This document shows positions 1-64,000 of a stretch of 64,000 nucleotides of DNA, in pieces; the stretch's first letter is position 1, and each line of letters opens with the position of its first letter. The notes beneath the pieces are model-generated. The model was not told where the DNA came from and ran no database searches. It saw nothing but the letters and a program-made list of their open reading frames with translations. Both the position numbers and the translations under genes were made by a program. This DNA comes from Blastocatellia bacterium (GTDB lineage: Bacteria > Acidobacteriota > Blastocatellia > RBC074), in assembly GCA_035560235.1 (NCBI GenBank), contig DATMAG010000049.1, positions 24,300 to 88,299 on the forward strand. Reading direction: 5' to 3'.

Positions 1-660
1 CGGCGCGCGGTAGCCGTCAAAGACCAGATCGGCGTAGGCAAAATCGTGAATGATCAGCCAGCCGCGCTGCCGGGCCAGGTCAACGCATTCGGCAAAAAAT
101 TCGCGGTCAACACACACGGTCGTCGGATTGTGCGGGAACGACAGCACCAGCACTTTCGGCTGCTGCGAGGGCGCGTAATCCAGCTTTCTGAGTTCGCTCA
201 GAAAAACATCCGGCCCGTGATTGATCGGCAGCTTGATCAGTTCGCATCCGGCAATCGTCGCAGCAAAGGAGTGAATCGGGTAGCTCGGATCAGGCACGAT
301 CACCTTGTCGCCCGGCTCAACGAGCGCAAGCACGAGGTGTGAAAATCCTTCCTTCGCGCCGATGGTCGTGATGACTTCGGTTTCAGGATCAAGCTCGACA
401 TTGAAACGGCGCGCGTACCAGTTGGCCATTTCGAGCCTGAGATTCGGAATGCCCTTCGACATTGAATAGCGATGATTACGCGGATTGCGCGCCGCTTCGA
501 TGAGTTTGTCAACAATCGGTTCAGGCGTGGCCAGATCGGGATTGCCCATGCCCAGGTCAATGATGTCCTCGCCGCGCCGGCGCGCTTCCATCTTCAACTG
601 GTTGACGACGGCGAACACGTAAGGCGGCATTTTTTCGATCAGCGGAAAACGGTAATTCAT
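1..660 (-). CDS. class I/II pyridoxal-phosphate aminotransferase (alanine/aspartate aminotransferase-like); the start codon is in the window and the 3-prime end runs off the left edge
   Basis: My own minus-strand translation from the ATG (reverse complement of 658-660) reads MNYRFPLIEKMPPYVFAVVNQLKMEARRRGEDIIDLGMGNPDLATPEPIVDKLIEAARNPRNHRYSMSKGIPNLRLEMANWY...VLVLSFPHNPTTVCVD... It stays open for about 220 codons to the window edge, and the motifs are typical of AlaA/AspC-type enzymes. It is absent from the ORF track because it has no in-window stop. Confidence 0.75.
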   Translation of the reverse strand, partial: MNYRFPLIEKMPPYVFAVVNQLKMEARRRGEDIIDLGMGNPDLATPEPIVDKLIEAARNPRNHRYSMSKGIPNLRLEMANWYARRFNVELDPETEVITTIGAKEGFSHLVLALVEPGDKVIVPDPSYPIHSFAATIAGCELIKLPINHGPDVFLSELRKLDYAPSQQPKVLVLSFPHNPTTVCVDREFFAECVDLARQRGWLIIHDFAYADLVFDGYRAP

Positions 661-705
661 ACGATTGCAGATTGCAGATTGCCAGTTGCGGATTTAGATT
701 GTCAC
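661..705. repeat. GATTGCAG direct-repeat motif (gattgcagattgcagattgcc) immediately upstream of the aminotransferase start codon; a related copy lies at 19219-19289
   Basis: Tandem gattgcag units are read directly at 664-684. The same CAATCTGCAATCTG motif on the minus strand recurs upstream of the coaD start. Confidence 0.5.
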
Positions 706-768
706 AGCAGTCTTCAAATACTTCCTGCTGCATCTTCAAGGATTATTCTCAAAGGAGACAGACCGAAC

Positions 769-1326
769 ATGAATTCCGGCCCTGCTGCCACATCCGAGTT
801 CAATAACCCGAATCTTGAAATTCTCATTCCTGTCGACGTTTTGCAAGCCCGGATTCGGGAAATCGGGGCAGAGATTGCCCGTGATTATGCGGGTCGCAAG
901 CCTGAACTGATCTGTATTCTCAAGGGCGCGATGATGTTTATGAGCGACCTGATGCGCGCCATTGACCTGGAGCTGACGATTGATTTCATTGCTGTCTCAA
1001 GTTACGGCAAGGGGACCCGTTCGACCGGCGAGGTGAAGATCGTCAAGGATCTGGACAAGCCGCTGGAAGGCCGCGACATCATTCTCGTGGAAGACATTCT
1101 CGATACCGGACTGACGCTCAGCTATCTGGTCAACAACTTCCGTTCGCGCGGAGCAACTTCAATCAGAATCGCCACTCTGCTCAACAAACCCTCGCGTCGC
1201 AAGGTTGAGGTTGATGTTGCCTACAAAGGATTCGATATCCCGGATGAATTCGTCGTCGGCTACGGCCTCGATTACGCGGAACGATACCGCAACCTGCCCT
1301 ACATCGGAGTAGTGCGAAACCCGTGA
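769..1326 (+). CDS. hpt: hypoxanthine-guanine phosphoribosyltransferase
   Basis: It lies in the 472..1326 ORF frame. The ATG is at 769 with an AAGGAG Shine-Dalgarno sequence about 10 nt upstream. The product carries the PRTase motif DIILVEDILDTGLTLSY, and the HPRT-like sequence reads PVDVLQARIREIGAEIARDY...ILKGAMMFMSDL...VVGYGLDY. Confidence 0.85.
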   Translation: MNSGPAATSEFNNPNLEILIPVDVLQARIREIGAEIARDYAGRKPELICILKGAMMFMSDLMRAIDLELTIDFIAVSSYGKGTRSTGEVKIVKDLDKPLEGRDIILVEDILDTGLTLSYLVNNFRSRGATSIRIATLLNKPSRRKVEVDVAYKGFDIPDEFVVGYGLDYAERYRNLPYIGVVRNP

Positions 1327-1436
1327 AGAAGGAAGAGGAGACAAGGGGAAGAGGGGACTGTTATTACATTCAGGCTCTCTCGTTTTTAGATCAGAGGATG
1401 TTGTCTCCTCTTCCCCTTGTCTCACTTTCCTTCTTC
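1325..1436. terminator. long inverted repeat forming a probable bidirectional terminator between the convergent hpt and TonB-family genes
   Basis: The arm gaagaaggaagaggagacaaggggaagagg (1325-1355) is matched by its reverse complement cctcttccccttgtctcactttccttcttc (1406-1436). The arms flank a roughly 50-nt loop. Confidence 0.5.
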
Positions 1437-2718
1437 AGTTCGGTTTGGGTGATGGAGCGGACGAGGCTGGTGAGGCTGCTGGTTTTGCCTTCGATGCCTT
1501 CACATCAAAGGTGATGATGCCGCTGACCTGAACGGGTTTGCCTTCGAATGAGGCTGGTTGAAATGTCCATTTATGCGCTGCCGCGACTGCGAGGCCGCCG
1601 ATTTCTGCGCGTCCGCTGACCTGCCGGGCAAAGACCACATCGCCGCCAGGCCCGACCAGCACTTCAACCTTGACAAGCCCTGGCACCAGCTGACCGAACA
1701 TTGCGCCGCGTCCCGGCCCGACTGAAACTGCGCCGCCACTGTAAGTCACTCCTTTCGAGGCTGGGTCGTCAGGGTCACCTTTCTGGACAGGCGGGCGGTA
1801 AGGCGGGATTACTGCCACAGCCCGGCTGACCGGACGTCCGCCCTGAAGTTTCAGCAGCATCGGATCAGTCAGCAGCGAATCTTCATCCGGCGTGGTGGCA
1901 AATTCGCCAACGCGCACGGTCGGCGCGCCAAAATTGGCTGCAACCGGGCCTTTCGTCTGACTTGCCTGCTGAAAATAACCGAACGCCTGGCGCAGCGATT
2001 CCAGCGCCAGTTTGCGCTCCTCAGCGGCCTGTGATTCGTCTTCGGCAATCAGCGCGGCTTCAGTATGCAGCAGGTTTCTGACATTCAGCGCTTCAGCATA
2101 ATCGGACTTGACCTCAAGCGCGCGTTTCACCGCCTCAAGTCCCTGCGCGATGTGACCTCTGGCGCTGGCCAGATCCTTTTCCTTCAGCTTGTAAGTTACC
2201 TGCCCCTGCTTCAGTTCACCGCCCGCTGCAATCAGGTCGTGAACTTCGCGCCAGTGCGTCAGCGCGCTCCAGTAATCACAGTAGGCCCTGACCGAAAGTT
2301 TCTGTTCCGGCAGTTGCGCGCGCTGCTGAAACATCTCGCGCGCCTTCGCCTGCAGATCCAGGCGAAAAGCCGTCACCGCCGCCAGGCCGAGCGCTTCATC
2401 ATTCTGCGGTTCAAGTTTGATGGCGGCCTCAAACTTTTGCAGCGCCGGTTTGTACTTTTCAGCCCGGTAAAGTTTTTTGCCCTGATCAATCAGGTCCCGG
2501 GCAGTGAGTGTCGGTTTGTTCTGAGCGGGGGGTTGCGTGCCTGGCGAGGCAATTTTGCCGGATGGCTGCACTGTTCTGGCCGGGACTGTTTTCTTCGCTG
2601 GCGTTCCCGGCGCGGCTGAAGGTTTCTTCTCCTGTGCAGGCATGCTGGTGACAGAGAGCAGAATCAGCGACAGGCCGACGACTGAGCAGCCGACCGGAGA
2701 GTTAGATAATTTCTTCAT
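1435..2718 (-). CDS. TonB-family protein with signal peptide, Pro-rich linker, TPR repeats and a C-terminal TonB energy-transducer domain
   Basis: The N-terminus MKKLSNSPVGCSVVGLSLILLSV is hydrophobic. A proline-rich stretch and TPR-like helical repeats follow (AEKYKPALQKFEAAIKLEP...). The C-terminus ...VKVEVLVGPGGDVVFARQVSGRAEIGGLAVAAAHKWTFQPASFEGKPV... is typical of a TonB C-terminal domain. Confidence 0.65.
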   Translation of the reverse strand: MKKLSNSPVGCSVVGLSLILLSVTSMPAQEKKPSAAPGTPAKKTVPARTVQPSGKIASPGTQPPAQNKPTLTARDLIDQGKKLYRAEKYKPALQKFEAAIKLEPQNDEALGLAAVTAFRLDLQAKAREMFQQRAQLPEQKLSVRAYCDYWSALTHWREVHDLIAAGGELKQGQVTYKLKEKDLASARGHIAQGLEAVKRALEVKSDYAEALNVRNLLHTEAALIAEDESQAAEERKLALESLRQAFGYFQQASQTKGPVAANFGAPTVRVGEFATTPDEDSLLTDPMLLKLQGGRPVSRAVAVIPPYRPPVQKGDPDDPASKGVTYSGGAVSVGPGRGAMFGQLVPGLVKVEVLVGPGGDVVFARQVSGRAEIGGLAVAAAHKWTFQPASFEGKPVQVSGIITFDVKASKAKPAASPASSAPSPKPN

Positions 2719-2804
2719 ATAACCAGCCTCCCGCGATCTGGTGATGGTTGCCGAATCCAGCGTCCTGCTGAATCAGAGCCGGACGCAGTTGCCCTGATTT
2801 CAAA

Positions 2805-2839
2805 GAGGCTCACGAATCTCAGGCTGAGGCGTGAGCCTC
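2805..2839 (-). terminator. stem-loop downstream of ndk (gaggctcacg..cgtgagcctc)
   Basis: A 10-bp perfect inverted repeat with a 15-nt loop. On the minus strand it is followed by TTTGAAATC. Confidence 0.35.
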
Positions 2840-2887
2840 GCCGGTAAAGCTCGCGGCAATGCTCACACCCGATGATGGCTGATGGCT

Positions 2888-3313
2888 TCAGCAGAATTCC
2901 GTCGCGTTGAAGAAGTAGCTCAGTTCAATTCTGGCATTCTCAGGCGAGTCTGACCCGTGGACGGCATTTTCGCCGACGCTCGTGCCGAAGTCACCGCGAA
3001 TCGTCCCTTTCGGCGCTTTGGTTGAATCGGTCGGCCCCATCAGATCGCGCCACGCCTGCACCGCGTTCTCCTTTTCAAGCGCCATTACGACGACCGGCCC
3101 GCTGATCATGAATTCGACAAGTTCACCGAAGAAGGGCCGTTCACGATGCACGGCGTAAAAACCCTCAGCCACGGGTTTCGTCAGGTGCAGCATCTTCAGC
3201 GCGCGCACCTTGAACCCATTGTCAGTGATGCGCTGAATGATGTTGCCGATGTTGCCCGCGCGCACGGCATCGGGCTTGATGATTGCAAAAGTCATTGTTG
3301 GTGTTTCTGCCAT
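2888..3313 (-). CDS. ndk: nucleoside diphosphate kinase
   Basis: [73 protein letters not shown]...[20 protein letters not shown]. The sequence is diagnostic for Ndk. Confidence 0.9.
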
Positions 3314-3566
3314 AGCTCCTCAAGTAAGTAATTGATCTGATCCTTCAGAATTATCAGTGGCTTTGTCAGGTAGTGATGGATAATACCATTGATGATTACG
3401 CGATTAGAAGCGCACGGCAGAGTGGCAGACAGTCACCGTCCCGGCATTTCTTCGGTTCAGCCATCTCTGCTCAAATCCCTGTGAGAAATTTCAGAGTGTC
3501 GCATATAATTCGGGCTTCAGCAGTCAACAGCAGAACCCTTTCCCCGCTGAGACAGAGAACTGAGCA

Positions 3567-4016
3567 ATGGAAGTCAGACGGTTTGAAGCAGGTGATGCAG
3601 ACCTGGCGCTTGAAATCATCCGGACACTCAAAATCACCGACAGCGAGCTGCGCCGCCGGTTGAGCGCCGCTGAGCTGCGCCACTTTCTTTCACGCCCTGA
3701 AAACTATCTGATCTGCGCCACAGAAGACGGCGGCCCGGCAGGTTATCTCGTAGCTTACCTGCTGGATCGCGTTGACCGCGCTCAGCCCATGATGCTCCTT
3801 TATGAAATCGCCGTGGCCGAAGCGCTTCATCGCAAGGGCATCGGAACCGCAATGATCAGGCTGCTCAAAAAGTATTGCCGGGAACAGAATGTGATGAAGA
3901 TGTGGGTTCACACGAACAGATCAAATCAGGCAGCAATGCGGCTGTATCAGACAACTGGCGGGATCGCTGATCCTGCCGGTGATGAAATAACATTTCTCTA
4001 CACTGCCGAAGCCTGA
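3567..4016 (+). CDS. GNAT-family N-acetyltransferase
   Basis: The GNAT acetyl-CoA-binding core reads ...YEIAVAEALHRKGIGTAMIRLLKKYCREQNVMKMWVHTNRSNQAAMRLYQTTGG. Confidence 0.6.
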   Translation: MEVRRFEAGDADLALEIIRTLKITDSELRRRLSAAELRHFLSRPENYLICATEDGGPAGYLVAYLLDRVDRAQPMMLLYEIAVAEALHRKGIGTAMIRLLKKYCREQNVMKMWVHTNRSNQAAMRLYQTTGGIADPAGDEITFLYTAEA

Positions 4017-4079
4017 AGCAGCGCGGCAGAATCGGCCCGGCTGTTATTTCCCTCATTAGCGCCAGACGGAGAAAAAGGC

Positions 4080-6701
4080 ATGACGAGAAAGGCTGACTCT
4101 TCCAGAATGTTTGTCGTGCTGATGTTCATCAGCCTGCTGCTCAGCGCGCAGCGCGCTGCTCGTTCCGCCGGACAGGCAGCGCCGCCATCGCAGTCAGGCG
4201 TGGAATTCTTCGAGAAAAAAATTCGTCCGGTTCTCGCTGAAAGCTGCTACGGCTGCCACAGCGCGCAGGCGAAGAAACCAAAAGGCGGGCTGATGCTCGA
4301 TTCACAGGCCGCAATGCTCAGGGGCGGCGCATCAGGTCTGCCTGCCATCGTCCCCGGCGATATTGAAAAAAGCCTGCTCATCAAGGCGATTCGTTACAGC
4401 GATGCAAAGTTGCAGATGCCGCCCACAGGCAGACTGCCCGATCAGGTCATCAGGGATTTTGAGGAATGGATCAGAATGGGCGCGCCCGATCCGCGCAGGT
4501 CAGAACCTGCTGCCGCCGCTGCCTGGTCGCCTTACGATTACAACGAAGCAAAAAAATTCTGGTCATATCAGCCAGTCAAAGACTCGCCACCGCCGCAGGT
4601 CAGAAACACTGCCTGGGCCAGATCACCGATTGATCAGTTCATCCTCGCAAAGCTTGAAGAAAAAAATCTCAGGCCGGTTGGCGACGCCGACAAACGCACG
4701 CTGATTCGTCGCGCCACATTCGATCTGACCGGGCTGCCGCCGACGCCTGATGAAGTCGAAGCCTTTCTGAACGACAAATCACCGGACGCTTTTGAAAAGG
4801 TGGTTGACCGGCTGCTTGCTTCGCCTGCTTACGGCGAGAAATGGGGCCGTCACTGGCTCGATGTCGTGCGTTATGCCGACACCGCCGGAGACAATTCTGA
4901 TTACCCTGTCCCGGCGGCTTATCGCTATCGCAACTACGTCATCAAATCATTCAATCAGGACAAGCCATACGATCAGTTCATCCGCGAACAGATTGCCGGT
5001 GATCTGCTGCCCGCAAAGACTGAAGCTGAAAAATATGAAAGGATCATTGCCACGGGCTATCTGGCCGCTTCGCGCCGCTTCGGGTCGCGCAACAAGGAGA
5101 TGGATCTGACGATTGACGACACGATTGACAACCTCGGCAAAGCCTTTCTCGGCCTCAGCACCAGTTGCGCGCGTTGTCACGATCACAAGTTTGATCCGAT
5201 TCCGATGCGTGATTATTACGCCCTCTACGGCATCTTCAACAGTTCGCGCTATTCCTTCCCCGGCGCTGAAATTTATCCGCACCCGGCTGAAATGGTCGCG
5301 CTCGCATCAGGCAAAGAGGCCGAGAAGTTTTACAAGTACCAGAAGGAACTGAGCAGCCTCGATGACCGCAAGGAATTTCTGACCGCTGAAAAAGGCTTCG
5401 CCGCGCGCAATAAAAAACTGAAGGAACAACAGGCGCAGAACGCAGGCAGCGAAAACAAAGCCGCAAACGCGAACAACCAGAGCGGCAACCAGGCTGAAAC
5501 GAAAAAGCCCGAACCGCAAAAAGAACCTGCGAATGAACTGAAGCCTGCTGACTTTGATCGTGACGCCGACATCTGGGGCCGCGCCGGAAAGACCACGCGA
5601 ATGCCTGAAGAGGTTGAAGCTGAAATGAAGCAGGTCAGGGCGCGCGTTCTCGAACTGCACGCGGCTCCGGTCAAAGTTGACAAGGCTTATGCCGTGACTG
5701 AGGGTCTGCCCGCTAATGCCCGCATTCATCGCAAGGGCGAGCGCAACAACCTGGGCGATGAGGTGCAGCGCGGCTTCCTTACAATTCTCGGTGGTCAGAA
5801 AGTTCCCGCTGATTACAAAGGCAGCGGACGCGATCTGCTGGCCGGATGGATCGCTGATGCGAAAAATCCGCTGACCGCGCGCGTGATGGTCAATCGCATC
5901 TGGCAATATCATTTCGGCAAGGGCCTGGTGCAGACACCCAACGATTTCGGCACACGCGGCAAAGCGCCGACGCATCCTGAACTGCTCGATTACCTGGCCG
6001 CGCGCTTTATTGAATCAGGCTGGTCAGTCAAAAAGATGCACAAGCTGCTGATGCTTTCGCGCGTCTACCAGATGGCCAGCTCTGACGACGCGAAGAACGC
6101 TGCCATTGATGTCAGCAATGATTATTTGTGGCGCTTCAATCGCCGCCGCCTGCTTGCTGAAGAGTTCCGCGACGCGGTGCTTTTTGTCAGCGGCACGCTT
6201 GATCGCACGATGGGCGGCGAACATCCGTTTCCGCCCGAATCAACCTGGCATTTCACGCAGCACGAACAGTTTTTCGCCACTTATGAAACGAACCGCCGCA
6301 GCGTGTACATCATGCAGCAGCGGCTCAAAAAACATCCGTTCTTTGAAGTCTTCGACGGAGCCGATCAGAACTCAACGACTGACAAACGCAGCGCCAGCAC
6401 AACGCCGGTGCAGGCGCTCTACCTGATGAACAATCCGCTGATGCACGAACAGGCCGATCATTTCGCCGTGCGCGTCGGAATGGCCTTTGACACCGTGCGC
6501 GAGCGCATTGATTACGCCTTCCGCCTGGCTTACGGGCGCCCGGCCAGACCTGACGAAATCAAAGAGGCACAGGCTTATCTGCAACAGGTGCGGCAGGATT
6601 TGCAGGCCGTCAACACTCCGGCAGAACGCCTGAACCGCGCGGCGCTGGCCAGTTATTTACGTGTGGTGCTGAGCAGTAATGAGTTTCTGTATGTTGATTG
6701 A
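4080..6701 (+). CDS. PSCyt1/DUF1549/DUF1553 family protein (planctomycete cytochrome c domain protein)
   Basis: A signal peptide is followed by an N-terminal CYGCHS (CxxCH) motif. The conserved DUF1549 and DUF1553 regions follow (...WGRHWLDVVRYADTAG..., ...SCARCHDHKFDPIPMRDYY..., ...LTARVMVNRIWQYHFGKGLV...). The protein is 873 aa. Confidence 0.7.
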   Translation: MTRKADSSRMFVVLMFISLLLSAQRAARSAGQAAPPSQSGVEFFEKKIRPVLAESCYGCHSAQAKKPKGGLMLDSQAAMLRGGASGLPAIVPGDIEKSLLIKAIRYSDAKLQMPPTGRLPDQVIRDFEEWIRMGAPDPRRSEPAAAAAWSPYDYNEAKKFWSYQPVKDSPPPQVRNTAWARSPIDQFILAKLEEKNLRPVGDADKRTLIRRATFDLTGLPPTPDEVEAFLNDKSPDAFEKVVDRLLASPAYGEKWGRHWLDVVRYADTAGDNSDYPVPAAYRYRNYVIKSFNQDKPYDQFIREQIAGDLLPAKTEAEKYERIIATGYLAASRRFGSRNKEMDLTIDDTIDNLGKAFLGLSTSCARCHDHKFDPIPMRDYYALYGIFNSSRYSFPGAEIYPHPAEMVALASGKEAEKFYKYQKELSSLDDRKEFLTAEKGFAARNKKLKEQQAQNAGSENKAANANNQSGNQAETKKPEPQKEPANELKPADFDRDADIWGRAGKTTRMPEEVEAEMKQVRARVLELHAAPVKVDKAYAVTEGLPANARIHRKGERNNLGDEVQRGFLTILGGQKVPADYKGSGRDLLAGWIADAKNPLTARVMVNRIWQYHFGKGLVQTPNDFGTRGKAPTHPELLDYLAARFIESGWSVKKMHKLLMLSRVYQMASSDDAKNAAIDVSNDYLWRFNRRRLLAEEFRDAVLFVSGTLDRTMGGEHPFPPESTWHFTQHEQFFATYETNRRSVYIMQQRLKKHPFFEVFDGADQNSTTDKRSASTTPVQALYLMNNPLMHEQADHFAVRVGMAFDTVRERIDYAFRLAYGRPARPDEIKEAQAYLQQVRQDLQAVNTPAERLNRAALASYLRVVLSSNEFLYVD

Positions 6702-6707
6702 AGAATG

Positions 6708-6962
6708 GAACGCGGGTGAATCCGATGCGACTGAGCAATACAGATTCTGATCAGTCTTCATCCGTTGCATCAGTTTCATCGGCGTTCCATTTTCTGAAAA
6801 GCAATGGAACGCGGATTGAACGGATGCAACAGATAAACACAGATCAGCCCTGATCCGTCATATCAGTTTCATCCGTATTCCATTACCTTTCAGAAAATAG
6901 AACGCGGATGAAACTGATGATACAGATAAAAGACGGATCGGTGCTTATCCGTCGCATCCGTC
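6708..6962. repeat. three tandem palindromic units of about 85-90 bp (family A: AATGGAACGCG...CGCGTTCCATT)
   Basis: Each unit has terminal inverted repeats such as aatggaacgcgggtgaatccgatg ... catcagtttcatcggcgttccatt. Units start near 6712, 6803 and 6900. Related single copies lie at 37828-37912 and 54480-54605. Confidence 0.6.
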
Positions 6963-7001
6963 CAATCCGTGTTCCATTCAGCATTGATTGAGAGAGTCGC
7001 T

Positions 7002-8372
7002 ATGAAACCTGATAATCCATCCCGTCGCCAGATGCTTCGCTCGCTGTTCAGCGGTTCAATTCTGATGCCCGCTGTTTTCTCGCACCTGCTCACCGCCGAA
7101 GCGCGCGGCGAAGATAATCCGCTCGCGCCCAAAGCTCCGCACTTTCCGGCCAAGGCAAAAAGGGTGATCTTTATCTATCTGCCCGGCGGCTTCTCGCACG
7201 TTGATTCGTTCGATTACAAGCCGAAGCTGATTGATGATGCGAAAAACAATCGTCTGTACCAGGGCAAGCGCATCCTGCTGTCGCCGCTGTGGGAGTTCAA
7301 ACCGCGCGGCAAATCAGGCGCGATGATCAGCGATCTGTTTCCGCATATCGCTGAATGCGCCGACGACATCTGCCTCATCAATTCAATGCATGGCGATCAC
7401 AACGATCATTTTCAGGCGACGCTCGGCATTCACACCGGCTCGGTCACGTTCAAGCGTCCGAGCATCGGGTCGTGGGTCAGTTACGGCCTCGGCACTGAAA
7501 ATCAGAACCTGCCATCATTCGTCGTGCTTGCGCCGCAACTGCCTTACACCGGCGGACAAATCTGGGATTCAGATTTTCTGCCTGCCGTGCATCAGGGCGT
7601 GCGCGTCGTTGCGGGTGAAGAGCCTGTTCCGAATCTCAATCGCCGTTCTCCTTCGCCACAAATTCAGCAGGAAGAACTGAGCCTGCTTGAACGCTTCAAT
7701 CGGCGTCACCTGCAGACACACGCCGCCGATCCTGAGTTGTCGGCGCGCATCAAAACCTATGAAACGGCCTTCGGCATGCAGCGCGAAATGCCTGAGGTTT
7801 TAGATCTGTCGAAAGAGACTGACGCGACGCTGAAGCTGTACGGCCTCGAACGCGGGCAGACGAAAGGCTTCGGCTGGCAGTGCCTGGTCGCGCGCCGAAT
7901 GGTTGAACGCGGAGTGCGTTTCATCGAACTGATTGATGTCGGTGCCTCGAAAAACTGGGACGCGCACGGCGATATGAAGACTCACGAACCGCTCGCCCGC
8001 AACGTGGACAAAGCCACCGCCGGATTGCTGAAGGATCTGAAATCGCGTGGCCTGCTCAATGACACGCTCGTTGTCTTCACCACTGAATTTGGTCGCTCGC
8101 CCACGGCTGAAGGCGATTACGGGCGCGGCCATTTCAATACGGTCTTTTCATCGTGGCTCGCAGGCGGCGGCATCAAAAGCGGGATCGTCTACGGCAGGTC
8201 AGATGATTACGGGATGAAGGTTGCTGAGAATGAATGCCACGTGCATGACTTTCACGCGACGATTCTGCACTGCCTGGGCTTCGATCACACGCGGCTGACC
8301 TTCCGGCACGGCGGGCGCGATTTCAGGCTGACGGATGTGCACGGCAATGTGGTGAAGGCAATCCTCGCCTGA
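7002..8372 (+). CDS. DUF1501 family protein (sulfatase-like fold) with Tat signal
   Basis: A Tat motif SRRQMLRSLFSGSILMPAVF is present. Conserved DUF1501 regions include ...VIFIYLPGGFSHVDSFDYKP..., ...NSMHGDHNDHFQAT... and ...WDAHGD... The ORF starts at 6969, but I prefer the ATG at 7002. This is the usual partner of DUF1549/DUF1553 proteins. Confidence 0.7.
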   Translation: MKPDNPSRRQMLRSLFSGSILMPAVFSHLLTAEARGEDNPLAPKAPHFPAKAKRVIFIYLPGGFSHVDSFDYKPKLIDDAKNNRLYQGKRILLSPLWEFKPRGKSGAMISDLFPHIAECADDICLINSMHGDHNDHFQATLGIHTGSVTFKRPSIGSWVSYGLGTENQNLPSFVVLAPQLPYTGGQIWDSDFLPAVHQGVRVVAGEEPVPNLNRRSPSPQIQQEELSLLERFNRRHLQTHAADPELSARIKTYETAFGMQREMPEVLDLSKETDATLKLYGLERGQTKGFGWQCLVARRMVERGVRFIELIDVGASKNWDAHGDMKTHEPLARNVDKATAGLLKDLKSRGLLNDTLVVFTTEFGRSPTAEGDYGRGHFNTVFSSWLAGGGIKSGIVYGRSDDYGMKVAENECHVHDFHATILHCLGFDHTRLTFRHGGRDFRLTDVHGNVVKAILA

Positions 8373-8396
8373 GGTGTCAGAGCAACAATCAGCTTC

Positions 8397-10238
8397 TCAC
8401 TGATTTCTTTCATAAGCCTGAATGAAAAACCCTTCGGGCTTGATTGGCGTTATCGTGTCCTGTCCGAAAACTGCCTTCAGGTGATAATGCGACTCAATCC
8501 ACCGCATCAGTTCCTGATTGTAATCACTCCCGAAAGCCCGGTCGCGGAACTCTGACGTGTCAATGTTCGCCACGAGAATCAGCGGCACTTGCAGACGGCT
8601 GATGCGCTCGATTGTCTCAGCCTCTTTCGGCCCGGCGAGAAATCCGGGATGCACAATCTCCTCGCGCAGCGGATAGCGGCGTTCGGCCAGAAAGTTAATG
8701 CTCGTTCCTTCAGGCAGCACCAGCACGTAATCATTCGGCGCAGTGTGCTGGCGCGCAAAGCTGACCGCTTCAGCCAGCGGTTTGCCGATTGATGGCAGCG
8801 TCAGAAAGCTGCCGCGCTCGGCAGTTACGCGATACGTGTTGCGTTTGTGCAGCCGCAGGATTGAACCGGCTCCGACAGCGATGATGGCAACGGCAATCAT
8901 GCCTATCGCCGTTCGGCGCGCCAGGTCGCGGGCGCGCTCATTACTGAGCAGCCACGACGGCGCGGCGCGAAACAGCAGGTACAGCACAACGATGATGACG
9001 GTGGGAACAAAGAATGGCGTATAAGGCCCGCTGGTCGTCACGTTGAGCAGCACTCGCGCAATTGCGCCCAGGCTGAACGCGGTTATCACCAGCAGCGCTG
9101 ACATCAGTTGCTTTTGAACGTTGTCAGCTTTGCGCATGTGCCACCAGCGCACGGCGCTCGCAACAAATACTGCGGCAAGCAACAGCGGCGCAGCAGCGAG
9201 CGGGCTTGAATCGCCATTTGCGCCAAACAGCCTGACCATTCCAAGCCACAAGGCCAGTGCCGCAGCCAGCACTTTCCAGATGCGTGTGGCATCAACGCCT
9301 GCTTCTGCCTTTCTGCGCCCGGCCATCAGCCAGCCAGAGAGCGCGCTGATCGCGCACAGCAGCAGAAAGGTTCCCGTTGCAGCCAGAATATTGGCGAGCG
9401 AGCGCGGCCAGTCGGCAAAGCCGCCGATGTTGCGGTTGTAGTAAATAAGCTGCGGCGGAAAGTTGAAGAAGAGCGCGTAGTTGTCTTCAATCAGCGTGCG
9501 CCATCCCACGCGCTTCAGAATCAGCGCATAAGCTCCGCCGCCAAAGATGATGACCGGCACAATTGCAGCCAGCGCGGCCCGCCACTGAATCTTTCTTTCA
9601 GCAAGCGAAACAATCAGCCACGCCACAGCCAGGGCAATCGCGGCAGGCAGAAACAGATCAAGCTTGCACGCGAGGGCCAGTCCTGTTGCACTTCCCGCCA
9701 GCAGCATCCAGCGAGGCCGGTGACTGCGCAGATAACCCAGCGCAGCCCACAGCGCCAGCAGCGCAAAGACCAGCCCGTAGAGCGCCGCATAAGCGTAAGG
9801 CGAAATGTAATTCGCTGTCGCCTTGAAAGCGCACAGCACAATCACCAGGCCAGCAGCCAGCGCAGCCTCGCGTTCATTCATCAACTGCCGCGCCAGCAGG
9901 TAAATCAGCAGCGCAATTATCACCGCGCACACGCCGCCGCTCAGATGCAGCACATTCAGATGAATGCCGAACAGACGATACAGCACGGCATTGAAATAAG
10001 GCGCGAACGGGCCGTAAAGAAACTGCACATCAGCATACAACTGCTCACCGGCCAGCAGTCGCGCAGGCAGATTCATTTCGCGCCCGTGATCAATGATCGG
10101 CTGCGTCCATCGCTGCCACGTGCCGATCAGCATCACAGCAAACAGCGCAGCGAGCGCCAGCAAAGGCGGCGCATCACGACAAGTGATGAAGACAGATTGT
10201 TCACTGGTGAATGATTCGGGCGGGGCTGGCTCGCGCAT
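8397..10238 (-). CDS. polytopic membrane glycosyltransferase-like protein (GT39/ArnT/PMT-like) with a C-terminal soluble domain
   Basis: The protein is 613 aa. The N-terminal roughly 450 aa contain many hydrophobic segments arranged as in ArnT/PMT_2-type undecaprenyl- or dolichyl-phosphate-sugar transferases. The family assignment is by resemblance only. Confidence 0.45.
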   Translation of the reverse strand: MREPAPPESFTSEQSVFITCRDAPPLLALAALFAVMLIGTWQRWTQPIIDHGREMNLPARLLAGEQLYADVQFLYGPFAPYFNAVLYRLFGIHLNVLHLSGGVCAVIIALLIYLLARQLMNEREAALAAGLVIVLCAFKATANYISPYAYAALYGLVFALLALWAALGYLRSHRPRWMLLAGSATGLALACKLDLFLPAAIALAVAWLIVSLAERKIQWRAALAAIVPVIIFGGGAYALILKRVGWRTLIEDNYALFFNFPPQLIYYNRNIGGFADWPRSLANILAATGTFLLLCAISALSGWLMAGRRKAEAGVDATRIWKVLAAALALWLGMVRLFGANGDSSPLAAAPLLLAAVFVASAVRWWHMRKADNVQKQLMSALLVITAFSLGAIARVLLNVTTSGPYTPFFVPTVIIVVLYLLFRAAPSWLLSNERARDLARRTAIGMIAVAIIAVGAGSILRLHKRNTYRVTAERGSFLTLPSIGKPLAEAVSFARQHTAPNDYVLVLPEGTSINFLAERRYPLREEIVHPGFLAGPKEAETIERISRLQVPLILVANIDTSEFRDRAFGSDYNQELMRWIESHYHLKAVFGQDTITPIKPEGFFIQAYERNQ

Positions 10239-10244
10239 CGGTGA

Positions 10245-10781
10245 TTACTTTCCTGGCAGCGGCGACCGCAGTTCAGCTTTCAGCAGGCGGCCCCACTTTG
10301 CGTCGAACGGATGCACCTGGCTGACCTGCTGACCGTCGCGGTAAACCGGGCGGCCTTCGTTGGCCCACTCGAAGATTGAGCCTTCAAGATTGCTGACATT
10401 CGCGTAACCACGCGCTTTCAGCTTTTGCGCAAGAGCTGACGAACGCCAGCCGACTGAGCAGTAAACCACGATTCGGCGGGTCTGATCTGCATCACGCAGT
10501 TCTTCCAGCGCCTGCGCTTCATCTGCTGCCGGTCGCGCATTCAGCAGATGACTGACTTCATATTCCTCAGGGCTGCGCGCATCAAGCAGGATGGGACGTT
10601 CACTTTCAGGCGCTGATAACCACTGACTGAGTTGCGCAGTCGAAACCTGCGCCACGTCGGGGAACCGCTCACGCACTGTTTGTTTGATCTGCTCCATCTC
10701 TGTCTGATCGCTGCGACCAGCGCACGCGGCCAGCATCAGGGCCGCACAAACAAGAACGAATCTGCATTGGCTGATCTTCAT
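10245..10781 (-). CDS. rhodanese-domain sulfurtransferase, lipoprotein-type signal
   Basis: The rhodanese active-site region reads ...IVVYCSVGWRSSALAQKLKARGYANVSNLEGSIFEWANEGRPV. The N-terminus MKISQCRFVLVCAALMLAACAG carries a lipobox-like cysteine. The ATG is at 10781. Confidence 0.7.
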   Translation of the reverse strand: MKISQCRFVLVCAALMLAACAGRSDQTEMEQIKQTVRERFPDVAQVSTAQLSQWLSAPESERPILLDARSPEEYEVSHLLNARPAADEAQALEELRDADQTRRIVVYCSVGWRSSALAQKLKARGYANVSNLEGSIFEWANEGRPVYRDGQQVSQVHPFDAKWGRLLKAELRSPLPGK

Positions 10782-10888
10782 GATCTGATTTCTCTCCGGT
10801 GCAGCAGGAACGATGACGCAGTATAATTGCCTGGCCAGAGCCATCGCAATTTGTTCTCAATGCAGTATCACAACCAGGAGACTTTCTG

Positions 10889-12604
10889 ATGAAATCATTA
10901 CGCCAGTTCTGCCCCGTCATTTTGCTGTCCGTGCTGGCGCTCACGGCGTGTGGCCCCCAGGGCACCGAAGCGCAGAAGAAGGAGGAACAAAAGATGTCTG
11001 CGGATTCGTCACTCCAGGCAAAGATCAATCGCTTTGCGCCGACCGAAATCACCGCCGATGTGTCGCACCTGTCAGCAGGCGACCGCAAGGCGCTCGACAA
11101 AATCATCGAAGCCGCAAAGCTGCTCGACCCGCTCTTTCGCCGTCAGGTCTGGAGCGGCAACGATGCGCTTTTGAAAAAGCTCGAAGCCGACACTTCACCT
11201 GAAGGCAAAGCAAAGCTGCATTACTTTCTGATCAATGTCGGCCCCTGGTCGCGGCTCGACAAGAACGAACCGTTTATCGAAGGCGTCCCGCCCAAACCGC
11301 ACGGCGCGAATTATTACCCTGAAGACATGACCAAAGAGGAATTTGAAGCGTGGGTGAAAACGCTGCCCGAAGCTGAACAGAAACGCGCAACCGGATTTTT
11401 CTGGCTCGTTCGCCGCGATGAAAACAAGAAGCTCAAACTTGTGCCTTACAGCCAGGAATACCGCGAGTTTCTGGAACCGGCGGCGAAGCTGTTGCGCGAA
11501 GCCGCCGACCTGACAACGAATGCGACGCTCAAAAACTTTCTGACGAAACGCGCCGATGCCTTCAAATCGGATGATTATTACGCCAGCGATGTCGCGTGGA
11601 TGGAACTTGACGCGCCGATTGATGTGACCATCGGCCCGTATGAAACTTACGAGGATGAACTGTTCAGCTACAAGGCTGCTTATGAAGCTTACGTCACGCT
11701 GCGCGATGAGGCCGAATCAGAGAAGCTGAAAAAATTCAGCGGCTGGTTGCAGGAACTCGAAAACAATCTGCCCTTTGATCCGAAATACCGCAATCCGAAA
11801 CTCGGCGCGGCCTCACCGATTCGCGTGGTTGATGTGGTCTTCAATTCCGGCGAAGGCAATCGCGGCGTACAGACGGCGGCCTTCAATCTGCCGAACGATG
11901 AGCGCGTCGTGAAGGAAAAAGGCTCGAAGCGCGTGATGCTCAAAAACGTGCAGGAAGCGAAATTCAAACAGACGCTGATTCCGATTTCAAAGGTCGTGCT
12001 CGAACCGGCGCAGCAGGCCGACGTTGATTTCGATTCATTCTTCACGCACATCCTCGCGCACGAACTGATGCACGGCCTCGGCCCGCACAACATCAAAGTC
12101 GGCGGTAAGGAGACGACGGTGCGACAGCAGCTCAGGAATCTTTATTCCGCGCTTGAAGAAGCCAAGGCCGACATCACAGGCCTGTGGGCGCTGCAATACC
12201 TGATGGACAAGGGACTGGTGGACAAAAAGATGGAACGCACGATGTACACCACCTTCCTCGCCAGCATGTTTCGTTCAGTGCGCTTTGGCATCACTGAAGC
12301 GCACGGCAAAGGCGTGGCGCTGCAATTCAACTACCTGATGGACGAAGGCGCTTTCAAAATCAACGAAGCGAACGGCACGTTCAGCGTTGATCCGGCAAAG
12401 ATCAAAGACGCCGTGCGCAAGCTGACCGGCGAGATTCTGACCATTGAAGCCGAAGGCTCTTACGACAAGGCGAAAGCGCTGCTCGACAAATATGCCGTGA
12501 TCAGACCGGCGATGCAGAAGGCGCTCGACAGGCTGAAGGATGTGCCGGTGGACATTGAACCGAAATTCCCGCTGGCTCAGATTTCAGCGACTGCGACCAG
12601 GTAA
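10889..12604 (+). CDS. secreted Zn-metallopeptidase with HExxH motif, DPP III-like (M49-related) family
   Basis: The N-terminus MKSLRQFCPVILLSVLALTACG is a signal or lipobox. The motif HELMHGLGPH contains HExxH. The overall size and motif context resemble bacterial dipeptidyl-peptidase-3-family proteins. The family call is tentative. Confidence 0.5.
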   Translation: MKSLRQFCPVILLSVLALTACGPQGTEAQKKEEQKMSADSSLQAKINRFAPTEITADVSHLSAGDRKALDKIIEAAKLLDPLFRRQVWSGNDALLKKLEADTSPEGKAKLHYFLINVGPWSRLDKNEPFIEGVPPKPHGANYYPEDMTKEEFEAWVKTLPEAEQKRATGFFWLVRRDENKKLKLVPYSQEYREFLEPAAKLLREAADLTTNATLKNFLTKRADAFKSDDYYASDVAWMELDAPIDVTIGPYETYEDELFSYKAAYEAYVTLRDEAESEKLKKFSGWLQELENNLPFDPKYRNPKLGAASPIRVVDVVFNSGEGNRGVQTAAFNLPNDERVVKEKGSKRVMLKNVQEAKFKQTLIPISKVVLEPAQQADVDFDSFFTHILAHELMHGLGPHNIKVGGKETTVRQQLRNLYSALEEAKADITGLWALQYLMDKGLVDKKMERTMYTTFLASMFRSVRFGITEAHGKGVALQFNYLMDEGAFKINEANGTFSVDPAKIKDAVRKLTGEILTIEAEGSYDKAKALLDKYAVIRPAMQKALDRLKDVPVDIEPKFPLAQISATATR

Positions 12605-12736
12605 ACTCCAGTAAAGCGGGCACGAACGATATGTGGGACGGCTGCTGGTCGTGGGGCAGGCTTTGTGAGCGTAAATCCTCTCACCCCGCAACAAGGTGAT
12701 GATTCGTTGCGCCAGACAAAATTCCCGCCTGCCCCC

Positions 12737-12773
12737 GCCTGGGAGCGCGAGCGTCCCGCTCGCGCTCCCAGGC
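12737..12773. other. perfect 16-bp-stem palindrome (gcctgggagcgcgagcg tccc gctcgcgctcccaggc) in the proS 5-prime region
   Basis: Read directly from the sequence. No downstream U-tract is present. It could act as an attenuator or a protein-binding site. Confidence 0.3.
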
Positions 12774-12865
12774 TCCCTGACGATGACTCTATTGACCTGA
12801 TGGCGTTCCGGCAGGCATTATCTTCCGTCAATTTGCCTTTATTTTCTGAACAGGGAGTTAACCGG

Positions 12866-14653
12866 ATGCGCTGGTCACACTATTTCATTCCCACCTTACG
12901 CGAAGATCCCGCTGATGCCGAAGTCATCAGCCACAAACTGCTCCTGCGCGCCGGACTGATCCGGCAACTTGGCGCAGGCATCTATTCTTACCTGCCGCTC
13001 GCGCAGCGTTCGATTCTGAAAATCACACAGATCATCCGCGAAGAGATGAACGCCATCGGCGGTCAGGAATTTTATCTGCCCGCGCTGAATCCGGCGGAAG
13101 TGTGGCAGGAATCGGGCCGCTGGACGGTAATGGGCGACAATATGTTTCGCCTGAAGGATCGCAAGGGCGCTGATCTTTGCCTGGGCATGACACACGAAGA
13201 AGTCTTTACCGACATCGCGCGCAAGCATCTGCGTTCATACAAGCAACTGCCGCAGGTCTGGTATCAGATACAGACCAAGTTCCGCGATGAACCGCGCCCG
13301 AAATCGGGGCTGCTGCGTGTGCGGCAGTTCACGATGAAGGATGCTTACACCTTCGACATTGATTTCGCCGGACTCGACAAAGCGTTTGAGGATCAGCGTC
13401 GCGCCTATTGCCGCATCTACGAACGCTGCGGGCTGGATTACGTCATCGTCGAAGCCGACACCGGCGCGATGGGCGGTTCGGCCTCGAACGAGTTCATGGT
13501 TTACACCAATGCGGGCGAAGACATGGTCGCTAGTTGCGCGCAGTGCGGTTACGCCGCGAATACTGAAAAGGCAAAGTCGCGCATCCCTGCGATTGCTGAT
13601 GAAAACGCTGACGCGCCGGTTGAGAAATTCCCGACGCCGGGCGTGCGCACAATTGAGGACCTGGTAACCTTTGAAGGCGGTGCAGCGGCTGAGCGTCAGA
13701 TCAAGACGCTGGTTTACGTCGCAGTCGTCGAAGACAAAAAAGGCATTCGGAACGAAATCATCCTTGCCCTGCTGCGCGGCGATCATCCGCTCAATGAAGC
13801 GAAGCTCGCCTCGGCAGTCGGCGCAATGCTGCGCTCCGAGAAGGCCGAATTGCAGCAGTTGCGTCCGGCGCATCCCGAAGAAATCTTTGACGCCCTGGGC
13901 GCACACGCGGGCAGCCTCGGCGCAGTCGGCGTGGCGAAATACAAAATCATTGCTGACGAAGCGCTGCGTGGTCGCGCGAACATGACCACAGGCGCCAACG
14001 TTGACGATCATCACCTGCGCGGCGTCAACATTGAGCGCGACATCAAAGTGACGCAGTGGGCCGATCTGCGCACCGTAGCCGAGGGCGAAGGCTGCCCGAA
14101 CTGTGAAGGGACATTGCGCATCGGCAAGGCGCTCGAAATCGGACACATCTTCAAGCTCGGGACAAAGTACAGCGATTCGATGGGCGCGCGTGTGCTGAAT
14201 GCTGAAGGAAAGGAAGTGCCGATTGTCATGGGCAGTTACGGCATCGGCGTCGAACGCATCCTGGCTGCAGCGATTGAACTGCATTACGACGAAGCAGGCA
14301 TCATCTTCCCGGTCACGATTGCGCCGTTTCAGGTAGTCGTCACGCCGCTCAACAGCAAAGACGAAGAGTTGCGCCGCACTGCCGATGCGATTTACGAAAA
14401 GCTTCAGCACGCCGGAATCGAGGTGCTTTACGATGACCGCGACGAACGCGCCGGAGTGAAGCTCAACGACGCCGACCTGATTGGCATTCCGTACCGCATC
14501 ACGATTGGCGCAAAGAAGCTGAAGGAAGGCAGGGTTGAATTCACCGACCGCGCCACCCGCCAGGCTGAGGATGTCGCGGTTGATGAGGCAGCCGAAGTCG
14601 CCATGCAGCGGGTTCAGCACGCGCTGAGAGAACTGAACAAACCCGCACAGTGA
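12866..14653 (+). CDS. proS: proline--tRNA ligase (bacterial type with editing domain)
   Basis: [45 protein letters not shown]... plus class II motifs and a C-terminal anticodon-binding region. The ATG is at 12866, within the 12665 ORF. Confidence 0.9.
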
Positions 14654-14726
14654 AGCACGCTCTCCGGTTCAGATTCTTCAGACTGTGGCGCTGTGTTACG
14701 ATGCAGACAGGAAAAAGAGGATATTT

Positions 14727-15014
14727 ATGGAAGATAACGACGATCTGCTGAGCTTTATCGCTTCCAATATCGAAACCATTCGCGATCAGATGGCCTCAAG
14801 GAGTGATATTACACGACTGGAAGCAAAGCTTGATACCGGACAAGCCGCGCTGCGCGGCGACATCGAGCGTGTGGATCTGCGGCTCGATGGCATTGATCAC
14901 AAACTCGACAACCGGCTCGATCAGTTTGAAACTGAACTGAGCCGGTTGCGGAGTGTGGTTTATCTGCTCGCCAAAGACCGGCCCGAACTGCTGCGACTGC
15001 TCGGCCATCAATGA
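14727..15014 (+). CDS. small coiled-coil protein of unknown function
   Basis: MEDNDDLLSFIASNIETIRDQMASRSDITRLEAKLDTGQAALRGDIERVDLRLDGIDHKLDNRLDQFETELSRLRSVVYLLAKDRPELL. The ATG at 14727 is preceded by AAAAAGAGG. The protein has heptad-like periodicity and I recognise no family for it. Confidence 0.4.
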   Translation: MEDNDDLLSFIASNIETIRDQMASRSDITRLEAKLDTGQAALRGDIERVDLRLDGIDHKLDNRLDQFETELSRLRSVVYLLAKDRPELLRLLGHQ

Positions 15015-15115
15015 AAACCGCATCCATTCAGGCAGTCGCGGCCTCAGCAGCAGAGCAAATCGAACCACGCAACACCCTGTCTCCAGCTCAGCCGTTCAGC
15101 AATTCTGCACTCTCC

Positions 15116-17395
15116 TTAACTTCTCCTGCTGCGTCCGGGCGGCGCGGCGCTGACGACTGAAAAATCCACCAGATGCCGGTCAACATTGACGCGCTCCACC
15201 CGCACGCGCACGCGGTCACCGAGGCGATATGTTTTGCGGCGCTGTCGGCCCGTCAGTGTGTGCATGCGTTCGTTGAAGTCGTAGTAATCATCAGTGAGTG
15301 AAGCAACGGCGACCAGCCCTTCAATAAAGAATTCGTCAAGCTCGACAAAGAAGCCGAATTCGCGCACGTTGACGATCATGCCCTCGAATTCCTCGCCGAC
15401 GCGTTCGGCCATAAAGACGGCCTTGCGCCATTCGTCAATCTCGCGTTCGGCATCATCGGCGGCGCGTTCGCGCTGGCTTGATTCATCAGCCATCACTTCA
15501 AGCTCTGCCGCCGGAATCGGGGCTTTGATCCGGCCTTTGCCTTTTATGGTCTTCTTCTTTTTGCCCTCTTCATCGCTGTCAGCCAGGCTGGCGAACACTC
15601 TGCTTTCACCGAGTTGCGGCGACTGCTGCAGCAGGGCACGCAGAATGCGGTGTACCAGCAGGTCAGGATAGCGGCGAATCGGTGAAGTGAAGTGCGTGTA
15701 AACCGGCGCAGCCAGACCGAAATGCCCGGCGTTGAATGCCGTGTAGCGGGCGCGCTGCAATGAACGCAGCATCGCATAGGCCAGCACGCGCTCTTCAGGC
15801 CTGCCCGCAAGCTGGTGCGACAGCCGCTGATAATCGTGCGAACTGACGCCTTCAACCGGAAAGCGATAGCCATAGGCTCGCGCCAGTTCAGCGAATTCAA
15901 TCACGCGCTGCGGCTCAGGCTCTTCGTGAATGCGATAGACCGCAGGCACGCCGAGGCGTTCCAGATGCCCCGCGACGGTTTCATTCGCCAGCAGCATGAA
16001 CTCTTCGATGATGCGGTGCGCGATGTTGCGTTCGGCCTTCAGCACTCCGGCGATGCGGCCTTCATCGTCGAACTCAAAGATTGATTCCGGCAGGTTGAAA
16101 TCAATCGCGCCGCGCCGCTCACGCATGCGAATCAGAATGCGCGCAAGTTCTTCCATCGTGCGAAAGAGTTCAAGCAGATCAGCGTAACGCATCGAAAGCG
16201 CCGGGGCTTCGTGCCGGAGCAGCGCGTTGACATGGGTATAAGTCATGCGTTCGTTGCTGCGAATCACCGTTTCGCGCAGTTCATAGCTGACCACTTTGCC
16301 GTGCTGATCAACTTCCATCAGCGCCGACATTGCCAGGCGATCGACTTTCGGATTGAGCGAACAGATGCCGTTCGACAGTTTTTCAGGCAGCATCGGAATG
16401 GCGCGTTCGGGAAAGTAGACCGACGTGCCGCGCAACCGCGCTTCAGTGTCGAGCGCCGTTCCCTCGCGCACGTAATAACTGACATCAGCAATGTGAACGC
16501 CGAGATGAAAGTTGCCGTTGTCGAGTTTTTTCAGGCTGATGGCATCATCGAAATCACGCGCGGTTTCGCCATCAATCGTGACGATAGGAACGTCACGCAG
16601 ATCAAGCCGTCCGGCGCGCTGTTCGGCGGTAACTTCAGGCGAAATGTTTTCAGCTTCGGCCAGCACTTCAGGCGGGAAGATGTGCGGCAGGTCGTGTTTG
16701 TGGATGACGATTTCAATATCAATGCCCTGCTCTGCTGACGATGCGCCGAGGTATTGCACCACGCGCCCTGCCGGATCAGTTCCGGCCACCGGGTAGCGCG
16801 TGACTTCGATGACGACGATTGAACCTTCGCTCAGTTCAGCAGCGTCAACTTTATCGCTGAACTCTTCGACATCAATTTCATACGGAAACTTTTCATCCAG
16901 CGATTCGACAAAACCGTGATGACGAAAGGTCGTCTGCCAGCGGCCCACAATCCGCAGCGTGCCGCGTTTGAGCAGCAGTTCAACCTTTCCTTCGCGGTCA
17001 GCGCCGCGATGATGCCTGAACAGACTGATCACGACGCGGTCACCATCAAAGGTGCCTGCGGCTTCTTCGGGCGCAATGCGAATGCGGCCCCGCGCCGCTT
17101 CAGCTTTGTCATCAGGAATGAAGCTGATCATCTTGCGTCGCCGCTGCCTGATCGTGCCGATCAGTGCGCGATTTGAATCGGCCCAGCGAAAGTCATTGCC
17201 GTATCGCCGCAGCAGTCCCGCGCCCTGCAGACGATTCAGAACCCAGGTCAGTTGCTTCTGCTGCGCGCGGTTGAGGTCAAGGTATTCAGCGAGTTCCTTT
17301 GCTGACATTCCATCAGGAAATTCGCGCAACGCCGCAATGACTGCGTCCGGCTCGAACGTCGCTTCAGCTTCCTTTCGTTTGTATTTCTTCTTCAT
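15116..17395 (-). CDS. rnr: ribonuclease R (RNB family 3-prime to 5-prime exoribonuclease with C-terminal S1 domain)
   Basis: The protein has an N-terminal winged-helix and cold-shock region, an RNB catalytic core (...LDLRDVPIVTIDGETARDFDDAISL...HIADVSYYV...) and a C-terminal S1 domain (...EGMIVNVREFGFFVELDEFFIEGLV...) ending in a basic tail. The start is at MKKKYK. Confidence 0.85.
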   Translation of the reverse strand: MKKKYKRKEAEATFEPDAVIAALREFPDGMSAKELAEYLDLNRAQQKQLTWVLNRLQGAGLLRRYGNDFRWADSNRALIGTIRQRRRKMISFIPDDKAEAARGRIRIAPEEAAGTFDGDRVVISLFRHHRGADREGKVELLLKRGTLRIVGRWQTTFRHHGFVESLDEKFPYEIDVEEFSDKVDAAELSEGSIVVIEVTRYPVAGTDPAGRVVQYLGASSAEQGIDIEIVIHKHDLPHIFPPEVLAEAENISPEVTAEQRAGRLDLRDVPIVTIDGETARDFDDAISLKKLDNGNFHLGVHIADVSYYVREGTALDTEARLRGTSVYFPERAIPMLPEKLSNGICSLNPKVDRLAMSALMEVDQHGKVVSYELRETVIRSNERMTYTHVNALLRHEAPALSMRYADLLELFRTMEELARILIRMRERRGAIDFNLPESIFEFDDEGRIAGVLKAERNIAHRIIEEFMLLANETVAGHLERLGVPAVYRIHEEPEPQRVIEFAELARAYGYRFPVEGVSSHDYQRLSHQLAGRPEERVLAYAMLRSLQRARYTAFNAGHFGLAAPVYTHFTSPIRRYPDLLVHRILRALLQQSPQLGESRVFASLADSDEEGKKKKTIKGKGRIKAPIPAAELEVMADESSQRERAADDAEREIDEWRKAVFMAERVGEEFEGMIVNVREFGFFVELDEFFIEGLVAVASLTDDYYDFNERMHTLTGRQRRKTYRLGDRVRVRVERVNVDRHLVDFSVVSAAPPGRSRRS

Positions 17396-17479
17396 CGTGT
17401 GACCCGGTAATAAACACAAAGGACACGCCGGATGATTCCGCGTGTCCCTGTTGTAAAGATATTCGCCAGGCCGTCTGCC

Positions 17480-18688
17480 TTATCTGGCGCGTTCCTGCTG
17501 CATTTGACTGATGCGCGCAACAGCCTGCTGAATCGCGGCGAGTGAGTTGGCATAAGACAGTCTCAGATAACCTTCAATGCCGAATGCAGCGCCCGCACTC
17601 AGCGCAACGCCGTAATCGCGCAGCAGTGTCTGCTGAAGCTGTGACGATGATTCAAAGCCGCAGTCCTGCATCAACTGCTTCACGTTCGGGAAAACATAAA
17701 ACGCGCCTTCAGGCATTTCGCACTTGACGCCCGGAATCTGATTGAGCGCAGGCACCAGCCATTCGGCGCGGCGCTGATATTCAGCGAGCATCGCAGCCAC
17801 AGACTGCTGCGATTCAGTCAGCGCAGCGATGGCGGCCTTCTGCGCGATTGAGTTTGCGCCCGAAGTTGACTGCGTCGAAATCTTCAGCACTTCGGCAATC
17901 CATTCCGGCGGCCCAAGCGTGAAGCCAAGCCGCCAGCCGGTCATCGCATAAGTTTTGGAAAACGATCCGGCAATCAGCACGCGCTGTCGCAGTTCGGCGG
18001 GCAATGAAGCGGCTGACTGCGGCTTTCGCGGAGGGTAGACGAAATGCATATAGCATTCATCTGAAATCACCCACAGCCCGCGCTCGACTGCCGCTTCGAT
18101 AATCTTTCTGAATTCATCCTGAGCAATCACGCGGCCCGTCGGATTTGACGGCGAATTGATGATGAGCAGCCTTGATTGCGGCGTGATGGCCGATTTCACC
18201 AGATCAGCGGTCAGGTGAAAATCGGTTGCTTCGGTGTCAATCGAAACCACGCGACCTTCGGCAAAATGAACGATTTCAGGAAACGAAACCCAGCACGGGC
18301 GTTCGAGCAGCACTTCGTCGCCAGGATTGATGAGCGCCATCACGGCATTGAAGATTCCCTGCTTGCCGCCGCTCACGACGCAGCAGTTCGCTACTTCGTA
18401 ATCAGAACCGAAATCGTGATTGATGCATTCGATGATGGCCCGGCGCAACGGCAGCGTGCCGCTTGTCGCGGTGTATTTGGTGAAGTTCTCATCGAGCGCG
18501 CGTTTCGCCGCGTCCTTGATGTTTTCAGGCGTCGGGAAATCAGGCTCGCCTGCGCCCAGGTCAATGATTTCGATGCCCTGCGCGCGCAATCGTTCGGCTT
18601 CGGCAACAATGGCGGCGAGCGCCGAGGCTCTGGTGTGCTGTGCGCGACGTGAAGGCTGAAAAGGTATCTGAGTCATTGGATGGATCAA
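17480..18688 (-). CDS. class I/II pyridoxal-phosphate aminotransferase (aspartate aminotransferase-like)
   Basis: Includes the segments ...[12 protein letters not shown]... and ...[15 protein letters not shown]..., the second with the Lys of the SxSK motif. The protein is 402 aa. Confidence 0.8.
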
Positions 18689-18702
18689 TGGGTGAAGGGT
18701 GG

Positions 18703-19191
18703 TTATGGCCGACCGAGTTTGGCGCGCATGCGTTCGATGACCAGTTCCGGTACCAGCCCGTCAACAGAGCCGCCGAGGATGAAGACTTCCTTGATCAGTC
18801 GCGAACTGACGTATGAATAATCCTCGTGCGACATCATAAAGACAGTCTCGACCGCCGGATTGAGTCGCCGATTCATCAGCGCCATCTGCAATTCATATTC
18901 GTAATCCGAAATGGCGCGAATGCCGCGCACCACGGCGTGCGCCTGTTGTCTGGCGGCGTAATCAACCAGCAGCCCGTCAAAGGTATCAACCCGCACCCTG
19001 GGGAAGCGCGCGTTGAGCACCTCGTTGAGCATGGCAATGCGTTCATCGAGCGTGAACATCGGGTTCTTGCCGGGATTGATCAGCAAAGCGACTATGACTT
19101 CGTCAAACAGGTTACAGGCACGTTCAATGATGTCGAGGTGACCGTTTGTCACCGGATCGAAAGTGCCAGGATAAATTGCGCGGCGTGTCAC
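18703..19191 (-). CDS. coaD: phosphopantetheine adenylyltransferase
   Basis: The CoaD signature [22 protein letters not shown]... is present. The ORF extends to 19272, but I place the start at the GTG at 19191 (V-T-R-R-A-I-Y-P-G) by analogy to canonical CoaD N-termini. The start assignment is uncertain. Confidence 0.8.
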
Positions 19192-19218
19192 AGGACCGAC
19201 TCTCCTTATTATTGAACT

Positions 19219-19289
19219 TGAGATTACAGATTGCAGATTGTGATTGAGCCGGGCTGCAATCTGCAATCTCAAATCTGCAATTACGCAAT
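19219..19289. repeat. GATTGCAG-type palindromic element (agattgcagattg ... caatctgcaatct) between the rsmD stop and the coaD start
   Basis: An inverted repeat with 13-nt arms is read directly. It shares the motif seen at 661-705. Confidence 0.5.
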
Positions 19290-19844
19290 TCCTCGTTCCA
19301 TGCTGAAAAAGGTCAGCGTCGTATCGCCCTGCACGATCTCGCGCCAGGGGCGCAGATGATCGTAATTCGGCGCGAGCGGGCTTTTGGTGCGGTGTTCGAC
19401 GATCACCATTCCGGCTTCGGCAATGAGCTTCGATCTGGCCAGCGTCCAGAGCACCTGCCCGTAGAGTTCTGAATCATAGGGCGGATCGAAGTAAAAAATA
19501 TCGAACTGGATCAGGTGCGAGGCGAAGTATTTGAGCGTGGACAGAACATCGCGATTGATGACCTTGAAATGCTCCTCGATTTTGCAGTGCCTCAGATTGT
19601 CATTGATGACTGCTGCCGCGCGCTGCGAGGATTCGACAAAGGTGACGTGCGCCGCGCCGCGCGAGAGTGCCTCGATGCCGACAGCGCCTGACCCGGCGCA
19701 CAGATCAACGAACTTCGAGCCTTCAATCGTGCCGCGCAGCACATTGAAAAGAGTCTCGCGCAACCGGTCGGAAGTCGGGCGCACGCTCAACCCTTCGACG
19801 GTCTTCAGTCTTCTCCCCTTGTACAATCCGCTGATAACTCGCAT
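19281..19844 (-). CDS. rsmD: 16S rRNA (guanine966-N2)-methyltransferase
   Basis: [13 protein letters not shown]...[14 protein letters not shown]...[27 protein letters not shown]...[10 protein letters not shown]. This is the RsmD family, and the gene is in the typical rsmD-coaD pairing. Confidence 0.8.
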
Positions 19845-19850
19845 AGGAAC

Positions 19851-19940
19851 AGTGGTCAGTGGTCAGTGGTCAGTGACTGGTGGCTGACGGTCAGCAGAAG
19901 GACCAGTGTCCTCCGATCACCAGCCACTGACCACTGACTG
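19851..19940. repeat. GGTCAGTG-repeat hairpin (family C) at the convergent rsmD/galE junction
   Basis: cagtggtcagtggtcagtggtcagtgactggtg ... caccagccactgaccactgactg form a long imperfect inverted repeat. A related element lies at 39525-39612. Confidence 0.5.
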
Positions 19941-20924
19941 CTACTCTTCATATCCATTCGGGTGCGCCAGATGCCAGCGCCAGGCAGATTCGATGATGTG
20001 ATCGAGTTCGCTGTGACGGGGTTGCCAGCCGAGATCGAGCATCGCCCGGTCAGCGCTGGCAATCAGAATCGGCGGGTCGCCGGGACGGCGCGGCGCGCGT
20101 TCAGTCGGAATCCAACGGCCCGTCACCTGACGCGCCATTTCAACCACTTCGCTGACTGAATAGCCGCTGCCGTAACCCAGATTGTAAATGCAACTGCTTT
20201 TATCGAGCGCGCGCAGCGCCAGCACGTGCGCTTCGGTCAGGTCAGTGACGTGAATGTAATCGCGGATGCAGGTGCCGTCCGGCGTCGGGTAATCCTCGCC
20301 AAAAATCTTCACGCTCTCCGCTTTGCCCATCGCCACACGCAGCACGAGCGGAATCAGATGTGTTTCAGGATCGTGATCCTCGCCGCATCGTTCGGTTGCT
20401 CCGGCAGCATTGAAGTAACGCAGGCTGGCATAACGCAACTGATACGCTTCGTCGTACCAGCGGAGCGCGCGTTCAAAAGCCAGCTTCGATTCGCCGTAAG
20501 GATTGGTCGGCCTCTGCGGCGCGTCTTCGGTAATCGGCATCTGCTCGACCGCGCCATACGTCGCGCAGGTCGAAGAGAAGACGATCTTTTTCACCCTGGC
20601 TTCGACCATCGCGCCAAGCAGCGAAAGACCGCCGACCAGATTGTTGGTGTAATACTTGTGCGGATTCGTGACCGATTCACCGACCAGCGCATTGGCGGCC
20701 ATGTGAATGACGGCTTCGATCTGATGTTCTTCAAATGCGCGAATCAGTTTCGGCTGATCGTGCAGATCGCCTTCGATAAAGACCGCCTCAGGATCAACCG
20801 CCTGGCGATGCCCCTGCGAGAGATTGTCATACACGATGGCGCGATGCCCGTGCGCAATCAGGCGCTCGACCATCACGCTGCCAATGTATCCGGCTCCTCC
20901 GGTAACCAGAACGTTCATGCTCAA
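19941..20924 (-). CDS. galE: UDP-glucose 4-epimerase
   Basis: [14 protein letters not shown]... plus the YxxxK region ...RYFNAAGA... The protein is 327 aa with an SDR-extended fold. Confidence 0.85.
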
Positions 20925-21097
20925 GACTCCTCTGAATCAGGCTGCTGCCGGGATCTGTTACTGCCTGAGGCCCGGCCAGTGCGGTGCGGTAGTATCGCAG
21001 AATTCAATCAGCAGCGAAACCGTTCGGAGCTGACGAGCGGAAAAGGCCGGAGTGAGTGAAGATGAAGGCAGAGGGAAGGAAGATGCAGTGCGGGCAG

Positions 21098-21125
21098 AGG
21101 CAATGAAAAAGGGGATGGCGGCCCA
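21098..21125 (-). terminator. rho-independent terminator of the histone H1-like gene
   Basis: The minus strand reads GGGGATGG-GCCGCC-ATCCCC followed by TTTTTC, a GC stem plus U-tract, about 35 nt downstream of the stop. Confidence 0.65.
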
Positions 21126-21159
21126 TCCCCTCAGCGATCATGAATGATCAGATCGAAGT

Positions 21160-21288
21160 TATTTCTTCTTTGCGGTCGTCTTCTTCGCCGTCGTCTTTGC
21201 TTTGGCCGGAGCCTTCTTGGTTGCGGTGGACTTGCTTGCAGTCTTCGTCGCAGCCTTCTTCGTCGTGGTCTTCTTTGCCGTTGGCATA
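21160..21288 (-). CDS. small lysine/alanine/threonine-rich histone H1-like DNA-binding protein (42 aa)
   Basis: My own translation is MPTAKKTTTKKAATKTASKSTATKKAPAKAKTTAKKTTAKKK. An AAGGAG Shine-Dalgarno sequence lies 8 nt upstream of the ATG, an AT-rich promoter region lies upstream, and a clean terminator lies downstream. It is absent from the ORF track because it is under 60 aa. The Arg-rich track ORFs at 21131..21313 and 21144..21332 are off-frame shadows of this gene. Confidence 0.55.
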
Positions 21289-21596
21289 ACTGTCGTCTCC
21301 TTTTAAAAAACACCCCGACTACAAGATATTGACCTCAGATTGTCCTTGTAGCCAGGGAGCAGTTACATACATTGGGTGGTTATATAGTTCTTCCTGACAC
21401 TGTGTGTCAACATTTTTTTCTGATCACGCTGAAGCGAGGCAGTGAACAGAATAACTTCATGCGAACACCTCTCTGAAGCAATGAATGGCAAGTGGCAGCG
21501 AAGGGGCTGAAAACTTTTGTGGCGGGGCGAGAATGACAGAGGCGAGCCTTGTCACAGGCTCGCCTCTGTCGTGTGGTTTATTTCAATCAGACCGAA

Positions 21597-22436
21597 TTAC
21601 TGTTTGGGTTTGTCAGGCCTGCATCTCGGATCAGTCGGCGGACACTGACCATCATACAGCACGCCGGTGCAGACAGTCCGGCCTTCAATCTCAAACGGGA
21701 TGCCGCCTTTGGGACAGCGCGGATCTGTCGGGGTCTTTGCAGTTGAAGGCAGGCCGACCCCAAACAGGGGCAGGCCGGGAATGATCATCTGATTCGGAGT
21801 CGGAATCCCGGCAATGATGACGCTCTTGTCGTAGGTTTCAATGCCGTAATAGAAGCGGATCAGATGATCCTTGCTGCGGCTGACAACGCCGACGAACGGG
21901 CCGAATTCGCTGCTGCCGAGCGCCGGCTCCGAATCCTTCTTTGCATCTTTGCTGCTGCTGTCAAGCGAAAGATCGGTGGCTGGCATTGCCAGTGCCTGAC
22001 CGAGAATGCCTGGCGGCGGCTGCTTCATCGTGTTGACCCAGGCGAGCGCCAGTTCCTTCAGCACCGGATCGCCCATTCGCACCAGTCGCCAGTCGCCCTT
22101 GAGGGTCATCGGATCCTTCAGCGCCGACGGGCGCAGGTAACGCTTCGAGGCGGCAACCGGATCGAGTTCGGTCAGTTGTTCCAGGCTCGTCGGATACTGA
22201 TTGTTGTGTTCTCTGGCAAAGCGCGCAATCGCGTTGGCGATCTGTTCGCCGCGATAGAACATCTCTTCCTCGCGCTCGCGCTGCATGTCGTGCCTGAGCG
22301 ACGGGAGCGCCGCAGCAATGAAGATCAGCGAGATCGTCATCCCGGCAAGCAGCGCGACCATCGCGTAACCTGCTTCGTGACGACGTGAGGAACGCGGCGA
22401 GTGAAGTGAAGTCGCTCTGCGGATCGTGTTGCTCAT
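21597..22436 (-). CDS. pseudopilin-like protein (GspG/PulG-like fold) with atypical N-terminal segment
   Basis: The N-terminus ...HEAGYAMVALLAGMTISLIFIAAALPSL is a hydrophobic helix. It is followed by ...EEEMFYRGEQIANAIARFAREHNNQYPTSLEQLTE..., which resembles the GspG/PulG helix-loop region (compare E. coli GspG ...YRLDNGRYPTTEQGLQALV). It lacks the canonical G-F-T-L-I-E prepilin motif, having Ala at position +5. Confidence 0.45.
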   Translation of the reverse strand: MSNTIRRATSLHSPRSSRRHEAGYAMVALLAGMTISLIFIAAALPSLRHDMQREREEEMFYRGEQIANAIARFAREHNNQYPTSLEQLTELDPVAASKRYLRPSALKDPMTLKGDWRLVRMGDPVLKELALAWVNTMKQPPPGILGQALAMPATDLSLDSSSKDAKKDSEPALGSSEFGPFVGVVSRSKDHLIRFYYGIETYDKSVIIAGIPTPNQMIIPGLPLFGVGLPSTAKTPTDPRCPKGGIPFEIEGRTVCTGVLYDGQCPPTDPRCRPDKPKQ

Positions 22437-22475
22437 CGTGACTGCCTTTCTGCGCTTCAGCGCAATCAGAACCCA

Positions 22476-23312
22476 TCAACTGCCTTCGCCGCTGAACGGC
22501 ACGCGATGGCGGATTTTGATGTTGGTGTCTTCGATTTCAATCTCCTGCGGAGTAATGCTGATTAGCTTCCAGTGACCAGGCTGATTGTTTCGTCTGTCCA
22601 GAATGGCATCCTTGCGCACGTAAATCAGATCTTCTTCGAGATCGAACTTGACCACAGCGGTCGTCACTCCGTCCTTGACGATCATGCCGAGATACTTGTA
22701 AGGCGGCGCGGGTGGCGGGGTGACGTTGAGGTTGAAGACGTTCGAAAAGAGCTTCGGGTCGTTTGCGCCGCGCACTTCAACCGGCAGCGAACCCGGATTG
22801 GCAATGCTCGCGGCAGGCACAGTTACCTTGAGCTGCGAATCGCTGACGAAGGTTGTCTTGAGCTGCCGCCCGGCAATGAAGACGACCGCATCAGACGGGA
22901 ACTTCGCGCCGAAGAGCGTCATCGTGAAATCGCCGGTGCGACCGATGACTCCGGCAGGATTCAGCCCTGAGAGCGTGATCGGCGGCGGGATCGGCGGCGG
23001 TGTTGGCGGCGGCGGTGTTGGTGTCGGCGGCGGCGGATAGACGAAGATGTTGCGCCCTGCGCCCGGCTCCTGCGCGCGGCTGGTCATCGCCGCAAGCTCG
23101 AGCGGCTTGTCAATCACCGGCAGTTCGTTCTTGTTCGGCGTCGGGGTCGGCGCCGGATTCTTTGACTTGCCCGCCGTCTGCCCGCTCTGCGATTTGTTCG
23201 GAGTTGAAGGCGTATCTTCCTCAGAGAAGAAGTTGTAATAAAGCACTCCGCCGAGCGCGGCGAGCAGCGCAACCATCAGGATCAGTTTCTTGTTGTCCTG
23301 CGTTAAGTTCAT
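22476..23312 (-). CDS. membrane-anchored proline-rich protein with an IPT/TIG-like domain (possible PilP/GspC-like component)
   Basis: MNLTQDNKKLILMVALLAALGGVLYY is an N-terminal anchor. It is followed by a PPPPTPTPPPPTPPPIPPP linker and a beta-rich domain (ITLSGLNPAGVIGRTGDFTMTLFGAKFPSDAVVFIAGRQLKTTFVSDSQLKVTVPAASIANPGSLPVEVR). The position after the PilO-like gene suggests a PilP-like role. Confidence 0.4.
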   Translation of the reverse strand: MNLTQDNKKLILMVALLAALGGVLYYNFFSEEDTPSTPNKSQSGQTAGKSKNPAPTPTPNKNELPVIDKPLELAAMTSRAQEPGAGRNIFVYPPPPTPTPPPPTPPPIPPPITLSGLNPAGVIGRTGDFTMTLFGAKFPSDAVVFIAGRQLKTTFVSDSQLKVTVPAASIANPGSLPVEVRGANDPKLFSNVFNLNVTPPPAPPYKYLGMIVKDGVTTAVVKFDLEEDLIYVRKDAILDRRNNQPGHWKLISITPQEIEIEDTNIKIRHRVPFSGEGS

Positions 23313-23360
23313 GACTACCTGCTTTCGTCAGTTCCAGCGCCTGCGCGAGCCCGCAGATGC

Positions 23361-24197
23361 TTACTTCTTTCCCATGGCCTGAGTCGGACCTGTTCCGGCC
23401 ACGGGCGAGGGCACAGCAGTGGCCGGATAGATAAACGCCCGCAGGCCTTCAGGCTTTCGGAAATATGCATCGAGTTCAATCTTGAGCGCGATGTTCTGCG
23501 TCCCCGGATCAGGGATGTTGCCGATGGCGCTCGGCACGATGCGCCCCTTGATCTGCCGCGTCTTCTCATCCACGCCCTGAAACGCGACCGCGCTGATGAT
23601 CAGGAACTGTTTGCTGCGTTCGAGGTCGTAGATGAATTTGCGCAGATTGCGATAATCGCCTTCGACCGCCGTATCAATGCCGAGCGAGGGATAAACGCTC
23701 AGGTCGCGGCTCAGTTTCAGCGGCGCAGGCGCAGAGCTGCTGCCGGGTTCGGCATCGGGCGACAGAGTGGGCGTGGCCTCAGCCAGTTCCGAACCCTTCG
23801 GCTGATAGGTAAAACCCGGCGTCATCAGGCTGTGCGCTCTGGCCAGCTGATTGATCTCCGTGATCATCTGCGTGTGACCCGTCACGCGATCCTTCAGCAT
23901 TTCTTCAAAATCGGTCAGGCTCTCCAGAATATTCTCCTTGTGTTCGCGCTGTCGCCTGAGCGCATCGGCCTGCCGGGCCTGTTCGGCGATCTTCGTTTCA
24001 GCCGTTTTCAGCCGGGCCTTCAGATCGGCGATCTCGGAATATCTGGGCTGAATCTTCGTCAGATAAAAGAACGCGACGAACGAAGCAAAAAGGATGGCGG
24101 CGACGAGAAAGACGCTTTCAACCAGTGTCAGACGCAGGCCGCTGAAAAAGCCGCGCACGCTGTCGAGCAGATCAGAGGTATTGAATCGAGCAGCCAT
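23361..24197 (-). CDS. PilO/GspM-like inner-membrane pilus or secretion assembly protein
   Basis: A short cytoplasmic N-terminus is followed by a single TM helix (LVESVFLVAAILFASFVAFFYL) and a periplasmic coiled-coil (IADLKARLKTAETKIAEQARQADALRRQ). Its start overlaps the stop of the upstream PilN-like gene. Confidence 0.5.
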   Translation of the reverse strand: MAARFNTSDLLDSVRGFFSGLRLTLVESVFLVAAILFASFVAFFYLTKIQPRYSEIADLKARLKTAETKIAEQARQADALRRQREHKENILESLTDFEEMLKDRVTGHTQMITEINQLARAHSLMTPGFTYQPKGSELAEATPTLSPDAEPGSSSAPAPLKLSRDLSVYPSLGIDTAVEGDYRNLRKFIYDLERSKQFLIISAVAFQGVDEKTRQIKGRIVPSAIGNIPDPGTQNIALKIELDAYFRKPEGLRAFIYPATAVPSPVAGTGPTQAMGKK

Positions 24198-24853
24198 TAC
24201 TTCTGTCCTCCCTTCGCCACCTGATTGCCAGGCACCGCCTGACTGACGCGGCGCGGAACCGGCGGGTAGTAAGTGACCGCCAGTTCAAACTCGACCTCTT
24301 CAGTTCCCTCAAGGATGTTCTCCTTGCGCGCAACCACATAAAACTGGCCGGACTGATTGAAGGTGTCCATCATCTTCACGACCTCGGTGTAATTCCTCCC
24401 GGTAACTTCAAAGGTCAGTGAGACGGCCTTCGGCGCATCATCGTTGCTGACGGTGACGGCGCTGCCGCTGCCGACATTCTGCTTCTCCTCGATCTTGCTG
24501 AGCGCGATCTTGCGCACGCGCACGGTGGGTGGAATCAGCCGTTCGATTTCATTGAACAGTTGTGACCACGAGAACGCCTTGCGCTGAATCAGATCCCTGG
24601 CGGCGAGCATTGAGAGCGTCTGTTCCGGCGTCAGCACCGGCACGACGCCGCCGTTCGTTTCCAGCTTTTTTACTTCTTCCTGCTTCTTCCTGACTTCGGG
24701 TTCAAGGCGGGCAATTTCGCGGTCGAGGTCGTTGATCGTTTCAAGCGTTCTGAAGCCGACCAGCGACGAGACTGCGAAGATGAGCAGAATCGCCAGCCAG
24801 AAGAGCCGTCGGTTCCGAAACGGTCTGCTGGAAAGATTAACTAAAGGTTTCAT
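24197..24853 (-). CDS. PilN/GspL-like inner-membrane pilus or secretion assembly protein
   Basis: The N-terminus MKPLVNLSSRPFRNRRLFWLAILLIFAVSSL has a PilN-type NL..P.R motif and a TM helix. A coiled-coil region follows (DLDREIARLEPEVRKKQEEVKKLE). Confidence 0.5.
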   Translation of the reverse strand: MKPLVNLSSRPFRNRRLFWLAILLIFAVSSLVGFRTLETINDLDREIARLEPEVRKKQEEVKKLETNGGVVPVLTPEQTLSMLAARDLIQRKAFSWSQLFNEIERLIPPTVRVRKIALSKIEEKQNVGSGSAVTVSNDDAPKAVSLTFEVTGRNYTEVVKMMDTFNQSGQFYVVARKENILEGTEEVEFELAVTYYPPVPRRVSQAVPGNQVAKGGQK

Positions 24854-25145
24854 GATTGCTTGTCTGTGGTCTCTGTTTATTTGTTCAGCGGGGCGGCGGG
24901 TTTCAGACTATAACACAAAGACCAGTCAGGCCAATAGCTGATTATGGCTGCCTCCAACACCAGCAAAGATCAGTCGGGACAACCAATTGGCACGGGAGAA
25001 GGGCTGCAGACGAGAGATAAAAAGGAGGTGATTCAGCCCCGCCCCCGCGCGACTGATCACCTCACACAAACTACACACAGCCGTTCTCACGCCGTATCTG
25101 AAAAAAGGTTCCCGAAGTTTTTCATTTTGTTCCATCGCCGGACGA

Positions 25146-27005
25146 TTGCGATCAGCGCTGGTGACAGGGCATACTGCGGACCAGACCTTCACGAAAACCA
25201 GATGCGCGCCTGGCGACAGCCGGACAGGAGATCGCTTGCGAAACTCAGTGACCACAAAATACCTCAGCATCACGCGCGGACTTTCGGGCGCGCGCTGGCA
25301 GCTTGCGGTCTGCGATGAGCTGCTGCTGCAGCGGCTGCGTCGGGAAACCAGAGAGCATCCGCTGCTGCTGCGCTGCCTGATCAATCGCGGAATCACGGAA
25401 CCGGCTGAAATCGCGCACTTCCTCTCGCCCGATTTCAGCACGCATCTGCACGATCCGGCGCTGCTGCGCGATATGCCTGTTGCGGTCGAACGGCTGCACC
25501 GCGCCGTACGCGAAGGCGAGCGCGTGCTGGTCGTCACGGATTTCGACGTTGACGGGACGACTTCGAGCGTGATTCTCTCAAACGTGCTGCGCCTGATCGG
25601 GGGCGACAATCTGATTACCTGCTACGTGCCGGATCGCTTCACCGAAGGTTACGGCCTCTCAAAGCAGATCATCGAAAAGGCCGCCGCCGAGAACTTCCGC
25701 GTGATCTTAACTGCCGACATCGGCATCAAGTCGCACGCCGAGGCGCGGCTGGCGCGACAGCTCGGGATTGATCTGATTATCTGCGACCATCACCTGCCTG
25801 ATGGCGAGGATGTTCCGGCCGACGCTTACGCGGTGCTCTGTCCCAAAGGCTCGTCGGGCACTGATTATCCGAACAAACATCTGGCAGCCTGCGGCGTATC
25901 GTTGAAACTGGCTGATGCGCTGCTCGATGGTCACGCGAAACGGACGGCAATTCTGGCTTCGCTGGCGAAGCTGACGGCCATCGGGACAATTGCCGATCTG
26001 GTTGATCTGTCAGCGAGCGAGAACCGCGCAATCGTCAGGCACGGGCTGCGCGCGCTCAACGAACGCAGCAGCAATCCCGGTCTGCGCGCGCTGCTCGAGG
26101 TAGCCGGAATCGGGCGCCCGCTGACCGCTTACGACATCAGTTTCAAGATCGGCCCGCGCATCAACGCCGCCGGGCGCATCGCGCACGCCAGCACAGTCCT
26201 CGACCTCTTTTCGGCCCGCACCGACGCCGAAGCCCTGGCCCTCGCGCGACAGCTTGATGAACTCAATGCCGAGCGGCAGCAGATTCAGCACGCGCTGATG
26301 GAGAAACTTTTCGCGACAGTCAGACAGCAGACTCCGCTTGACCGGGTGCTGGTCTTTGCCGGATCGGAGCAGGAAGGCTTTCATCGCGGCGTGGTCGGCA
26401 TCGCCTGTTCCAGGCTGGTCGAAAACACTGGCCGCCCGACGCTCGTCTGCTCGATTGACGAGAAAGGCATTGCGCACGGCAGCGCGCGTTCGGTTCACGG
26501 CTTTCATCTCGTCGAAGCGTTGCAGAGCGTCTCCACGCTGCTGATCAAATTCGGCGGCCATCCGATGGCCGCAGGCTTCACGATTGCGGCTGACAGGATC
26601 GAAGAGTTCCGCTCCCGGCTGAATCAGTACGCTGAGGAGTTCCTGACCGAAGACAATCTTGCCCGCGCGTATGAGGCTGATGCTGAGATCCACTTTAACG
26701 AAATATCGGCTGAGACGATTCGCACCCTGGCCCGCCTGGAACCACACGGAATGGGCAATCCTGCGCCGCTCTTTCTGCTGCGCGATGTCGGGCTTCAGAA
26801 AACGGAGCGGCTGAAGGAAAAGCACCTCAAGCTTTTCGTCGGCGATAATGCGCGCCGGATTGAAGCCGTCTGGTGGAATGCCGCGCAGCATTGCCAGGCA
26901 CTGAACGGCGCGCCGCGAATCAGCCTGCTCGGCAGTCCCGAGATCAATTTCTGGAACGGTCGCGGAAAGCTGCAGTTCAAGGTCAAAGACGTGGCGGTGG
27001 GCTGA
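25146..27005 (+). CDS. recJ: single-stranded-DNA-specific exonuclease RecJ (DHH/DHHA1)
   Basis: ...[18 protein letters not shown]...[13 protein letters not shown]...[32 protein letters not shown]... plus the DHHA1 segment ...[11 protein letters not shown]... The annotated start is the TTG at 25146. The true start may be downstream, for example the GTG at 25248. Confidence 0.85.
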
Positions 27006-27042
27006 GCGTAGTCTGCCGTCACTTGCTCTTATCAGTCAGGCG

Positions 27043-27090
27043 TGAAAACAAAAGAGGCAGGTGATCCGCGGATCACCTGCCTCTGGTTTT
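27043..27090. terminator. bidirectional rho-independent terminator between the convergent recJ and OmpA-like genes
   Basis: The run AAAACAAA precedes the hairpin agaggcaggtgatc-cgcg-gatcacctgcctct, which is followed by GGTTTTA. That is an A-tract, a 14-bp stem and a U-tract. Confidence 0.65.
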
Positions 27091-27110
27091 ATCACAGGCT
27101 GCTTCAGATG

Positions 27111-29444
27111 TTATTCGTCATCGTCGCTGCCTGCGGCGCGTTTGCCACGGCGTGTGCGCCTGCGAACCGGAGCCTTCTTCTCAGGTTCGACCGGGCCAAC
27201 CGTCGCGGGTTCTCCGCCAGCCGGAGCCGGAGCGCCAGCCTGGCAGATCGCCAGCTTGATGTGGCTCGTCTCGGTTGTGACGCCACCGGCACGCACGACG
27301 ATCCGGTTCGGATCAATCTGAATGCCGACGGAGCCGTCAGCCAGACGGTCGCGCACGTTCCTGGCCCGTTGCAGATCGAGACCATCTTTCTCCTTCTCTG
27401 AACGATAGCCATCAACGTAGAGCGTCGCCTGCGGATCGGCCTGCATCTGACGCGCCACATCCTGCAGAATCGACTTGCAGGCGTTGTCCACGCGCGCGCT
27501 GTTCTTCTTGAACATCGGACACGGCGTCAGACTTGAGCAGGTCGGCGGCGGCGGCGGCGCCTGATTGGTCGTCACCGTAGCCGAGCCGGTCGCGCTGCAT
27601 TCGCCAGCGGCGTCGCGGGCCGTGACCGTGACCGTGATGGTAGTGTTGTAACCCACACCGGTCGTATCAAGCCGCGCATTCGTGCCGCTGCCCGTGATCT
27701 GACCAGCCGAAGCCGTCCACGAGTAGGTCACGTTGCCGTAATTCTCGCCACCCGTTACACCCGGCGTTGAGAAGTTGACCGCCTGGCCGGGATCAACGCG
27801 GCTCGTGGCCGGAGTCACATCGAGACTGCTGTTGAAGCAGACCTTGAGCGGCGGGCAGTCTTCGACCGTGATCGTCTTTGTGTCGAAGGCCACGCAGCCG
27901 CAGCCGTCATCAACCTGCGCCGTCACCGTGTAGGTGCCGGGCGCGAGTCCGGTCGTATCGAAGGTCACATTCGCGCCTTCGCCGACAATCCTGCCGCCGG
28001 TCGTTGACCAGGTGTAGAGCAGCGTGTCGCCATCCGGATCGGAAGCATTGGCCCGCAGTGCCACCTTGTCACCCACGCAGACAGTGCTCGCCGAAGCCCG
28101 CCTGACCTTGTCTGAGCCGGGCGTCACAGCGCCGACTTCAAGCGTGATGGTCGGCGGATTGTTCGGCACAATCGGTTCCTCGCGCTTGTTGACGTGACCG
28201 ACTGAGATTCCGAAGATGAAGCCATCCGGACTGTGGACCTTGTCGAAGTTCTTCATCCAGTTGAGGTGACGCTGATAAGCGGCATTGATCGAGAACCAGC
28301 GCGTCGGAAAGATCTTTGCGCCAGCAACGAGGTCAACCGGATTGTTTCTGAGCAGCGTCGGCGTGCGTGAACCGACGTAGTAGGTTCCGCTGAGTTCAGC
28401 GATGAACTGCAGATACTGGCTGAGCGGGAAATCAAACCCGATGCCGCTGCGCACTTCATTTGGCAGATCGAGCGCGCGCTCGCTGCGGCCAAAGCCCTGA
28501 ATGACGCCGGTGCCGCCGGCGAGCGGGCCAAGCCGCATATCCTCTGCGCGGGGATCACCCTTCTTGATGAACCCGATGTTCCCGCTCAGATTGATGTGCT
28601 TGTGCAGTCGGCCATCAATGGCGGCGATCACGCCGTAATCAAAGGCTCCGGTGCCGCGCCCGCGCTCAAGCCCGGTGTTGAGTTCACGGGTGGTCGGGAT
28701 TTTAAGCAGCGGGATCAGCGCAAAGCCGAAAGGATTGTTCGGGCCGGTGAAACGAACCTTGCCGCCCAGCCAGACATCGCCGACGCCGGTTCCGGTGAAG
28801 CGTGAAAGGAACGGCACCTCCGGCGAATAGTTCGGCACCACATTCGGCGGCAGCGCAGGCAGGATGCCGCCCACCGGAGCGCCAAGTCCCGGATAAACTG
28901 CGGTATCGTTGCCGCTCGGTCGGGCCGCGAAAGGCCCGTACTGCGGAAGCCCCGTCACCGTGCAGGGACCGAAGAAACCGCCATTGCCACAGGGATCAGT
29001 CACTGTGTTGACCACCTGCCCCGCGCCGGTGCCGGCGGGAATGATGACCGTGCGGCCACCGGTCAGCGTTTTGGTCCGCACGTCAGGCAGATAAAATCCG
29101 CTGAGCAGCGCGGGCAGGCCGGCGGTAGTGATACGCTGTGCCTCGAAGTTAACGAAGAACTCGAAATGATCGCTGAATCCGACCTGAAAGTTAACGGGGT
29201 AGACCTGTCGTCTCAGGTCACCCGGATCACGATGAAAATGGTTGGCAAAGAAACCGAAATTGAACTCGCCCCTCCTCAGGGTCTGTGCATCGTAGACCGT
29301 GAAGAGACCAGTCCCGCCATTGACGGTGGGGGCCTGGTTACGGGGATCTTCAGTGGAGCGAGGTGTCTGAGCCTGAACCACAGTGCCGCCAAGCAGCAGC
29401 AGCACAACCAGCAGTCCAGCCATTCTTCTCGCGGAACTCATCAT
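27111..29444 (-). CDS. OmpA-family outer-membrane protein with N-terminal beta-barrel-like region, three PKD/Ig-like repeats and a C-terminal OmpA-type peptidoglycan-binding domain
   Basis: The signal peptide is [27 protein letters not shown], with the ATG at 29444 and a GGAGGAG Shine-Dalgarno sequence. The central region holds repeated modules such as ...[50 protein letters not shown]... The C-terminus ...[49 protein letters not shown]... is OmpA-like. Confidence 0.55.
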
Positions 29445-30097
29445 GTTTCTCCTCCTGGAAGTGGGTGAATCGTTAAAGCCAAGCAAGTTAATCAATCAAG
29501 TTAATCTGATGATGCCTGTACCTGCCGCGGACAAGCCTTACCGCATACAGCTTCTTATTGGGGGACTGTAAATAGTTGTCAATGATGACACTTTGATTTG
29601 ATTCGGCCAAAATCTATACGATAGGGTGTCTGGTGTCAATGTTAATCTCAACACACGTTTTGAGCGGCGGCTGAACACTTTCAGTGCAGTAATCGCACTT
29701 TCGCGCGGCCTGATGTGCGGATCAGTGAACCTGATCTTTTCCCCCTTCAGCCACTCTGAATCTGAGAGTCATTGCACCACCGATTTCAAAATTAATCGCA
29801 AAGGTGTCAATCCACGCAGCCCGGGGGGCCGGGCTGATTATCTGCACCGGGACTGTAAATTTCCGGCGCTTCAGGTAAGATTCCCGCGCACTGCCATCTG
29901 CGCTCATCGCGGCTTGAACACGCGGCTCAGGAACTCTGCCCATGTGGCGAATCGCTTCATTGTTCAGCGCCTCGCGCCTGCGCGGCTGCCGCAGGGAACA
30001 GAATTTTTCTGCGCGGACTGCTTTCATCCTGCCACGCCCGGCTGCAAAATACCGGTGCGCCTCCGGTCGCAAACATCGCAACATTCACACAACGCTT

Positions 30098-31336
30098 ATG
30101 AGACAGACTCTGCCCGGCACACTGAGACTCGCGTTTTCCCTTACCCTGCTTATGTCAACAGTCAACGCCCAGACGCCACCAGGTTTTGCGCAGGCTTACA
30201 GCGGCTTCAGGACTTTTTATAACCAGAAGCTGCGTCAGCACGGCATTGTCGGCAGCAGTTTTATGCTGATTCACGACAATCAGGTGATTGCCAGAGAGTT
30301 TTACGGCAGCGCGAACCTCGAAAAAAATCAGCCCGTTGACGAAGACACGATCTATCACTGGGCTTCGATTACCAAGACCTTCACCGGCATTGCGATTATG
30401 CAACTGCGTGATCGCGGGCTGCTCAAGCTCGATGATCCGATTATCAAATATGTACCGGAACTGAAGGAGGTTCACAATCCCTTCGGCCCGATGGAGCAGA
30501 TCACGATTCGTCATCTGCTGTCGCACAGCGCCGGGTTTCGTGACGCGACGTGGCCCTGGGGCGGCGACAGGGACTGGCATCCGCACGAACCGCAGCACTG
30601 GTCGCAACTCGTGGCAATGATGCCCTACACCGAAATTCTTTTTCAGCCGGGCACGAAATTCAGCTATTCAAATCCGGGCATCATCTTTCTGGGCCGCGTG
30701 ATTGAAACGCTGACGCGGGATGATTACGAAGTCTACATTGACAAGAACATCTTCAAGCCGCTCGAAATGTACCGCAGCTATTTCGACGCGACACCGTATC
30801 ACCTGCTCAGGCACCGCTCGCACAGTTACTGGCTCGAAGACGGCAAGCTGCGCCCGGCGCGCTTCGATGTGGACACCGGCATCACCGTTTCAAATGGCGG
30901 TCTGAACTCACCGCTGACGGATATGGTCAAATATCTCAACTTCCTGATGGGTTCACGCAACGCGCGGCAGCAGGCGATTTATGAAGGCGTGCTGAAACGC
31001 TCCTCGCTTGAGGAGATGTGGCAGCCGCAGGTCAGCATCGAACCGGCGGCAAAGGATGGAGAAAACCGCCGCGACGCAATGGGCCTGACTTATTTTATCG
31101 AAGACAACTTCGGGCAGCATTTCATCGGCCACAGCGGCGGACAGAACGGCTTCATCTCGCACTTTTATCTGCGCCCCGACGCGCGCACGGCTTACCTCGT
31201 CGCCTTCAATACGCACGCGATTCCGAAGGAGAAGGAACCCGACACCGGCCAGAACACGCGCGTGCTGGATCGTGAGATCAAGGACTATCTTTTCAAAAAC
31301 ATCTTCACATTGCTGGCCAAATCAAAGGCAGAATGA
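30098..31336 (+). CDS. serine hydrolase of the beta-lactamase / penicillin-binding-protein-like family (class C-like)
   Basis: The signal peptide is MRQTLPGTLRLAFSLTLLMSTVNA. The SxxK motif is in ...IYHWASITKTFTGIAIMQLRDRGLL..., and the YxN-like region is in ...HLLSHSAGF... Confidence 0.75.
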   Translation: MRQTLPGTLRLAFSLTLLMSTVNAQTPPGFAQAYSGFRTFYNQKLRQHGIVGSSFMLIHDNQVIAREFYGSANLEKNQPVDEDTIYHWASITKTFTGIAIMQLRDRGLLKLDDPIIKYVPELKEVHNPFGPMEQITIRHLLSHSAGFRDATWPWGGDRDWHPHEPQHWSQLVAMMPYTEILFQPGTKFSYSNPGIIFLGRVIETLTRDDYEVYIDKNIFKPLEMYRSYFDATPYHLLRHRSHSYWLEDGKLRPARFDVDTGITVSNGGLNSPLTDMVKYLNFLMGSRNARQQAIYEGVLKRSSLEEMWQPQVSIEPAAKDGENRRDAMGLTYFIEDNFGQHFIGHSGGQNGFISHFYLRPDARTAYLVAFNTHAIPKEKEPDTGQNTRVLDREIKDYLFKNIFTLLAKSKAE

Positions 31337-31442
31337 AGTATTCACCATCAACCCGGCATCGCGGAGCGTCTGGAGTGCTGCGGCCTGGCGCAGCTTTGCA
31401 GAATCAAAGTGCAGACAATGTAATGAATCAGGTTTCTCTGAG

Positions 31443-31527
31443 AGACGGTGTTCGGAGTCCCAGCTTTAGCTGGCTGGCTCTCGATTCAGACCCGACCAGC
31501 TAAAGCTGGGACTCCGAACACCGTCTC
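31443..31527. repeat. family B palindromic element (GACGGTGTTCGGAGTCCCAGCTTTAGCTGG loop CCAGCTAAAGCTGGGACTCCGAACACCGTC)
   Basis: A perfect inverted repeat of about 32 bp with a roughly 22-nt loop. Further copies lie at 47264-47343 and 57386-57470. Confidence 0.65.
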
Positions 31528-31732
31528 TTCAGAAAGGAGATTTCAATCACTATCCCGCTCTGGCCTGCTACAATTCAGTCTCTGCAGGCAGCGGTATCGA
31601 ATGAATACCAAAGCTGCGCCAGGCCGCAGCACTCCAGACGCTCCGCGATTTCAGGACGTGCAGCATCAAACAACCAACATCCCGCGCGCCGGGCGGCATC
31701 AGGTGCGCGGCCTGATCCTTCAGAAAATACCC

Positions 31733-32584
31733 ATGCTCAAATCAAATGATCGTCGTGACTTTATGAAACTCAGCGCCGGAGCCGCCGTTTCAGCGATGCT
31801 TCCGGCAATGCTCAACGCCGCGCCCAGATGGAAAAACATTCCCATTGCCACGCAGGCGTGGTGCGTGCGCAAGCAGATGGCCGGAGACATTCCGGGCACG
31901 CTCGCCGCCGTTGCCGCGCTGGGTTATCAGGGCATCGAACTTGAAAATGCCTTTGGCAAATCGGGGACGGAATGGCGCGGCTGGCTGGATGCGAACAAAC
32001 TGCGGGCCTGCGGGTTTCATCATTCGTGGCAGGAACTGCAGGGCGACCGGCTCAGACAGTCCATCGAATTCAATCAGGCGATTGGCAACAAAAACCTGAT
32101 CATTCGCTCGCTGCCGCGCGAGGTTTACACTTCAAAAGACCTGCTGCTGAAAACCGCCGAAGCGGTCAATAAAATTTCAGACAGTCTGAAACCGCATGGA
32201 ATGCGCGTCGGCTATCACAACCACACGCTCGACTTCAATAAAATTGACGGCGAATACTGGTGGAACCTTTTTGCCGATCAGACGCATAAAAACGTCATCC
32301 TGCAATTCGACACCGGCAATGCTTCTGAAATGTCCGGCGTCACGGTCACCGACTTTCTGAAGCGCAACAAGGGCCGCACCGTTTCAATGCACGTCAAGCC
32401 GTTCTCGCATCAGAAGCCGGACGCCTTTCTCGGTGATGACGAACTGGACTGGAAGCAGATTATGACAATCTGCGAAACGACCGGCGGCATCGAGTGGTAC
32501 ATCATCGAATACGAGCGCGAGGCCGTCCCGCCGCTCGAAGCGCTGAAGGCCAATCTCGAAAGATTTCGCCGGATGCGGGCTTGA
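31733..32584 (+). CDS. xylose-isomerase-like TIM-barrel sugar phosphate isomerase/epimerase, Tat-exported
   Basis: The Tat motif is MLKSNDRRDFMKLSAGAAVSAMLPAMLNAAP. The AP-endonuclease-2/xylose-isomerase-like barrel includes ...LGYQGIELENAFG... and ...HGMRVGYHNHTLDF... The upstream part of the 31448 ORF comes from the family B repeat and is not coding. Confidence 0.7.
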   Translation: MLKSNDRRDFMKLSAGAAVSAMLPAMLNAAPRWKNIPIATQAWCVRKQMAGDIPGTLAAVAALGYQGIELENAFGKSGTEWRGWLDANKLRACGFHHSWQELQGDRLRQSIEFNQAIGNKNLIIRSLPREVYTSKDLLLKTAEAVNKISDSLKPHGMRVGYHNHTLDFNKIDGEYWWNLFADQTHKNVILQFDTGNASEMSGVTVTDFLKRNKGRTVSMHVKPFSHQKPDAFLGDDELDWKQIMTICETTGGIEWYIIEYEREAVPPLEALKANLERFRRMRA

Positions 32585-32674
32585 TGACTTTGAGACAGAG
32601 GAATAAGCCACGAAGCAACACGAAGGTTCAGCTCAGCATCCTTCGTGTTCTTCGCGGCCTTCTGAAGGAAACTT

Positions 32675-33139
32675 ATGAGCGACGTGACAGCAAAACTGAT
32701 CTGGAACGGCAGGCTGAAATTTACCGGCATCAATCAGGCCGGGCAGGAGACGGCGATTGATGGCGACAGGCAGACGGGCGCAACACCGATGGATCTGCTG
32801 CTCGAAGCCATTGGCGCGTGTTCAGCCATTGATGTGGTGGTGATTCTGGAAAAGCAGCGCACCCCTGCGGCGAGAGCTGAAATCAGCCTTGCGGCTGATC
32901 GTCATTCGCCGGAACCGCGTTATTACACTGACCTGCAGCTGCGCTTCGATCTCTGGGGCGATGAACTGAAACCGGAAAAGGTCGAACGGGCCATCAGCCT
33001 CTCGCTTGAGAAATATTGCAGCGTCTTTCATTCGCTGCGAAGGGATCTGCGGGTTCGGCCTGAATTCAGAATTCACGCGGCGAGTGCGGATGCGGCGGGT
33101 GATTATCAGCCGGTGAAATTTGAGATGGCAGGCATCTGA
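32675..33139 (+). CDS. OsmC/Ohr-family peroxiredoxin-like protein
   Basis: ...GATPMDLLLEAIGACSAIDVVVILEKQR... and ...LEKYCSVFHSL carry the conserved Cys pair of the OsmC family. Confidence 0.8.
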   Translation: MSDVTAKLIWNGRLKFTGINQAGQETAIDGDRQTGATPMDLLLEAIGACSAIDVVVILEKQRTPAARAEISLAADRHSPEPRYYTDLQLRFDLWGDELKPEKVERAISLSLEKYCSVFHSLRRDLRVRPEFRIHAASADAAGDYQPVKFEMAGI

Positions 33140-33140
33140 T

Positions 33141-33599
33141 TCAGCCTCTGCGCGGCAGATCATCAGTATCGAGCCAGATGGTGACCGGACCGGAGTTGTG
33201 TATTTCAACCAGCATATCCGCGCCGAACTCGCCGGTCGCCACTGTGAAGCCCATCGCGCGCAGCCGTGCGCAGAACTTTTCATACAGCGGAACTGCAGTC
33301 TCAGGCCGCGCCGCTTCGGTAAAAGCGGGACGACGGCCCTTGCGGGCATCGGCATAGAGCGTGAACTGCGAAATCACCAGCAGTTCGGCTTCGACATCGA
33401 GCGCCGATAAATTGAACCTGCTGTCAGCATCGGCAAAGATGCGCAGGTTCGCAATCTTCTGCGCCAGCAGTTCGACTTCGGCTTCAGTATCATTCACCCC
33501 GACGCCGAGCAGGATCACCAGTCCCGCGCCGATTTCACCGCTCGTGCGGCCTTCGATTGTGACTTTTCCCTGCGTCACCCTTTGCAGCACTGCGCGCAT
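33141..33599 (-). CDS. dtd: D-aminoacyl-tRNA deacylase
   Basis: [19 protein letters not shown]...[30 protein letters not shown]... and the diagnostic motif ...[21 protein letters not shown]... Confidence 0.85.
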
Positions 33600-33679
33600 T
33601 GATTGAACTCCACAGCCTCTTGTTCTCCGGCTCCTTCGCGCCTTCGTTCTTCAACGTTGCCGCAGCCTGAGCCAGGGGA

Positions 33680-35407
<1,728 letters not shown>

Positions 35408-35521
35408 TTGTCTGTGTTCTCTCCTGTCTGAGCCTTCAATCAGCGAAGTTCCGTGTTAAGCGCGAATTATATCCCGAGTCCGAGCAACAGCGCGAGGATC
35501 AGTTGCGGCTTTCTTCGCGCA

Positions 35522-36874
35522 TCAGGCTTTCGGATATTCCCACGACCCGCGATATCTGCGGCTCAGATGCCTGTTGGCTTCAGCGTCACCGATGACTGTT
35601 TCCCTGGCGCCGTCCCATTCAATGCTGCGGCCCAGTTTGTAAGAGAGCATGCCAAGCAGGCTGACGTTCGTTGAGTAATGAATCTGTTCGATGTCGCTGA
35701 CGGGTTTGCGCCGGTTTCTGATCGCGTCAAGAAAGTCGGCCCACAGCTCTTTGATGTTCTGGTCATCAGGTTTGTGCAGTTGCGCGTCCTGATGAATGAT
35801 CTGACCTTTCGGATCGGTCGGATAAAACGTCCAGCCGTCGAGCCAGCCCATATGAAACGTGCCGTTCGTGCCGTAAAAGTAACATCCGACCGGCTGGCGC
35901 GGATCGCTCTTTTCGGCGTTGTTGGCGGCGAACTGCCGATGCTCCCAGCTCACCGTGAACTGCTCGAACTCAAAGACCGCGACCTGATGATCGGGCGCGT
36001 CGGTGGTCTGCGCTTCCTTTGTATTGACTGCAGGCCCCTTGATCGGGCGGCCTCCGGTCGAAAAGATTTTGCGCGGATACTTCTCACCCGTGATCCACAG
36101 AATCTGATCAATCCAGTGAATGCCCCAGTCGCCAAGCGTGCCGTTGGCATAATCCAGAAAGTTGCGGAAGCCTTTCGGGTGAATCTTTTTGTTGAATGGC
36201 CGCAGCGGCGCAGGCCCGCACCACATCTCCCAGTCCAGACCTTTCGGCGGCTCGGTGTTTTTCTCAGGCTGCTCCGGCCCGCCGCCGTAATGCACAAAAG
36301 CGCGCACCATTCCGATTTTGCCTAGTTTGCCTGACTGAATGAATTCGCGGCCCGAAAGGTTGTGCGGTGAAATGCGGCGATGCGTTCCGACCTGCACGAC
36401 CTTGCCGGTTGCGCGCGCCGCGTTGACCATCGCGCGGCCTTCCTTCACGGTGTGACCGATGGGCTTTTCAACGTAAACGTGCGCGCCCGCATTGACCGCC
36501 GCAATCATCATCAGCGAATGCCAGTGATCGGGCGTGCCGACGATGACGATTTCAGGTTTCTCTTTCTGCAACAGCTCGCGGTAATCGCGGTAAAGCTTCG
36601 GCTGGTCGCCCGACAGTTTCTGCACTTCAGCAACAGCGGGGTTCAACTGATTCTCGTCCACGTCGCACATCGCCACGACCTTTGACTGACCGGCGGCCAT
36701 CGCTTCGCGCAGGATGTTCATGCCCCACCAGCCTGTGCCAATCAGCGCCGTGCGATATTTCGTCGGCTGTGCGTTGAGAATCGGAATGCCGTAATCCAGC
36801 CCGGCAGCGAGTGATGAGACGGCAGTGGTTTTGATGAAGTTTCGACGATTCACGGCTGGCCTCCTTCTTGTCAT
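35522..36874 (-). CDS. Gfo/Idh/MocA-family NAD(P)-dependent oxidoreductase, Tat-exported
   Basis: The Tat signal is MTRRRPAVNRRNFIKTTAVSSLAAG. The Rossmann region reads ...TALIGTGWWGMNIL...VVAMCDVDENQL... and the family core reads ...KPEIVIVGTPDHWH.... Confidence 0.8.
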   Translation of the reverse strand: MTRRRPAVNRRNFIKTTAVSSLAAGLDYGIPILNAQPTKYRTALIGTGWWGMNILREAMAAGQSKVVAMCDVDENQLNPAVAEVQKLSGDQPKLYRDYRELLQKEKPEIVIVGTPDHWHSLMMIAAVNAGAHVYVEKPIGHTVKEGRAMVNAARATGKVVQVGTHRRISPHNLSGREFIQSGKLGKIGMVRAFVHYGGGPEQPEKNTEPPKGLDWEMWCGPAPLRPFNKKIHPKGFRNFLDYANGTLGDWGIHWIDQILWITGEKYPRKIFSTGGRPIKGPAVNTKEAQTTDAPDHQVAVFEFEQFTVSWEHRQFAANNAEKSDPRQPVGCYFYGTNGTFHMGWLDGWTFYPTDPKGQIIHQDAQLHKPDDQNIKELWADFLDAIRNRRKPVSDIEQIHYSTNVSLLGMLSYKLGRSIEWDGARETVIGDAEANRHLSRRYRGSWEYPKA

Positions 36875-36998
36875 AAGAAATGGACAGAATTGACAGGATG
36901 AGCAGGATAAATCGTCAGATCAGACTTCTGCTCTGCTCAGATTCTGTCGCTCCTGTAAATCCTGTCCGAATGTTTTCTGCGTTGATTCTGACTACTGG

Positions 36999-37808
36999 TT
37001 ACATCGGGAACATCTCACTGAGTTCACCCGGCGCAGGCTGACGCCCGTACTGGCACAGTTCAAAGGCTTCGGCGTATCTGATTGCCCGGCCCTGTTCTTC
37101 GCCGTAACGCGCCACGAGCAGCGCGCGGTATTTGTCGGCAATTTCAACGTCGCGATCTCTGAGCCAGTCGTGAATGAACTGTCGGCGCGCTTCATCGCCT
37201 TCAGGCACGCCGGGCAGATAACGACCGAGCCACGAATCACGATCAGCAAACTGCGACGGCATCGAGCAGATGCACTCAGACTTTTTCGCTGACACGTCAT
37301 CAATCCCGACCACGATGGCCGGATCGAAGGGATACGGCTTCTGAAACTGATCGGAGTAATAAAGAATGACCGGATTGCGCGGACACGGCGGCGTGTGCGT
37401 TTCAAAAAACGGCGCAGCCACCAGCACCGCCGCGTCTTCGACCAGCACGCCCGTGTAGCGATGATCGGGGTGATAATCACAAGGCCGCGGACACAGCACA
37501 ATATCGGCCTGCCAGGCGCGAATGAGCCGCGCAATCGTCCGGCGGTTTTCGAGCGTCGGCAGCAGTTCGCCATCGTGAATGTCAAGCACTTCGGTTTCGA
37601 TGCCCAGGATTTCAGCGCACCGCTCGACTTCAGCCCTGCGCCTGAGCGCGAGCGGCCCGCCTGCCATCGCAAAATGTCCGACATCGCCGTTGGTCGTGGC
37701 GACAAACTTGACCTTGTGTCCGGCAGCGGCCCACTTCGCCGCGACTCCGGCAGCCTTGAGTTCACAGTCATCAGGATGCGCGCCAAAAGCAATGATCTTT
37801 AGTTTCAC
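36999..37808 (-). CDS. PIG-L/LmbE-family N-acetylglucosaminyl deacetylase
   Basis: MKLKIIAFGAHPDDCELKAAGVAAKWAAAGHKVKFVATTNGDVGH... contains the PIG-L signature AHPDDxE and the His triad. The protein is 269 aa. Confidence 0.75.
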   Translation of the reverse strand: MKLKIIAFGAHPDDCELKAAGVAAKWAAAGHKVKFVATTNGDVGHFAMAGGPLALRRRAEVERCAEILGIETEVLDIHDGELLPTLENRRTIARLIRAWQADIVLCPRPCDYHPDHRYTGVLVEDAAVLVAAPFFETHTPPCPRNPVILYYSDQFQKPYPFDPAIVVGIDDVSAKKSECICSMPSQFADRDSWLGRYLPGVPEGDEARRQFIHDWLRDRDVEIADKYRALLVARYGEEQGRAIRYAEAFELCQYGRQPAPGELSEMFPM

Positions 37809-37827
37809 AGGTTCAGTGATAAGCGGT

Positions 37828-37912
37828 CGAATGGAACTCGGATGAAACGGATGTGACAGATCATCACAGATTATCCGTTTGAATCTGCGGCATCCGTCTC
37901 ATCCGTGTTCAA
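37828..37912. repeat. family A palindromic element (aatggaactcggatgaaacggatg ... catccgtctcatccgtgttcaat), single copy
   Basis: Shares its termini and internal ggatgaaac / catccg motifs with the 6708-6962 array. Confidence 0.55.
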
Positions 37913-37925
37913 TCTTCTGATTCGA

Positions 37926-39515
37926 TTACAGATTGTCTTTTGTCAGCACATTATCCACCAGCCGCCAGATGCCTCTGGTGTTTTCGTTGCGCAATTCAAC
38001 GGGCAACGCTTCCGGCGGGAAGTTCTGATACGACACCGGACGCGCGAAGCGTTTGATGGCATACGTGCCGACCGAAGTCGAACGCGCATCGGTCGTCGCC
38101 GGATACGGGCCGCCGTGCGTCATTGCGGGACAGACTTCAACGCCGGTCGGAAAGCCGTTGAAAACGAGCCGCCCGGCTTTGGTTTCGAGAATTGAAACCA
38201 GCCCGGCGTACTGCTGCAAATCTTCGGGCGTGGCGTGAATCGTTGCAGTCAGTGAACCGTGCAGGCTGCGGGCGATTTCTTCAAGCTGCTCGCGCGTGCC
38301 GCAACTGACGACGAGCGTTGACGGGCCGAAGACTTCTTCACTGAGTTGCGGACTGGCCAGAAACGTGGCGGCATCGGTCGCAAAGACTGTGGCCTGCGAT
38401 TGTGTCTTTGCAGGTTCGGGCGCAGTTTGTGCGCGCTGTGTCGCTACGCCTGAAGTTTCAGCAAAGCGGCTGACGCCTGATTCATAACTTTGCAGAATGC
38501 CCGGATGCAGCATCGTGGTCGGCGGCACTGCGGCAAACAGATTGTTGAGCCTGCCGATCAGTTGATCCATTCCGGCATCGGCCATTCCAAAGACCAGGCC
38601 GGGACAGGTGCAGAACTGACCTGCGCCGAGCGTGACTGAATTTTTCAGCCCTTCGGCAAAGGCTTCGCCACGCGACTGCAACGCGCCAGGCAGCACGAAG
38701 ACAGGATTGACGCTGCCCATTTCAGCGTAAACCGGAATCGGTTCAGGCCGCGCCGCCGCCGCATCGAACAAAGCCCGCCCGCCGCGCAGCGAACCGGTAA
38801 AGCCGACCGCCCTGATGGCCGGATGTTTGACGAGCGTCTGCCCGACTTCGACGCTGCCGCCGTGAACCATTGAAAAAACGCCTTCGGGCATGCCGGTTTC
38901 ATTCGCCGCTTTAATGACAGCGCGGGCGACCATTTCAGAAGTGCCGGGATGCGCGGGATGCGCCTTGACAACGACCGGGCATCCGGCAGCGAGCGCCGAA
39001 GCGGTGTCGCCGCCCGCGACTGAATAGGCAAAGGGAAAATTGCTCGCGCCAAAGACCGCGACCGGGCCAAGCGCAATCAGCATGCGCCGCAGATCGGGTT
39101 TCGGCAGCGGCTGACGATCAGCAATGGCGCGGTCAATCGTCGCTTCGACCCACGAACCTTCGCGGATTTCCGCCGCAAACAGACGCAACTGATTCATCGT
39201 GCGCCCGCGTTCGCCAGTCAGCCGGTCATAAGGCAGGCCGGTTTCAGCCTGGGCGCGATGAATCAGTTCATCGCCCTGCGCGAGCAGTTCATCCGCGATA
39301 GATTCAAGAAACGCGGCGCGCTCGTCGCTGCTCAGGCGACGGTAAGCATCGAACGCCTGAGCGGCGAGTTCGCAGGCGCGATTGATTTCGTCAGTCGTCG
39401 CTTCGTGAAAGACGGGGTCAAGTGACCGGCCAGCCGCCGGATCAAAAGCCTGAAAGGTTTGAGAACCTGATGATGAAGTTGAATTGCCGATGATCTGTTT
39501 GCCGTGTAGTTCCAT
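37926..39515 (-). CDS. NAD(P)-dependent aldehyde dehydrogenase, alpha-ketoglutarate-semialdehyde dehydrogenase-like
   Basis: The ALDH superfamily core reads ...GFTGSLRGGRALF..., ...PIPVYAEMGSVNPVFVL... and ...VTLGAGQFCTCPG... with a catalytic Cys context. The N-terminal region resembles KGSADH / 2,5-dioxovalerate dehydrogenases. Confidence 0.75.
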   Translation of the reverse strand: MELHGKQIIGNSTSSSGSQTFQAFDPAAGRSLDPVFHEATTDEINRACELAAQAFDAYRRLSSDERAAFLESIADELLAQGDELIHRAQAETGLPYDRLTGERGRTMNQLRLFAAEIREGSWVEATIDRAIADRQPLPKPDLRRMLIALGPVAVFGASNFPFAYSVAGGDTASALAAGCPVVVKAHPAHPGTSEMVARAVIKAANETGMPEGVFSMVHGGSVEVGQTLVKHPAIRAVGFTGSLRGGRALFDAAAARPEPIPVYAEMGSVNPVFVLPGALQSRGEAFAEGLKNSVTLGAGQFCTCPGLVFGMADAGMDQLIGRLNNLFAAVPPTTMLHPGILQSYESGVSRFAETSGVATQRAQTAPEPAKTQSQATVFATDAATFLASPQLSEEVFGPSTLVVSCGTREQLEEIARSLHGSLTATIHATPEDLQQYAGLVSILETKAGRLVFNGFPTGVEVCPAMTHGGPYPATTDARSTSVGTYAIKRFARPVSYQNFPPEALPVELRNENTRGIWRLVDNVLTKDNL

Positions 39516-39524
39516 AGTGATTGT

Positions 39525-39612
39525 CAGTTGTCCGTGGTCAGTTGTCAGTTGTTATCTGTGATGATGAAAAGTCTGAAAACAAATTACAACCGACCACCGA
39601 CAACTGACAACA
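39525..39612. repeat. family C hairpin (gtcagttgtccgtggtcagttgtcagttg ... caaccgaccaccgacaactgacaac) between the ALDH and inositol oxygenase genes
   Basis: A long inverted repeat is read directly. Confidence 0.5.
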
Positions 39613-39613
39613 A

Positions 39614-40459
39614 CTACCAGGCAATCTTTGGCGGGAAAAATTCAGCCACCAGTTCCTGATAGAACGGCCTCAATTCCTCAACATTCGGCTGCACAACTGA
39701 CTTGGTGTACAAGTCGTAAGGATTGAAGGCGCGTACCCATTTGAGCATTTCCCTGTCCTGTTCGTTCATCAGGTGCGTGTATTCGTTCTCGCGGTGAACC
39801 ACGTAAGCCGAATGATAGCGAATCATCCACAACGCTTCCTGCGGCAGATAATTTCTGACGACGTGATAAAGATATTCATCGTGGCCCCAGGTGAAATGCA
39901 CTTGATCAAGACCGCAGCCCGGTTCGTAAATCCCGCAGGGCGTGCTGAGCAGTGGATTCCGGCTGTCGGGATTGTCAGCAAAAAATTCTGAATAAACGAT
40001 CCTGTCTGAAAACGCGCAGCCGACCGGGTTGGTGTCACCGACCACGGCCCACTGCGGCTCGCCAAAGAGGCACAGCACCTTGCCGAGATCGTGAATCAGC
40101 CCGGTGAGAATGAACCAGCGCGGGTGTCCGTCGCGGCGAATGGCTTCGGCGGTCTGCAGCGCGTGCACGATCTGCGGCAGCGCCAGATCAGGGTCGCTGT
40201 CATCAACGACCTGATCGAGTTGTTCCATCGCCTCCCAGACGCTCATCTCAGCTTTTCGGAGCGGCGTGTACTCGGCTTTTTTTGCCAGCACGAAATCGAG
40301 CGTCTGCTGTGTGTGATGCTGTCGGTAAAGTTCACGGACACAGGCGCGGGCTTCGGCGGCGTAATCGCGGAACTGAGCTGGCTGTTTATCTTCATCAATG
40401 AGTGAGTGGGGAATGGGCGGGGCAACGGCAAACAAATCAGAACTGAGCGGATGTGACAT
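39614..40459 (-). CDS. myo-inositol oxygenase (MIOX, HD-domain di-iron oxygenase family)
   Basis: ...[29 protein letters not shown]..., ...[13 protein letters not shown]... and ...[43 protein letters not shown]...FFPPKIAW. The sequence is collinear with eukaryotic MIOX, including the C-terminal KIxW. I place the start at MSHPLSS (40459), within the longer 40654 ORF. Confidence 0.8.
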
Positions 40460-40599
40460 TAACCTGCATTGCTCCTTTGTGCGTGATCTCGGTTGAAAGT
40501 TCCGGCCTGACCGAATCAGCTGCTGGTCAAACCAGGCGGCGCGGCCATCATAATGCCGCCTTCTCAAAAAGTGAACAGTCGTCTGAAGAGCTGAGTCTG

Positions 40600-40688
40600 G
40601 CTGGAGCGCAGGCAGGCTGCCTGCCAGACTTCGATCAGGGGCTTCTTCCCGCAAGCCATGCAGGCAGGCTGCCTGCGCTCCAGCCAGA
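40600..40688. promoter_or_regulatory. 29-bp inverted repeat (ctggctggagcgcaggcaggctgcctgcc ... ggcaggcaggctgcctgcgctccagccag) in the divergent region between the inositol oxygenase and TonB-dependent receptor genes
   Basis: Read directly. The arms are separated by about 30 nt, and each arm is itself near-palindromic. Confidence 0.3.
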
Positions 40689-41025
40689 CAATGAAGTGCC
40701 CCTGGGCCGGATCTTGTTCATCCGGCCTGGTCGTGGTACTGTGCTGCCATCTTAAATACGGTAAGGTCATAACAAAGCACCAGCATTATCTTTCAGGAGA
40801 ATCAGCAGAGTCGTCATTCGAACTTTTCTGTTTTACACGCAGTTCCCCGACAGGGCCTGCTCTGCGCTGTAGCAGTTCACAGGATGAAAGGTAACGGCAG
40901 ACTTTTCCCCTGCCTTCAGTTCAGACTGTGAGCAGATAACCGCTCTTCAGTGCAGCCAGGACGCCGGTTTCGCTACCACAATCAACACTCATTCACCCCC
41001 TTCTCATTCAGGAAAGGAGTTACCC

Positions 41026-44000
41026 ATGTTGCGTCCACGTTACCCCCTCGCAGTTCTGGTCATCATCACGCTGCTGGCCTCGGCTGCCCTGTCACAAACC
41101 TTTCGTGGTGGCATCTCCGGCAGCATTACCGATCCGTCCGGCGCAGCTGTCCCCGGCGCATCCGTACAGCTTGTGCATGAAGGCACGGGGCTGACCCGCA
41201 ATCAGGAAACCACCAGCTCCGGCGATTTCACCTTTGCCGATCTGCCGCCCGGCTTCTACACGATCACCATTACCAAGGCCGGGTTCCAGACCCGGAAGAT
41301 GGAGAAGGTTGAAGTCGCCGTCGGCAAGGTCACCAGTCTGCCGGTCACGCTCGCCGTCGGACAAACGAGCGAAACCATCGAGGTGCAGGCTGCAGCCGCC
41401 ACGCTTGAAACTTCCAATTCCACGCTCAATGCTGTCGTCAATCAGCGCGCGGTGCAGGAGATTCCGCTCAACGGGCGCGACTTTCGCACGCTGCTTTACC
41501 TGACGCCGGGCTATAACCAGAGCGGTTCGATGAATGGCAATCGCGGCAATCAGAACAACTGGCAGATTGACGGCACCGACAACAATGATTTCTGGCACAA
41601 CGGCGAAGCCGTCAACCAGGGCAGCATTTCAGGCATCGCGGGCGTGCTGCTGCCGATTGAAGCGATTGATCAGTTCAATCAGCAGTCAGCCGGCGGCGGC
41701 GATTTCGGGCGCAATCCTGGTTCGCAGGTCAACGTCGCCCTGAAATCAGGCACGAACGAATTTCACGGCTCGGCCTACTACTTCAATCGCAACGAAGCCT
41801 TCGCGCTGCAATCGCCGTTCGTTCCGGTCGGAACTCCCGACAAGCTGCGCAACGAACAGGGCGGTTTTTCGCTCGGCGGCCCGATCATCAAAAACCGCCT
41901 CTTCTTTTTCCTCACCTATGAAAAGCAGAACTATGTGATTGCTGACCCGGTGCGCGGAACTGTCCCGTCCAACGCCTGGATTGATGTGGCCAAAGGCATC
42001 CTGCAAAAGTACAACGTGCCGGTGAATCCGGTCATGCTGGCCACTTTTCAGAATCTGTGGCCGTCACGCGGGGCTTCAGCTCCGGCAACAAAACTGAACT
42101 TCAATTCCGGCGATGATGACACCGGCCACAGCAACAACGGTGTCATCAAGCTCGATTACAACCTCAATTCAAAGCATACGCTCTCGGCGCGCGCGTTTCT
42201 CGGAACAGGTGAAGCGGCGCAGTTTGCCGGATCAGTTTACAAGGAATATTACCAGGTGGTGCCGAGTCGTCAGCATAACTTTGCCGTGATCTGGAACTCG
42301 ACCTGGACGCCGCGTCTTGTCAACCAGTTGCTGGCCGGAGTGAACTACTTCAACCAGACCTTTGACGATGCGGTTCACGCCGCCAATCCGGTTTCGTGGG
42401 GACTCAACACCGGCGTCACCAACCCGTCGAATTTCGGCGCGCCAACAATCAGCATCACCGGCTTCGACAACGGCATCGTCGGCGCGACTCCGCGTCTCGG
42501 ACGAATTGATGTGACCGGCCATCTGACCGACAACCTCTCGTACAACTTCGGCAGCCACGCGCTGAAACTCGGCGGTGAATTCCGGCGGGCGAAGCTCGAT
42601 GTGTTCTACTACCGCGAAGCGCGCGGGTCTTTCAGCTTCGACGGCAACCAGGGACCGTGGGCCAATGATCCGACGCTTGATCCGAAAGTTGATCCGCTCG
42701 GCGTTCAGAAAAAGGCCATCGCCGATTTTGTGGCGGGCATCATCGCCGCTGGCAGCGCCTCAATCGCCGTCGGTGATCCGCAGCGCGATTACTTCGTGAA
42801 TTCAGTTGATGGCTGGGCGCAGGACAACTGGCAGTACACGCCGCGTCTGAATATCAACTACGGCTTCCGCTACACCTACAACGGAAGGCTGCACGCGACG
42901 GGCAGCAAACCGATTGCGATCTTCAATCCGAAGTCATCAACCGGCCTCTCCATCGTAGGCAAGGACATTGAATCGCTCTATCCGGCTGACTACAACAACA
43001 TCGCGCCGCGTCTCGGTTTTGCCTATTCGCCAACGCGTGGCGGGAAGATGGTGATTCGCGGTCATTACGGCGTCTATTACGACATCGTCAATGGCAACCT
43101 GTTCATTGACAACCGCGCCGGCAGCGATTCCGGTCGCGGTGTCTCGCGCCAGCCGACCGGCCCGGCCCCGGTCTTCAGCGCCAGCAATCCCGGCACGGGA
43201 CCCAATGGCTCCGGCCCCTACACGATTCAGCAGGGAGTGCCCATCTTCGGTGGCGCGACGCCGCAGCCGCCGTTCGCAGTCTACACAGTGAATCAGAACC
43301 TGCGCTCGCCCTACGTGCAGAATTTCGGCGTGGATGTGCAGTATCAGGTGGCGAGAAACACGCTGCTGACGGTCGGTTATGTCGGCAACCAGGCGCGCAA
43401 GCTGGTGTACACGCACAACATCAATCAGATCAGGCCGAGCGTTGATCCGGCTGCCTCCTCGCGTCGCCCGTTCTTCACGCAGTTCCCGCAATTCCGCGGG
43501 ATCACTGAGATCGAGACGGCAGCCAATTCGAGCTACAACGCGCTTCAGCTTTCGCTGCGCACCTCAAGCTGGCGCAACCTCAGCGCCCAGTTCTCCTACA
43601 CGCTCGGACACGCGGAGGATGAAGTTTCAGCGCCGCGCAACGCCCGACCGACCGACAATTACAACCGCCGGTTCGACCGGGGCAATGCGGCCTTTGATTA
43701 CCGGCACGTCTTTTCAGGTTACGTGCTTTATGACGTGCCGCAGCTCGGCCACGCGCTGCCGCTGCTGACCAGAGGCTGGCAGCTCAACGCGTTCATCACG
43801 GCAGATTCCGGCACGCCGTTCACGGTCTTTGCCACCGGCGACTTCAGCCACACGCGCAACGGCGCTGACCGGGCGAATCAGACCGGCGATCCGTTCAGCG
43901 GAATCACGCAGCCGGCGACAGTCAATGGCCGCTACGTCAATGGCATTCGCTATTTCAACGGCTCGGCCTTTGTCAATCCGGCCCCCGGGACTTACGGGAC

Positions 44001-44259
44001 AACCAAAAGAAACCAGTACTACGGGCCGGGGTTCGCTTCAGTTGACCTTTCAGTCTTCAAGAACTTCAGGTTCAGGGAGCGATACACCCTGCAGTTCCGC
44101 TCGGAGATCTTCAATATCTTCAACCGGCTGAATATGGGCAATCCTGACGGATCAGTCGGCGGCGGGCTGATCGGCGGCACGCGTCACGGCGGCGATGCGC
44201 CTGGCATCGGTTACGGCGAACCGCGCAACATTCAGTTCGTCGTGAAATTCCTCTGGTAA
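41026..44259 (+). CDS. TonB-dependent receptor-like outer-membrane protein with N-terminal carboxypeptidase-regulatory-like domain
   Basis: The signal peptide is followed by ...TFRGGISGSITDPSGAAVPGASVQLVHEGTGLTRNQETTSSGDFTFADLPPGFYTITITKAGFQ... (a CarbopepD_reg-like domain). A plug-like region follows (...LNGRDFRTLLYLTPG...) and a long beta-barrel ends in an aromatic C-terminus. The protein is 1077 aa. Confidence 0.75.
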   Translation: MLRPRYPLAVLVIITLLASAALSQTFRGGISGSITDPSGAAVPGASVQLVHEGTGLTRNQETTSSGDFTFADLPPGFYTITITKAGFQTRKMEKVEVAVGKVTSLPVTLAVGQTSETIEVQAAAATLETSNSTLNAVVNQRAVQEIPLNGRDFRTLLYLTPGYNQSGSMNGNRGNQNNWQIDGTDNNDFWHNGEAVNQGSISGIAGVLLPIEAIDQFNQQSAGGGDFGRNPGSQVNVALKSGTNEFHGSAYYFNRNEAFALQSPFVPVGTPDKLRNEQGGFSLGGPIIKNRLFFFLTYEKQNYVIADPVRGTVPSNAWIDVAKGILQKYNVPVNPVMLATFQNLWPSRGASAPATKLNFNSGDDDTGHSNNGVIKLDYNLNSKHTLSARAFLGTGEAAQFAGSVYKEYYQVVPSRQHNFAVIWNSTWTPRLVNQLLAGVNYFNQTFDDAVHAANPVSWGLNTGVTNPSNFGAPTISITGFDNGIVGATPRLGRIDVTGHLTDNLSYNFGSHALKLGGEFRRAKLDVFYYREARGSFSFDGNQGPWANDPTLDPKVDPLGVQKKAIADFVAGIIAAGSASIAVGDPQRDYFVNSVDGWAQDNWQYTPRLNINYGFRYTYNGRLHATGSKPIAIFNPKSSTGLSIVGKDIESLYPADYNNIAPRLGFAYSPTRGGKMVIRGHYGVYYDIVNGNLFIDNRAGSDSGRGVSRQPTGPAPVFSASNPGTGPNGSGPYTIQQGVPIFGGATPQPPFAVYTVNQNLRSPYVQNFGVDVQYQVARNTLLTVGYVGNQARKLVYTHNINQIRPSVDPAASSRRPFFTQFPQFRGITEIETAANSSYNALQLSLRTSSWRNLSAQFSYTLGHAEDEVSAPRNARPTDNYNRRFDRGNAAFDYRHVFSGYVLYDVPQLGHALPLLTRGWQLNAFITADSGTPFTVFATGDFSHTRNGADRANQTGDPFSGITQPATVNGRYVNGIRYFNGSAFVNPAPGTYGTTKRNQYYGPGFASVDLSVFKNFRFRERYTLQFRSEIFNIFNRLNMGNPDGSVGGGLIGGTRHGGDAPGIGYGEPRNIQFVVKFLW

Positions 44260-44263
44260 AAAA

Positions 44264-44341
44264 ACAGACAGGATTCACAGGATCAGCTGCCGCGACAACA
44301 TTGTCCCGGCGCTGATTCTGTCAGTCCCGTGAATCCTGTCT
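44264..44341. terminator. hairpin (acagacaggattcacagg ... cccgtgaatcctgtct) at the convergent junction of the TonB-dependent receptor and patatin genes
   Basis: A 16-bp inverted repeat is preceded by AAAAA. The right arm overlaps the last codons of the patatin gene. Confidence 0.45.
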
Positions 44342-45142
44342 TACTGCTGAAAACATCTCCTCAGTTCTGCGCCTGCCTGAATCAATCAGTTCCTGCAAAT
44401 CGCGCTGCCGATAAATCACCGTGCCTTTGCCGAGCGTGTCCGGCGTAAGCATCACGACCGGTATCTGAGGATGCTGCTGTCGCAGCTTTTCGACTCTGGC
44501 CGCGTTTTCAGCGCGCGCTTTCAGGTGACTGGAAACATCAACCACCAGCACCTGCTGCGGCGCAAAGGGCAGCGCAAATAATTTGTCAGCCGGTAAACAA
44601 TTCACCACGCCACCATCCACCAGCCGCAGCACACGGCCCGCCATTTCACACCGCCGCGACGGAAAAAAACCGGGAATCGCTGCCGACCCGCGCGCTGCAT
44701 CTTCAAGCGGAAAGTCAGAGCCGGGATAGTGAAAGAAAATCTCTTCGCGCCGGTTGAGGTCGTAACAGACCACGCCGAGTCGCTCGACGCCGTGATGCAG
44801 CGTGCGCCCTGAAGCTTCAGACAAAAGCTGAATGTATTCAGGAATAATTCCGGCGCGATGAATGAAACGCCGCCTGATCGTTTCAGGCGCGCGCCGCAGC
44901 CACGCCCACGCCAGCAGGTGCCGCGAAGTCATATCCAGTCCGAGCCGCCGCAGGTCAGCTACGCTCAGCCCGACCGCCGCATAAAACGAGCCGATGATCG
45001 CGCCAGCGCTCGTGCCGACGATTTCAGAAATGCGAAAGCCGCGCTCACTGAGCGCCTCCAGCACGCCGACGTGAGCGAACCCGCGCACGCCTCCCGCGCC
45101 GAGCACCAGACTGAGCGGTTTGTCACTGCTGAGTTGAAGCAA
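44321..45142 (-). CDS. patatin-like phospholipase
   Basis: The oxyanion motif is in LVLGAGGVRGFAHVGVLEAL and the nucleophile elbow GTSAG is in EIVGTSAGAIIG. A DGG/DGA catalytic Asp region follows (LVDGGVVN). Confidence 0.8.
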   Translation of the reverse strand: MLQLSSDKPLSLVLGAGGVRGFAHVGVLEALSERGFRISEIVGTSAGAIIGSFYAAVGLSVADLRRLGLDMTSRHLLAWAWLRRAPETIRRRFIHRAGIIPEYIQLLSEASGRTLHHGVERLGVVCYDLNRREEIFFHYPGSDFPLEDAARGSAAIPGFFPSRRCEMAGRVLRLVDGGVVNCLPADKLFALPFAPQQVLVVDVSSHLKARAENAARVEKLRQQHPQIPVVMLTPDTLGKGTVIYRQRDLQELIDSGRRRTEEMFSAVRQDSRD

Positions 45143-45177
45143 GATGATTGCGGCAGGTGAGGTCAGAGAAAAGACGG

Positions 45178-45813
45178 CTAAATATTCGGCTCCCAGATTT
45201 CACTCAGTTCGAGCGTAAAGCCCGGCAGTTCCGGGTCACCTGAAATCTGTTGTGCGTTCTCGACGACTTCGACTTCAGCGCCGGGGCGATAAACATAGAC
45301 GCGCCTGTTTTCGGGATCAATCAGCCAGCCAAGCTGCGCGCCGCTCGCAATGTATTCCTGCATCTTTGCCTGCAAATCGTTCAGATCATCCGTCGGTGAA
45401 AGCAGTTCGATCACGAAGTCAGGGCACAGCGGCAGAAACTTTCGCTTCTGTTCCTGCGTCAGTTGCGCCAGCCGTTCGCGCCTGACCCACGCGGCATCAG
45501 GCGAACGATCCGCCCCGCCCGGCAACCTGAACCCGGTCGAAGAATCGGTCGAAACGCCTGCCTTGTTATCTTTCGACCAGTTGCGAAGCTGTGCCGTAAT
45601 CTCAGCGTTACGATTGCCTGTTTCCCATCCGGTTGGTGGCATAACGATGATGTCTCCTTCAGCCGTGCGTTCGAAGCGCAGATCGCGGTTGAGCTGGCAG
45701 AGTTCAAAGAACTGCTCGTCGCTCATCTCAATCACCGGGCGCAGCCGAATGGTCAGCGGCGTTTCGCGCACTGCAATTCTGCGTTCAGGCGGATCAATGA
45801 CAGCATGACTCAT
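45178..45813 (-). CDS. Uma2-family (DUF820) restriction-endonuclease-fold protein
   Basis: ...MSDEQFFELCQLNRDLRFERTAEGDIIVMPPTG... and ...PDFVIELLSPTDD... These are the PD-(D/E)xK-like motifs typical of Uma2. Confidence 0.75.
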   Translation of the reverse strand: MSHAVIDPPERRIAVRETPLTIRLRPVIEMSDEQFFELCQLNRDLRFERTAEGDIIVMPPTGWETGNRNAEITAQLRNWSKDNKAGVSTDSSTGFRLPGGADRSPDAAWVRRERLAQLTQEQKRKFLPLCPDFVIELLSPTDDLNDLQAKMQEYIASGAQLGWLIDPENRRVYVYRPGAEVEVVENAQQISGDPELPGFTLELSEIWEPNI

Positions 45814-45848
45814 AAGACTTCCTCCTTTGCGGCCCGGTTATTCTAACA

Positions 45849-47237
45849 CTATCGCAGATAGCCCAGGTATTCAGGACTGCCTTCAACCAGCGCCGTCACA
45901 AGCTCGCGGGCAGGCTCCCATTCACCAACGAGCGGATAGGCAAGCAGCGCCTGGCGCGCCAGGGCAGCTGATTTTTCAATGGCAGCGCGAATCGTCAGGC
46001 GTTCGTATTCCTTCACCGCCTGCACCAGCCCGCGCACCTTTGCGGGCAGTTCACCGACCGCCAGGGCCTGCGGGCCGTGACGATCAACCAGGCACGGCAC
46101 TTCGACAACATCATCAGCTTCAAGCTCAGTGATCGCGCCGCGATTGCTCACGTTCAGCACGATACGCGCAGGCTGATCGCTCACGAGCGCCTTCATCACA
46201 TCGAGCGCGATGCGATGATAACCGGTCGCGGCGGCAAACGGGTCTTCGGTCTGCTCGCTGTCTTCGTGCAAAGCTGAACCGGCTTCGGCTTCGAGTTTGA
46301 GATATGAACCCGAACGGCGGCGCAGGTAGTTGCGATAAATCGTCAGCGCTTCAGCGTGACGTTCAGCATTGACCGCTTCACGAAGCAGATCAAAAAGACT
46401 GGCATTCAGGCTTTCAATCTCCTCGCCGCGACTCGCTCCGGCTGCGCGCTGATTGGCGAGGGCGCGCTGCTGACAGTAATAAAAAAACAGATACTCGCTC
46501 GGAATCATTCCGAGGCCGCGAATCATTTCAGGGTCGAACAGTTCAGCGTGATAAAGACTGCGCAGCGCCGCATCATCATTGAGCAGCCGTTCAGTCTCAT
46601 CACGCCCGCGCACGAGCACGCGCCGCACCCAGCCAAGATGATTCAGGCCGAAGTAATCACAGCGCACATCCGCGAGCGGTTCAGACAACGCTGCGGCAAT
46701 ACGCAGAAACATTTCGCTCGGCGTGTCGCAGATGCCGATGCTGCGCAGCCGCGTGTGCTGCGCCATCGCCTGCGCCACGAGTCCCGCCGGATTCGTGAAG
46801 CTGATAAACCACGCCTCGGGCGCGTGCTGTTCAATCACGCGGGCGTGCGCAAGCGCAACCGGAATCGTCCGCAACGCCTTTGCCAGTCCGCCGAGTCCGG
46901 TAGTCTCCTGCCCGGCAATGCCGTGTTCGATGGCAAGGCGTTCATCGCGCGCACGCGCCGCAATGCCGCCGACGCGAATGCTGTGCAGAATGAACTGCGC
47001 GCCCGCTGTGGCGTCCTTGATTCTTTCAGGCGTGCTGATGATAAATTCAGCGCGCTGCTGTCTGATGACTTCCCTGCCGAGCGCAGCCATCAGCGCGACC
47101 CGCTCGCGGTCAATGTCATACAGCGCCAGTTCACGAATGCCGAGCGTCGCCGCCGCCTGCGCCAGCCCGTGAATCAGCAGCGGCGTGCGCACACCGCCAC
47201 CGCCGATGAGAGTTACTTTGCAGTTGTCATTCATCAC
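45849..47237 (-). CDS. glycoside hydrolase family 4 (NAD+/Mn2+-dependent alpha-glucosidase / 6-phospho-glucosidase family)
   Basis: [25 protein letters not shown]... is the Rossmann region. ...[15 protein letters not shown]... and ...GICDTP... are GH4-like. Confidence 0.7.
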
Positions 47238-47263
47238 TCAATAAAGGGAGCAATCAGCAGCCG

Positions 47264-47343
47264 GTGTCTGGAGTTCCGGCTTTAGCTGGTCGGTCTGAAT
47301 TTACAGCATCGCCAGCTAAAGCCGGAACTCCAGACACCGGCTC
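47264..47343. repeat. family B palindromic element (ccggtgtctggagttccggctttagctgg ... ccagctaaagccggaactccagacaccgg)
   Basis: A variant of the 31443-31527 element. It creates the spurious N-terminus of track ORF 47264..47707. Confidence 0.6.
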
Positions 47344-47370
47344 GCTGAAAGACGAGTTTCAATCAGCGCC

Positions 47371-48675
47371 TCAACTCAGCTTCATTTCATCGAGTCTGAG
47401 CAGCGTGTGCAGCAGCACGTTTGCGCCGCTGGTGATGTCTTCCGGTTTTGAAAATTCGCGTGGTGAATGGCTGATGCCGCCGACGCTGGGCACAAAGATC
47501 ATGCCGACCGGGCCGAGGCGGGCGACTTCCTGCGCGTCGTGGCCTGCGCCGCTGGGCATCGGCTTTGTCGTCAGGCCAAGCTGCCGGGCCGATTCAGCAA
47601 TCACGCGGCGAATGCGTTCATCGGTCGGCGCAGGCGCGGTGTCGTTGGTCTGCCTGAAATCGAATTTTGTCCCGGTGGCCTGTTCGATCTGTTTCACTTC
47701 GGCCTGAATCTTCGCAAACAGCATTCTGATTTTCGCGGCGTCGAGGTCGCGCAGTTCAAGGCTCGTCACGACTTTGCCTGGAATGACATTGTAGGCGCCC
47801 GGCTGCGCCTGAATCTTTCCAACCGTGCCGACCTGCCGACCCGGCATCGAAGTCACAGTGCGATTGACGGCTTCAATGAATTTCGCAGCAGCGAGCAATG
47901 CGTCGCGGCGCTGATTCATCGGCGTAGTCCCGGCGTGATTGGCGAAGCCTTCAATCGTCACGTCCCACCAGTTGATGCCGACAATGCCTTCGACCACGCC
48001 GATGTTGATTTTCTCTGCTTCGAGAATGCCGCCCTGTTCGATGTGCAGTTCAAGGTAAGCCGCAATGTCGCCGCGTTTGCGCACCGCGCCTGCGAGTTTG
48101 TCGGGATCGCCGCCGATGAACCTGATGCCGTCACGAATCGTTTTGCGACTGTTCGTAACCAGGTTCAGCTCCCTTTCAGTCAGCCCGGCGCTGATCGCAT
48201 GACTGCCGATGGTTCCGCCTTCCTCGTTCTGAAAGATGATGACTTCGAGCGGGTGACGCAGCGCGACGTTGTTTTCAGCGAGCGTCTGCGCAACTTCAAT
48301 CGCGCCCATCGAACCGACATCACCATCGTAATTGCCGCCTTCAGGCACCGAATCAATGTGCGAGCCGATGAGGAGCAGCGCAAGCGACGAATCGCGGCCC
48401 GCGCGACGACCGACGATGTTGCCTGCCGCATCAATGCTCACTTCAAGCTTCGCGGCGCGCATCAGGTTCATCGCATATTCGCGGCCTTTCAGGTCAGCAT
48501 CGCTGTAAGCCAGGCGACTGACGCCGCCCTGCGGGTTCCGGCCAAATTGCGACAGTTCTTTCAGGTGTTCATTGAACCGTTCGCCATTGACGCGCAGTTT
48601 CGGAAGCGATTGCGGCAGACCAGCGACAATGGCCGCAGACAAAAGGTGCAGATTGAATTCACGACGATTCATCAT
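47371..48675 (-). CDS. M20-family Zn-dependent amidohydrolase (allantoate amidohydrolase / N-carbamoyl-L-amino-acid hydrolase family), Tat-exported
   Basis: The Tat signal is MMNRREFNLHLLSAAIVAGLP. The metal-binding regions read ...LLIGSHIDSVPEGGNYDGDVG..., ...ELHIEQGG... and ...GAGHDAQ... Confidence 0.75.
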   Translation of the reverse strand: MMNRREFNLHLLSAAIVAGLPQSLPKLRVNGERFNEHLKELSQFGRNPQGGVSRLAYSDADLKGREYAMNLMRAAKLEVSIDAAGNIVGRRAGRDSSLALLLIGSHIDSVPEGGNYDGDVGSMGAIEVAQTLAENNVALRHPLEVIIFQNEEGGTIGSHAISAGLTERELNLVTNSRKTIRDGIRFIGGDPDKLAGAVRKRGDIAAYLELHIEQGGILEAEKINIGVVEGIVGINWWDVTIEGFANHAGTTPMNQRRDALLAAAKFIEAVNRTVTSMPGRQVGTVGKIQAQPGAYNVIPGKVVTSLELRDLDAAKIRMLFAKIQAEVKQIEQATGTKFDFRQTNDTAPAPTDERIRRVIAESARQLGLTTKPMPSGAGHDAQEVARLGPVGMIFVPSVGGISHSPREFSKPEDITSGANVLLHTLLRLDEMKLS

Positions 48676-48678
48676 TCC

Positions 48679-49602
48679 TCAGAGGTTCAACTCTTCCCGT
48701 GTCGGGAAGGGTGCGATGCCACCAAAGCCGCGCGTTGACAGCGCGCCGCAGATGTTACCAAGGCGCAGGCATTCATCCGGCATTCGATCATTCAGCCAGC
48801 CATAAATGAATCCGGCATCGAAACAATCGCCTGCGCCCGTTGTGTCCACCGGCTCAACGCTGACCGGCGGGCAAAAAATGATTTCACCGTTTGACAATAA
48901 TGCCGAACCGTTTGCGCCGAGTTTGAGCGCCACTGCGCGCAGACCCGCGTCAGCAAAGGCGCGCAGCATCTTTTCAGGTTCAGATTGTCCGGTCATCAGT
49001 TCGGCTTCGCGCTCGTTCGGCAGAAAGAGATCAACCCCGCGCAGCGCGTGCAGAGTTCGCGCACTGCTGAGCCAGTCAGGATGCCAGCCCACATCGAGCG
49101 AAACGGTGCAGCCCGCGTCGTGCAGCGTCGCGGCAATTTCAGCCAGCAGTTCAGACGCAACCCGAAAAGACAGGTGAACGTGCCGCGCCCTGTTCAGTTC
49201 ATTTCGCGCTGCGGCATCAGCGGCCAGCAGTTCAGGCAGCGCCTGATTCGATCCGGCATAAGTGAAAAACGCTCGGTCTTCAGCCGTCGAAACGCTCACG
49301 GTCAGCCCGGCACAATCGCCATCCGGGCGATGAATCAGTTCATCATCAACACCGCAGGCCTTCAGTCGTTCAACCAGCCAGTCACCATCGCGCCCGATCA
49401 CTGCCAGCAGCGCGACACGCACACCGAGTTTCGCCAGTCCGCAGGCTGTGATCGCCGCGCCGCCACCGGCTTCGCGGTGCAGCATCGTTGCAAACGATTC
49501 CTCGCCCGGCTGCGGCCAGCGCGGAAAACCGCTCATCACCAGATCGGTGAACACATCGCCTGCGGTAATGACATCCCAGTGCCGCTGAAACTTTCCGTTC
49601 AT
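48679..49602 (-). CDS. PfkB-family carbohydrate kinase (ribokinase-like)
   Basis: ...VITAGDVFTDLVM... is the substrate lid and ...DTTGAGDCFDAGFIYG... is the PfkB signature 2. Its start overlaps the permease stop (ATGA at 49599-49602). Confidence 0.8.
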   Translation of the reverse strand: MNGKFQRHWDVITAGDVFTDLVMSGFPRWPQPGEESFATMLHREAGGGAAITACGLAKLGVRVALLAVIGRDGDWLVERLKACGVDDELIHRPDGDCAGLTVSVSTAEDRAFFTYAGSNQALPELLAADAAARNELNRARHVHLSFRVASELLAEIAATLHDAGCTVSLDVGWHPDWLSSARTLHALRGVDLFLPNEREAELMTGQSEPEKMLRAFADAGLRAVALKLGANGSALLSNGEIIFCPPVSVEPVDTTGAGDCFDAGFIYGWLNDRMPDECLRLGNICGALSTRGFGGIAPFPTREELNL

Positions 49603-50993
49603 TCCGTTATTTCTGTTTGTTCCGTCATCGCTCTTTTTTCAAACGGCCATTCACCTTTGAAATAAGCCTGCCACAGATAAGCCGCGATGCCCGCGACCAT
49701 CAGGCCGAGGCCGAGCGCGAACAGGCGCCAGCCGTTCGTGCTCAGAATATAGATCCATCCGGCCATTGCAACGATGCTCGGCAGCGGATAGAGCCACATT
49801 CTGAATGGCAGGTGAATGTCAGGCCGGGTGCGGCGAATCAGCACGACGGCGGCGGCCTGCGCCATATCGCGGGCAATCGTCTGAATCACGATCAGTGCGG
49901 CGATCAGCGTCGGCAGGTCGAACCAGCAGCACAGCGCCGAAGTCACGCCAATGAAGATCAGCGAAAAGGTCGGAAAGTTTTCAGTCGGATGCAGGCGCGC
50001 AAACGGCCTGAAAAATCGCCCGTCTGCCGCCGCCGCATACGGCACGCGCGAATAACCGAGCATCACGGCAAACAGTGACGCCGCCGTCGTCCACAGAATC
50101 AGCAGCGTCATCACCGTTGCGGCTTTCGATCCGTACAGACGCTGAATGAAATCGGCCACGATGGCTCGATTGGCCAGCGTGCCTTCGGTAATCATTTCGC
50201 GCCAGGGCACAACGCCGATGATCGTCACGGTCATAACCATATAGATCACCGCCACCGCCGCAATCGAAATCAGCACCGTGCGCGGAATCGTCCAGCCGGG
50301 ATTTCTGACTTCGCCGCCGAAAAAGCAGACGTTGTTGTAACCGCCGTAATCGTAAATCGCGTTGAGAGTCGCCGTGCCGAGTCCGGCAAAGAATCCGAGC
50401 GAGAGATTGAAGGCTCCGGGCGAAAAATCAAAAGCGAGGCGCGGCTGAAAGTTCGTGACTCCGGCAAACAGCACCCACGCAACTGTGAGCAGCACGACGC
50501 CCCACATCACTACTGAAAGCCTGCCGATTGATCTGATGTCACGATAGAGCAGTGCCGTCACGACCAGGCACAAGGCCGCTGCGAGCAGTTTGCCCTGCGC
50601 CGGAGTCATTGCCGCCCACAGATATTTCGTGTAGTTGCTGAAACCGACTGCGCCGCCCGCAATCGAAAGCGGCGCAGTGCAGACGGTCTGCCAGATAAAG
50701 AGAAAGCTCATCAGTCGGCCCATTCGCTGCGGCCCGTAAGCCTGTTGCAGGTAATGATACGAACCGCCCGAACCCGGCATTGCCGCGCCGAGTTCAGCCC
50801 ACACCAGCCCGTCACAGACGGCAATGACTGCGCCCAGCACCCAGCCGATCATTGCCTGCGGCCCGCCCATTGCGCCGATGATGATCGGAATCGTGATGAA
50901 CGGCCCGATGCCGATCATCTCCAGCATATTCGCGGCAGTGGACTCAATCAGCCCCATGCCGCGAACCAGATGACCTTCTTCTTTCTGGCGCAT
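49599..50993 (-). CDS. APC-superfamily amino acid / polyamine permease
   Basis: About 12 predicted TM helices. The N-terminus reads ...IESTAANMLEMIGIGPFITIPIIIGAMGGPQAM... with a G-rich unwound-helix motif typical of the APC fold. The start is uncertain (M at 50993 or 50957). Confidence 0.7.
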   Translation of the reverse strand: MRQKEEGHLVRGMGLIESTAANMLEMIGIGPFITIPIIIGAMGGPQAMIGWVLGAVIAVCDGLVWAELGAAMPGSGGSYHYLQQAYGPQRMGRLMSFLFIWQTVCTAPLSIAGGAVGFSNYTKYLWAAMTPAQGKLLAAALCLVVTALLYRDIRSIGRLSVVMWGVVLLTVAWVLFAGVTNFQPRLAFDFSPGAFNLSLGFFAGLGTATLNAIYDYGGYNNVCFFGGEVRNPGWTIPRTVLISIAAVAVIYMVMTVTIIGVVPWREMITEGTLANRAIVADFIQRLYGSKAATVMTLLILWTTAASLFAVMLGYSRVPYAAAADGRFFRPFARLHPTENFPTFSLIFIGVTSALCCWFDLPTLIAALIVIQTIARDMAQAAAVVLIRRTRPDIHLPFRMWLYPLPSIVAMAGWIYILSTNGWRLFALGLGLMVAGIAAYLWQAYFKGEWPFEKRAMTEQTEITE

Positions 50994-51004
50994 ACAAAAG
51001 TTTA

Positions 51005-51078
51005 TCCACGAGGCACACAAAGATTCACAAAGCAGAATCCGGCTGATCTTCGTGAATCTTCGTGTGCCTTCGTGGATG
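51005..51078. terminator. family D hairpin (atccacgaggcacacaaagattcac ... gtgaatcttcgtgtgccttcgtggat) between the permease start region and the 3-prime end of the TonB-dependent receptor gene
   Basis: A roughly 25-bp imperfect inverted repeat is read directly. It shares CACGAAGG/CCTTCGTG arms with 60026-60173. Confidence 0.45.
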
Positions 51079-51085
51079 AAGGGGA

Positions 51086-54000
51086 TTAGAACAACAGACG
51101 CAAAGCGAACTGCACTTCGCGTTCGCCTGCATTGTTGATGGTTGACGTGACCGCGCCGAAACTGCCCTGACTGAAATTGCCGTTCGGCTGATTGAATTTC
51201 GGCGTGTTGGTCAGATTGTAGAACTCCGTGCGAAACTCAACCCGGATGCCTTCACGAATCTGAAAGTTCTTGAAGAGCGAGAAGTCATAGTTGAAAAAGC
51301 CCGGCCCGCGCAAACTGTTGCGCCCCGCTGTGCCGTAACGCGGCGTCGCGCCTGCCGGAATCGGATTGGCAAAGGCCGTCACGTCGAACCACGTTGTCCC
51401 CGGCCCGACGTTGCCCGAAATCGCGGGATTGCGCAACTGATCAGGCCGCTGATTGTTGCCCGGCCCGCCATTCAGGGCTGCGTTGCTCATCGTTACGCCG
51501 AACGGGCGACCGCTGTAAGCAGCGAGGATGCCGTTGACCTGCCAGCCGCCCAGAATGTTTGCAGCCATTCCCTTGCTCAGCCACCGCCTGCCCGGCCCGA
51601 ACGGCAGTTCGAGCGTGTGATGAATCGTCAGCGTGTGCGTGCGGTCAAAATCGGACGGGCCATAGTTGAGATTCAGAAAGATCGGATTGAACAGCCCGCC
51701 GTTGTTGCTCGTGTAATCGGTCGAACGCGACCACGTATAAGATGTGCCAAACGAAATGCCGCGCGAGAGTCGCTTTTCAAGCTGCACCTGCAGCGAGTTG
51801 TAATACGACTCAACGCCGTAAGCGCGCAGCGTCGTCTGCGCCGTGCGTCCGAACTTCTGATTGAGCGGAATGCCCGCCGTGCCCGTGCCGGGCAGCGATG
51901 CGTCAAGCCGTTTGTTGAAGGGCTGATTGTCGCCTTTGTTGCCGACATAACTGACTTCGAGGCTCAGCCCCTGCATCAGTTCGCGCTGCACGGTCAGGTT
52001 GTAACTCATCACCTGCGGCAGATTGTTCTTGAACGGCACGGCAAACAGCGACAGGTTCGGCGCGGGGTTGATGATGCCGCTTGAGGGAATGGCAATCGGC
52101 GTGAAGGCGGGAATGCTGGTGAAGTTGCCTTCCGGTTTGAAATCGCCCGTGACGCCAATCTGCTGATCGGCAATCACCGGGAAGCTGGTTGACAGCGTGC
52201 CGCCCGTGAAGCCGAAGCGCGCCGTGAAATAACTGATGCCGAAGCCGCCGCGAATGACGGTCTTGTCCTTCCAGCGATACGACAGGCCGATGCGCGGCGC
52301 GAAGTTGTTCCAGTCGGTTTCGACTCCGGCTGACAACCCGACCTGGCCAACGCCCGCGACGAGCAGGTTGTTGGTTTCAGGGTCATAGTTGCCCTGCCCC
52401 GCCGGCAGCCGCGAAGTGATCGGCGTATAAATTTCATATCGCAACCCAAGGTTTACCGTCAGGCGCGGCGTGACCTGCCACGTGTCCTGCCCGAAGAAAA
52501 ACAGGTGCGTCGTGCGATTGGTCGGCGTCGTGCTGAAGATGGCGCGGCCAACGCGATCAGGCGCGCCAAGCAGGAACGAAGCAAACGAATTGGCGAGGCT
52601 CGTCTGCGACGAAACGCACGCGCCGCTCGCATTCGGCGTGCAAAGCGCCGTCACTGTCGGACGAAATTCAAAACGCCCGCGCGGGCCGAAACTGCTGATG
52701 CCCTGAATCTGCAGACGATCCATCCGCAGGCGGCGAATGTCAGCGCCCCACTTCAAGGTATGGCTGCCCGCCACCTTCGTCCAGTTGTTGATCCAGTTGA
52801 AAATATTGTCGGCATTGATTGTCGGCATATTGAACGACTGCCCGAAGGTCGAGAAGTTTTCAATATCAATCACCGCGAGGCCCTTGTGCGCCGGGTCGTT
52901 TTCATTCGAGCCGCTGATGCCGACCTGCTGCGACAAATCCTTGTCAAAGCCCGGTCCGCGCGCATCCAGGAAGTACCGCGTAAAGCCGAAGCGCGCTTCA
53001 GTCGTCAGCGTGGGACTGAAAGCGTGCGTGCCGTTGAGCGTCACGACCTGATTGCGGCCCTTGCCATTGGCCAGCGAATTGAAATCACCAATGGCCGTCG
53101 GCCCGCCGATGTCACCGAAGATCGCCGGGTCAGCCATCGTGGACTGAAAGTAGTTGTACTTGACGAAGAAGTTCGTCTTGTCGCTGAACTGGTGATCCAC
53201 GCGCACGTCGAACGCCTGCGTGTCGAGTTTGAAGGGAATCGCCGGAGGCAGATAGTTGTTGGTCGTGCCCGGCAGGTTCGGCAGCGGCAGCAGCTTGAGA
53301 ATGTTCTGCGCGACAGGGCTGATGCGCGGCGTCGGAATCTGATTACCCTGAAACGCCGTGCGTCCGCTGCCATTGGCGGCGCCGGTGTTCGGGTCATAGA
53401 TCGTTGTTGTGCCGGTGAAGTTGCCCTCGCGCCACGCCTGAATCGGCACGGTGGCAATCTGCGGCGTGCGTCCGATGCGCTGATTCTGGCCCTGATAATC
53501 GCCGAAGAAGAACGTCCGGTTTTTGATGATCGGCCCGCCGAACGTGCCGCCGTACTGATTCTTGATCGCATTCGGCACGGTCAGTTTGCCCTGCGCGTTG
53601 CGCACGATGTTGAAAAAGTTGCGCGCCTTGAAGGCGCTGTTGTTGTGAAATTCAAAGAGGCTGCCGTGAAACTGATTTGAGCCGGGCCGCGTCGTCACGT
53701 TGACGACCGCGCCGACTGCGCGCCCGAATTCAGCGTCATAATTTGAAGTCGAAACGCTGAACTGCTGAATCGCTTCGGCGGGCGGAATCTGCACGACGAG
53801 GCCGAGCAGCGGCTCATTGTTGTCCACGCCGTCAATCTGAAAGTTGTTGGCCGAATTGTTCTGCCCGTTGACCTGCAAAAACTGCGTGCCCTGCGGATTG
53901 TCAAAAATGCCGACCGAAGCATTTGACGGCACCACGCCGGGAATGAGTGTAATCAGCGACTGAAAGTTGCGCCCGTTGATCGGCAGTTCGGCAATGCGTT

Positions 54001-54424
54001 TCTGCTCGAACGACTGCGAGACATCGGCGCTTTCAGTCTGCAGCAGCGGCGCTTCAGAAGTGACTTCCGCCGTCTCCGTAATGTTGCCGACCGTGAGCGC
54101 GGCATTCACGCGCAGCGTCGAGCCGGTGCTGAGCTGAATGTTTTCCTGCAGGTGTTTTTTGAAGCCCTGCTTTTCGACTTCGATCTTGTAAGTGCCGGGC
54201 GGCAGGTAAGGCATGACATAACCGCCGTCAGCATTGGTTTCGACATTGCGCGAAATGCCGGTGCTGATTTCCGTAATCGTCACCTTCGCCCCGGCCACTG
54301 CCGCGCCGCTCGAATCGGTCACCGTGCCGACAATCGAGCCGGACACGGCCTGCGCCAGCGTCAGCGATGAACTAAAGACGAGCACCAGCAGGGCCGTCAG
54401 AATGAGCCGCAAACTGCTTTTCAT
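51086..54424 (-). CDS. TonB-dependent receptor-like outer-membrane protein with N-terminal carboxypeptidase-regulatory-like domain
   Basis: MKSSLRLILTALLVLVFSSSLTLAQAVSGSIVGTVTDSSGAAVAGAKVTITEISTGISRNVETNADGGYVMPYLPPGTYKIEVEKQGFK... The protein is 1112 aa and paralogous to the 41026 gene. Confidence 0.75.
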   Translation of the reverse strand: MKSSLRLILTALLVLVFSSSLTLAQAVSGSIVGTVTDSSGAAVAGAKVTITEISTGISRNVETNADGGYVMPYLPPGTYKIEVEKQGFKKHLQENIQLSTGSTLRVNAALTVGNITETAEVTSEAPLLQTESADVSQSFEQKRIAELPINGRNFQSLITLIPGVVPSNASVGIFDNPQGTQFLQVNGQNNSANNFQIDGVDNNEPLLGLVVQIPPAEAIQQFSVSTSNYDAEFGRAVGAVVNVTTRPGSNQFHGSLFEFHNNSAFKARNFFNIVRNAQGKLTVPNAIKNQYGGTFGGPIIKNRTFFFGDYQGQNQRIGRTPQIATVPIQAWREGNFTGTTTIYDPNTGAANGSGRTAFQGNQIPTPRISPVAQNILKLLPLPNLPGTTNNYLPPAIPFKLDTQAFDVRVDHQFSDKTNFFVKYNYFQSTMADPAIFGDIGGPTAIGDFNSLANGKGRNQVVTLNGTHAFSPTLTTEARFGFTRYFLDARGPGFDKDLSQQVGISGSNENDPAHKGLAVIDIENFSTFGQSFNMPTINADNIFNWINNWTKVAGSHTLKWGADIRRLRMDRLQIQGISSFGPRGRFEFRPTVTALCTPNASGACVSSQTSLANSFASFLLGAPDRVGRAIFSTTPTNRTTHLFFFGQDTWQVTPRLTVNLGLRYEIYTPITSRLPAGQGNYDPETNNLLVAGVGQVGLSAGVETDWNNFAPRIGLSYRWKDKTVIRGGFGISYFTARFGFTGGTLSTSFPVIADQQIGVTGDFKPEGNFTSIPAFTPIAIPSSGIINPAPNLSLFAVPFKNNLPQVMSYNLTVQRELMQGLSLEVSYVGNKGDNQPFNKRLDASLPGTGTAGIPLNQKFGRTAQTTLRAYGVESYYNSLQVQLEKRLSRGISFGTSYTWSRSTDYTSNNGGLFNPIFLNLNYGPSDFDRTHTLTIHHTLELPFGPGRRWLSKGMAANILGGWQVNGILAAYSGRPFGVTMSNAALNGGPGNNQRPDQLRNPAISGNVGPGTTWFDVTAFANPIPAGATPRYGTAGRNSLRGPGFFNYDFSLFKNFQIREGIRVEFRTEFYNLTNTPKFNQPNGNFSQGSFGAVTSTINNAGEREVQFALRLLF

Positions 54425-54479
54425 ACAAGTCTCCTTCCGTGTTTTGAGGGGTGTGATCTGTGTTATTGAGTGCAGTGTT

Positions 54480-54605
54480 CCGCTCCGTGAAAGGAACGCA
54501 GCGATGTCAGTCAGTTCATCCCGGCAAGGACAGGTCAGGAATGGAACGCAGATGAAGCAGAGACAACGGATCGAAACAGACCCGCGATGACCCGCGTTCC
54601 ATTCT
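54480..54605. repeat. family A palindromic element (aatggaacgcagatgaagcag ... gacccgcgttccatt) plus a partial upstream copy
   Basis: Its termini match the 6708-6962 units. A partial copy (ggaacgcagcgatg) lies at 54490-54503. Confidence 0.5.
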
Positions 54606-54613
54606 CTGCGCTG

Positions 54614-57292
54614 CTATTTTGGCTGCTTCTTCAGACTGATGATGTTGGCGAATAAACGATAGCCGCCCGGCACGCCCGCTGGCAGTTGCCGGTAAAAGGC
54701 ATAAGCCGCATAGGTGAATGTGCCTTTGCCATATGGCGCAAAGAGCAGGCCGCCGCGCTGCGGTTTCTGTTCGCGGTCATGGCATTCAAGCAATGGCTTG
54801 TAACGCTCGTCCCACGTCGTCATCCACTTCGAGCCGCGCTCTTCAACCCAGCCGTCAAAGTCAGCCGCCGTGATTTTGTTCGGCCAGTTGAAGATCGGAT
54901 TTGATGGTTCAAGAATCGTGACCTTTGCCTCCTCTTCAGAAACCTCTTCGGCGCGCGGCGTCAGTTTGTACGGGTACGGGCCGTAAGGCGCGGCGTCGAA
55001 TTCCTGCGTCTGGTACTGGTAAATCAGATTGCCGCCGCGTTCGGCGTAATCGAGCAGGCGACGGCTGTAAGCCTTCAGATCATCGCGCACGGCTGTCGCG
55101 CGAATGCCGACGATGATGGCGTCGTACTGATCCAGACTGCCGCTCGCCAGGGCGTTTTCATCAAGCATCGTGACTTTGACGCCGATCTGTTCGAGAGCTT
55201 TCGGCACTTCATCACCGACGCCCATGACGTAACCGACCGTCAGATTCGGCGCGACTTTGACATCAATGCCGCGAATGCTCATCGTCGCCGGGCGATACAA
55301 ATGGCGCGGCTCGTTATCGCGGTGCGCGATCACCTGATAACCTTCGGTGTATTCGCGCCCGGCGTATTCGGCAACGGCCTGCACCTTGTATTCTTCATTC
55401 GCCACAACGCGCGGAATCGCCACCCTGAAAGTGAAGTTGCTGACTTCGCCTTCGTGTGTGAAGTTGAAGGTGTGTTCGGCAGGCGTCGCCTTCCAGCCCT
55501 GCGGCAGCCGCAGTTTCACTTTGCCTGTGGCATTGCCTTTGACGTTGCTGGCGACGCTGACGCTGGCGGTGTAAGACGATGCAGAACCGACAGGAATCGC
55601 ACCGACACGCGGCGAAAGCTGAACGCTGATGGCCGGAGCCACGGTCAGCAGCCGTCGCTGTTCGCCCCAGGGCCGATCAATAAAAACAGTCTGCGCCGGT
55701 TGCGTCAGCGTGAAACTGACGCCGTCAACTTTGTAACTGAACGCGCCAGTCACGTCAGGCGGAGCGAAGGGCAAACTGAGATATTCCGGTTTGTTGATCT
55801 GATAGATGTGGTCGCGCAGTTCGTTTTCGCGTGACCAGTAAGGCCGCGTGTATTCGGCATCCGACGGCACGGTCAGTTCAAACTGGCGGCGGGCGCGTTC
55901 GTTGTATCCGAGCGGTTTGACTTCATCGCGCTTTGTGCCGACGCTCCAGCCTTTCGGCGTGCGCAGCGCGAGGTCAGCGGGTTCGACTCTGACCTGGCTG
56001 CGATTGACGACAGTTGCCGTCAGCGTGAACTGCTGACCTGGAATGGCGACATTGAATGTTTCGCGGGGCTGAAAGAACTGCTGACTACCTTCGGCTGCGC
56101 CGCCCGAAGGATCAACGAGAACTTCCATCACGAGGCCCAGAGCCTTGTTCATCGCATCGTTGAATTCGCGCTCCTTGTTGCCGAGCAGGAACAGCAGATG
56201 GTCTTTGTTCGCGGCTTCAATCTGCGAGCCGCGCACTTTTTCAATCAGCGAACGCGTGGTCTTCAGTCCGGCGGCGAGTTCGGGCGCGACCGTCCAGGGC
56301 CTGAGCGCGTCGAATTTTTTCAGCGCCGCTTCGACGCTGCTGCTGATGGCACTGAGTTCAGCCGTGATGTCGGTTGAACCGGAAAGTTTTGCAAGTCCGA
56401 TGATCGTTGTGTCAATGCCGTCAAAGATGCTCTTTTCGCTCTCGGCTTTCGGCAGCGTGCTTTCGACAAGCTGCCACGATGACCTGGCTGAACCGGGCGG
56501 CACGCGCAGACCGCCTGCGCCCTGCGAGCGTTGATGGCTCAGTCCGTCACGCGCGATTTCACGATACGATTTGCCGGTGAGCGGATCGTATTCACCCACA
56601 TCAACTCTGACAGTTGCGGGTTCATTGTCGCGCACGCTGAGGTAATGCTTTTTGACCTGCCACGGGCGCAGCCCTTCCCTGATCTGTTCGGGAAACATCT
56701 GCGGATCGGCGGCGGCCTTGAAGACTTCGTAACTCATCAGCCCGGCGGTCTGATGATTGCCGTGACCGTCACGCGGCTTGCCGTGAAAGCGGGCGATGAT
56801 GATGTCAGGCCGGTACATTCGCACGGCGCGCACGACATCGCGCAGCACCACGTCTTTGCCCCAGTGTTCGAGCGTTTCATCCATCCGCTTGGAAAAACCG
56901 AAATCGGTTACGCGGGTGAACATCTGATCCACGCCGTAATAACGCCCGGCGGCAAGCAGTTCTTCAGTCCGCACCAGACCGAGCGCGTCATAAAGTTCAG
57001 GCCCGACCAGATTGGCTCCGCCTTCGCCACGATTGAGCGTGAGCAGGCCGGTGCGCACGCCTTCGCGGCGCGTGAGCCACGTGAGCATCGCGCCGTCTTC
57101 ATCATCCGGGTGCGCCGTCGTGTGCAGCACCGTCACCGTCGAACGCAGCCGCAGCAGCGCCCGCCACGCGGCAGCCGCGCCCTTGTTTTCGGCTACGTCC
57201 TGCACCTGAGCGCGAATCGTCACCGAATTATTCACCACGCCCGCCAGCAGCAGACACCCGGCGAGCGACAGGGCTGTGAGCTTCCTTGTCAT
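54614..57292 (-). CDS. large secreted PIG-L-family deacetylase with C-terminal glutamine-amidotransferase-class-1-like (ThuA-like) domain
   Basis: The signal peptide is followed by ...VLHTTAHPDDEDGAM...TLNRGEGGAN... (PIG-L). A central beta-rich region follows. The C-terminus reads ...DAIIVGIRATAVRDDLKAYSRRLLDYAERGGNLIYQYQ... The protein is 892 aa. Confidence 0.55.
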   Translation of the reverse strand: MTRKLTALSLAGCLLLAGVVNNSVTIRAQVQDVAENKGAAAAWRALLRLRSTVTVLHTTAHPDDEDGAMLTWLTRREGVRTGLLTLNRGEGGANLVGPELYDALGLVRTEELLAAGRYYGVDQMFTRVTDFGFSKRMDETLEHWGKDVVLRDVVRAVRMYRPDIIIARFHGKPRDGHGNHQTAGLMSYEVFKAAADPQMFPEQIREGLRPWQVKKHYLSVRDNEPATVRVDVGEYDPLTGKSYREIARDGLSHQRSQGAGGLRVPPGSARSSWQLVESTLPKAESEKSIFDGIDTTIIGLAKLSGSTDITAELSAISSSVEAALKKFDALRPWTVAPELAAGLKTTRSLIEKVRGSQIEAANKDHLLFLLGNKEREFNDAMNKALGLVMEVLVDPSGGAAEGSQQFFQPRETFNVAIPGQQFTLTATVVNRSQVRVEPADLALRTPKGWSVGTKRDEVKPLGYNERARRQFELTVPSDAEYTRPYWSRENELRDHIYQINKPEYLSLPFAPPDVTGAFSYKVDGVSFTLTQPAQTVFIDRPWGEQRRLLTVAPAISVQLSPRVGAIPVGSASSYTASVSVASNVKGNATGKVKLRLPQGWKATPAEHTFNFTHEGEVSNFTFRVAIPRVVANEEYKVQAVAEYAGREYTEGYQVIAHRDNEPRHLYRPATMSIRGIDVKVAPNLTVGYVMGVGDEVPKALEQIGVKVTMLDENALASGSLDQYDAIIVGIRATAVRDDLKAYSRRLLDYAERGGNLIYQYQTQEFDAAPYGPYPYKLTPRAEEVSEEEAKVTILEPSNPIFNWPNKITAADFDGWVEERGSKWMTTWDERYKPLLECHDREQKPQRGGLLFAPYGKGTFTYAAYAFYRQLPAGVPGGYRLFANIISLKKQPK

Positions 57293-57385
57293 CGTCTCCT
57301 CCAGTTGATGATGTTTCTGAAAAAAATTGCCGCGTTAAATCAAAGCAGCCGGAATCGGGACACCGCCTGCACTCTCATTTCTGGC

Positions 57386-57470
57386 GAGACGGTGTTCGGA
57401 GTTCCAGCTTCAGCTGGCTGGTCTGAGTTCACAATTCAGCCAGCTGAAGCTGGAACTCCGAACACCGTCC
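57386..57470. repeat. family B palindromic element (gacggtgttcggagttccagcttcagctgg ... ccagctgaagctggaactccgaacaccgtc)
   Basis: Third copy of the family. It lies in the roughly 480-bp leader between the PIG-L gene and the Nramp gene. Confidence 0.6.
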
Positions 57471-57769
57471 TGCAGCGTGACCTGATTCACTCAATGTCTC
57501 GATCCTGTGTGCCCTGATTTAATGAAAAGAATACCCGAACACTGCTGTGATAATGATGCCGCTACTTTAGGGCGCTCGCGGAGAGTCGTCAATGCCTGTG
57601 CCGGGGCGCGTCATTTTCCGTTGTTGAATCAGAGGCCGTGCGAGTTTGAGGACGATGATTTATGATGCCCGGGCTTTGAGTTCCATCTGACGCGGTTTCA
57701 AATCAATGATTCAATGCAGCAGCAAACGAACACGGCCATCAGGCCGCTGTTCATTTTCCAACACATCCG

Positions 57770-59128
57770 GTGAAGACACACGACCCATACCAGCTCAGTC
57801 CCGAAGACATTTCTGAGCCGCCGCCATCGTTCTTTGGCGCGTTGCGGCGCATCGGCCCCGGCGTCGTGCTGGCTGCGGCCATCGTCGGTTCAGGAGAACT
57901 GATTGCCACGACGACCCTCGGCGCGCAGGTTGGTTATGCCGCGCTCTGGATCATTCTGCTCAGTTGCATCGTCAAGCCGGTCATTCAGTCAGAACTTGGT
58001 CGGTACACGATTGCGAGCGGCGAAACGGGGCTGGCCGGACTCAACGGGGTGCCGGGGCCGCGCTGGCGCGTCAACTGGATCGTCTGGGGCTGGGCGCTGA
58101 TGACGCTGATGACGCTGACGCAGATTGGCGCAATGTACAGCGGCGTGGCGCAGACGATGAACCTGATCGTGCCTTCGGTGCCGGTCAAAGCGTGGGCGCT
58201 GATCTTTGTCGCGCTGACGCTCGCACTGCTGCTGGGCGGCGGTTATGAACGCATCGAACGGCTGGCAGTGGTCAAGGTCGGGCTGTTCACGATGCTGACG
58301 GTGATGGCCGCGCTGCTGCTGGCGCGCAGGCCGCAATACTTTTCGCTCAGAGAAGTCTGGCACGGACTCAGTTTCAATTTGCCCGGCGAAGGCATTTCGA
58401 CGGCGCTCGCGGTCTTTGGCATTACGGGCGTCGGCGCGGCGGAGTTGTTTATGTATCCGTACTGGTGCGTCGAAAAAGGCTATGCGCGATTCACCGGCAA
58501 GCGCGAAGCGACCGATGAATGGCGGAGCCGCGCGCGCGGCTGGGTGCGGGTGATGCAGGTGGACATTGGCGCTTCGATGGTGATTTACACGGTTGCGACG
58601 GTGGCGTTTTACCTCCTCGGCGCGGGCGTGCTGCACGGCATGGGACTTGTACCGGAAGGCACGGCGATGATTCGCACGCTCTCGAATATTTACACGCAGA
58701 CCTTTGGCGAATGGGCCGTGTGGCTCTTTTATGCGGGCGCGATTGTGACGCTGTACGGGACAATCTTTGCGGCGACGGCAGCGAATGCGCGGGTCTTTGC
58801 CGATCTGTTCAGGCTGATGGGAATTTTTGCAGCGCACGATTACGCGCGCCGCTCGTGGTTTCGCAATCTCTTTATCATCATTCTCAACGTCACACCGATG
58901 CTGCTGGTCTTTCGCAACATTTCGCCGGTTAGCCTGGTCAGAGCGGGCGGCATTGCTCAGGCAATCATGCTGCCGGTGCTTGGCTTCGGCGCCATTTACC
59001 TGCGCCATCGCCGCCTGCCGCAGGAGATTGCGCCATCACGCCGGACGACGATTTCACTCTGGATCGCTTCGCTGATTATGCTTGGGCTGATGAGTTATTA
59101 TGCGCTGCTGCTGTTGCGGCAGATGTAA
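57770..59128 (+). CDS. Nramp-related divalent metal cation transporter (variant lacking the canonical DPGN motif)
   Basis: About 11 TM helices. The N-terminus reads ...GPGVVLAAAIVGSGELIATTTLGAQVGYAALWIILL... The segment ...FGITGVGAAELFMYPYWCVEKGYA... aligns with the Nramp TM6 MPH region (here YPYW). Confidence 0.55.
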   Translation: MKTHDPYQLSPEDISEPPPSFFGALRRIGPGVVLAAAIVGSGELIATTTLGAQVGYAALWIILLSCIVKPVIQSELGRYTIASGETGLAGLNGVPGPRWRVNWIVWGWALMTLMTLTQIGAMYSGVAQTMNLIVPSVPVKAWALIFVALTLALLLGGGYERIERLAVVKVGLFTMLTVMAALLLARRPQYFSLREVWHGLSFNLPGEGISTALAVFGITGVGAAELFMYPYWCVEKGYARFTGKREATDEWRSRARGWVRVMQVDIGASMVIYTVATVAFYLLGAGVLHGMGLVPEGTAMIRTLSNIYTQTFGEWAVWLFYAGAIVTLYGTIFAATAANARVFADLFRLMGIFAAHDYARRSWFRNLFIIILNVTPMLLVFRNISPVSLVRAGGIAQAIMLPVLGFGAIYLRHRRLPQEIAPSRRTTISLWIASLIMLGLMSYYALLLLRQM

Positions 59129-59233
59129 GCTGCAATACTTCACGGTGCTGAGATCCAACTATCAATTACATTCAGGAGTAATCATCACGAGATGAGCAAC
59201 GAACGAAGACGACCACTTGACGAAGAGTTCAAA

Positions 59234-60007
59234 ATGCCTTCGATGCGGCTCGATGGCCGCGCCGCCATTGTCACGGGCGGCAGTCGCGGGCTGGGACTGG
59301 CGATGGCTCTGACGCTGGCTGAAGCGGGCGCGGACGTGGCCATCATTGCGCGCACCGAAAGCGAACTGGCCAGGGCCGCCGAACTGATCAGGCAGCGCGG
59401 CGTCAGGGCGCTGCCGCTCGCCTGCGACATCAGCGACACGGCCCGGCTCTGCGAACTGATCAATCACGCGGCTGACGAGTTCGGCAGGCTCGATATTCTC
59501 GTCAACGCCGCAGCGATCAACATTCGCCAGCCGTTCGAGAATTTCACTGAAGCCGACTGGGACCGGCTGATTTCGATCAACCTCAAGGCATCTTTCTTCG
59601 CGGCGCAGGAAGCGGTGAAACATATGCGTCGTCAGGGCAGGGGCAAGATCATCAACGTCTCTTCGATTGCGGCCAACATCGTCGTGCCGAACGTGTCAGC
59701 TTATGCCATCAGCAAGGGCGGCCTCAGGCAGATGACCGCGGCGCTCGCGGTCGAACTGGCCAGAGACAACATCTGCGTCAACGCCATCGGGCCGGGCCGC
59801 TTCTGGACGCAGATGACCGACAGCATTTTTTCTGACCCGCAGCTTTACGAAAGCGCCGTCCACGTCATTCCGATGGGCCGCCCCGGACTGCCCTCGGAAA
59901 TGGCCGGAGCCACGCTGCTGCTCGCGTCAGACGCAGGCGATTACATCACCGGGCAAACGATCTATATTGATGGCGGCTGGCTGGTCAGCGTGCCCGTGAA
60001 GGCCTGA
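59234..60007 (+). CDS. short-chain dehydrogenase/reductase (SDR) family oxidoreductase
   Basis: The motifs are AAIVTGGSRGLGLAMA (TGxxxGxG), NAAA, and the catalytic YAISK (YxxxK). The ATG at 59234 lies within the longer 59192 ORF. Confidence 0.85.
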   Translation: MPSMRLDGRAAIVTGGSRGLGLAMALTLAEAGADVAIIARTESELARAAELIRQRGVRALPLACDISDTARLCELINHAADEFGRLDILVNAAAINIRQPFENFTEADWDRLISINLKASFFAAQEAVKHMRRQGRGKIINVSSIAANIVVPNVSAYAISKGGLRQMTAALAVELARDNICVNAIGPGRFWTQMTDSIFSDPQLYESAVHVIPMGRPGLPSEMAGATLLLASDAGDYITGQTIYIDGGWLVSVPVKA

Positions 60008-60025
60008 AGAGTGGCAAATCCTTTT

Positions 60026-60173
60026 CACCACGAAGGGCGCGAAGATGACGAAGAAAAACAGGGAGAAGAAGAAATAATGGGGGAGAGGCAGTCCGGATTT
60101 TCCCTGTTCTCCTGGTTTCCTGTCTCCTCTTCCTTACTTCGTGATCTTCGCGCCCTTCGTGGTGCAACTCTTT
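60026..60173. terminator. family D nested hairpin (caccacgaagggcgcgaagatgacgaag ... cttcgtgatcttcgcgcccttcgtggtg) between the convergent SDR and amidase genes
   Basis: The outer inverted repeat has 28-bp arms. Inner repeats (cagggagaa/ttctcctgg, ggagaggcag/ctgtctcctc) lie in the loop. Confidence 0.5.
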
Positions 60174-60183
60174 ATCGGCAACC

Positions 60184-61695
60184 TCAAATCTGCGGTCTGC
60201 GACCGGCCCAGGGCTGTGCTTTTTCAAGCTGTGCGGCGAGGCGGAAGAGGGTGGCTTCATCACCGAAGCGGGATGAAAACATCACGCCGACCGGCAGGCC
60301 GTCGGGCGTCCAGTGCAATGGCACCGACATTGACGGCTGGCCGGTCATATTCTGAAGCGCAGTGTACGGACTGAACTCCGTCACCTCTTTTCCGTAAGAT
60401 TCAAGGCTTTCCGGCGAGAGGCTCAGCACGCCGAGCGGCACGGGAGGTTTGGCGAGCGTCGGGCTGAGGATCACATCGTACTTCTGCATAAACCTGGCGA
60501 CGGTCAGGCCGACCTGATGAATGGTAGCGATGGCTCTCGAATAAGCGATGCTGCTCACGGCACGGCCCTGCTGCAGCGTGGCCCACGTTACCGGCTCGAC
60601 ATCATTTTCGGTCACGGGACGGCCCAGCGTCTGCGCGGCATCATCGAGGACGCGGGCAATCGAAACCTGAAGGATGGTCAGAAACGCTGTGCGCGCCAGA
60701 GTGTTATCAACCGGCACCGCTGTCTCTTCGACCTTGTGGCCCAGACTCTCGCACAGCTTTGCGGCTTCGAGCGCGGCCTTTCGGCACTCGGGATTGAGCG
60801 GAGTGCCGCCGGGCGTGGCGATGGCAAGCGCGATGCGCAGGCTGCCCGGATCAGCGCCGACCTCCTTCAGAAAGGGGCGCGCGGGCGGTGGCGAAAAGAA
60901 TGGCGAGCCGGGTTCGGCTCCAAGAGTAGCGTCGAGCAGCGCGGCGCTGTCGCGTACTGAAATCGTGACGGCGTGATGATGTGAACAGCCGTTCCAGCCT
61001 TCGAACTGCGACGGCCCCATCGGCACGCGGCCCCGCGTCGGTTTGAAACCGAAGAGTCCGCAGCACGAAGCCGGAATGCGAATCGAACCTCCGCCATCGC
61101 TCGCGTGTCCCATCGGCAGCACGCGACAGGCCACCAGCGCGGCTGACCCGCCGGATGAACCACCGGCGGTTCTTTCCGGATTCCACGGATTGTGCGTCCT
61201 GCCGTACAGCACCGATTCGGTGGTCGGCGTCAGGCCGAGTTCGGGCGAAGCTGATTTGCCGAAGATCACCAGCCCGGCCTGTTTGTAGCGGGCCACGAGC
61301 GTGCTGTCACTGGCGGCCACGCTGTTCTGCCAGACGCGGCTGCCGGCTGAAGTGACGGTTCCGGCCAGGTACTGACCGAGATCCTTCAGGACAAACGGCA
61401 CTCCGCGAAACGGCCCCGCGCCGAGACCGTCTTTGAGCTGCGCTTCGGCCCTGTCGAAGAACTGATGCGAGAGCGCATTGATTTTCGGATTGACGGCAGC
61501 GACCCGCTCTCTGACAGCAGCGAGCAGTTCTGCCGGTGTGATCTGTTTTTTCCGGATCAGTTCAGCCAGCCCGAGTCCGTCATATTTGTCGTATTCGGCG
61601 GCCAGTCCCGAAAGCGCAACGGGCGCGGTACCGGATGTCACCAGAGCGCCGGCCCCGGCCAGCGTGCTGCGTTTGATCATGTCGCGGCGGCTCAT
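60184..61695 (-). CDS. amidase-signature family amidase, Tat-exported
   Basis: The Tat motif is [22 protein letters not shown]. The AS signature reads ...[12 protein letters not shown]..., with the Ser-cisSer-Lys triad context. Confidence 0.85.
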
Positions 61696-62078
61696 CAATG
61701 TATTCCGTCCTTTCTTCATCGAAACCGTTTCGAGGTTGCAGGAGCAGTCAGGAAGTAATGCGAGTTGCTCCCGGCGTTGCTTCAGTTGAGGAACTGCACG
61801 TCAGTCTGCATCAGGAGAACGAAGGTTGCTGTTGCGAGGCGCTGATTTTATGAGACCGCAGCCCGCGCCGCCAGTCTGCGCCCGATGAATCGAAGAAAAA
61901 GCAGCGCAGAGATCACCAGCGGTAAATAATCACTCCGGGGTGCAACCTGATGACTTCGGGGTAGCATCAGTATCGCGGCTGCCGGACGGCAGTTATCCCC
62001 CCATAAAACCGAATGATCGCTGAGCCGGGCAGGGCTGCTTGCGTCACCGTAACGGCGCGATTAAGATTTCGGGTGCGT

Positions 62079-62336
62079 ATGCCACGCCGGATTAAAGTCG
62101 AGATCGTTGGACGAAATGATTACTGGCTGAATGCTGTGTTCGTCGAATGGGAACACGAGTTCCCGGAGCGACGGCTGGAAAGGGTCGAAGGCAATCTGTA
62201 CCTGATCGAGGAGGTGTGGCTGGAGGATTTGCAGCGCATCGCCGGTCAGGTTTTTGCCAGAGTATTGCGCTCGCCCGATGACCCTGGCCGCCGTCGTCTG
62301 TTCCGCTCGCTGCTGCCCGGTGGCCGTCGTCAGTGA
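62079..62336 (+). CDS. hypothetical small protein (85 aa)
   Basis: MPRRIKVEIVGRNDYWLNAVFVEWEHEFPERRLERVEGNLYLIEEVWLEDLQRIAG... is an ORF with no recognisable family. Its coding status is uncertain. Confidence 0.3.
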   Translation: MPRRIKVEIVGRNDYWLNAVFVEWEHEFPERRLERVEGNLYLIEEVWLEDLQRIAGQVFARVLRSPDDPGRRRLFRSLLPGGRRQ

Positions 62337-62387
62337 ATCTTTCACGAATCATCACCTTATCAATCATTACCTGGAGGCGTATTCAAG

Positions 62388-63227
62388 ATGAAGAAGAATC
62401 AGATCAGAATTGCAGTGCTGATGTGCGGGCTTGGCGTCATGCTCGGCACGGCGCTGCCCGCAGCTTCATATCCGCCGTATGTGCGACAGGCTGCGAAATT
62501 CGGCGCAAAGGACTGTCTGTTCTGTCACACCAAGGCCGAAGGCGGCGAAGGCTGGAACGATGTTGGCAAGTGGCTGATGGATGAACGCGACCGGCGCAAA
62601 GCCGATTCCATTGATGTCAACTGGCTGGCCGATTACAAACCGGGCAGTGCTGCCAGTGCAGGCAGGAGCGAAGCGGGCAAGTCTGCCGCCGCGCTGACAG
62701 CGGATGAGCGGGCAAAGGCCGTCAAACTGCTTCAGGACGCGCTCGATGAAACGCTCAGGGCGGTCGAGAATCTGACCGACGCGCAGTGGAATTACAAACC
62801 GGCTCCCGACAAATGGTCGGTCGGCCAGGTCAGCGAACACATTCTGAAAGCCGAAGGGCTGCTTTTCGGCGTCGTCGAAAAGACGCTGACCTCTCCGGTC
62901 AATCCTGACTGGGCGCAAACCGAAGGCAAGACTGAAATGCTGGAAAAGGCAGTGCTCAACCGCGAACAGAAGTTTCAGGCGCCTGAACCGCTGCAGCCGT
63001 CGGGCAATCTGACGCGCGCTGAATTCATCAGCCAGTTCAAGGAGGCTCGCGCCCGAACCATCAAATACGCCGAAGAGACGAGCCAGCCGCTCAAGGAACA
63101 CACGGCAGATCATCCGGCGCTCAAGACGCTCAACGGCTATCAGTGGCTGCTGCTGATTCCGCTGCACAACATGCGGCACAACCTCCAGATCAATGAGGTG
63201 AAGATGAGCGCCGGGTTCCCGAAATAG
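62388..63227 (+). CDS. secreted DinB_2-family (DinB/YfiT-like) protein with an N-terminal CxxCH heme-binding-type motif
   Basis: The signal peptide MKKNQIRIAVLMCGLGVMLGTALPAAS is followed by ...KDCLFCHTKAEGG... (CxxCH). The DinB_2 His motifs follow (...WSVGQVSEHIL... and ...PLHNMRHNLQI...). Confidence 0.6.
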   Translation: MKKNQIRIAVLMCGLGVMLGTALPAASYPPYVRQAAKFGAKDCLFCHTKAEGGEGWNDVGKWLMDERDRRKADSIDVNWLADYKPGSAASAGRSEAGKSAAALTADERAKAVKLLQDALDETLRAVENLTDAQWNYKPAPDKWSVGQVSEHILKAEGLLFGVVEKTLTSPVNPDWAQTEGKTEMLEKAVLNREQKFQAPEPLQPSGNLTRAEFISQFKEARARTIKYAEETSQPLKEHTADHPALKTLNGYQWLLLIPLHNMRHNLQINEVKMSAGFPK

Positions 63228-63430
63228 GCGCAGGATTGCAGGGCAGTGCTGGCAGCCCGCAAACAGAGCTTTGCAGGCTGCCAGCTTGACTTTTGCGCCT
63301 GGGAGGGAATAATTGCGGCGGGTCAGCTTTGAGACCGCCAGCAGCAGAGCACCTGAATTCCAGCCGCCGGTCACCAGTCTCTGAAGCCTTCACCGATCAG
63401 GCGGCAACAATCTGAAAGGTTCTGAAAGTC

Positions 63431-64000
63431 ATGTCGGACGAAAAGGATGTGAAAAGCGATCTCAGCCGCCGTCAGGCTCTGAAAAACATCGCGTTCGGTG
63501 TCGGCGTGGGCGCCAGTCTGCCGATCCTCGGTCAGAGCGCGCTCGCCCGCGATGACGACGAACACGCGCACAAACACGGCAGCCCGGCCAGGACTGCCCA
63601 GGGCAAAACCGCGCCGAAATTTTTCAATCCCGCTCAGATGGCGCTGATCGCGACGATCTCCGAACATATTATCCCGACCGATGACCATTCGCCCGGCGCG
63701 ATTGCGGCTGAAGTCCCGGCCTTCATTGATCTGATGATCAGCGAATCATCGGCTGAGACGAAGAAGCTGTGGACTGACGGACTCGCGGCGATGGACAAGC
63801 TGAGTCAGCAGAAATATCAGAAGGATTACAACAGCGCCGCGAAGGATCAGCAGATCGCCATCCTGACCGAAATCAGCAAAAACGAAATGAAGCCCGCGAC
63901 ACTCGAAGAGAAATTCTTCCGGGCGATCAAGAACCTGACGATTGACGGTTATTACACTTCAGAGATCGGCATCAAACAGGAGCTGCAGTACAAGGGCAAC
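63431..64000 (+). CDS. gluconate 2-dehydrogenase subunit 3-family protein (Tat-exported small subunit of a GMC-type dehydrogenase); the 5-prime end is in the window and the 3-prime end runs off the right edge
   Basis: My own translation is MSDEKDVKSDLSRRQALKNIAFGVGVGASLPILGQSALARDDDEH...PKFFNPAQMALIATISEHIIPTDDHSPGAIAAEVPAFIDLMIS... It has a Tat signal plus the conserved core of this family and stays open to the window end. Confidence 0.6.
   Translation, partial: MSDEKDVKSDLSRRQALKNIAFGVGVGASLPILGQSALARDDDEHAHKHGSPARTAQGKTAPKFFNPAQMALIATISEHIIPTDDHSPGAIAAEVPAFIDLMISESSAETKKLWTDGLAAMDKLSQQKYQKDYNSAAKDQQIAILTEISKNEMKPATLEEKFFRAIKNLTIDGYYTSEIGIKQELQYKGN

Follow-up and report, generated by a model that had tools for sequence, protein, structure and literature searches.

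Several described systems resemble parts of the locus analysed here. The animal and fungal myo-inositol oxygenases (MIOX; mouse and human, 2HUO and 2IBN) share with our MIOX 53% identity over the catalytic domain, the diiron ligands, the substrate lysine and the length. In contrast, the present enzyme is bacterial, lacks a glucuronate reductase or pentose-pathway context, and has an aldehyde dehydrogenase (ALDH) as its partner gene. The Francisella MIOX is likewise a bacterial enzyme physically linked to a glucuronate-consuming route. It lies within a uxaC-uxuAB-kdgKA glucuronate cluster that encodes the isomerase route and the full downstream pathway (PMC3479022), whereas here only the putative last enzyme of the oxidative route adjoins MIOX, and no uxa or uxu genes occur in the window, that is, the whole 64-kb stretch of DNA that was analysed. 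The 2-oxoglutarate-semialdehyde dehydrogenases (KGSADHs) of family cd07129 (Azospirillum KGSADH-II/III; 3V4C, 1EYY; PMC12041015) have the same Asn/Glu/Cys/His set as our ALDH, whose more distant orthologues are paired with an XylX-type FAH hydratase; fatty-aldehyde dehydrogenase also belongs to cd07129, and the substrate of the ALDH is putative. LmbE-like deacetylases (Pyrococcus/Thermococcus diacetylchitobiose deacetylase, B. cereus BcZBP and BshB) share the zinc site and the Asp base with the PIG-L protein of the locus (PMC4101496), whose close relatives do not include the inositol-specific MshB, Mca and eukaryotic PIG-L. Finally, the Tat-exported glycoside 3-dehydrogenases B. thetaiotaomicron BT2158 and Alistipes AL3 (PMC8121099; bioRxiv 10.1101/2024.03.25.586180) share the Tat signal and the Gfo/Idh/MocA fold with the fourth protein, Gfo. 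Unlike them, Gfo has no adjacent DUF1080 hydrolase, and its Tat TIM-barrel partner is 3 kb off on the other strand.

The window comes from a MAG of Blastocatellia (Acidobacteriota), a soil acidobacterium, and its relevant features are as follows.

31733..32584, + strand: Tat-exported xylose-isomerase-like TIM-barrel protein (PF01261)
35522..36874, - strand: Tat-exported, periplasmic Gfo/Idh/MocA oxidoreductase, 450 aa (PF01408, PF19051, PF22725)
36999..37808, - strand: PIG-L/LmbE-family zinc de-N-acetylase, 269 aa, GTG start, no signal peptide (PF02585)
37809..37925, - strand: REP-like hairpin in the ALDH-PIG-L gap (RNA fold)
37926..39515, - strand: NAD(P)+ aldehyde dehydrogenase, 2-oxoglutarate-semialdehyde dehydrogenase family (cd07129), 529 aa (PF00171)
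39516..39613, - strand: intercistronic hairpin of GTYGTCR heptads, filling the MIOX-ALDH gap (inverted repeat and RNA fold)
39614..40459, - strand: cytoplasmic MIOX, 281 aa (PF05153)
40595..40689, no strand: REP-like 37-nt inverted repeat upstream of MIOX (repeat and fold prediction)
41026..44259, + strand: TonB-dependent receptor (CarboxypepD_reg/OMP_b-brl_4 Pfam matches)
44321..45142, - strand: patatin-like phospholipase (PF01734)
45849..47237, - strand: GH4 NAD+-dependent glycosidase (Pfam matches)
54614..57292, - strand: secreted 892-aa PIG-L + NPCBM_assoc protein (Pfam matches and signal peptide)

The four genes from MIOX to Gfo are separated by gaps of 98, 117 and 124 bp. A sequence-only reading had named these genes and, with them, a Tat signal, a TonB-dependent receptor and an inverted repeat; all are real and lie where it placed them, and each of its gene assignments holds up. 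An ORF at 36992-37792, overlapping PIG-L in another frame, matches no family and was rejected as spurious.

MIOX and the adjacent aldehyde dehydrogenase

Judged by its sequence, the MIOX gene is genuine and encodes all diiron ligands. The protein scores 363 bits against PF05153 (cutoff 25), covering profile positions 3-249 of 249, and is 53% identical to human MIOX 2IBN across 237 residues. Its HALQTAE, LIHDLGK, WGHDEY, RYHS and PYDLY motifs align with the human enzyme, and the HD/diiron residues H99, H123, D124, K127, H193, H216 and D249 are invariant among 22 homologues. In mouse MIOX, the diiron ligands are H98, H123, D124, H194, H220 and D253, with Lys127 for the substrate. AAGGAG precedes the ATG at 40459, and a 281-aa database protein is 100% identical. 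From the identity to the human enzyme and the complete ligand set, we infer that this MIOX cleaves myo-inositol with O2 to D-glucuronate. The view that MIOX is uncommon in bacteria is outdated, since at least 8000 database proteins match at E<=1e-20 and homologues occur in at least 598 GTDB species genomes, with 598 of the 600 pattern matches listed being confirmed. According to record titles, the best 80 matches among GTDB species genomes span at least nine phyla, and MIOX is widespread in Acidobacteriota, Planctomycetota, Verrucomicrobiota and Gemmatimonadota. Its neighbours are highly variable across 80 species, among which no ALDH, Udh or PIG-L family recurs beside it.

The ALDH scores 167 bits against PF00171. 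The description of this protein as KGSADH-like is supported by its closest structures, 3V4C (E = 1.7e-150) and 1EYY (E = 6e-143), and by conservation of Asn159, Glu265, Cys302 and His467, the active-site set of cd07129 (PMC12041015). The GucD-type KGSADH model NF042993 represents a different ALDH lineage, and the protein falls below its cutoff (113.7 bits vs 770). Database sources name the orthologues 2,5-dioxopentanoate dehydrogenase. In three loci (L091, L174 and L175), an FAA_hydrolase gene lies immediately upstream of orthologues with 64-71% identity, the same order as in Caulobacter xylX-xylA; orthologues with 74-76% identity stand alone in L176 and L177, and no FAA_hydrolase gene was found in the window or in the loci of the MIOX-linked relatives (L082, L087, L173). 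Family membership and orthologue context suggest that the ALDH most likely oxidises 2,5-dioxopentanoate to 2-oxoglutarate. The oxidative uronate/aldarate, pentonate and hydroxyproline routes all end with this reaction.

MIOX and the ALDH are adjacent in four Blastocatellia genomes (the window, L002/L082-84, L087/88 and L173), where both flanks are rearranged. Depending on the genome, the receptor, patatin or Tat TIM-barrel gene lies upstream of the pair, and PIG-L, a toxin-antitoxin cassette, ExbD or an MFS transporter lies downstream. The pair is thus kept through four flank arrangements at 76-95% ALDH identity, which fits a functional pair; co-transcription, or at least co-selection, of the two is probable. 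The adjacency does not extend beyond one Blastocatellia sub-clade and could also be inherited synteny; the ALDH orthologues of L176 and L177 stand alone. The major ORFs of the window include no Udh, GudD, KdgD or UxaC. Since no genes leading from glucuronate to 2,5-dioxopentanoate were found within the 64 kb, the pathway link between MIOX and the ALDH is one that we infer.

PIG-L, Gfo and the neighbouring genes

PIG-L scores 91 bits against PF02585 (cutoff 28), and H11, D13, D14, R57, H113 and H116 are invariant. By the residue roles in Table 1 of PMC4101496, H11, D14 and H116 are the His-Asp-His zinc ligands and D13 is the Asp general base. The sequence-only reading had taken this family to imply an inositol substrate, which is not supported for the present protein. 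Among solved structures, it matches Pyrococcus diacetylchitobiose deacetylase, BcZBP and BshB best; no MshB chain occurs among its PDB matches at E<=0.01, and the Mca model TIGR03446 gives 36 bits vs a cutoff of 277. The BshB1 model TIGR04001 gives 108 bits vs an equivalog cutoff of 182.5. The orthologues form a group of their own, about 70% conserved across phyla, and most of those outside Blastocatellia carry a signal peptide.

The N-terminus of Gfo, MTRRRPAVNRRNFIKTTAVSSLAAGL, is a twin-arginine signal with the motif RRNFIK, and direct reading of this motif bears out the predicted Tat export. The best NCBIfam match is the glycoside 3-dehydrogenase BT_2158_fam (151.7 bits vs cutoff 750), the inositol 2-dehydrogenase IolG model gives 76.3 bits vs a cutoff of 355, and the best structures are 8TDF and 8TDH. 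At the level of sequence, Gfo thus has superfamily membership and a Tat signal only. PIG-L and Gfo are adjacent in three genomes, and Gfo directly follows PIG-L with a gap of 22-24 bp in L082 and L087. An MNT/HEPN toxin-antitoxin cassette lies between the ALDH and PIG-L-Gfo in L082, and 3.5 kb containing ExbD, NosD and an opposite-strand HEAT/PPIase gene in L087. PIG-L-Gfo is therefore a block separate from MIOX-ALDH. Among PIG-L orthologues, those with 78-81% identity have no Gfo gene next to them.

The TonB-dependent receptor had been counted as part of an inositol module. It is absent at the corresponding position in L082, L087 and L173, and patatin abuts MIOX in sister genomes without the receptor; the receptor stands between patatin and MIOX as an insertion specific to this genome. 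It is only 24-28% identical to receptors near MIOX in other Acidobacteria. The order patatin-MIOX-ALDH, co-oriented, occurs in L002/L082 and L087, and a patatin orthologue (62%) follows a PIG-L orthologue in L086. The GH4 glycosidase and the Tat TIM-barrel protein are loosely associated with the locus. The closest structures of the former are 6-phospho-beta-glucosidases, and its orthologues (64-74% identity) directly follow MIOX in L005, L013 and L024. The true start of the latter, 31733, is marked by a DRRDFMK Tat motif, and its 71% orthologue is directly upstream of MIOX in L173. Upstream of MIOX, the secreted PIG-L/NPCBM protein is encoded at a distance of one gene in L173 and of two genes in L082.

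One module or two units

The proposal that the four genes form one catabolic module is not upheld by their distribution. The four-gene order occurs in only one of 80 species-level MIOX loci, that one a sister species, and PIG-L-Gfo is split from MIOX-ALDH in L082 and L087. We lean, by a little better than even chances, towards two separate small units that abut by chance in one Blastocatellia genome. The first would consist of MIOX and the KGSADH-family ALDH, both cytoplasmic, with a conserved long hairpin between their genes, and would carry out the first step, myo-inositol to D-glucuronate, and the last, 2,5-dioxopentanoate to 2-oxoglutarate; the uronate dehydrogenase, glucarate dehydratase and KdgD between these steps would need to be encoded elsewhere. 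The second would consist of the cytoplasmic PIG-L de-N-acetylase followed by the Tat-exported Gfo, with a GlcNAc-type or glycoside compound as candidate substrate, which the results here do not tie to inositol. The co-orientation and the gaps of about 100-125 bp are compatible with read-through across all four genes, a feature that speaks against two units. Members of the PIG-L orthologue group are also found no more than 3.5 kb from MIOX in three lineages, namely the clade of the window, L103/L109 (GC 70%) and the Isosphaeraceae MAG L071. This proximity is above chance (Poisson P ~0.003 in a PIG-L-centred scan and ~0.016 in a MIOX-centred scan) and points to some connection between the units, but the residual signal is weak.

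The same recurrence in three lineages would be expected if the four genes and the receptor formed a single catabolic module acting on a glycoconjugate that contains inositol, for example GlcNAc-inositol, in which PIG-L would deacetylate, a glycosidase or Gfo would free inositol, MIOX would oxidise it and the ALDH would complete the route to 2-oxoglutarate. The co-oriented genes with short gaps and no canonical terminators, the synteny of a second, secreted PIG-L/NPCBM protein with MIOX (window, L082 and L173), and the GH4 and PfkB genes that abut MIOX in other Blastocatellia are also in its favour. However, the genes do not keep their order across genomes, L103 and L109 have PIG-L and MIOX in convergent orientation, an opposite-strand ORF separates the two in L071, and most PIG-L orthologues have unrelated or housekeeping genes beside them. 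Moreover, MIOX is cytoplasmic whereas most non-Blastocatellia PIG-L orthologues have a signal peptide, PIG-L has no detectable affinity to MshB or Mca, and the receptor is missing from sister genomes, so that we consider the single module improbable. Pure juxtaposition, with no functional link among the four genes, a MIOX that stands alone as it does in most bacteria, and an ALDH adjacency that reflects young-clade ancestry, is also unlikely, if slightly less so. Across 80 species, no neighbour recurs beside MIOX, ALDH orthologues elsewhere stand alone or with FAA_hydrolase, and the strong hairpins in the MIOX-ALDH and ALDH-PIG-L gaps could terminate transcription. Against this, MIOX-ALDH outlasts four flank arrangements at the ALDH identities given above, and a pair that covers the start and the end of the path from inositol to 2-oxoglutarate is biochemically coherent.

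Within the MIOX-ALDH pair, the ALDH might instead take the product of MIOX directly, or an aldehyde related to it, as its substrate, for example by converting open-chain D-glucuronate to D-glucarate in place of uronate dehydrogenase. It lies directly beside MIOX, no udh gene was found in the window, and the MIOX-linked ALDHs lack the FAA_hydrolase partner of more distant orthologues. However, glucuronate is almost wholly cyclic in solution, which counts against such an activity. Identities also grade continuously from MIOX-linked to FAH-linked orthologues with no separate clade visible, and hexuronate use is known for no cd07129 member (PMC12041015), which makes this activity very improbable.

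A broader but improbable view is that Blastocatellia hold a loosely clustered, undescribed system that scavenges inositol glycosides or GlcN(Ac)-inositol head groups from actinobacterial mycothiol or fungal or plant GPI/GIPC lipids. The secreted PIG-L/NPCBM protein, the periplasmic Tat proteins (Gfo and TIM-barrel), the cytoplasmic PIG-L, GH4 and a PfkB kinase would jointly free myo-inositol, which MIOX and the KGSADH-type ALDH would take to 2-oxoglutarate, and the shifting yet recurrent proximity to MIOX would reflect a shared regulon, not an operon. The locus does not establish a GlcNAc-inositol catabolic pathway, and the four-gene proposal is mostly an accident of gene order; the annotation behind it was correct and the module was over-read. 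Coupling of MIOX and the KGSADH-type ALDH of the favoured first unit, if real, would give Blastocatellia a route from myo-inositol to 2-oxoglutarate that depends on O2 and bypasses the classical iol pathway. Inositol and inositol phosphates and lipids are abundant in soil and, with the spread of MIOX, such a route would bear on carbon turnover by hard-to-culture soil phyla.

Intergenic hairpins and inverted repeats

No canonical terminator was found within the gaps between the four genes, and two of the gaps contain strong hairpins. The inverted repeat of the MIOX-ALDH gap (39515-39556 / 39575-39616) has a predicted RNA fold of -52.6 kcal/mol (z = -8.8). A hairpin occupies this gap in all four genomes with the pair (window, L082, L087 and L173; z -3.9 to -8.8), at the same position with different arm sequences in the three relatives, and the element type recurs at 19850-19938 of the window.

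The inverted repeat upstream of MIOX, reported as 29 bp at 40600-40688, is real and longer, with 37-nt arms (40595-40631 / 40653-40689) that are 89% complementary and a predicted RNA hairpin of -78 kcal/mol (z = -7.7). The motif occurs nowhere else in the window, and no relative's locus contains it. A role as a control site between the receptor and MIOX finds no support, since the 64 kb contain at least 12 intergenic inverted repeats of this REP-like kind, palindromes that fill the intergenic regions and of which this is one copy. The hairpin of the ALDH-PIG-L gap (-49.9 kcal/mol, z = -6.2) belongs to a sequence family also present upstream of PIG-L in L082 and, by inspection, its sequence appears to be repeated at 6704-6952.

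Gene order around MIOX

The sequence-only reading had joined four enzyme genes and a divergent receptor in a single candidate inositol or GlcNAc-inositol catabolic module. Its four-gene inventory was borne out by a six-frame ORF listing and by Pfam/NCBIfam scans, with all four genes on the minus strand, and the locus is best described as a set of correctly annotated enzymes, all of known families. An ORF at 36992-37792, which overlaps PIG-L and is without a family match, was discarded as spurious.

Features of the locus
35522-36874, minus strand: Gfo/Idh/MocA oxidoreductase (Gfo), N-terminus …NRRNFIKTTAVSSLAAGL…, a twin-arginine signal
36999-37808, minus strand: PIG-L/LmbE deacetylase (PIG-L), GTG start
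37926-39515, minus strand: aldehyde dehydrogenase (ALDH), 529 aa
39614-40459, minus strand: MIOX
40595-40689: inverted repeat, 37 nt, 89% complementary
41026-44259, divergent from MIOX: CarboxypepD_reg-type TonB-dependent receptor

The single module did not survive comparison with loci fetched from other genomes and metagenomes (L-numbers). The synteny sample comprised 80 MIOX loci, each from another GTDB species and together the best 80 of at least 598, which were searched by tblastn with nine window proteins and later with 21. Both runs agreed that the order MIOX-ALDH-PIG-L-Gfo occurs in one of the 80, that of the sister species L002 (MIOX 89% and PIG-L 96% identical to the window), and conserved four-gene synteny was rejected on this count. 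On longer contigs from relatives, both flanks are rearranged and the MIOX-ALDH pair is kept.

Gene order in relatives (identity to the window in brackets)
L082, sister species (MIOX 88%, ALDH 94%, PIG-L 96%): patatin-MIOX-ALDH-(MNT/HEPN toxin-antitoxin)-PIG-L-Gfo
L087 (MIOX and ALDH 81%): patatin-MIOX-ALDH-ExbD-NosD-(opposite-strand HEAT/PPIase)-PIG-L-Gfo
L173 (ALDH 76%): PIG-L/NPCBM-Tat TIM barrel-MIOX-ALDH-MFS transporter

PIG-L and Gfo form a second block, with a gap of 22-24 bp in relatives, which is parted from MIOX-ALDH in L082 and L087, and neither the small PIG-L nor the Tat-exported Gfo lies near MIOX-ALDH in L173. The window arrangement, in which this block touches ALDH, is incidental, and the lineage-specific pair of MIOX and a dehydrogenase of the 2-oxoglutarate semialdehyde dehydrogenase (KGSADH) family is the sole well-supported functional link at the locus. 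When flanking ORFs were clustered and Pfam families were counted for 111 immediate MIOX neighbours, no family recurred beyond GDPD_2 (5 loci) and ABC permease (3 loci), and a conserved MIOX neighbour was thus rejected.

The toxin-antitoxin pair (nucleotidyltransferase/HEPN) that separates PIG-L from ALDH in the sister species lies at 9142-9829 in L082 and at 4110-4800 in L002, and Uma2-family endonuclease genes flank this region in both genomes (window 45178-45813). The records of L002, L006 and L007 are titled Heliobacteriaceae or Heliomicrobium, which are probably taxonomic mislabels, because the L002 proteins are 87-96% identical to those of the window.

The four enzymes

The window MIOX is 53% identical to human MIOX and retains the full set of HD/diiron residues, none of which varies across 22 homologues, and a 100%-identical counterpart is found among database proteins (Blastocatellia MAG). 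The enzyme had been called uncommon in bacteria, a view that is contradicted by at least 8000 homologous database proteins in a homologue search and by confirmed MIOX in at least 598 GTDB species genomes, with Acidobacteriota, Planctomycetota, Verrucomicrobiota, Gemmatimonadota, Armatimonadota, Hydrogenedentota and Myxococcota among the phyla represented. Among bacterial MIOX clusters, the closest precedent is that of Francisella, where MIOX is part of a complete isomerase-route glucuronate cluster (PMC3479022). In Pirellulales and in a single Verrucomicrobiales MAG (L018, L022, L032, L033, L054), the gene beside MIOX codes for a secreted phosphodiesterase of the GDPD_2 family, whereas genes of a ribose/inositol-type ABC transporter lie near MIOX in further Verrucomicrobiota and in one Planctomycetaceae MAG (L015, L034, L040, L043, L044); these neighbours point to differing lineage-specific sources of inositol.

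The KGSADH-like assignment of ALDH was confirmed. Its closest structures, at about 1e-150, are 3V4C and 1EYY, both of which a 2025 review assigns to cd07129, the 2-oxoglutarate semialdehyde dehydrogenases, with Asn/Glu/Cys/His as the defining set (PMC12041015); in the window ALDH this set is Asn159, Glu265, Cys302 and His467. A probable KGSADH function is also supported by gene order among more distant orthologues, since a FAA_hydrolase gene followed by the ALDH orthologue in L091, L174 and L175 is the same arrangement as xylX-xylA of the Weimberg pathway. In L176 and L177, the ALDH orthologues stand alone.

An alignment places the zinc site of PIG-L at His11-Asp14-His116 and the base at Asp13 (site per PMC4101496). 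The suggestion that this family implies an inositol-conjugate substrate was not supported: the structures closest to it are those of archaeal diacetylchitobiose deacetylase, BcZBP and BshB, MshB was not detected among the structure matches, and PIG-L scores well under the cutoffs of both the Mca and BshB1 models, and therefore family membership is no pointer to an inositol substrate. Aligned orthologues from Acidobacteriota, Bacteroidota, Gemmatimonadota and Rhodothermales share about 70% identity; a signal peptide of 25-34 residues is present in most, and the Blastocatellia versions, including that of the window, are without one. Among 76 immediate neighbours of PIG-L in 80 metagenome loci, there were 4 class II aaRS, 3 Gfo, 3 3-keto-disaccharide hydrolases and 1 MIOX, and with a highest count of 4 a conserved PIG-L neighbour was rejected. 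No Gfo gene adjoins PIG-L orthologues already at 78-81% identity. Gfo is related, though distantly, to the Tat-exported glycoside 3-dehydrogenases (152 bits against the model, cutoff 750; best structures 8TDF and 8TDH).

Possible remaining links to inositol glycans

The major ORFs of the 64-kb window include no gene for Udh, GudD, KdgD or UxaC, and an oxidative route from glucuronate to 2,5-dioxopentanoate is accordingly putative. No literature joining MIOX with PIG-L enzymes or mycothiol was found. Some proximity of PIG-L and MIOX does exceed chance. Among 80 metagenomic PIG-L loci, a PIG-L orthologue lies 58 bp from MIOX in L103 (3314-4975) and 3.5 kb from it in L109 (462-5629), convergent in both, these being one GC-70% soil lineage. 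Separately, the Isosphaeraceae MAG L071 (3454-6415) has the two genes 1.4 kb apart; 0.08-0.19 pairs per scan were expected by chance (Poisson P ~0.003 and 0.016 for the PIG-L-centred and MIOX-centred scans). The two genes are never co-oriented as an operon in these three loci, most PIG-L orthologues adjoin unrelated genes, and most of those outside Blastocatellia have signal peptides.

Other MIOX neighbours in relatives have counterparts in the window. A GH4 glycosidase directly follows MIOX in three other Blastocatellia, L005, L013 and L024 (64-74% identical to window 45849-47237), overlapping it by 4 bp in L005, and a PfkB kinase gene also precedes MIOX in L024. A secreted 892-aa PIG-L + NPCBM_assoc protein (54614-57292, minus strand) and a Tat-exported xylose-isomerase-like TIM-barrel protein (31733-32584, plus strand) are likewise MIOX neighbours in relatives. 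A dispersed inositol-glycoside scavenging system is kept alive by these neighbours and by the PIG-L proximity, and its probability is low; none of the proximities is an operon arrangement. The minus-strand block at 45849-54424 (receptor, APC permease, PfkB kinase, M20 carbamoylase-type amidohydrolase and GH4 glycosidase), which is missing from the sister genome L082, may be a stronger set of functional MIOX partners than PIG-L-Gfo.

A divergent Nramp gene adjoins the PIG-L/NPCBM gene, and the synteny of Nramp, PIG-L/NPCBM and, further on, MIOX-ALDH is seen in L082 and L173. The TIM-barrel protein has a weak IolE-like match, its 71% orthologue lies immediately upstream of MIOX in L173, and its listed ORF start at 31448 is 95 codons too long.

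The divergent receptor and intergenic palindromes

The divergent receptor is present as described, but it is not kept beside MIOX, being missing at the corresponding position in L082, L087 and L173. Several other Acidobacteria also have TonB receptors beside MIOX; with the exception of the pair L010/L025, these are only 23-34% identical to each other and to the window receptors, and a single orthologue group of MIOX-adjacent receptors was therefore rejected.

The inverted repeat upstream of MIOX is likewise real, but a role as a dedicated control site was not upheld. Its core motif has no second copy in the window and none in any relative, Rfam gave no match over the whole window, and a window-wide scan gave at least 12 inverted repeats in intergenic DNA, each 20 nt or longer and apparently of several sequence families. 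An operator or riboswitch was rejected on these grounds, which leaves a REP-like element as the preferred reading of the repeat. The MIOX-ALDH gap consists entirely of a hairpin of GTYGTCR heptads (-52.6 kcal/mol, z = -8.8), kept by position in L082, L087 and L173 with differing arm sequences; a GTYGTCR-type element also occurs at 19850-19938. Another strong hairpin lies in the ALDH-PIG-L gap (-49.9 kcal/mol, z = -6.2). Such hairpins may end transcription, stabilise mRNA or simply persist; a scan of the intergene gaps for canonical terminators and promoters gave no terminators and was uninformative overall.

Long stable palindromes crowd the intergenic DNA (39515-39616, 19850-19938, 37809-37925, 6704-6952, 31441-31528, 47259-47342 and 57388-57469), with energies down to -78 kcal/mol among those folded. 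Visual comparison suggests at least three sequence families, namely the GTYGTCR heptad, 'AATGGAACRCGG…' and 'GACGGTGTTCGGAGTYCCAGCTT' hairpins. At 4080-8372, a planctomycete-type PSCyt1/PSCyt2/PSD1 protein is paired with a DUF1501 protein, with several palindromes, nested or in tandem, between the two genes (6704-6952), and this pair recurs near MIOX in L087.
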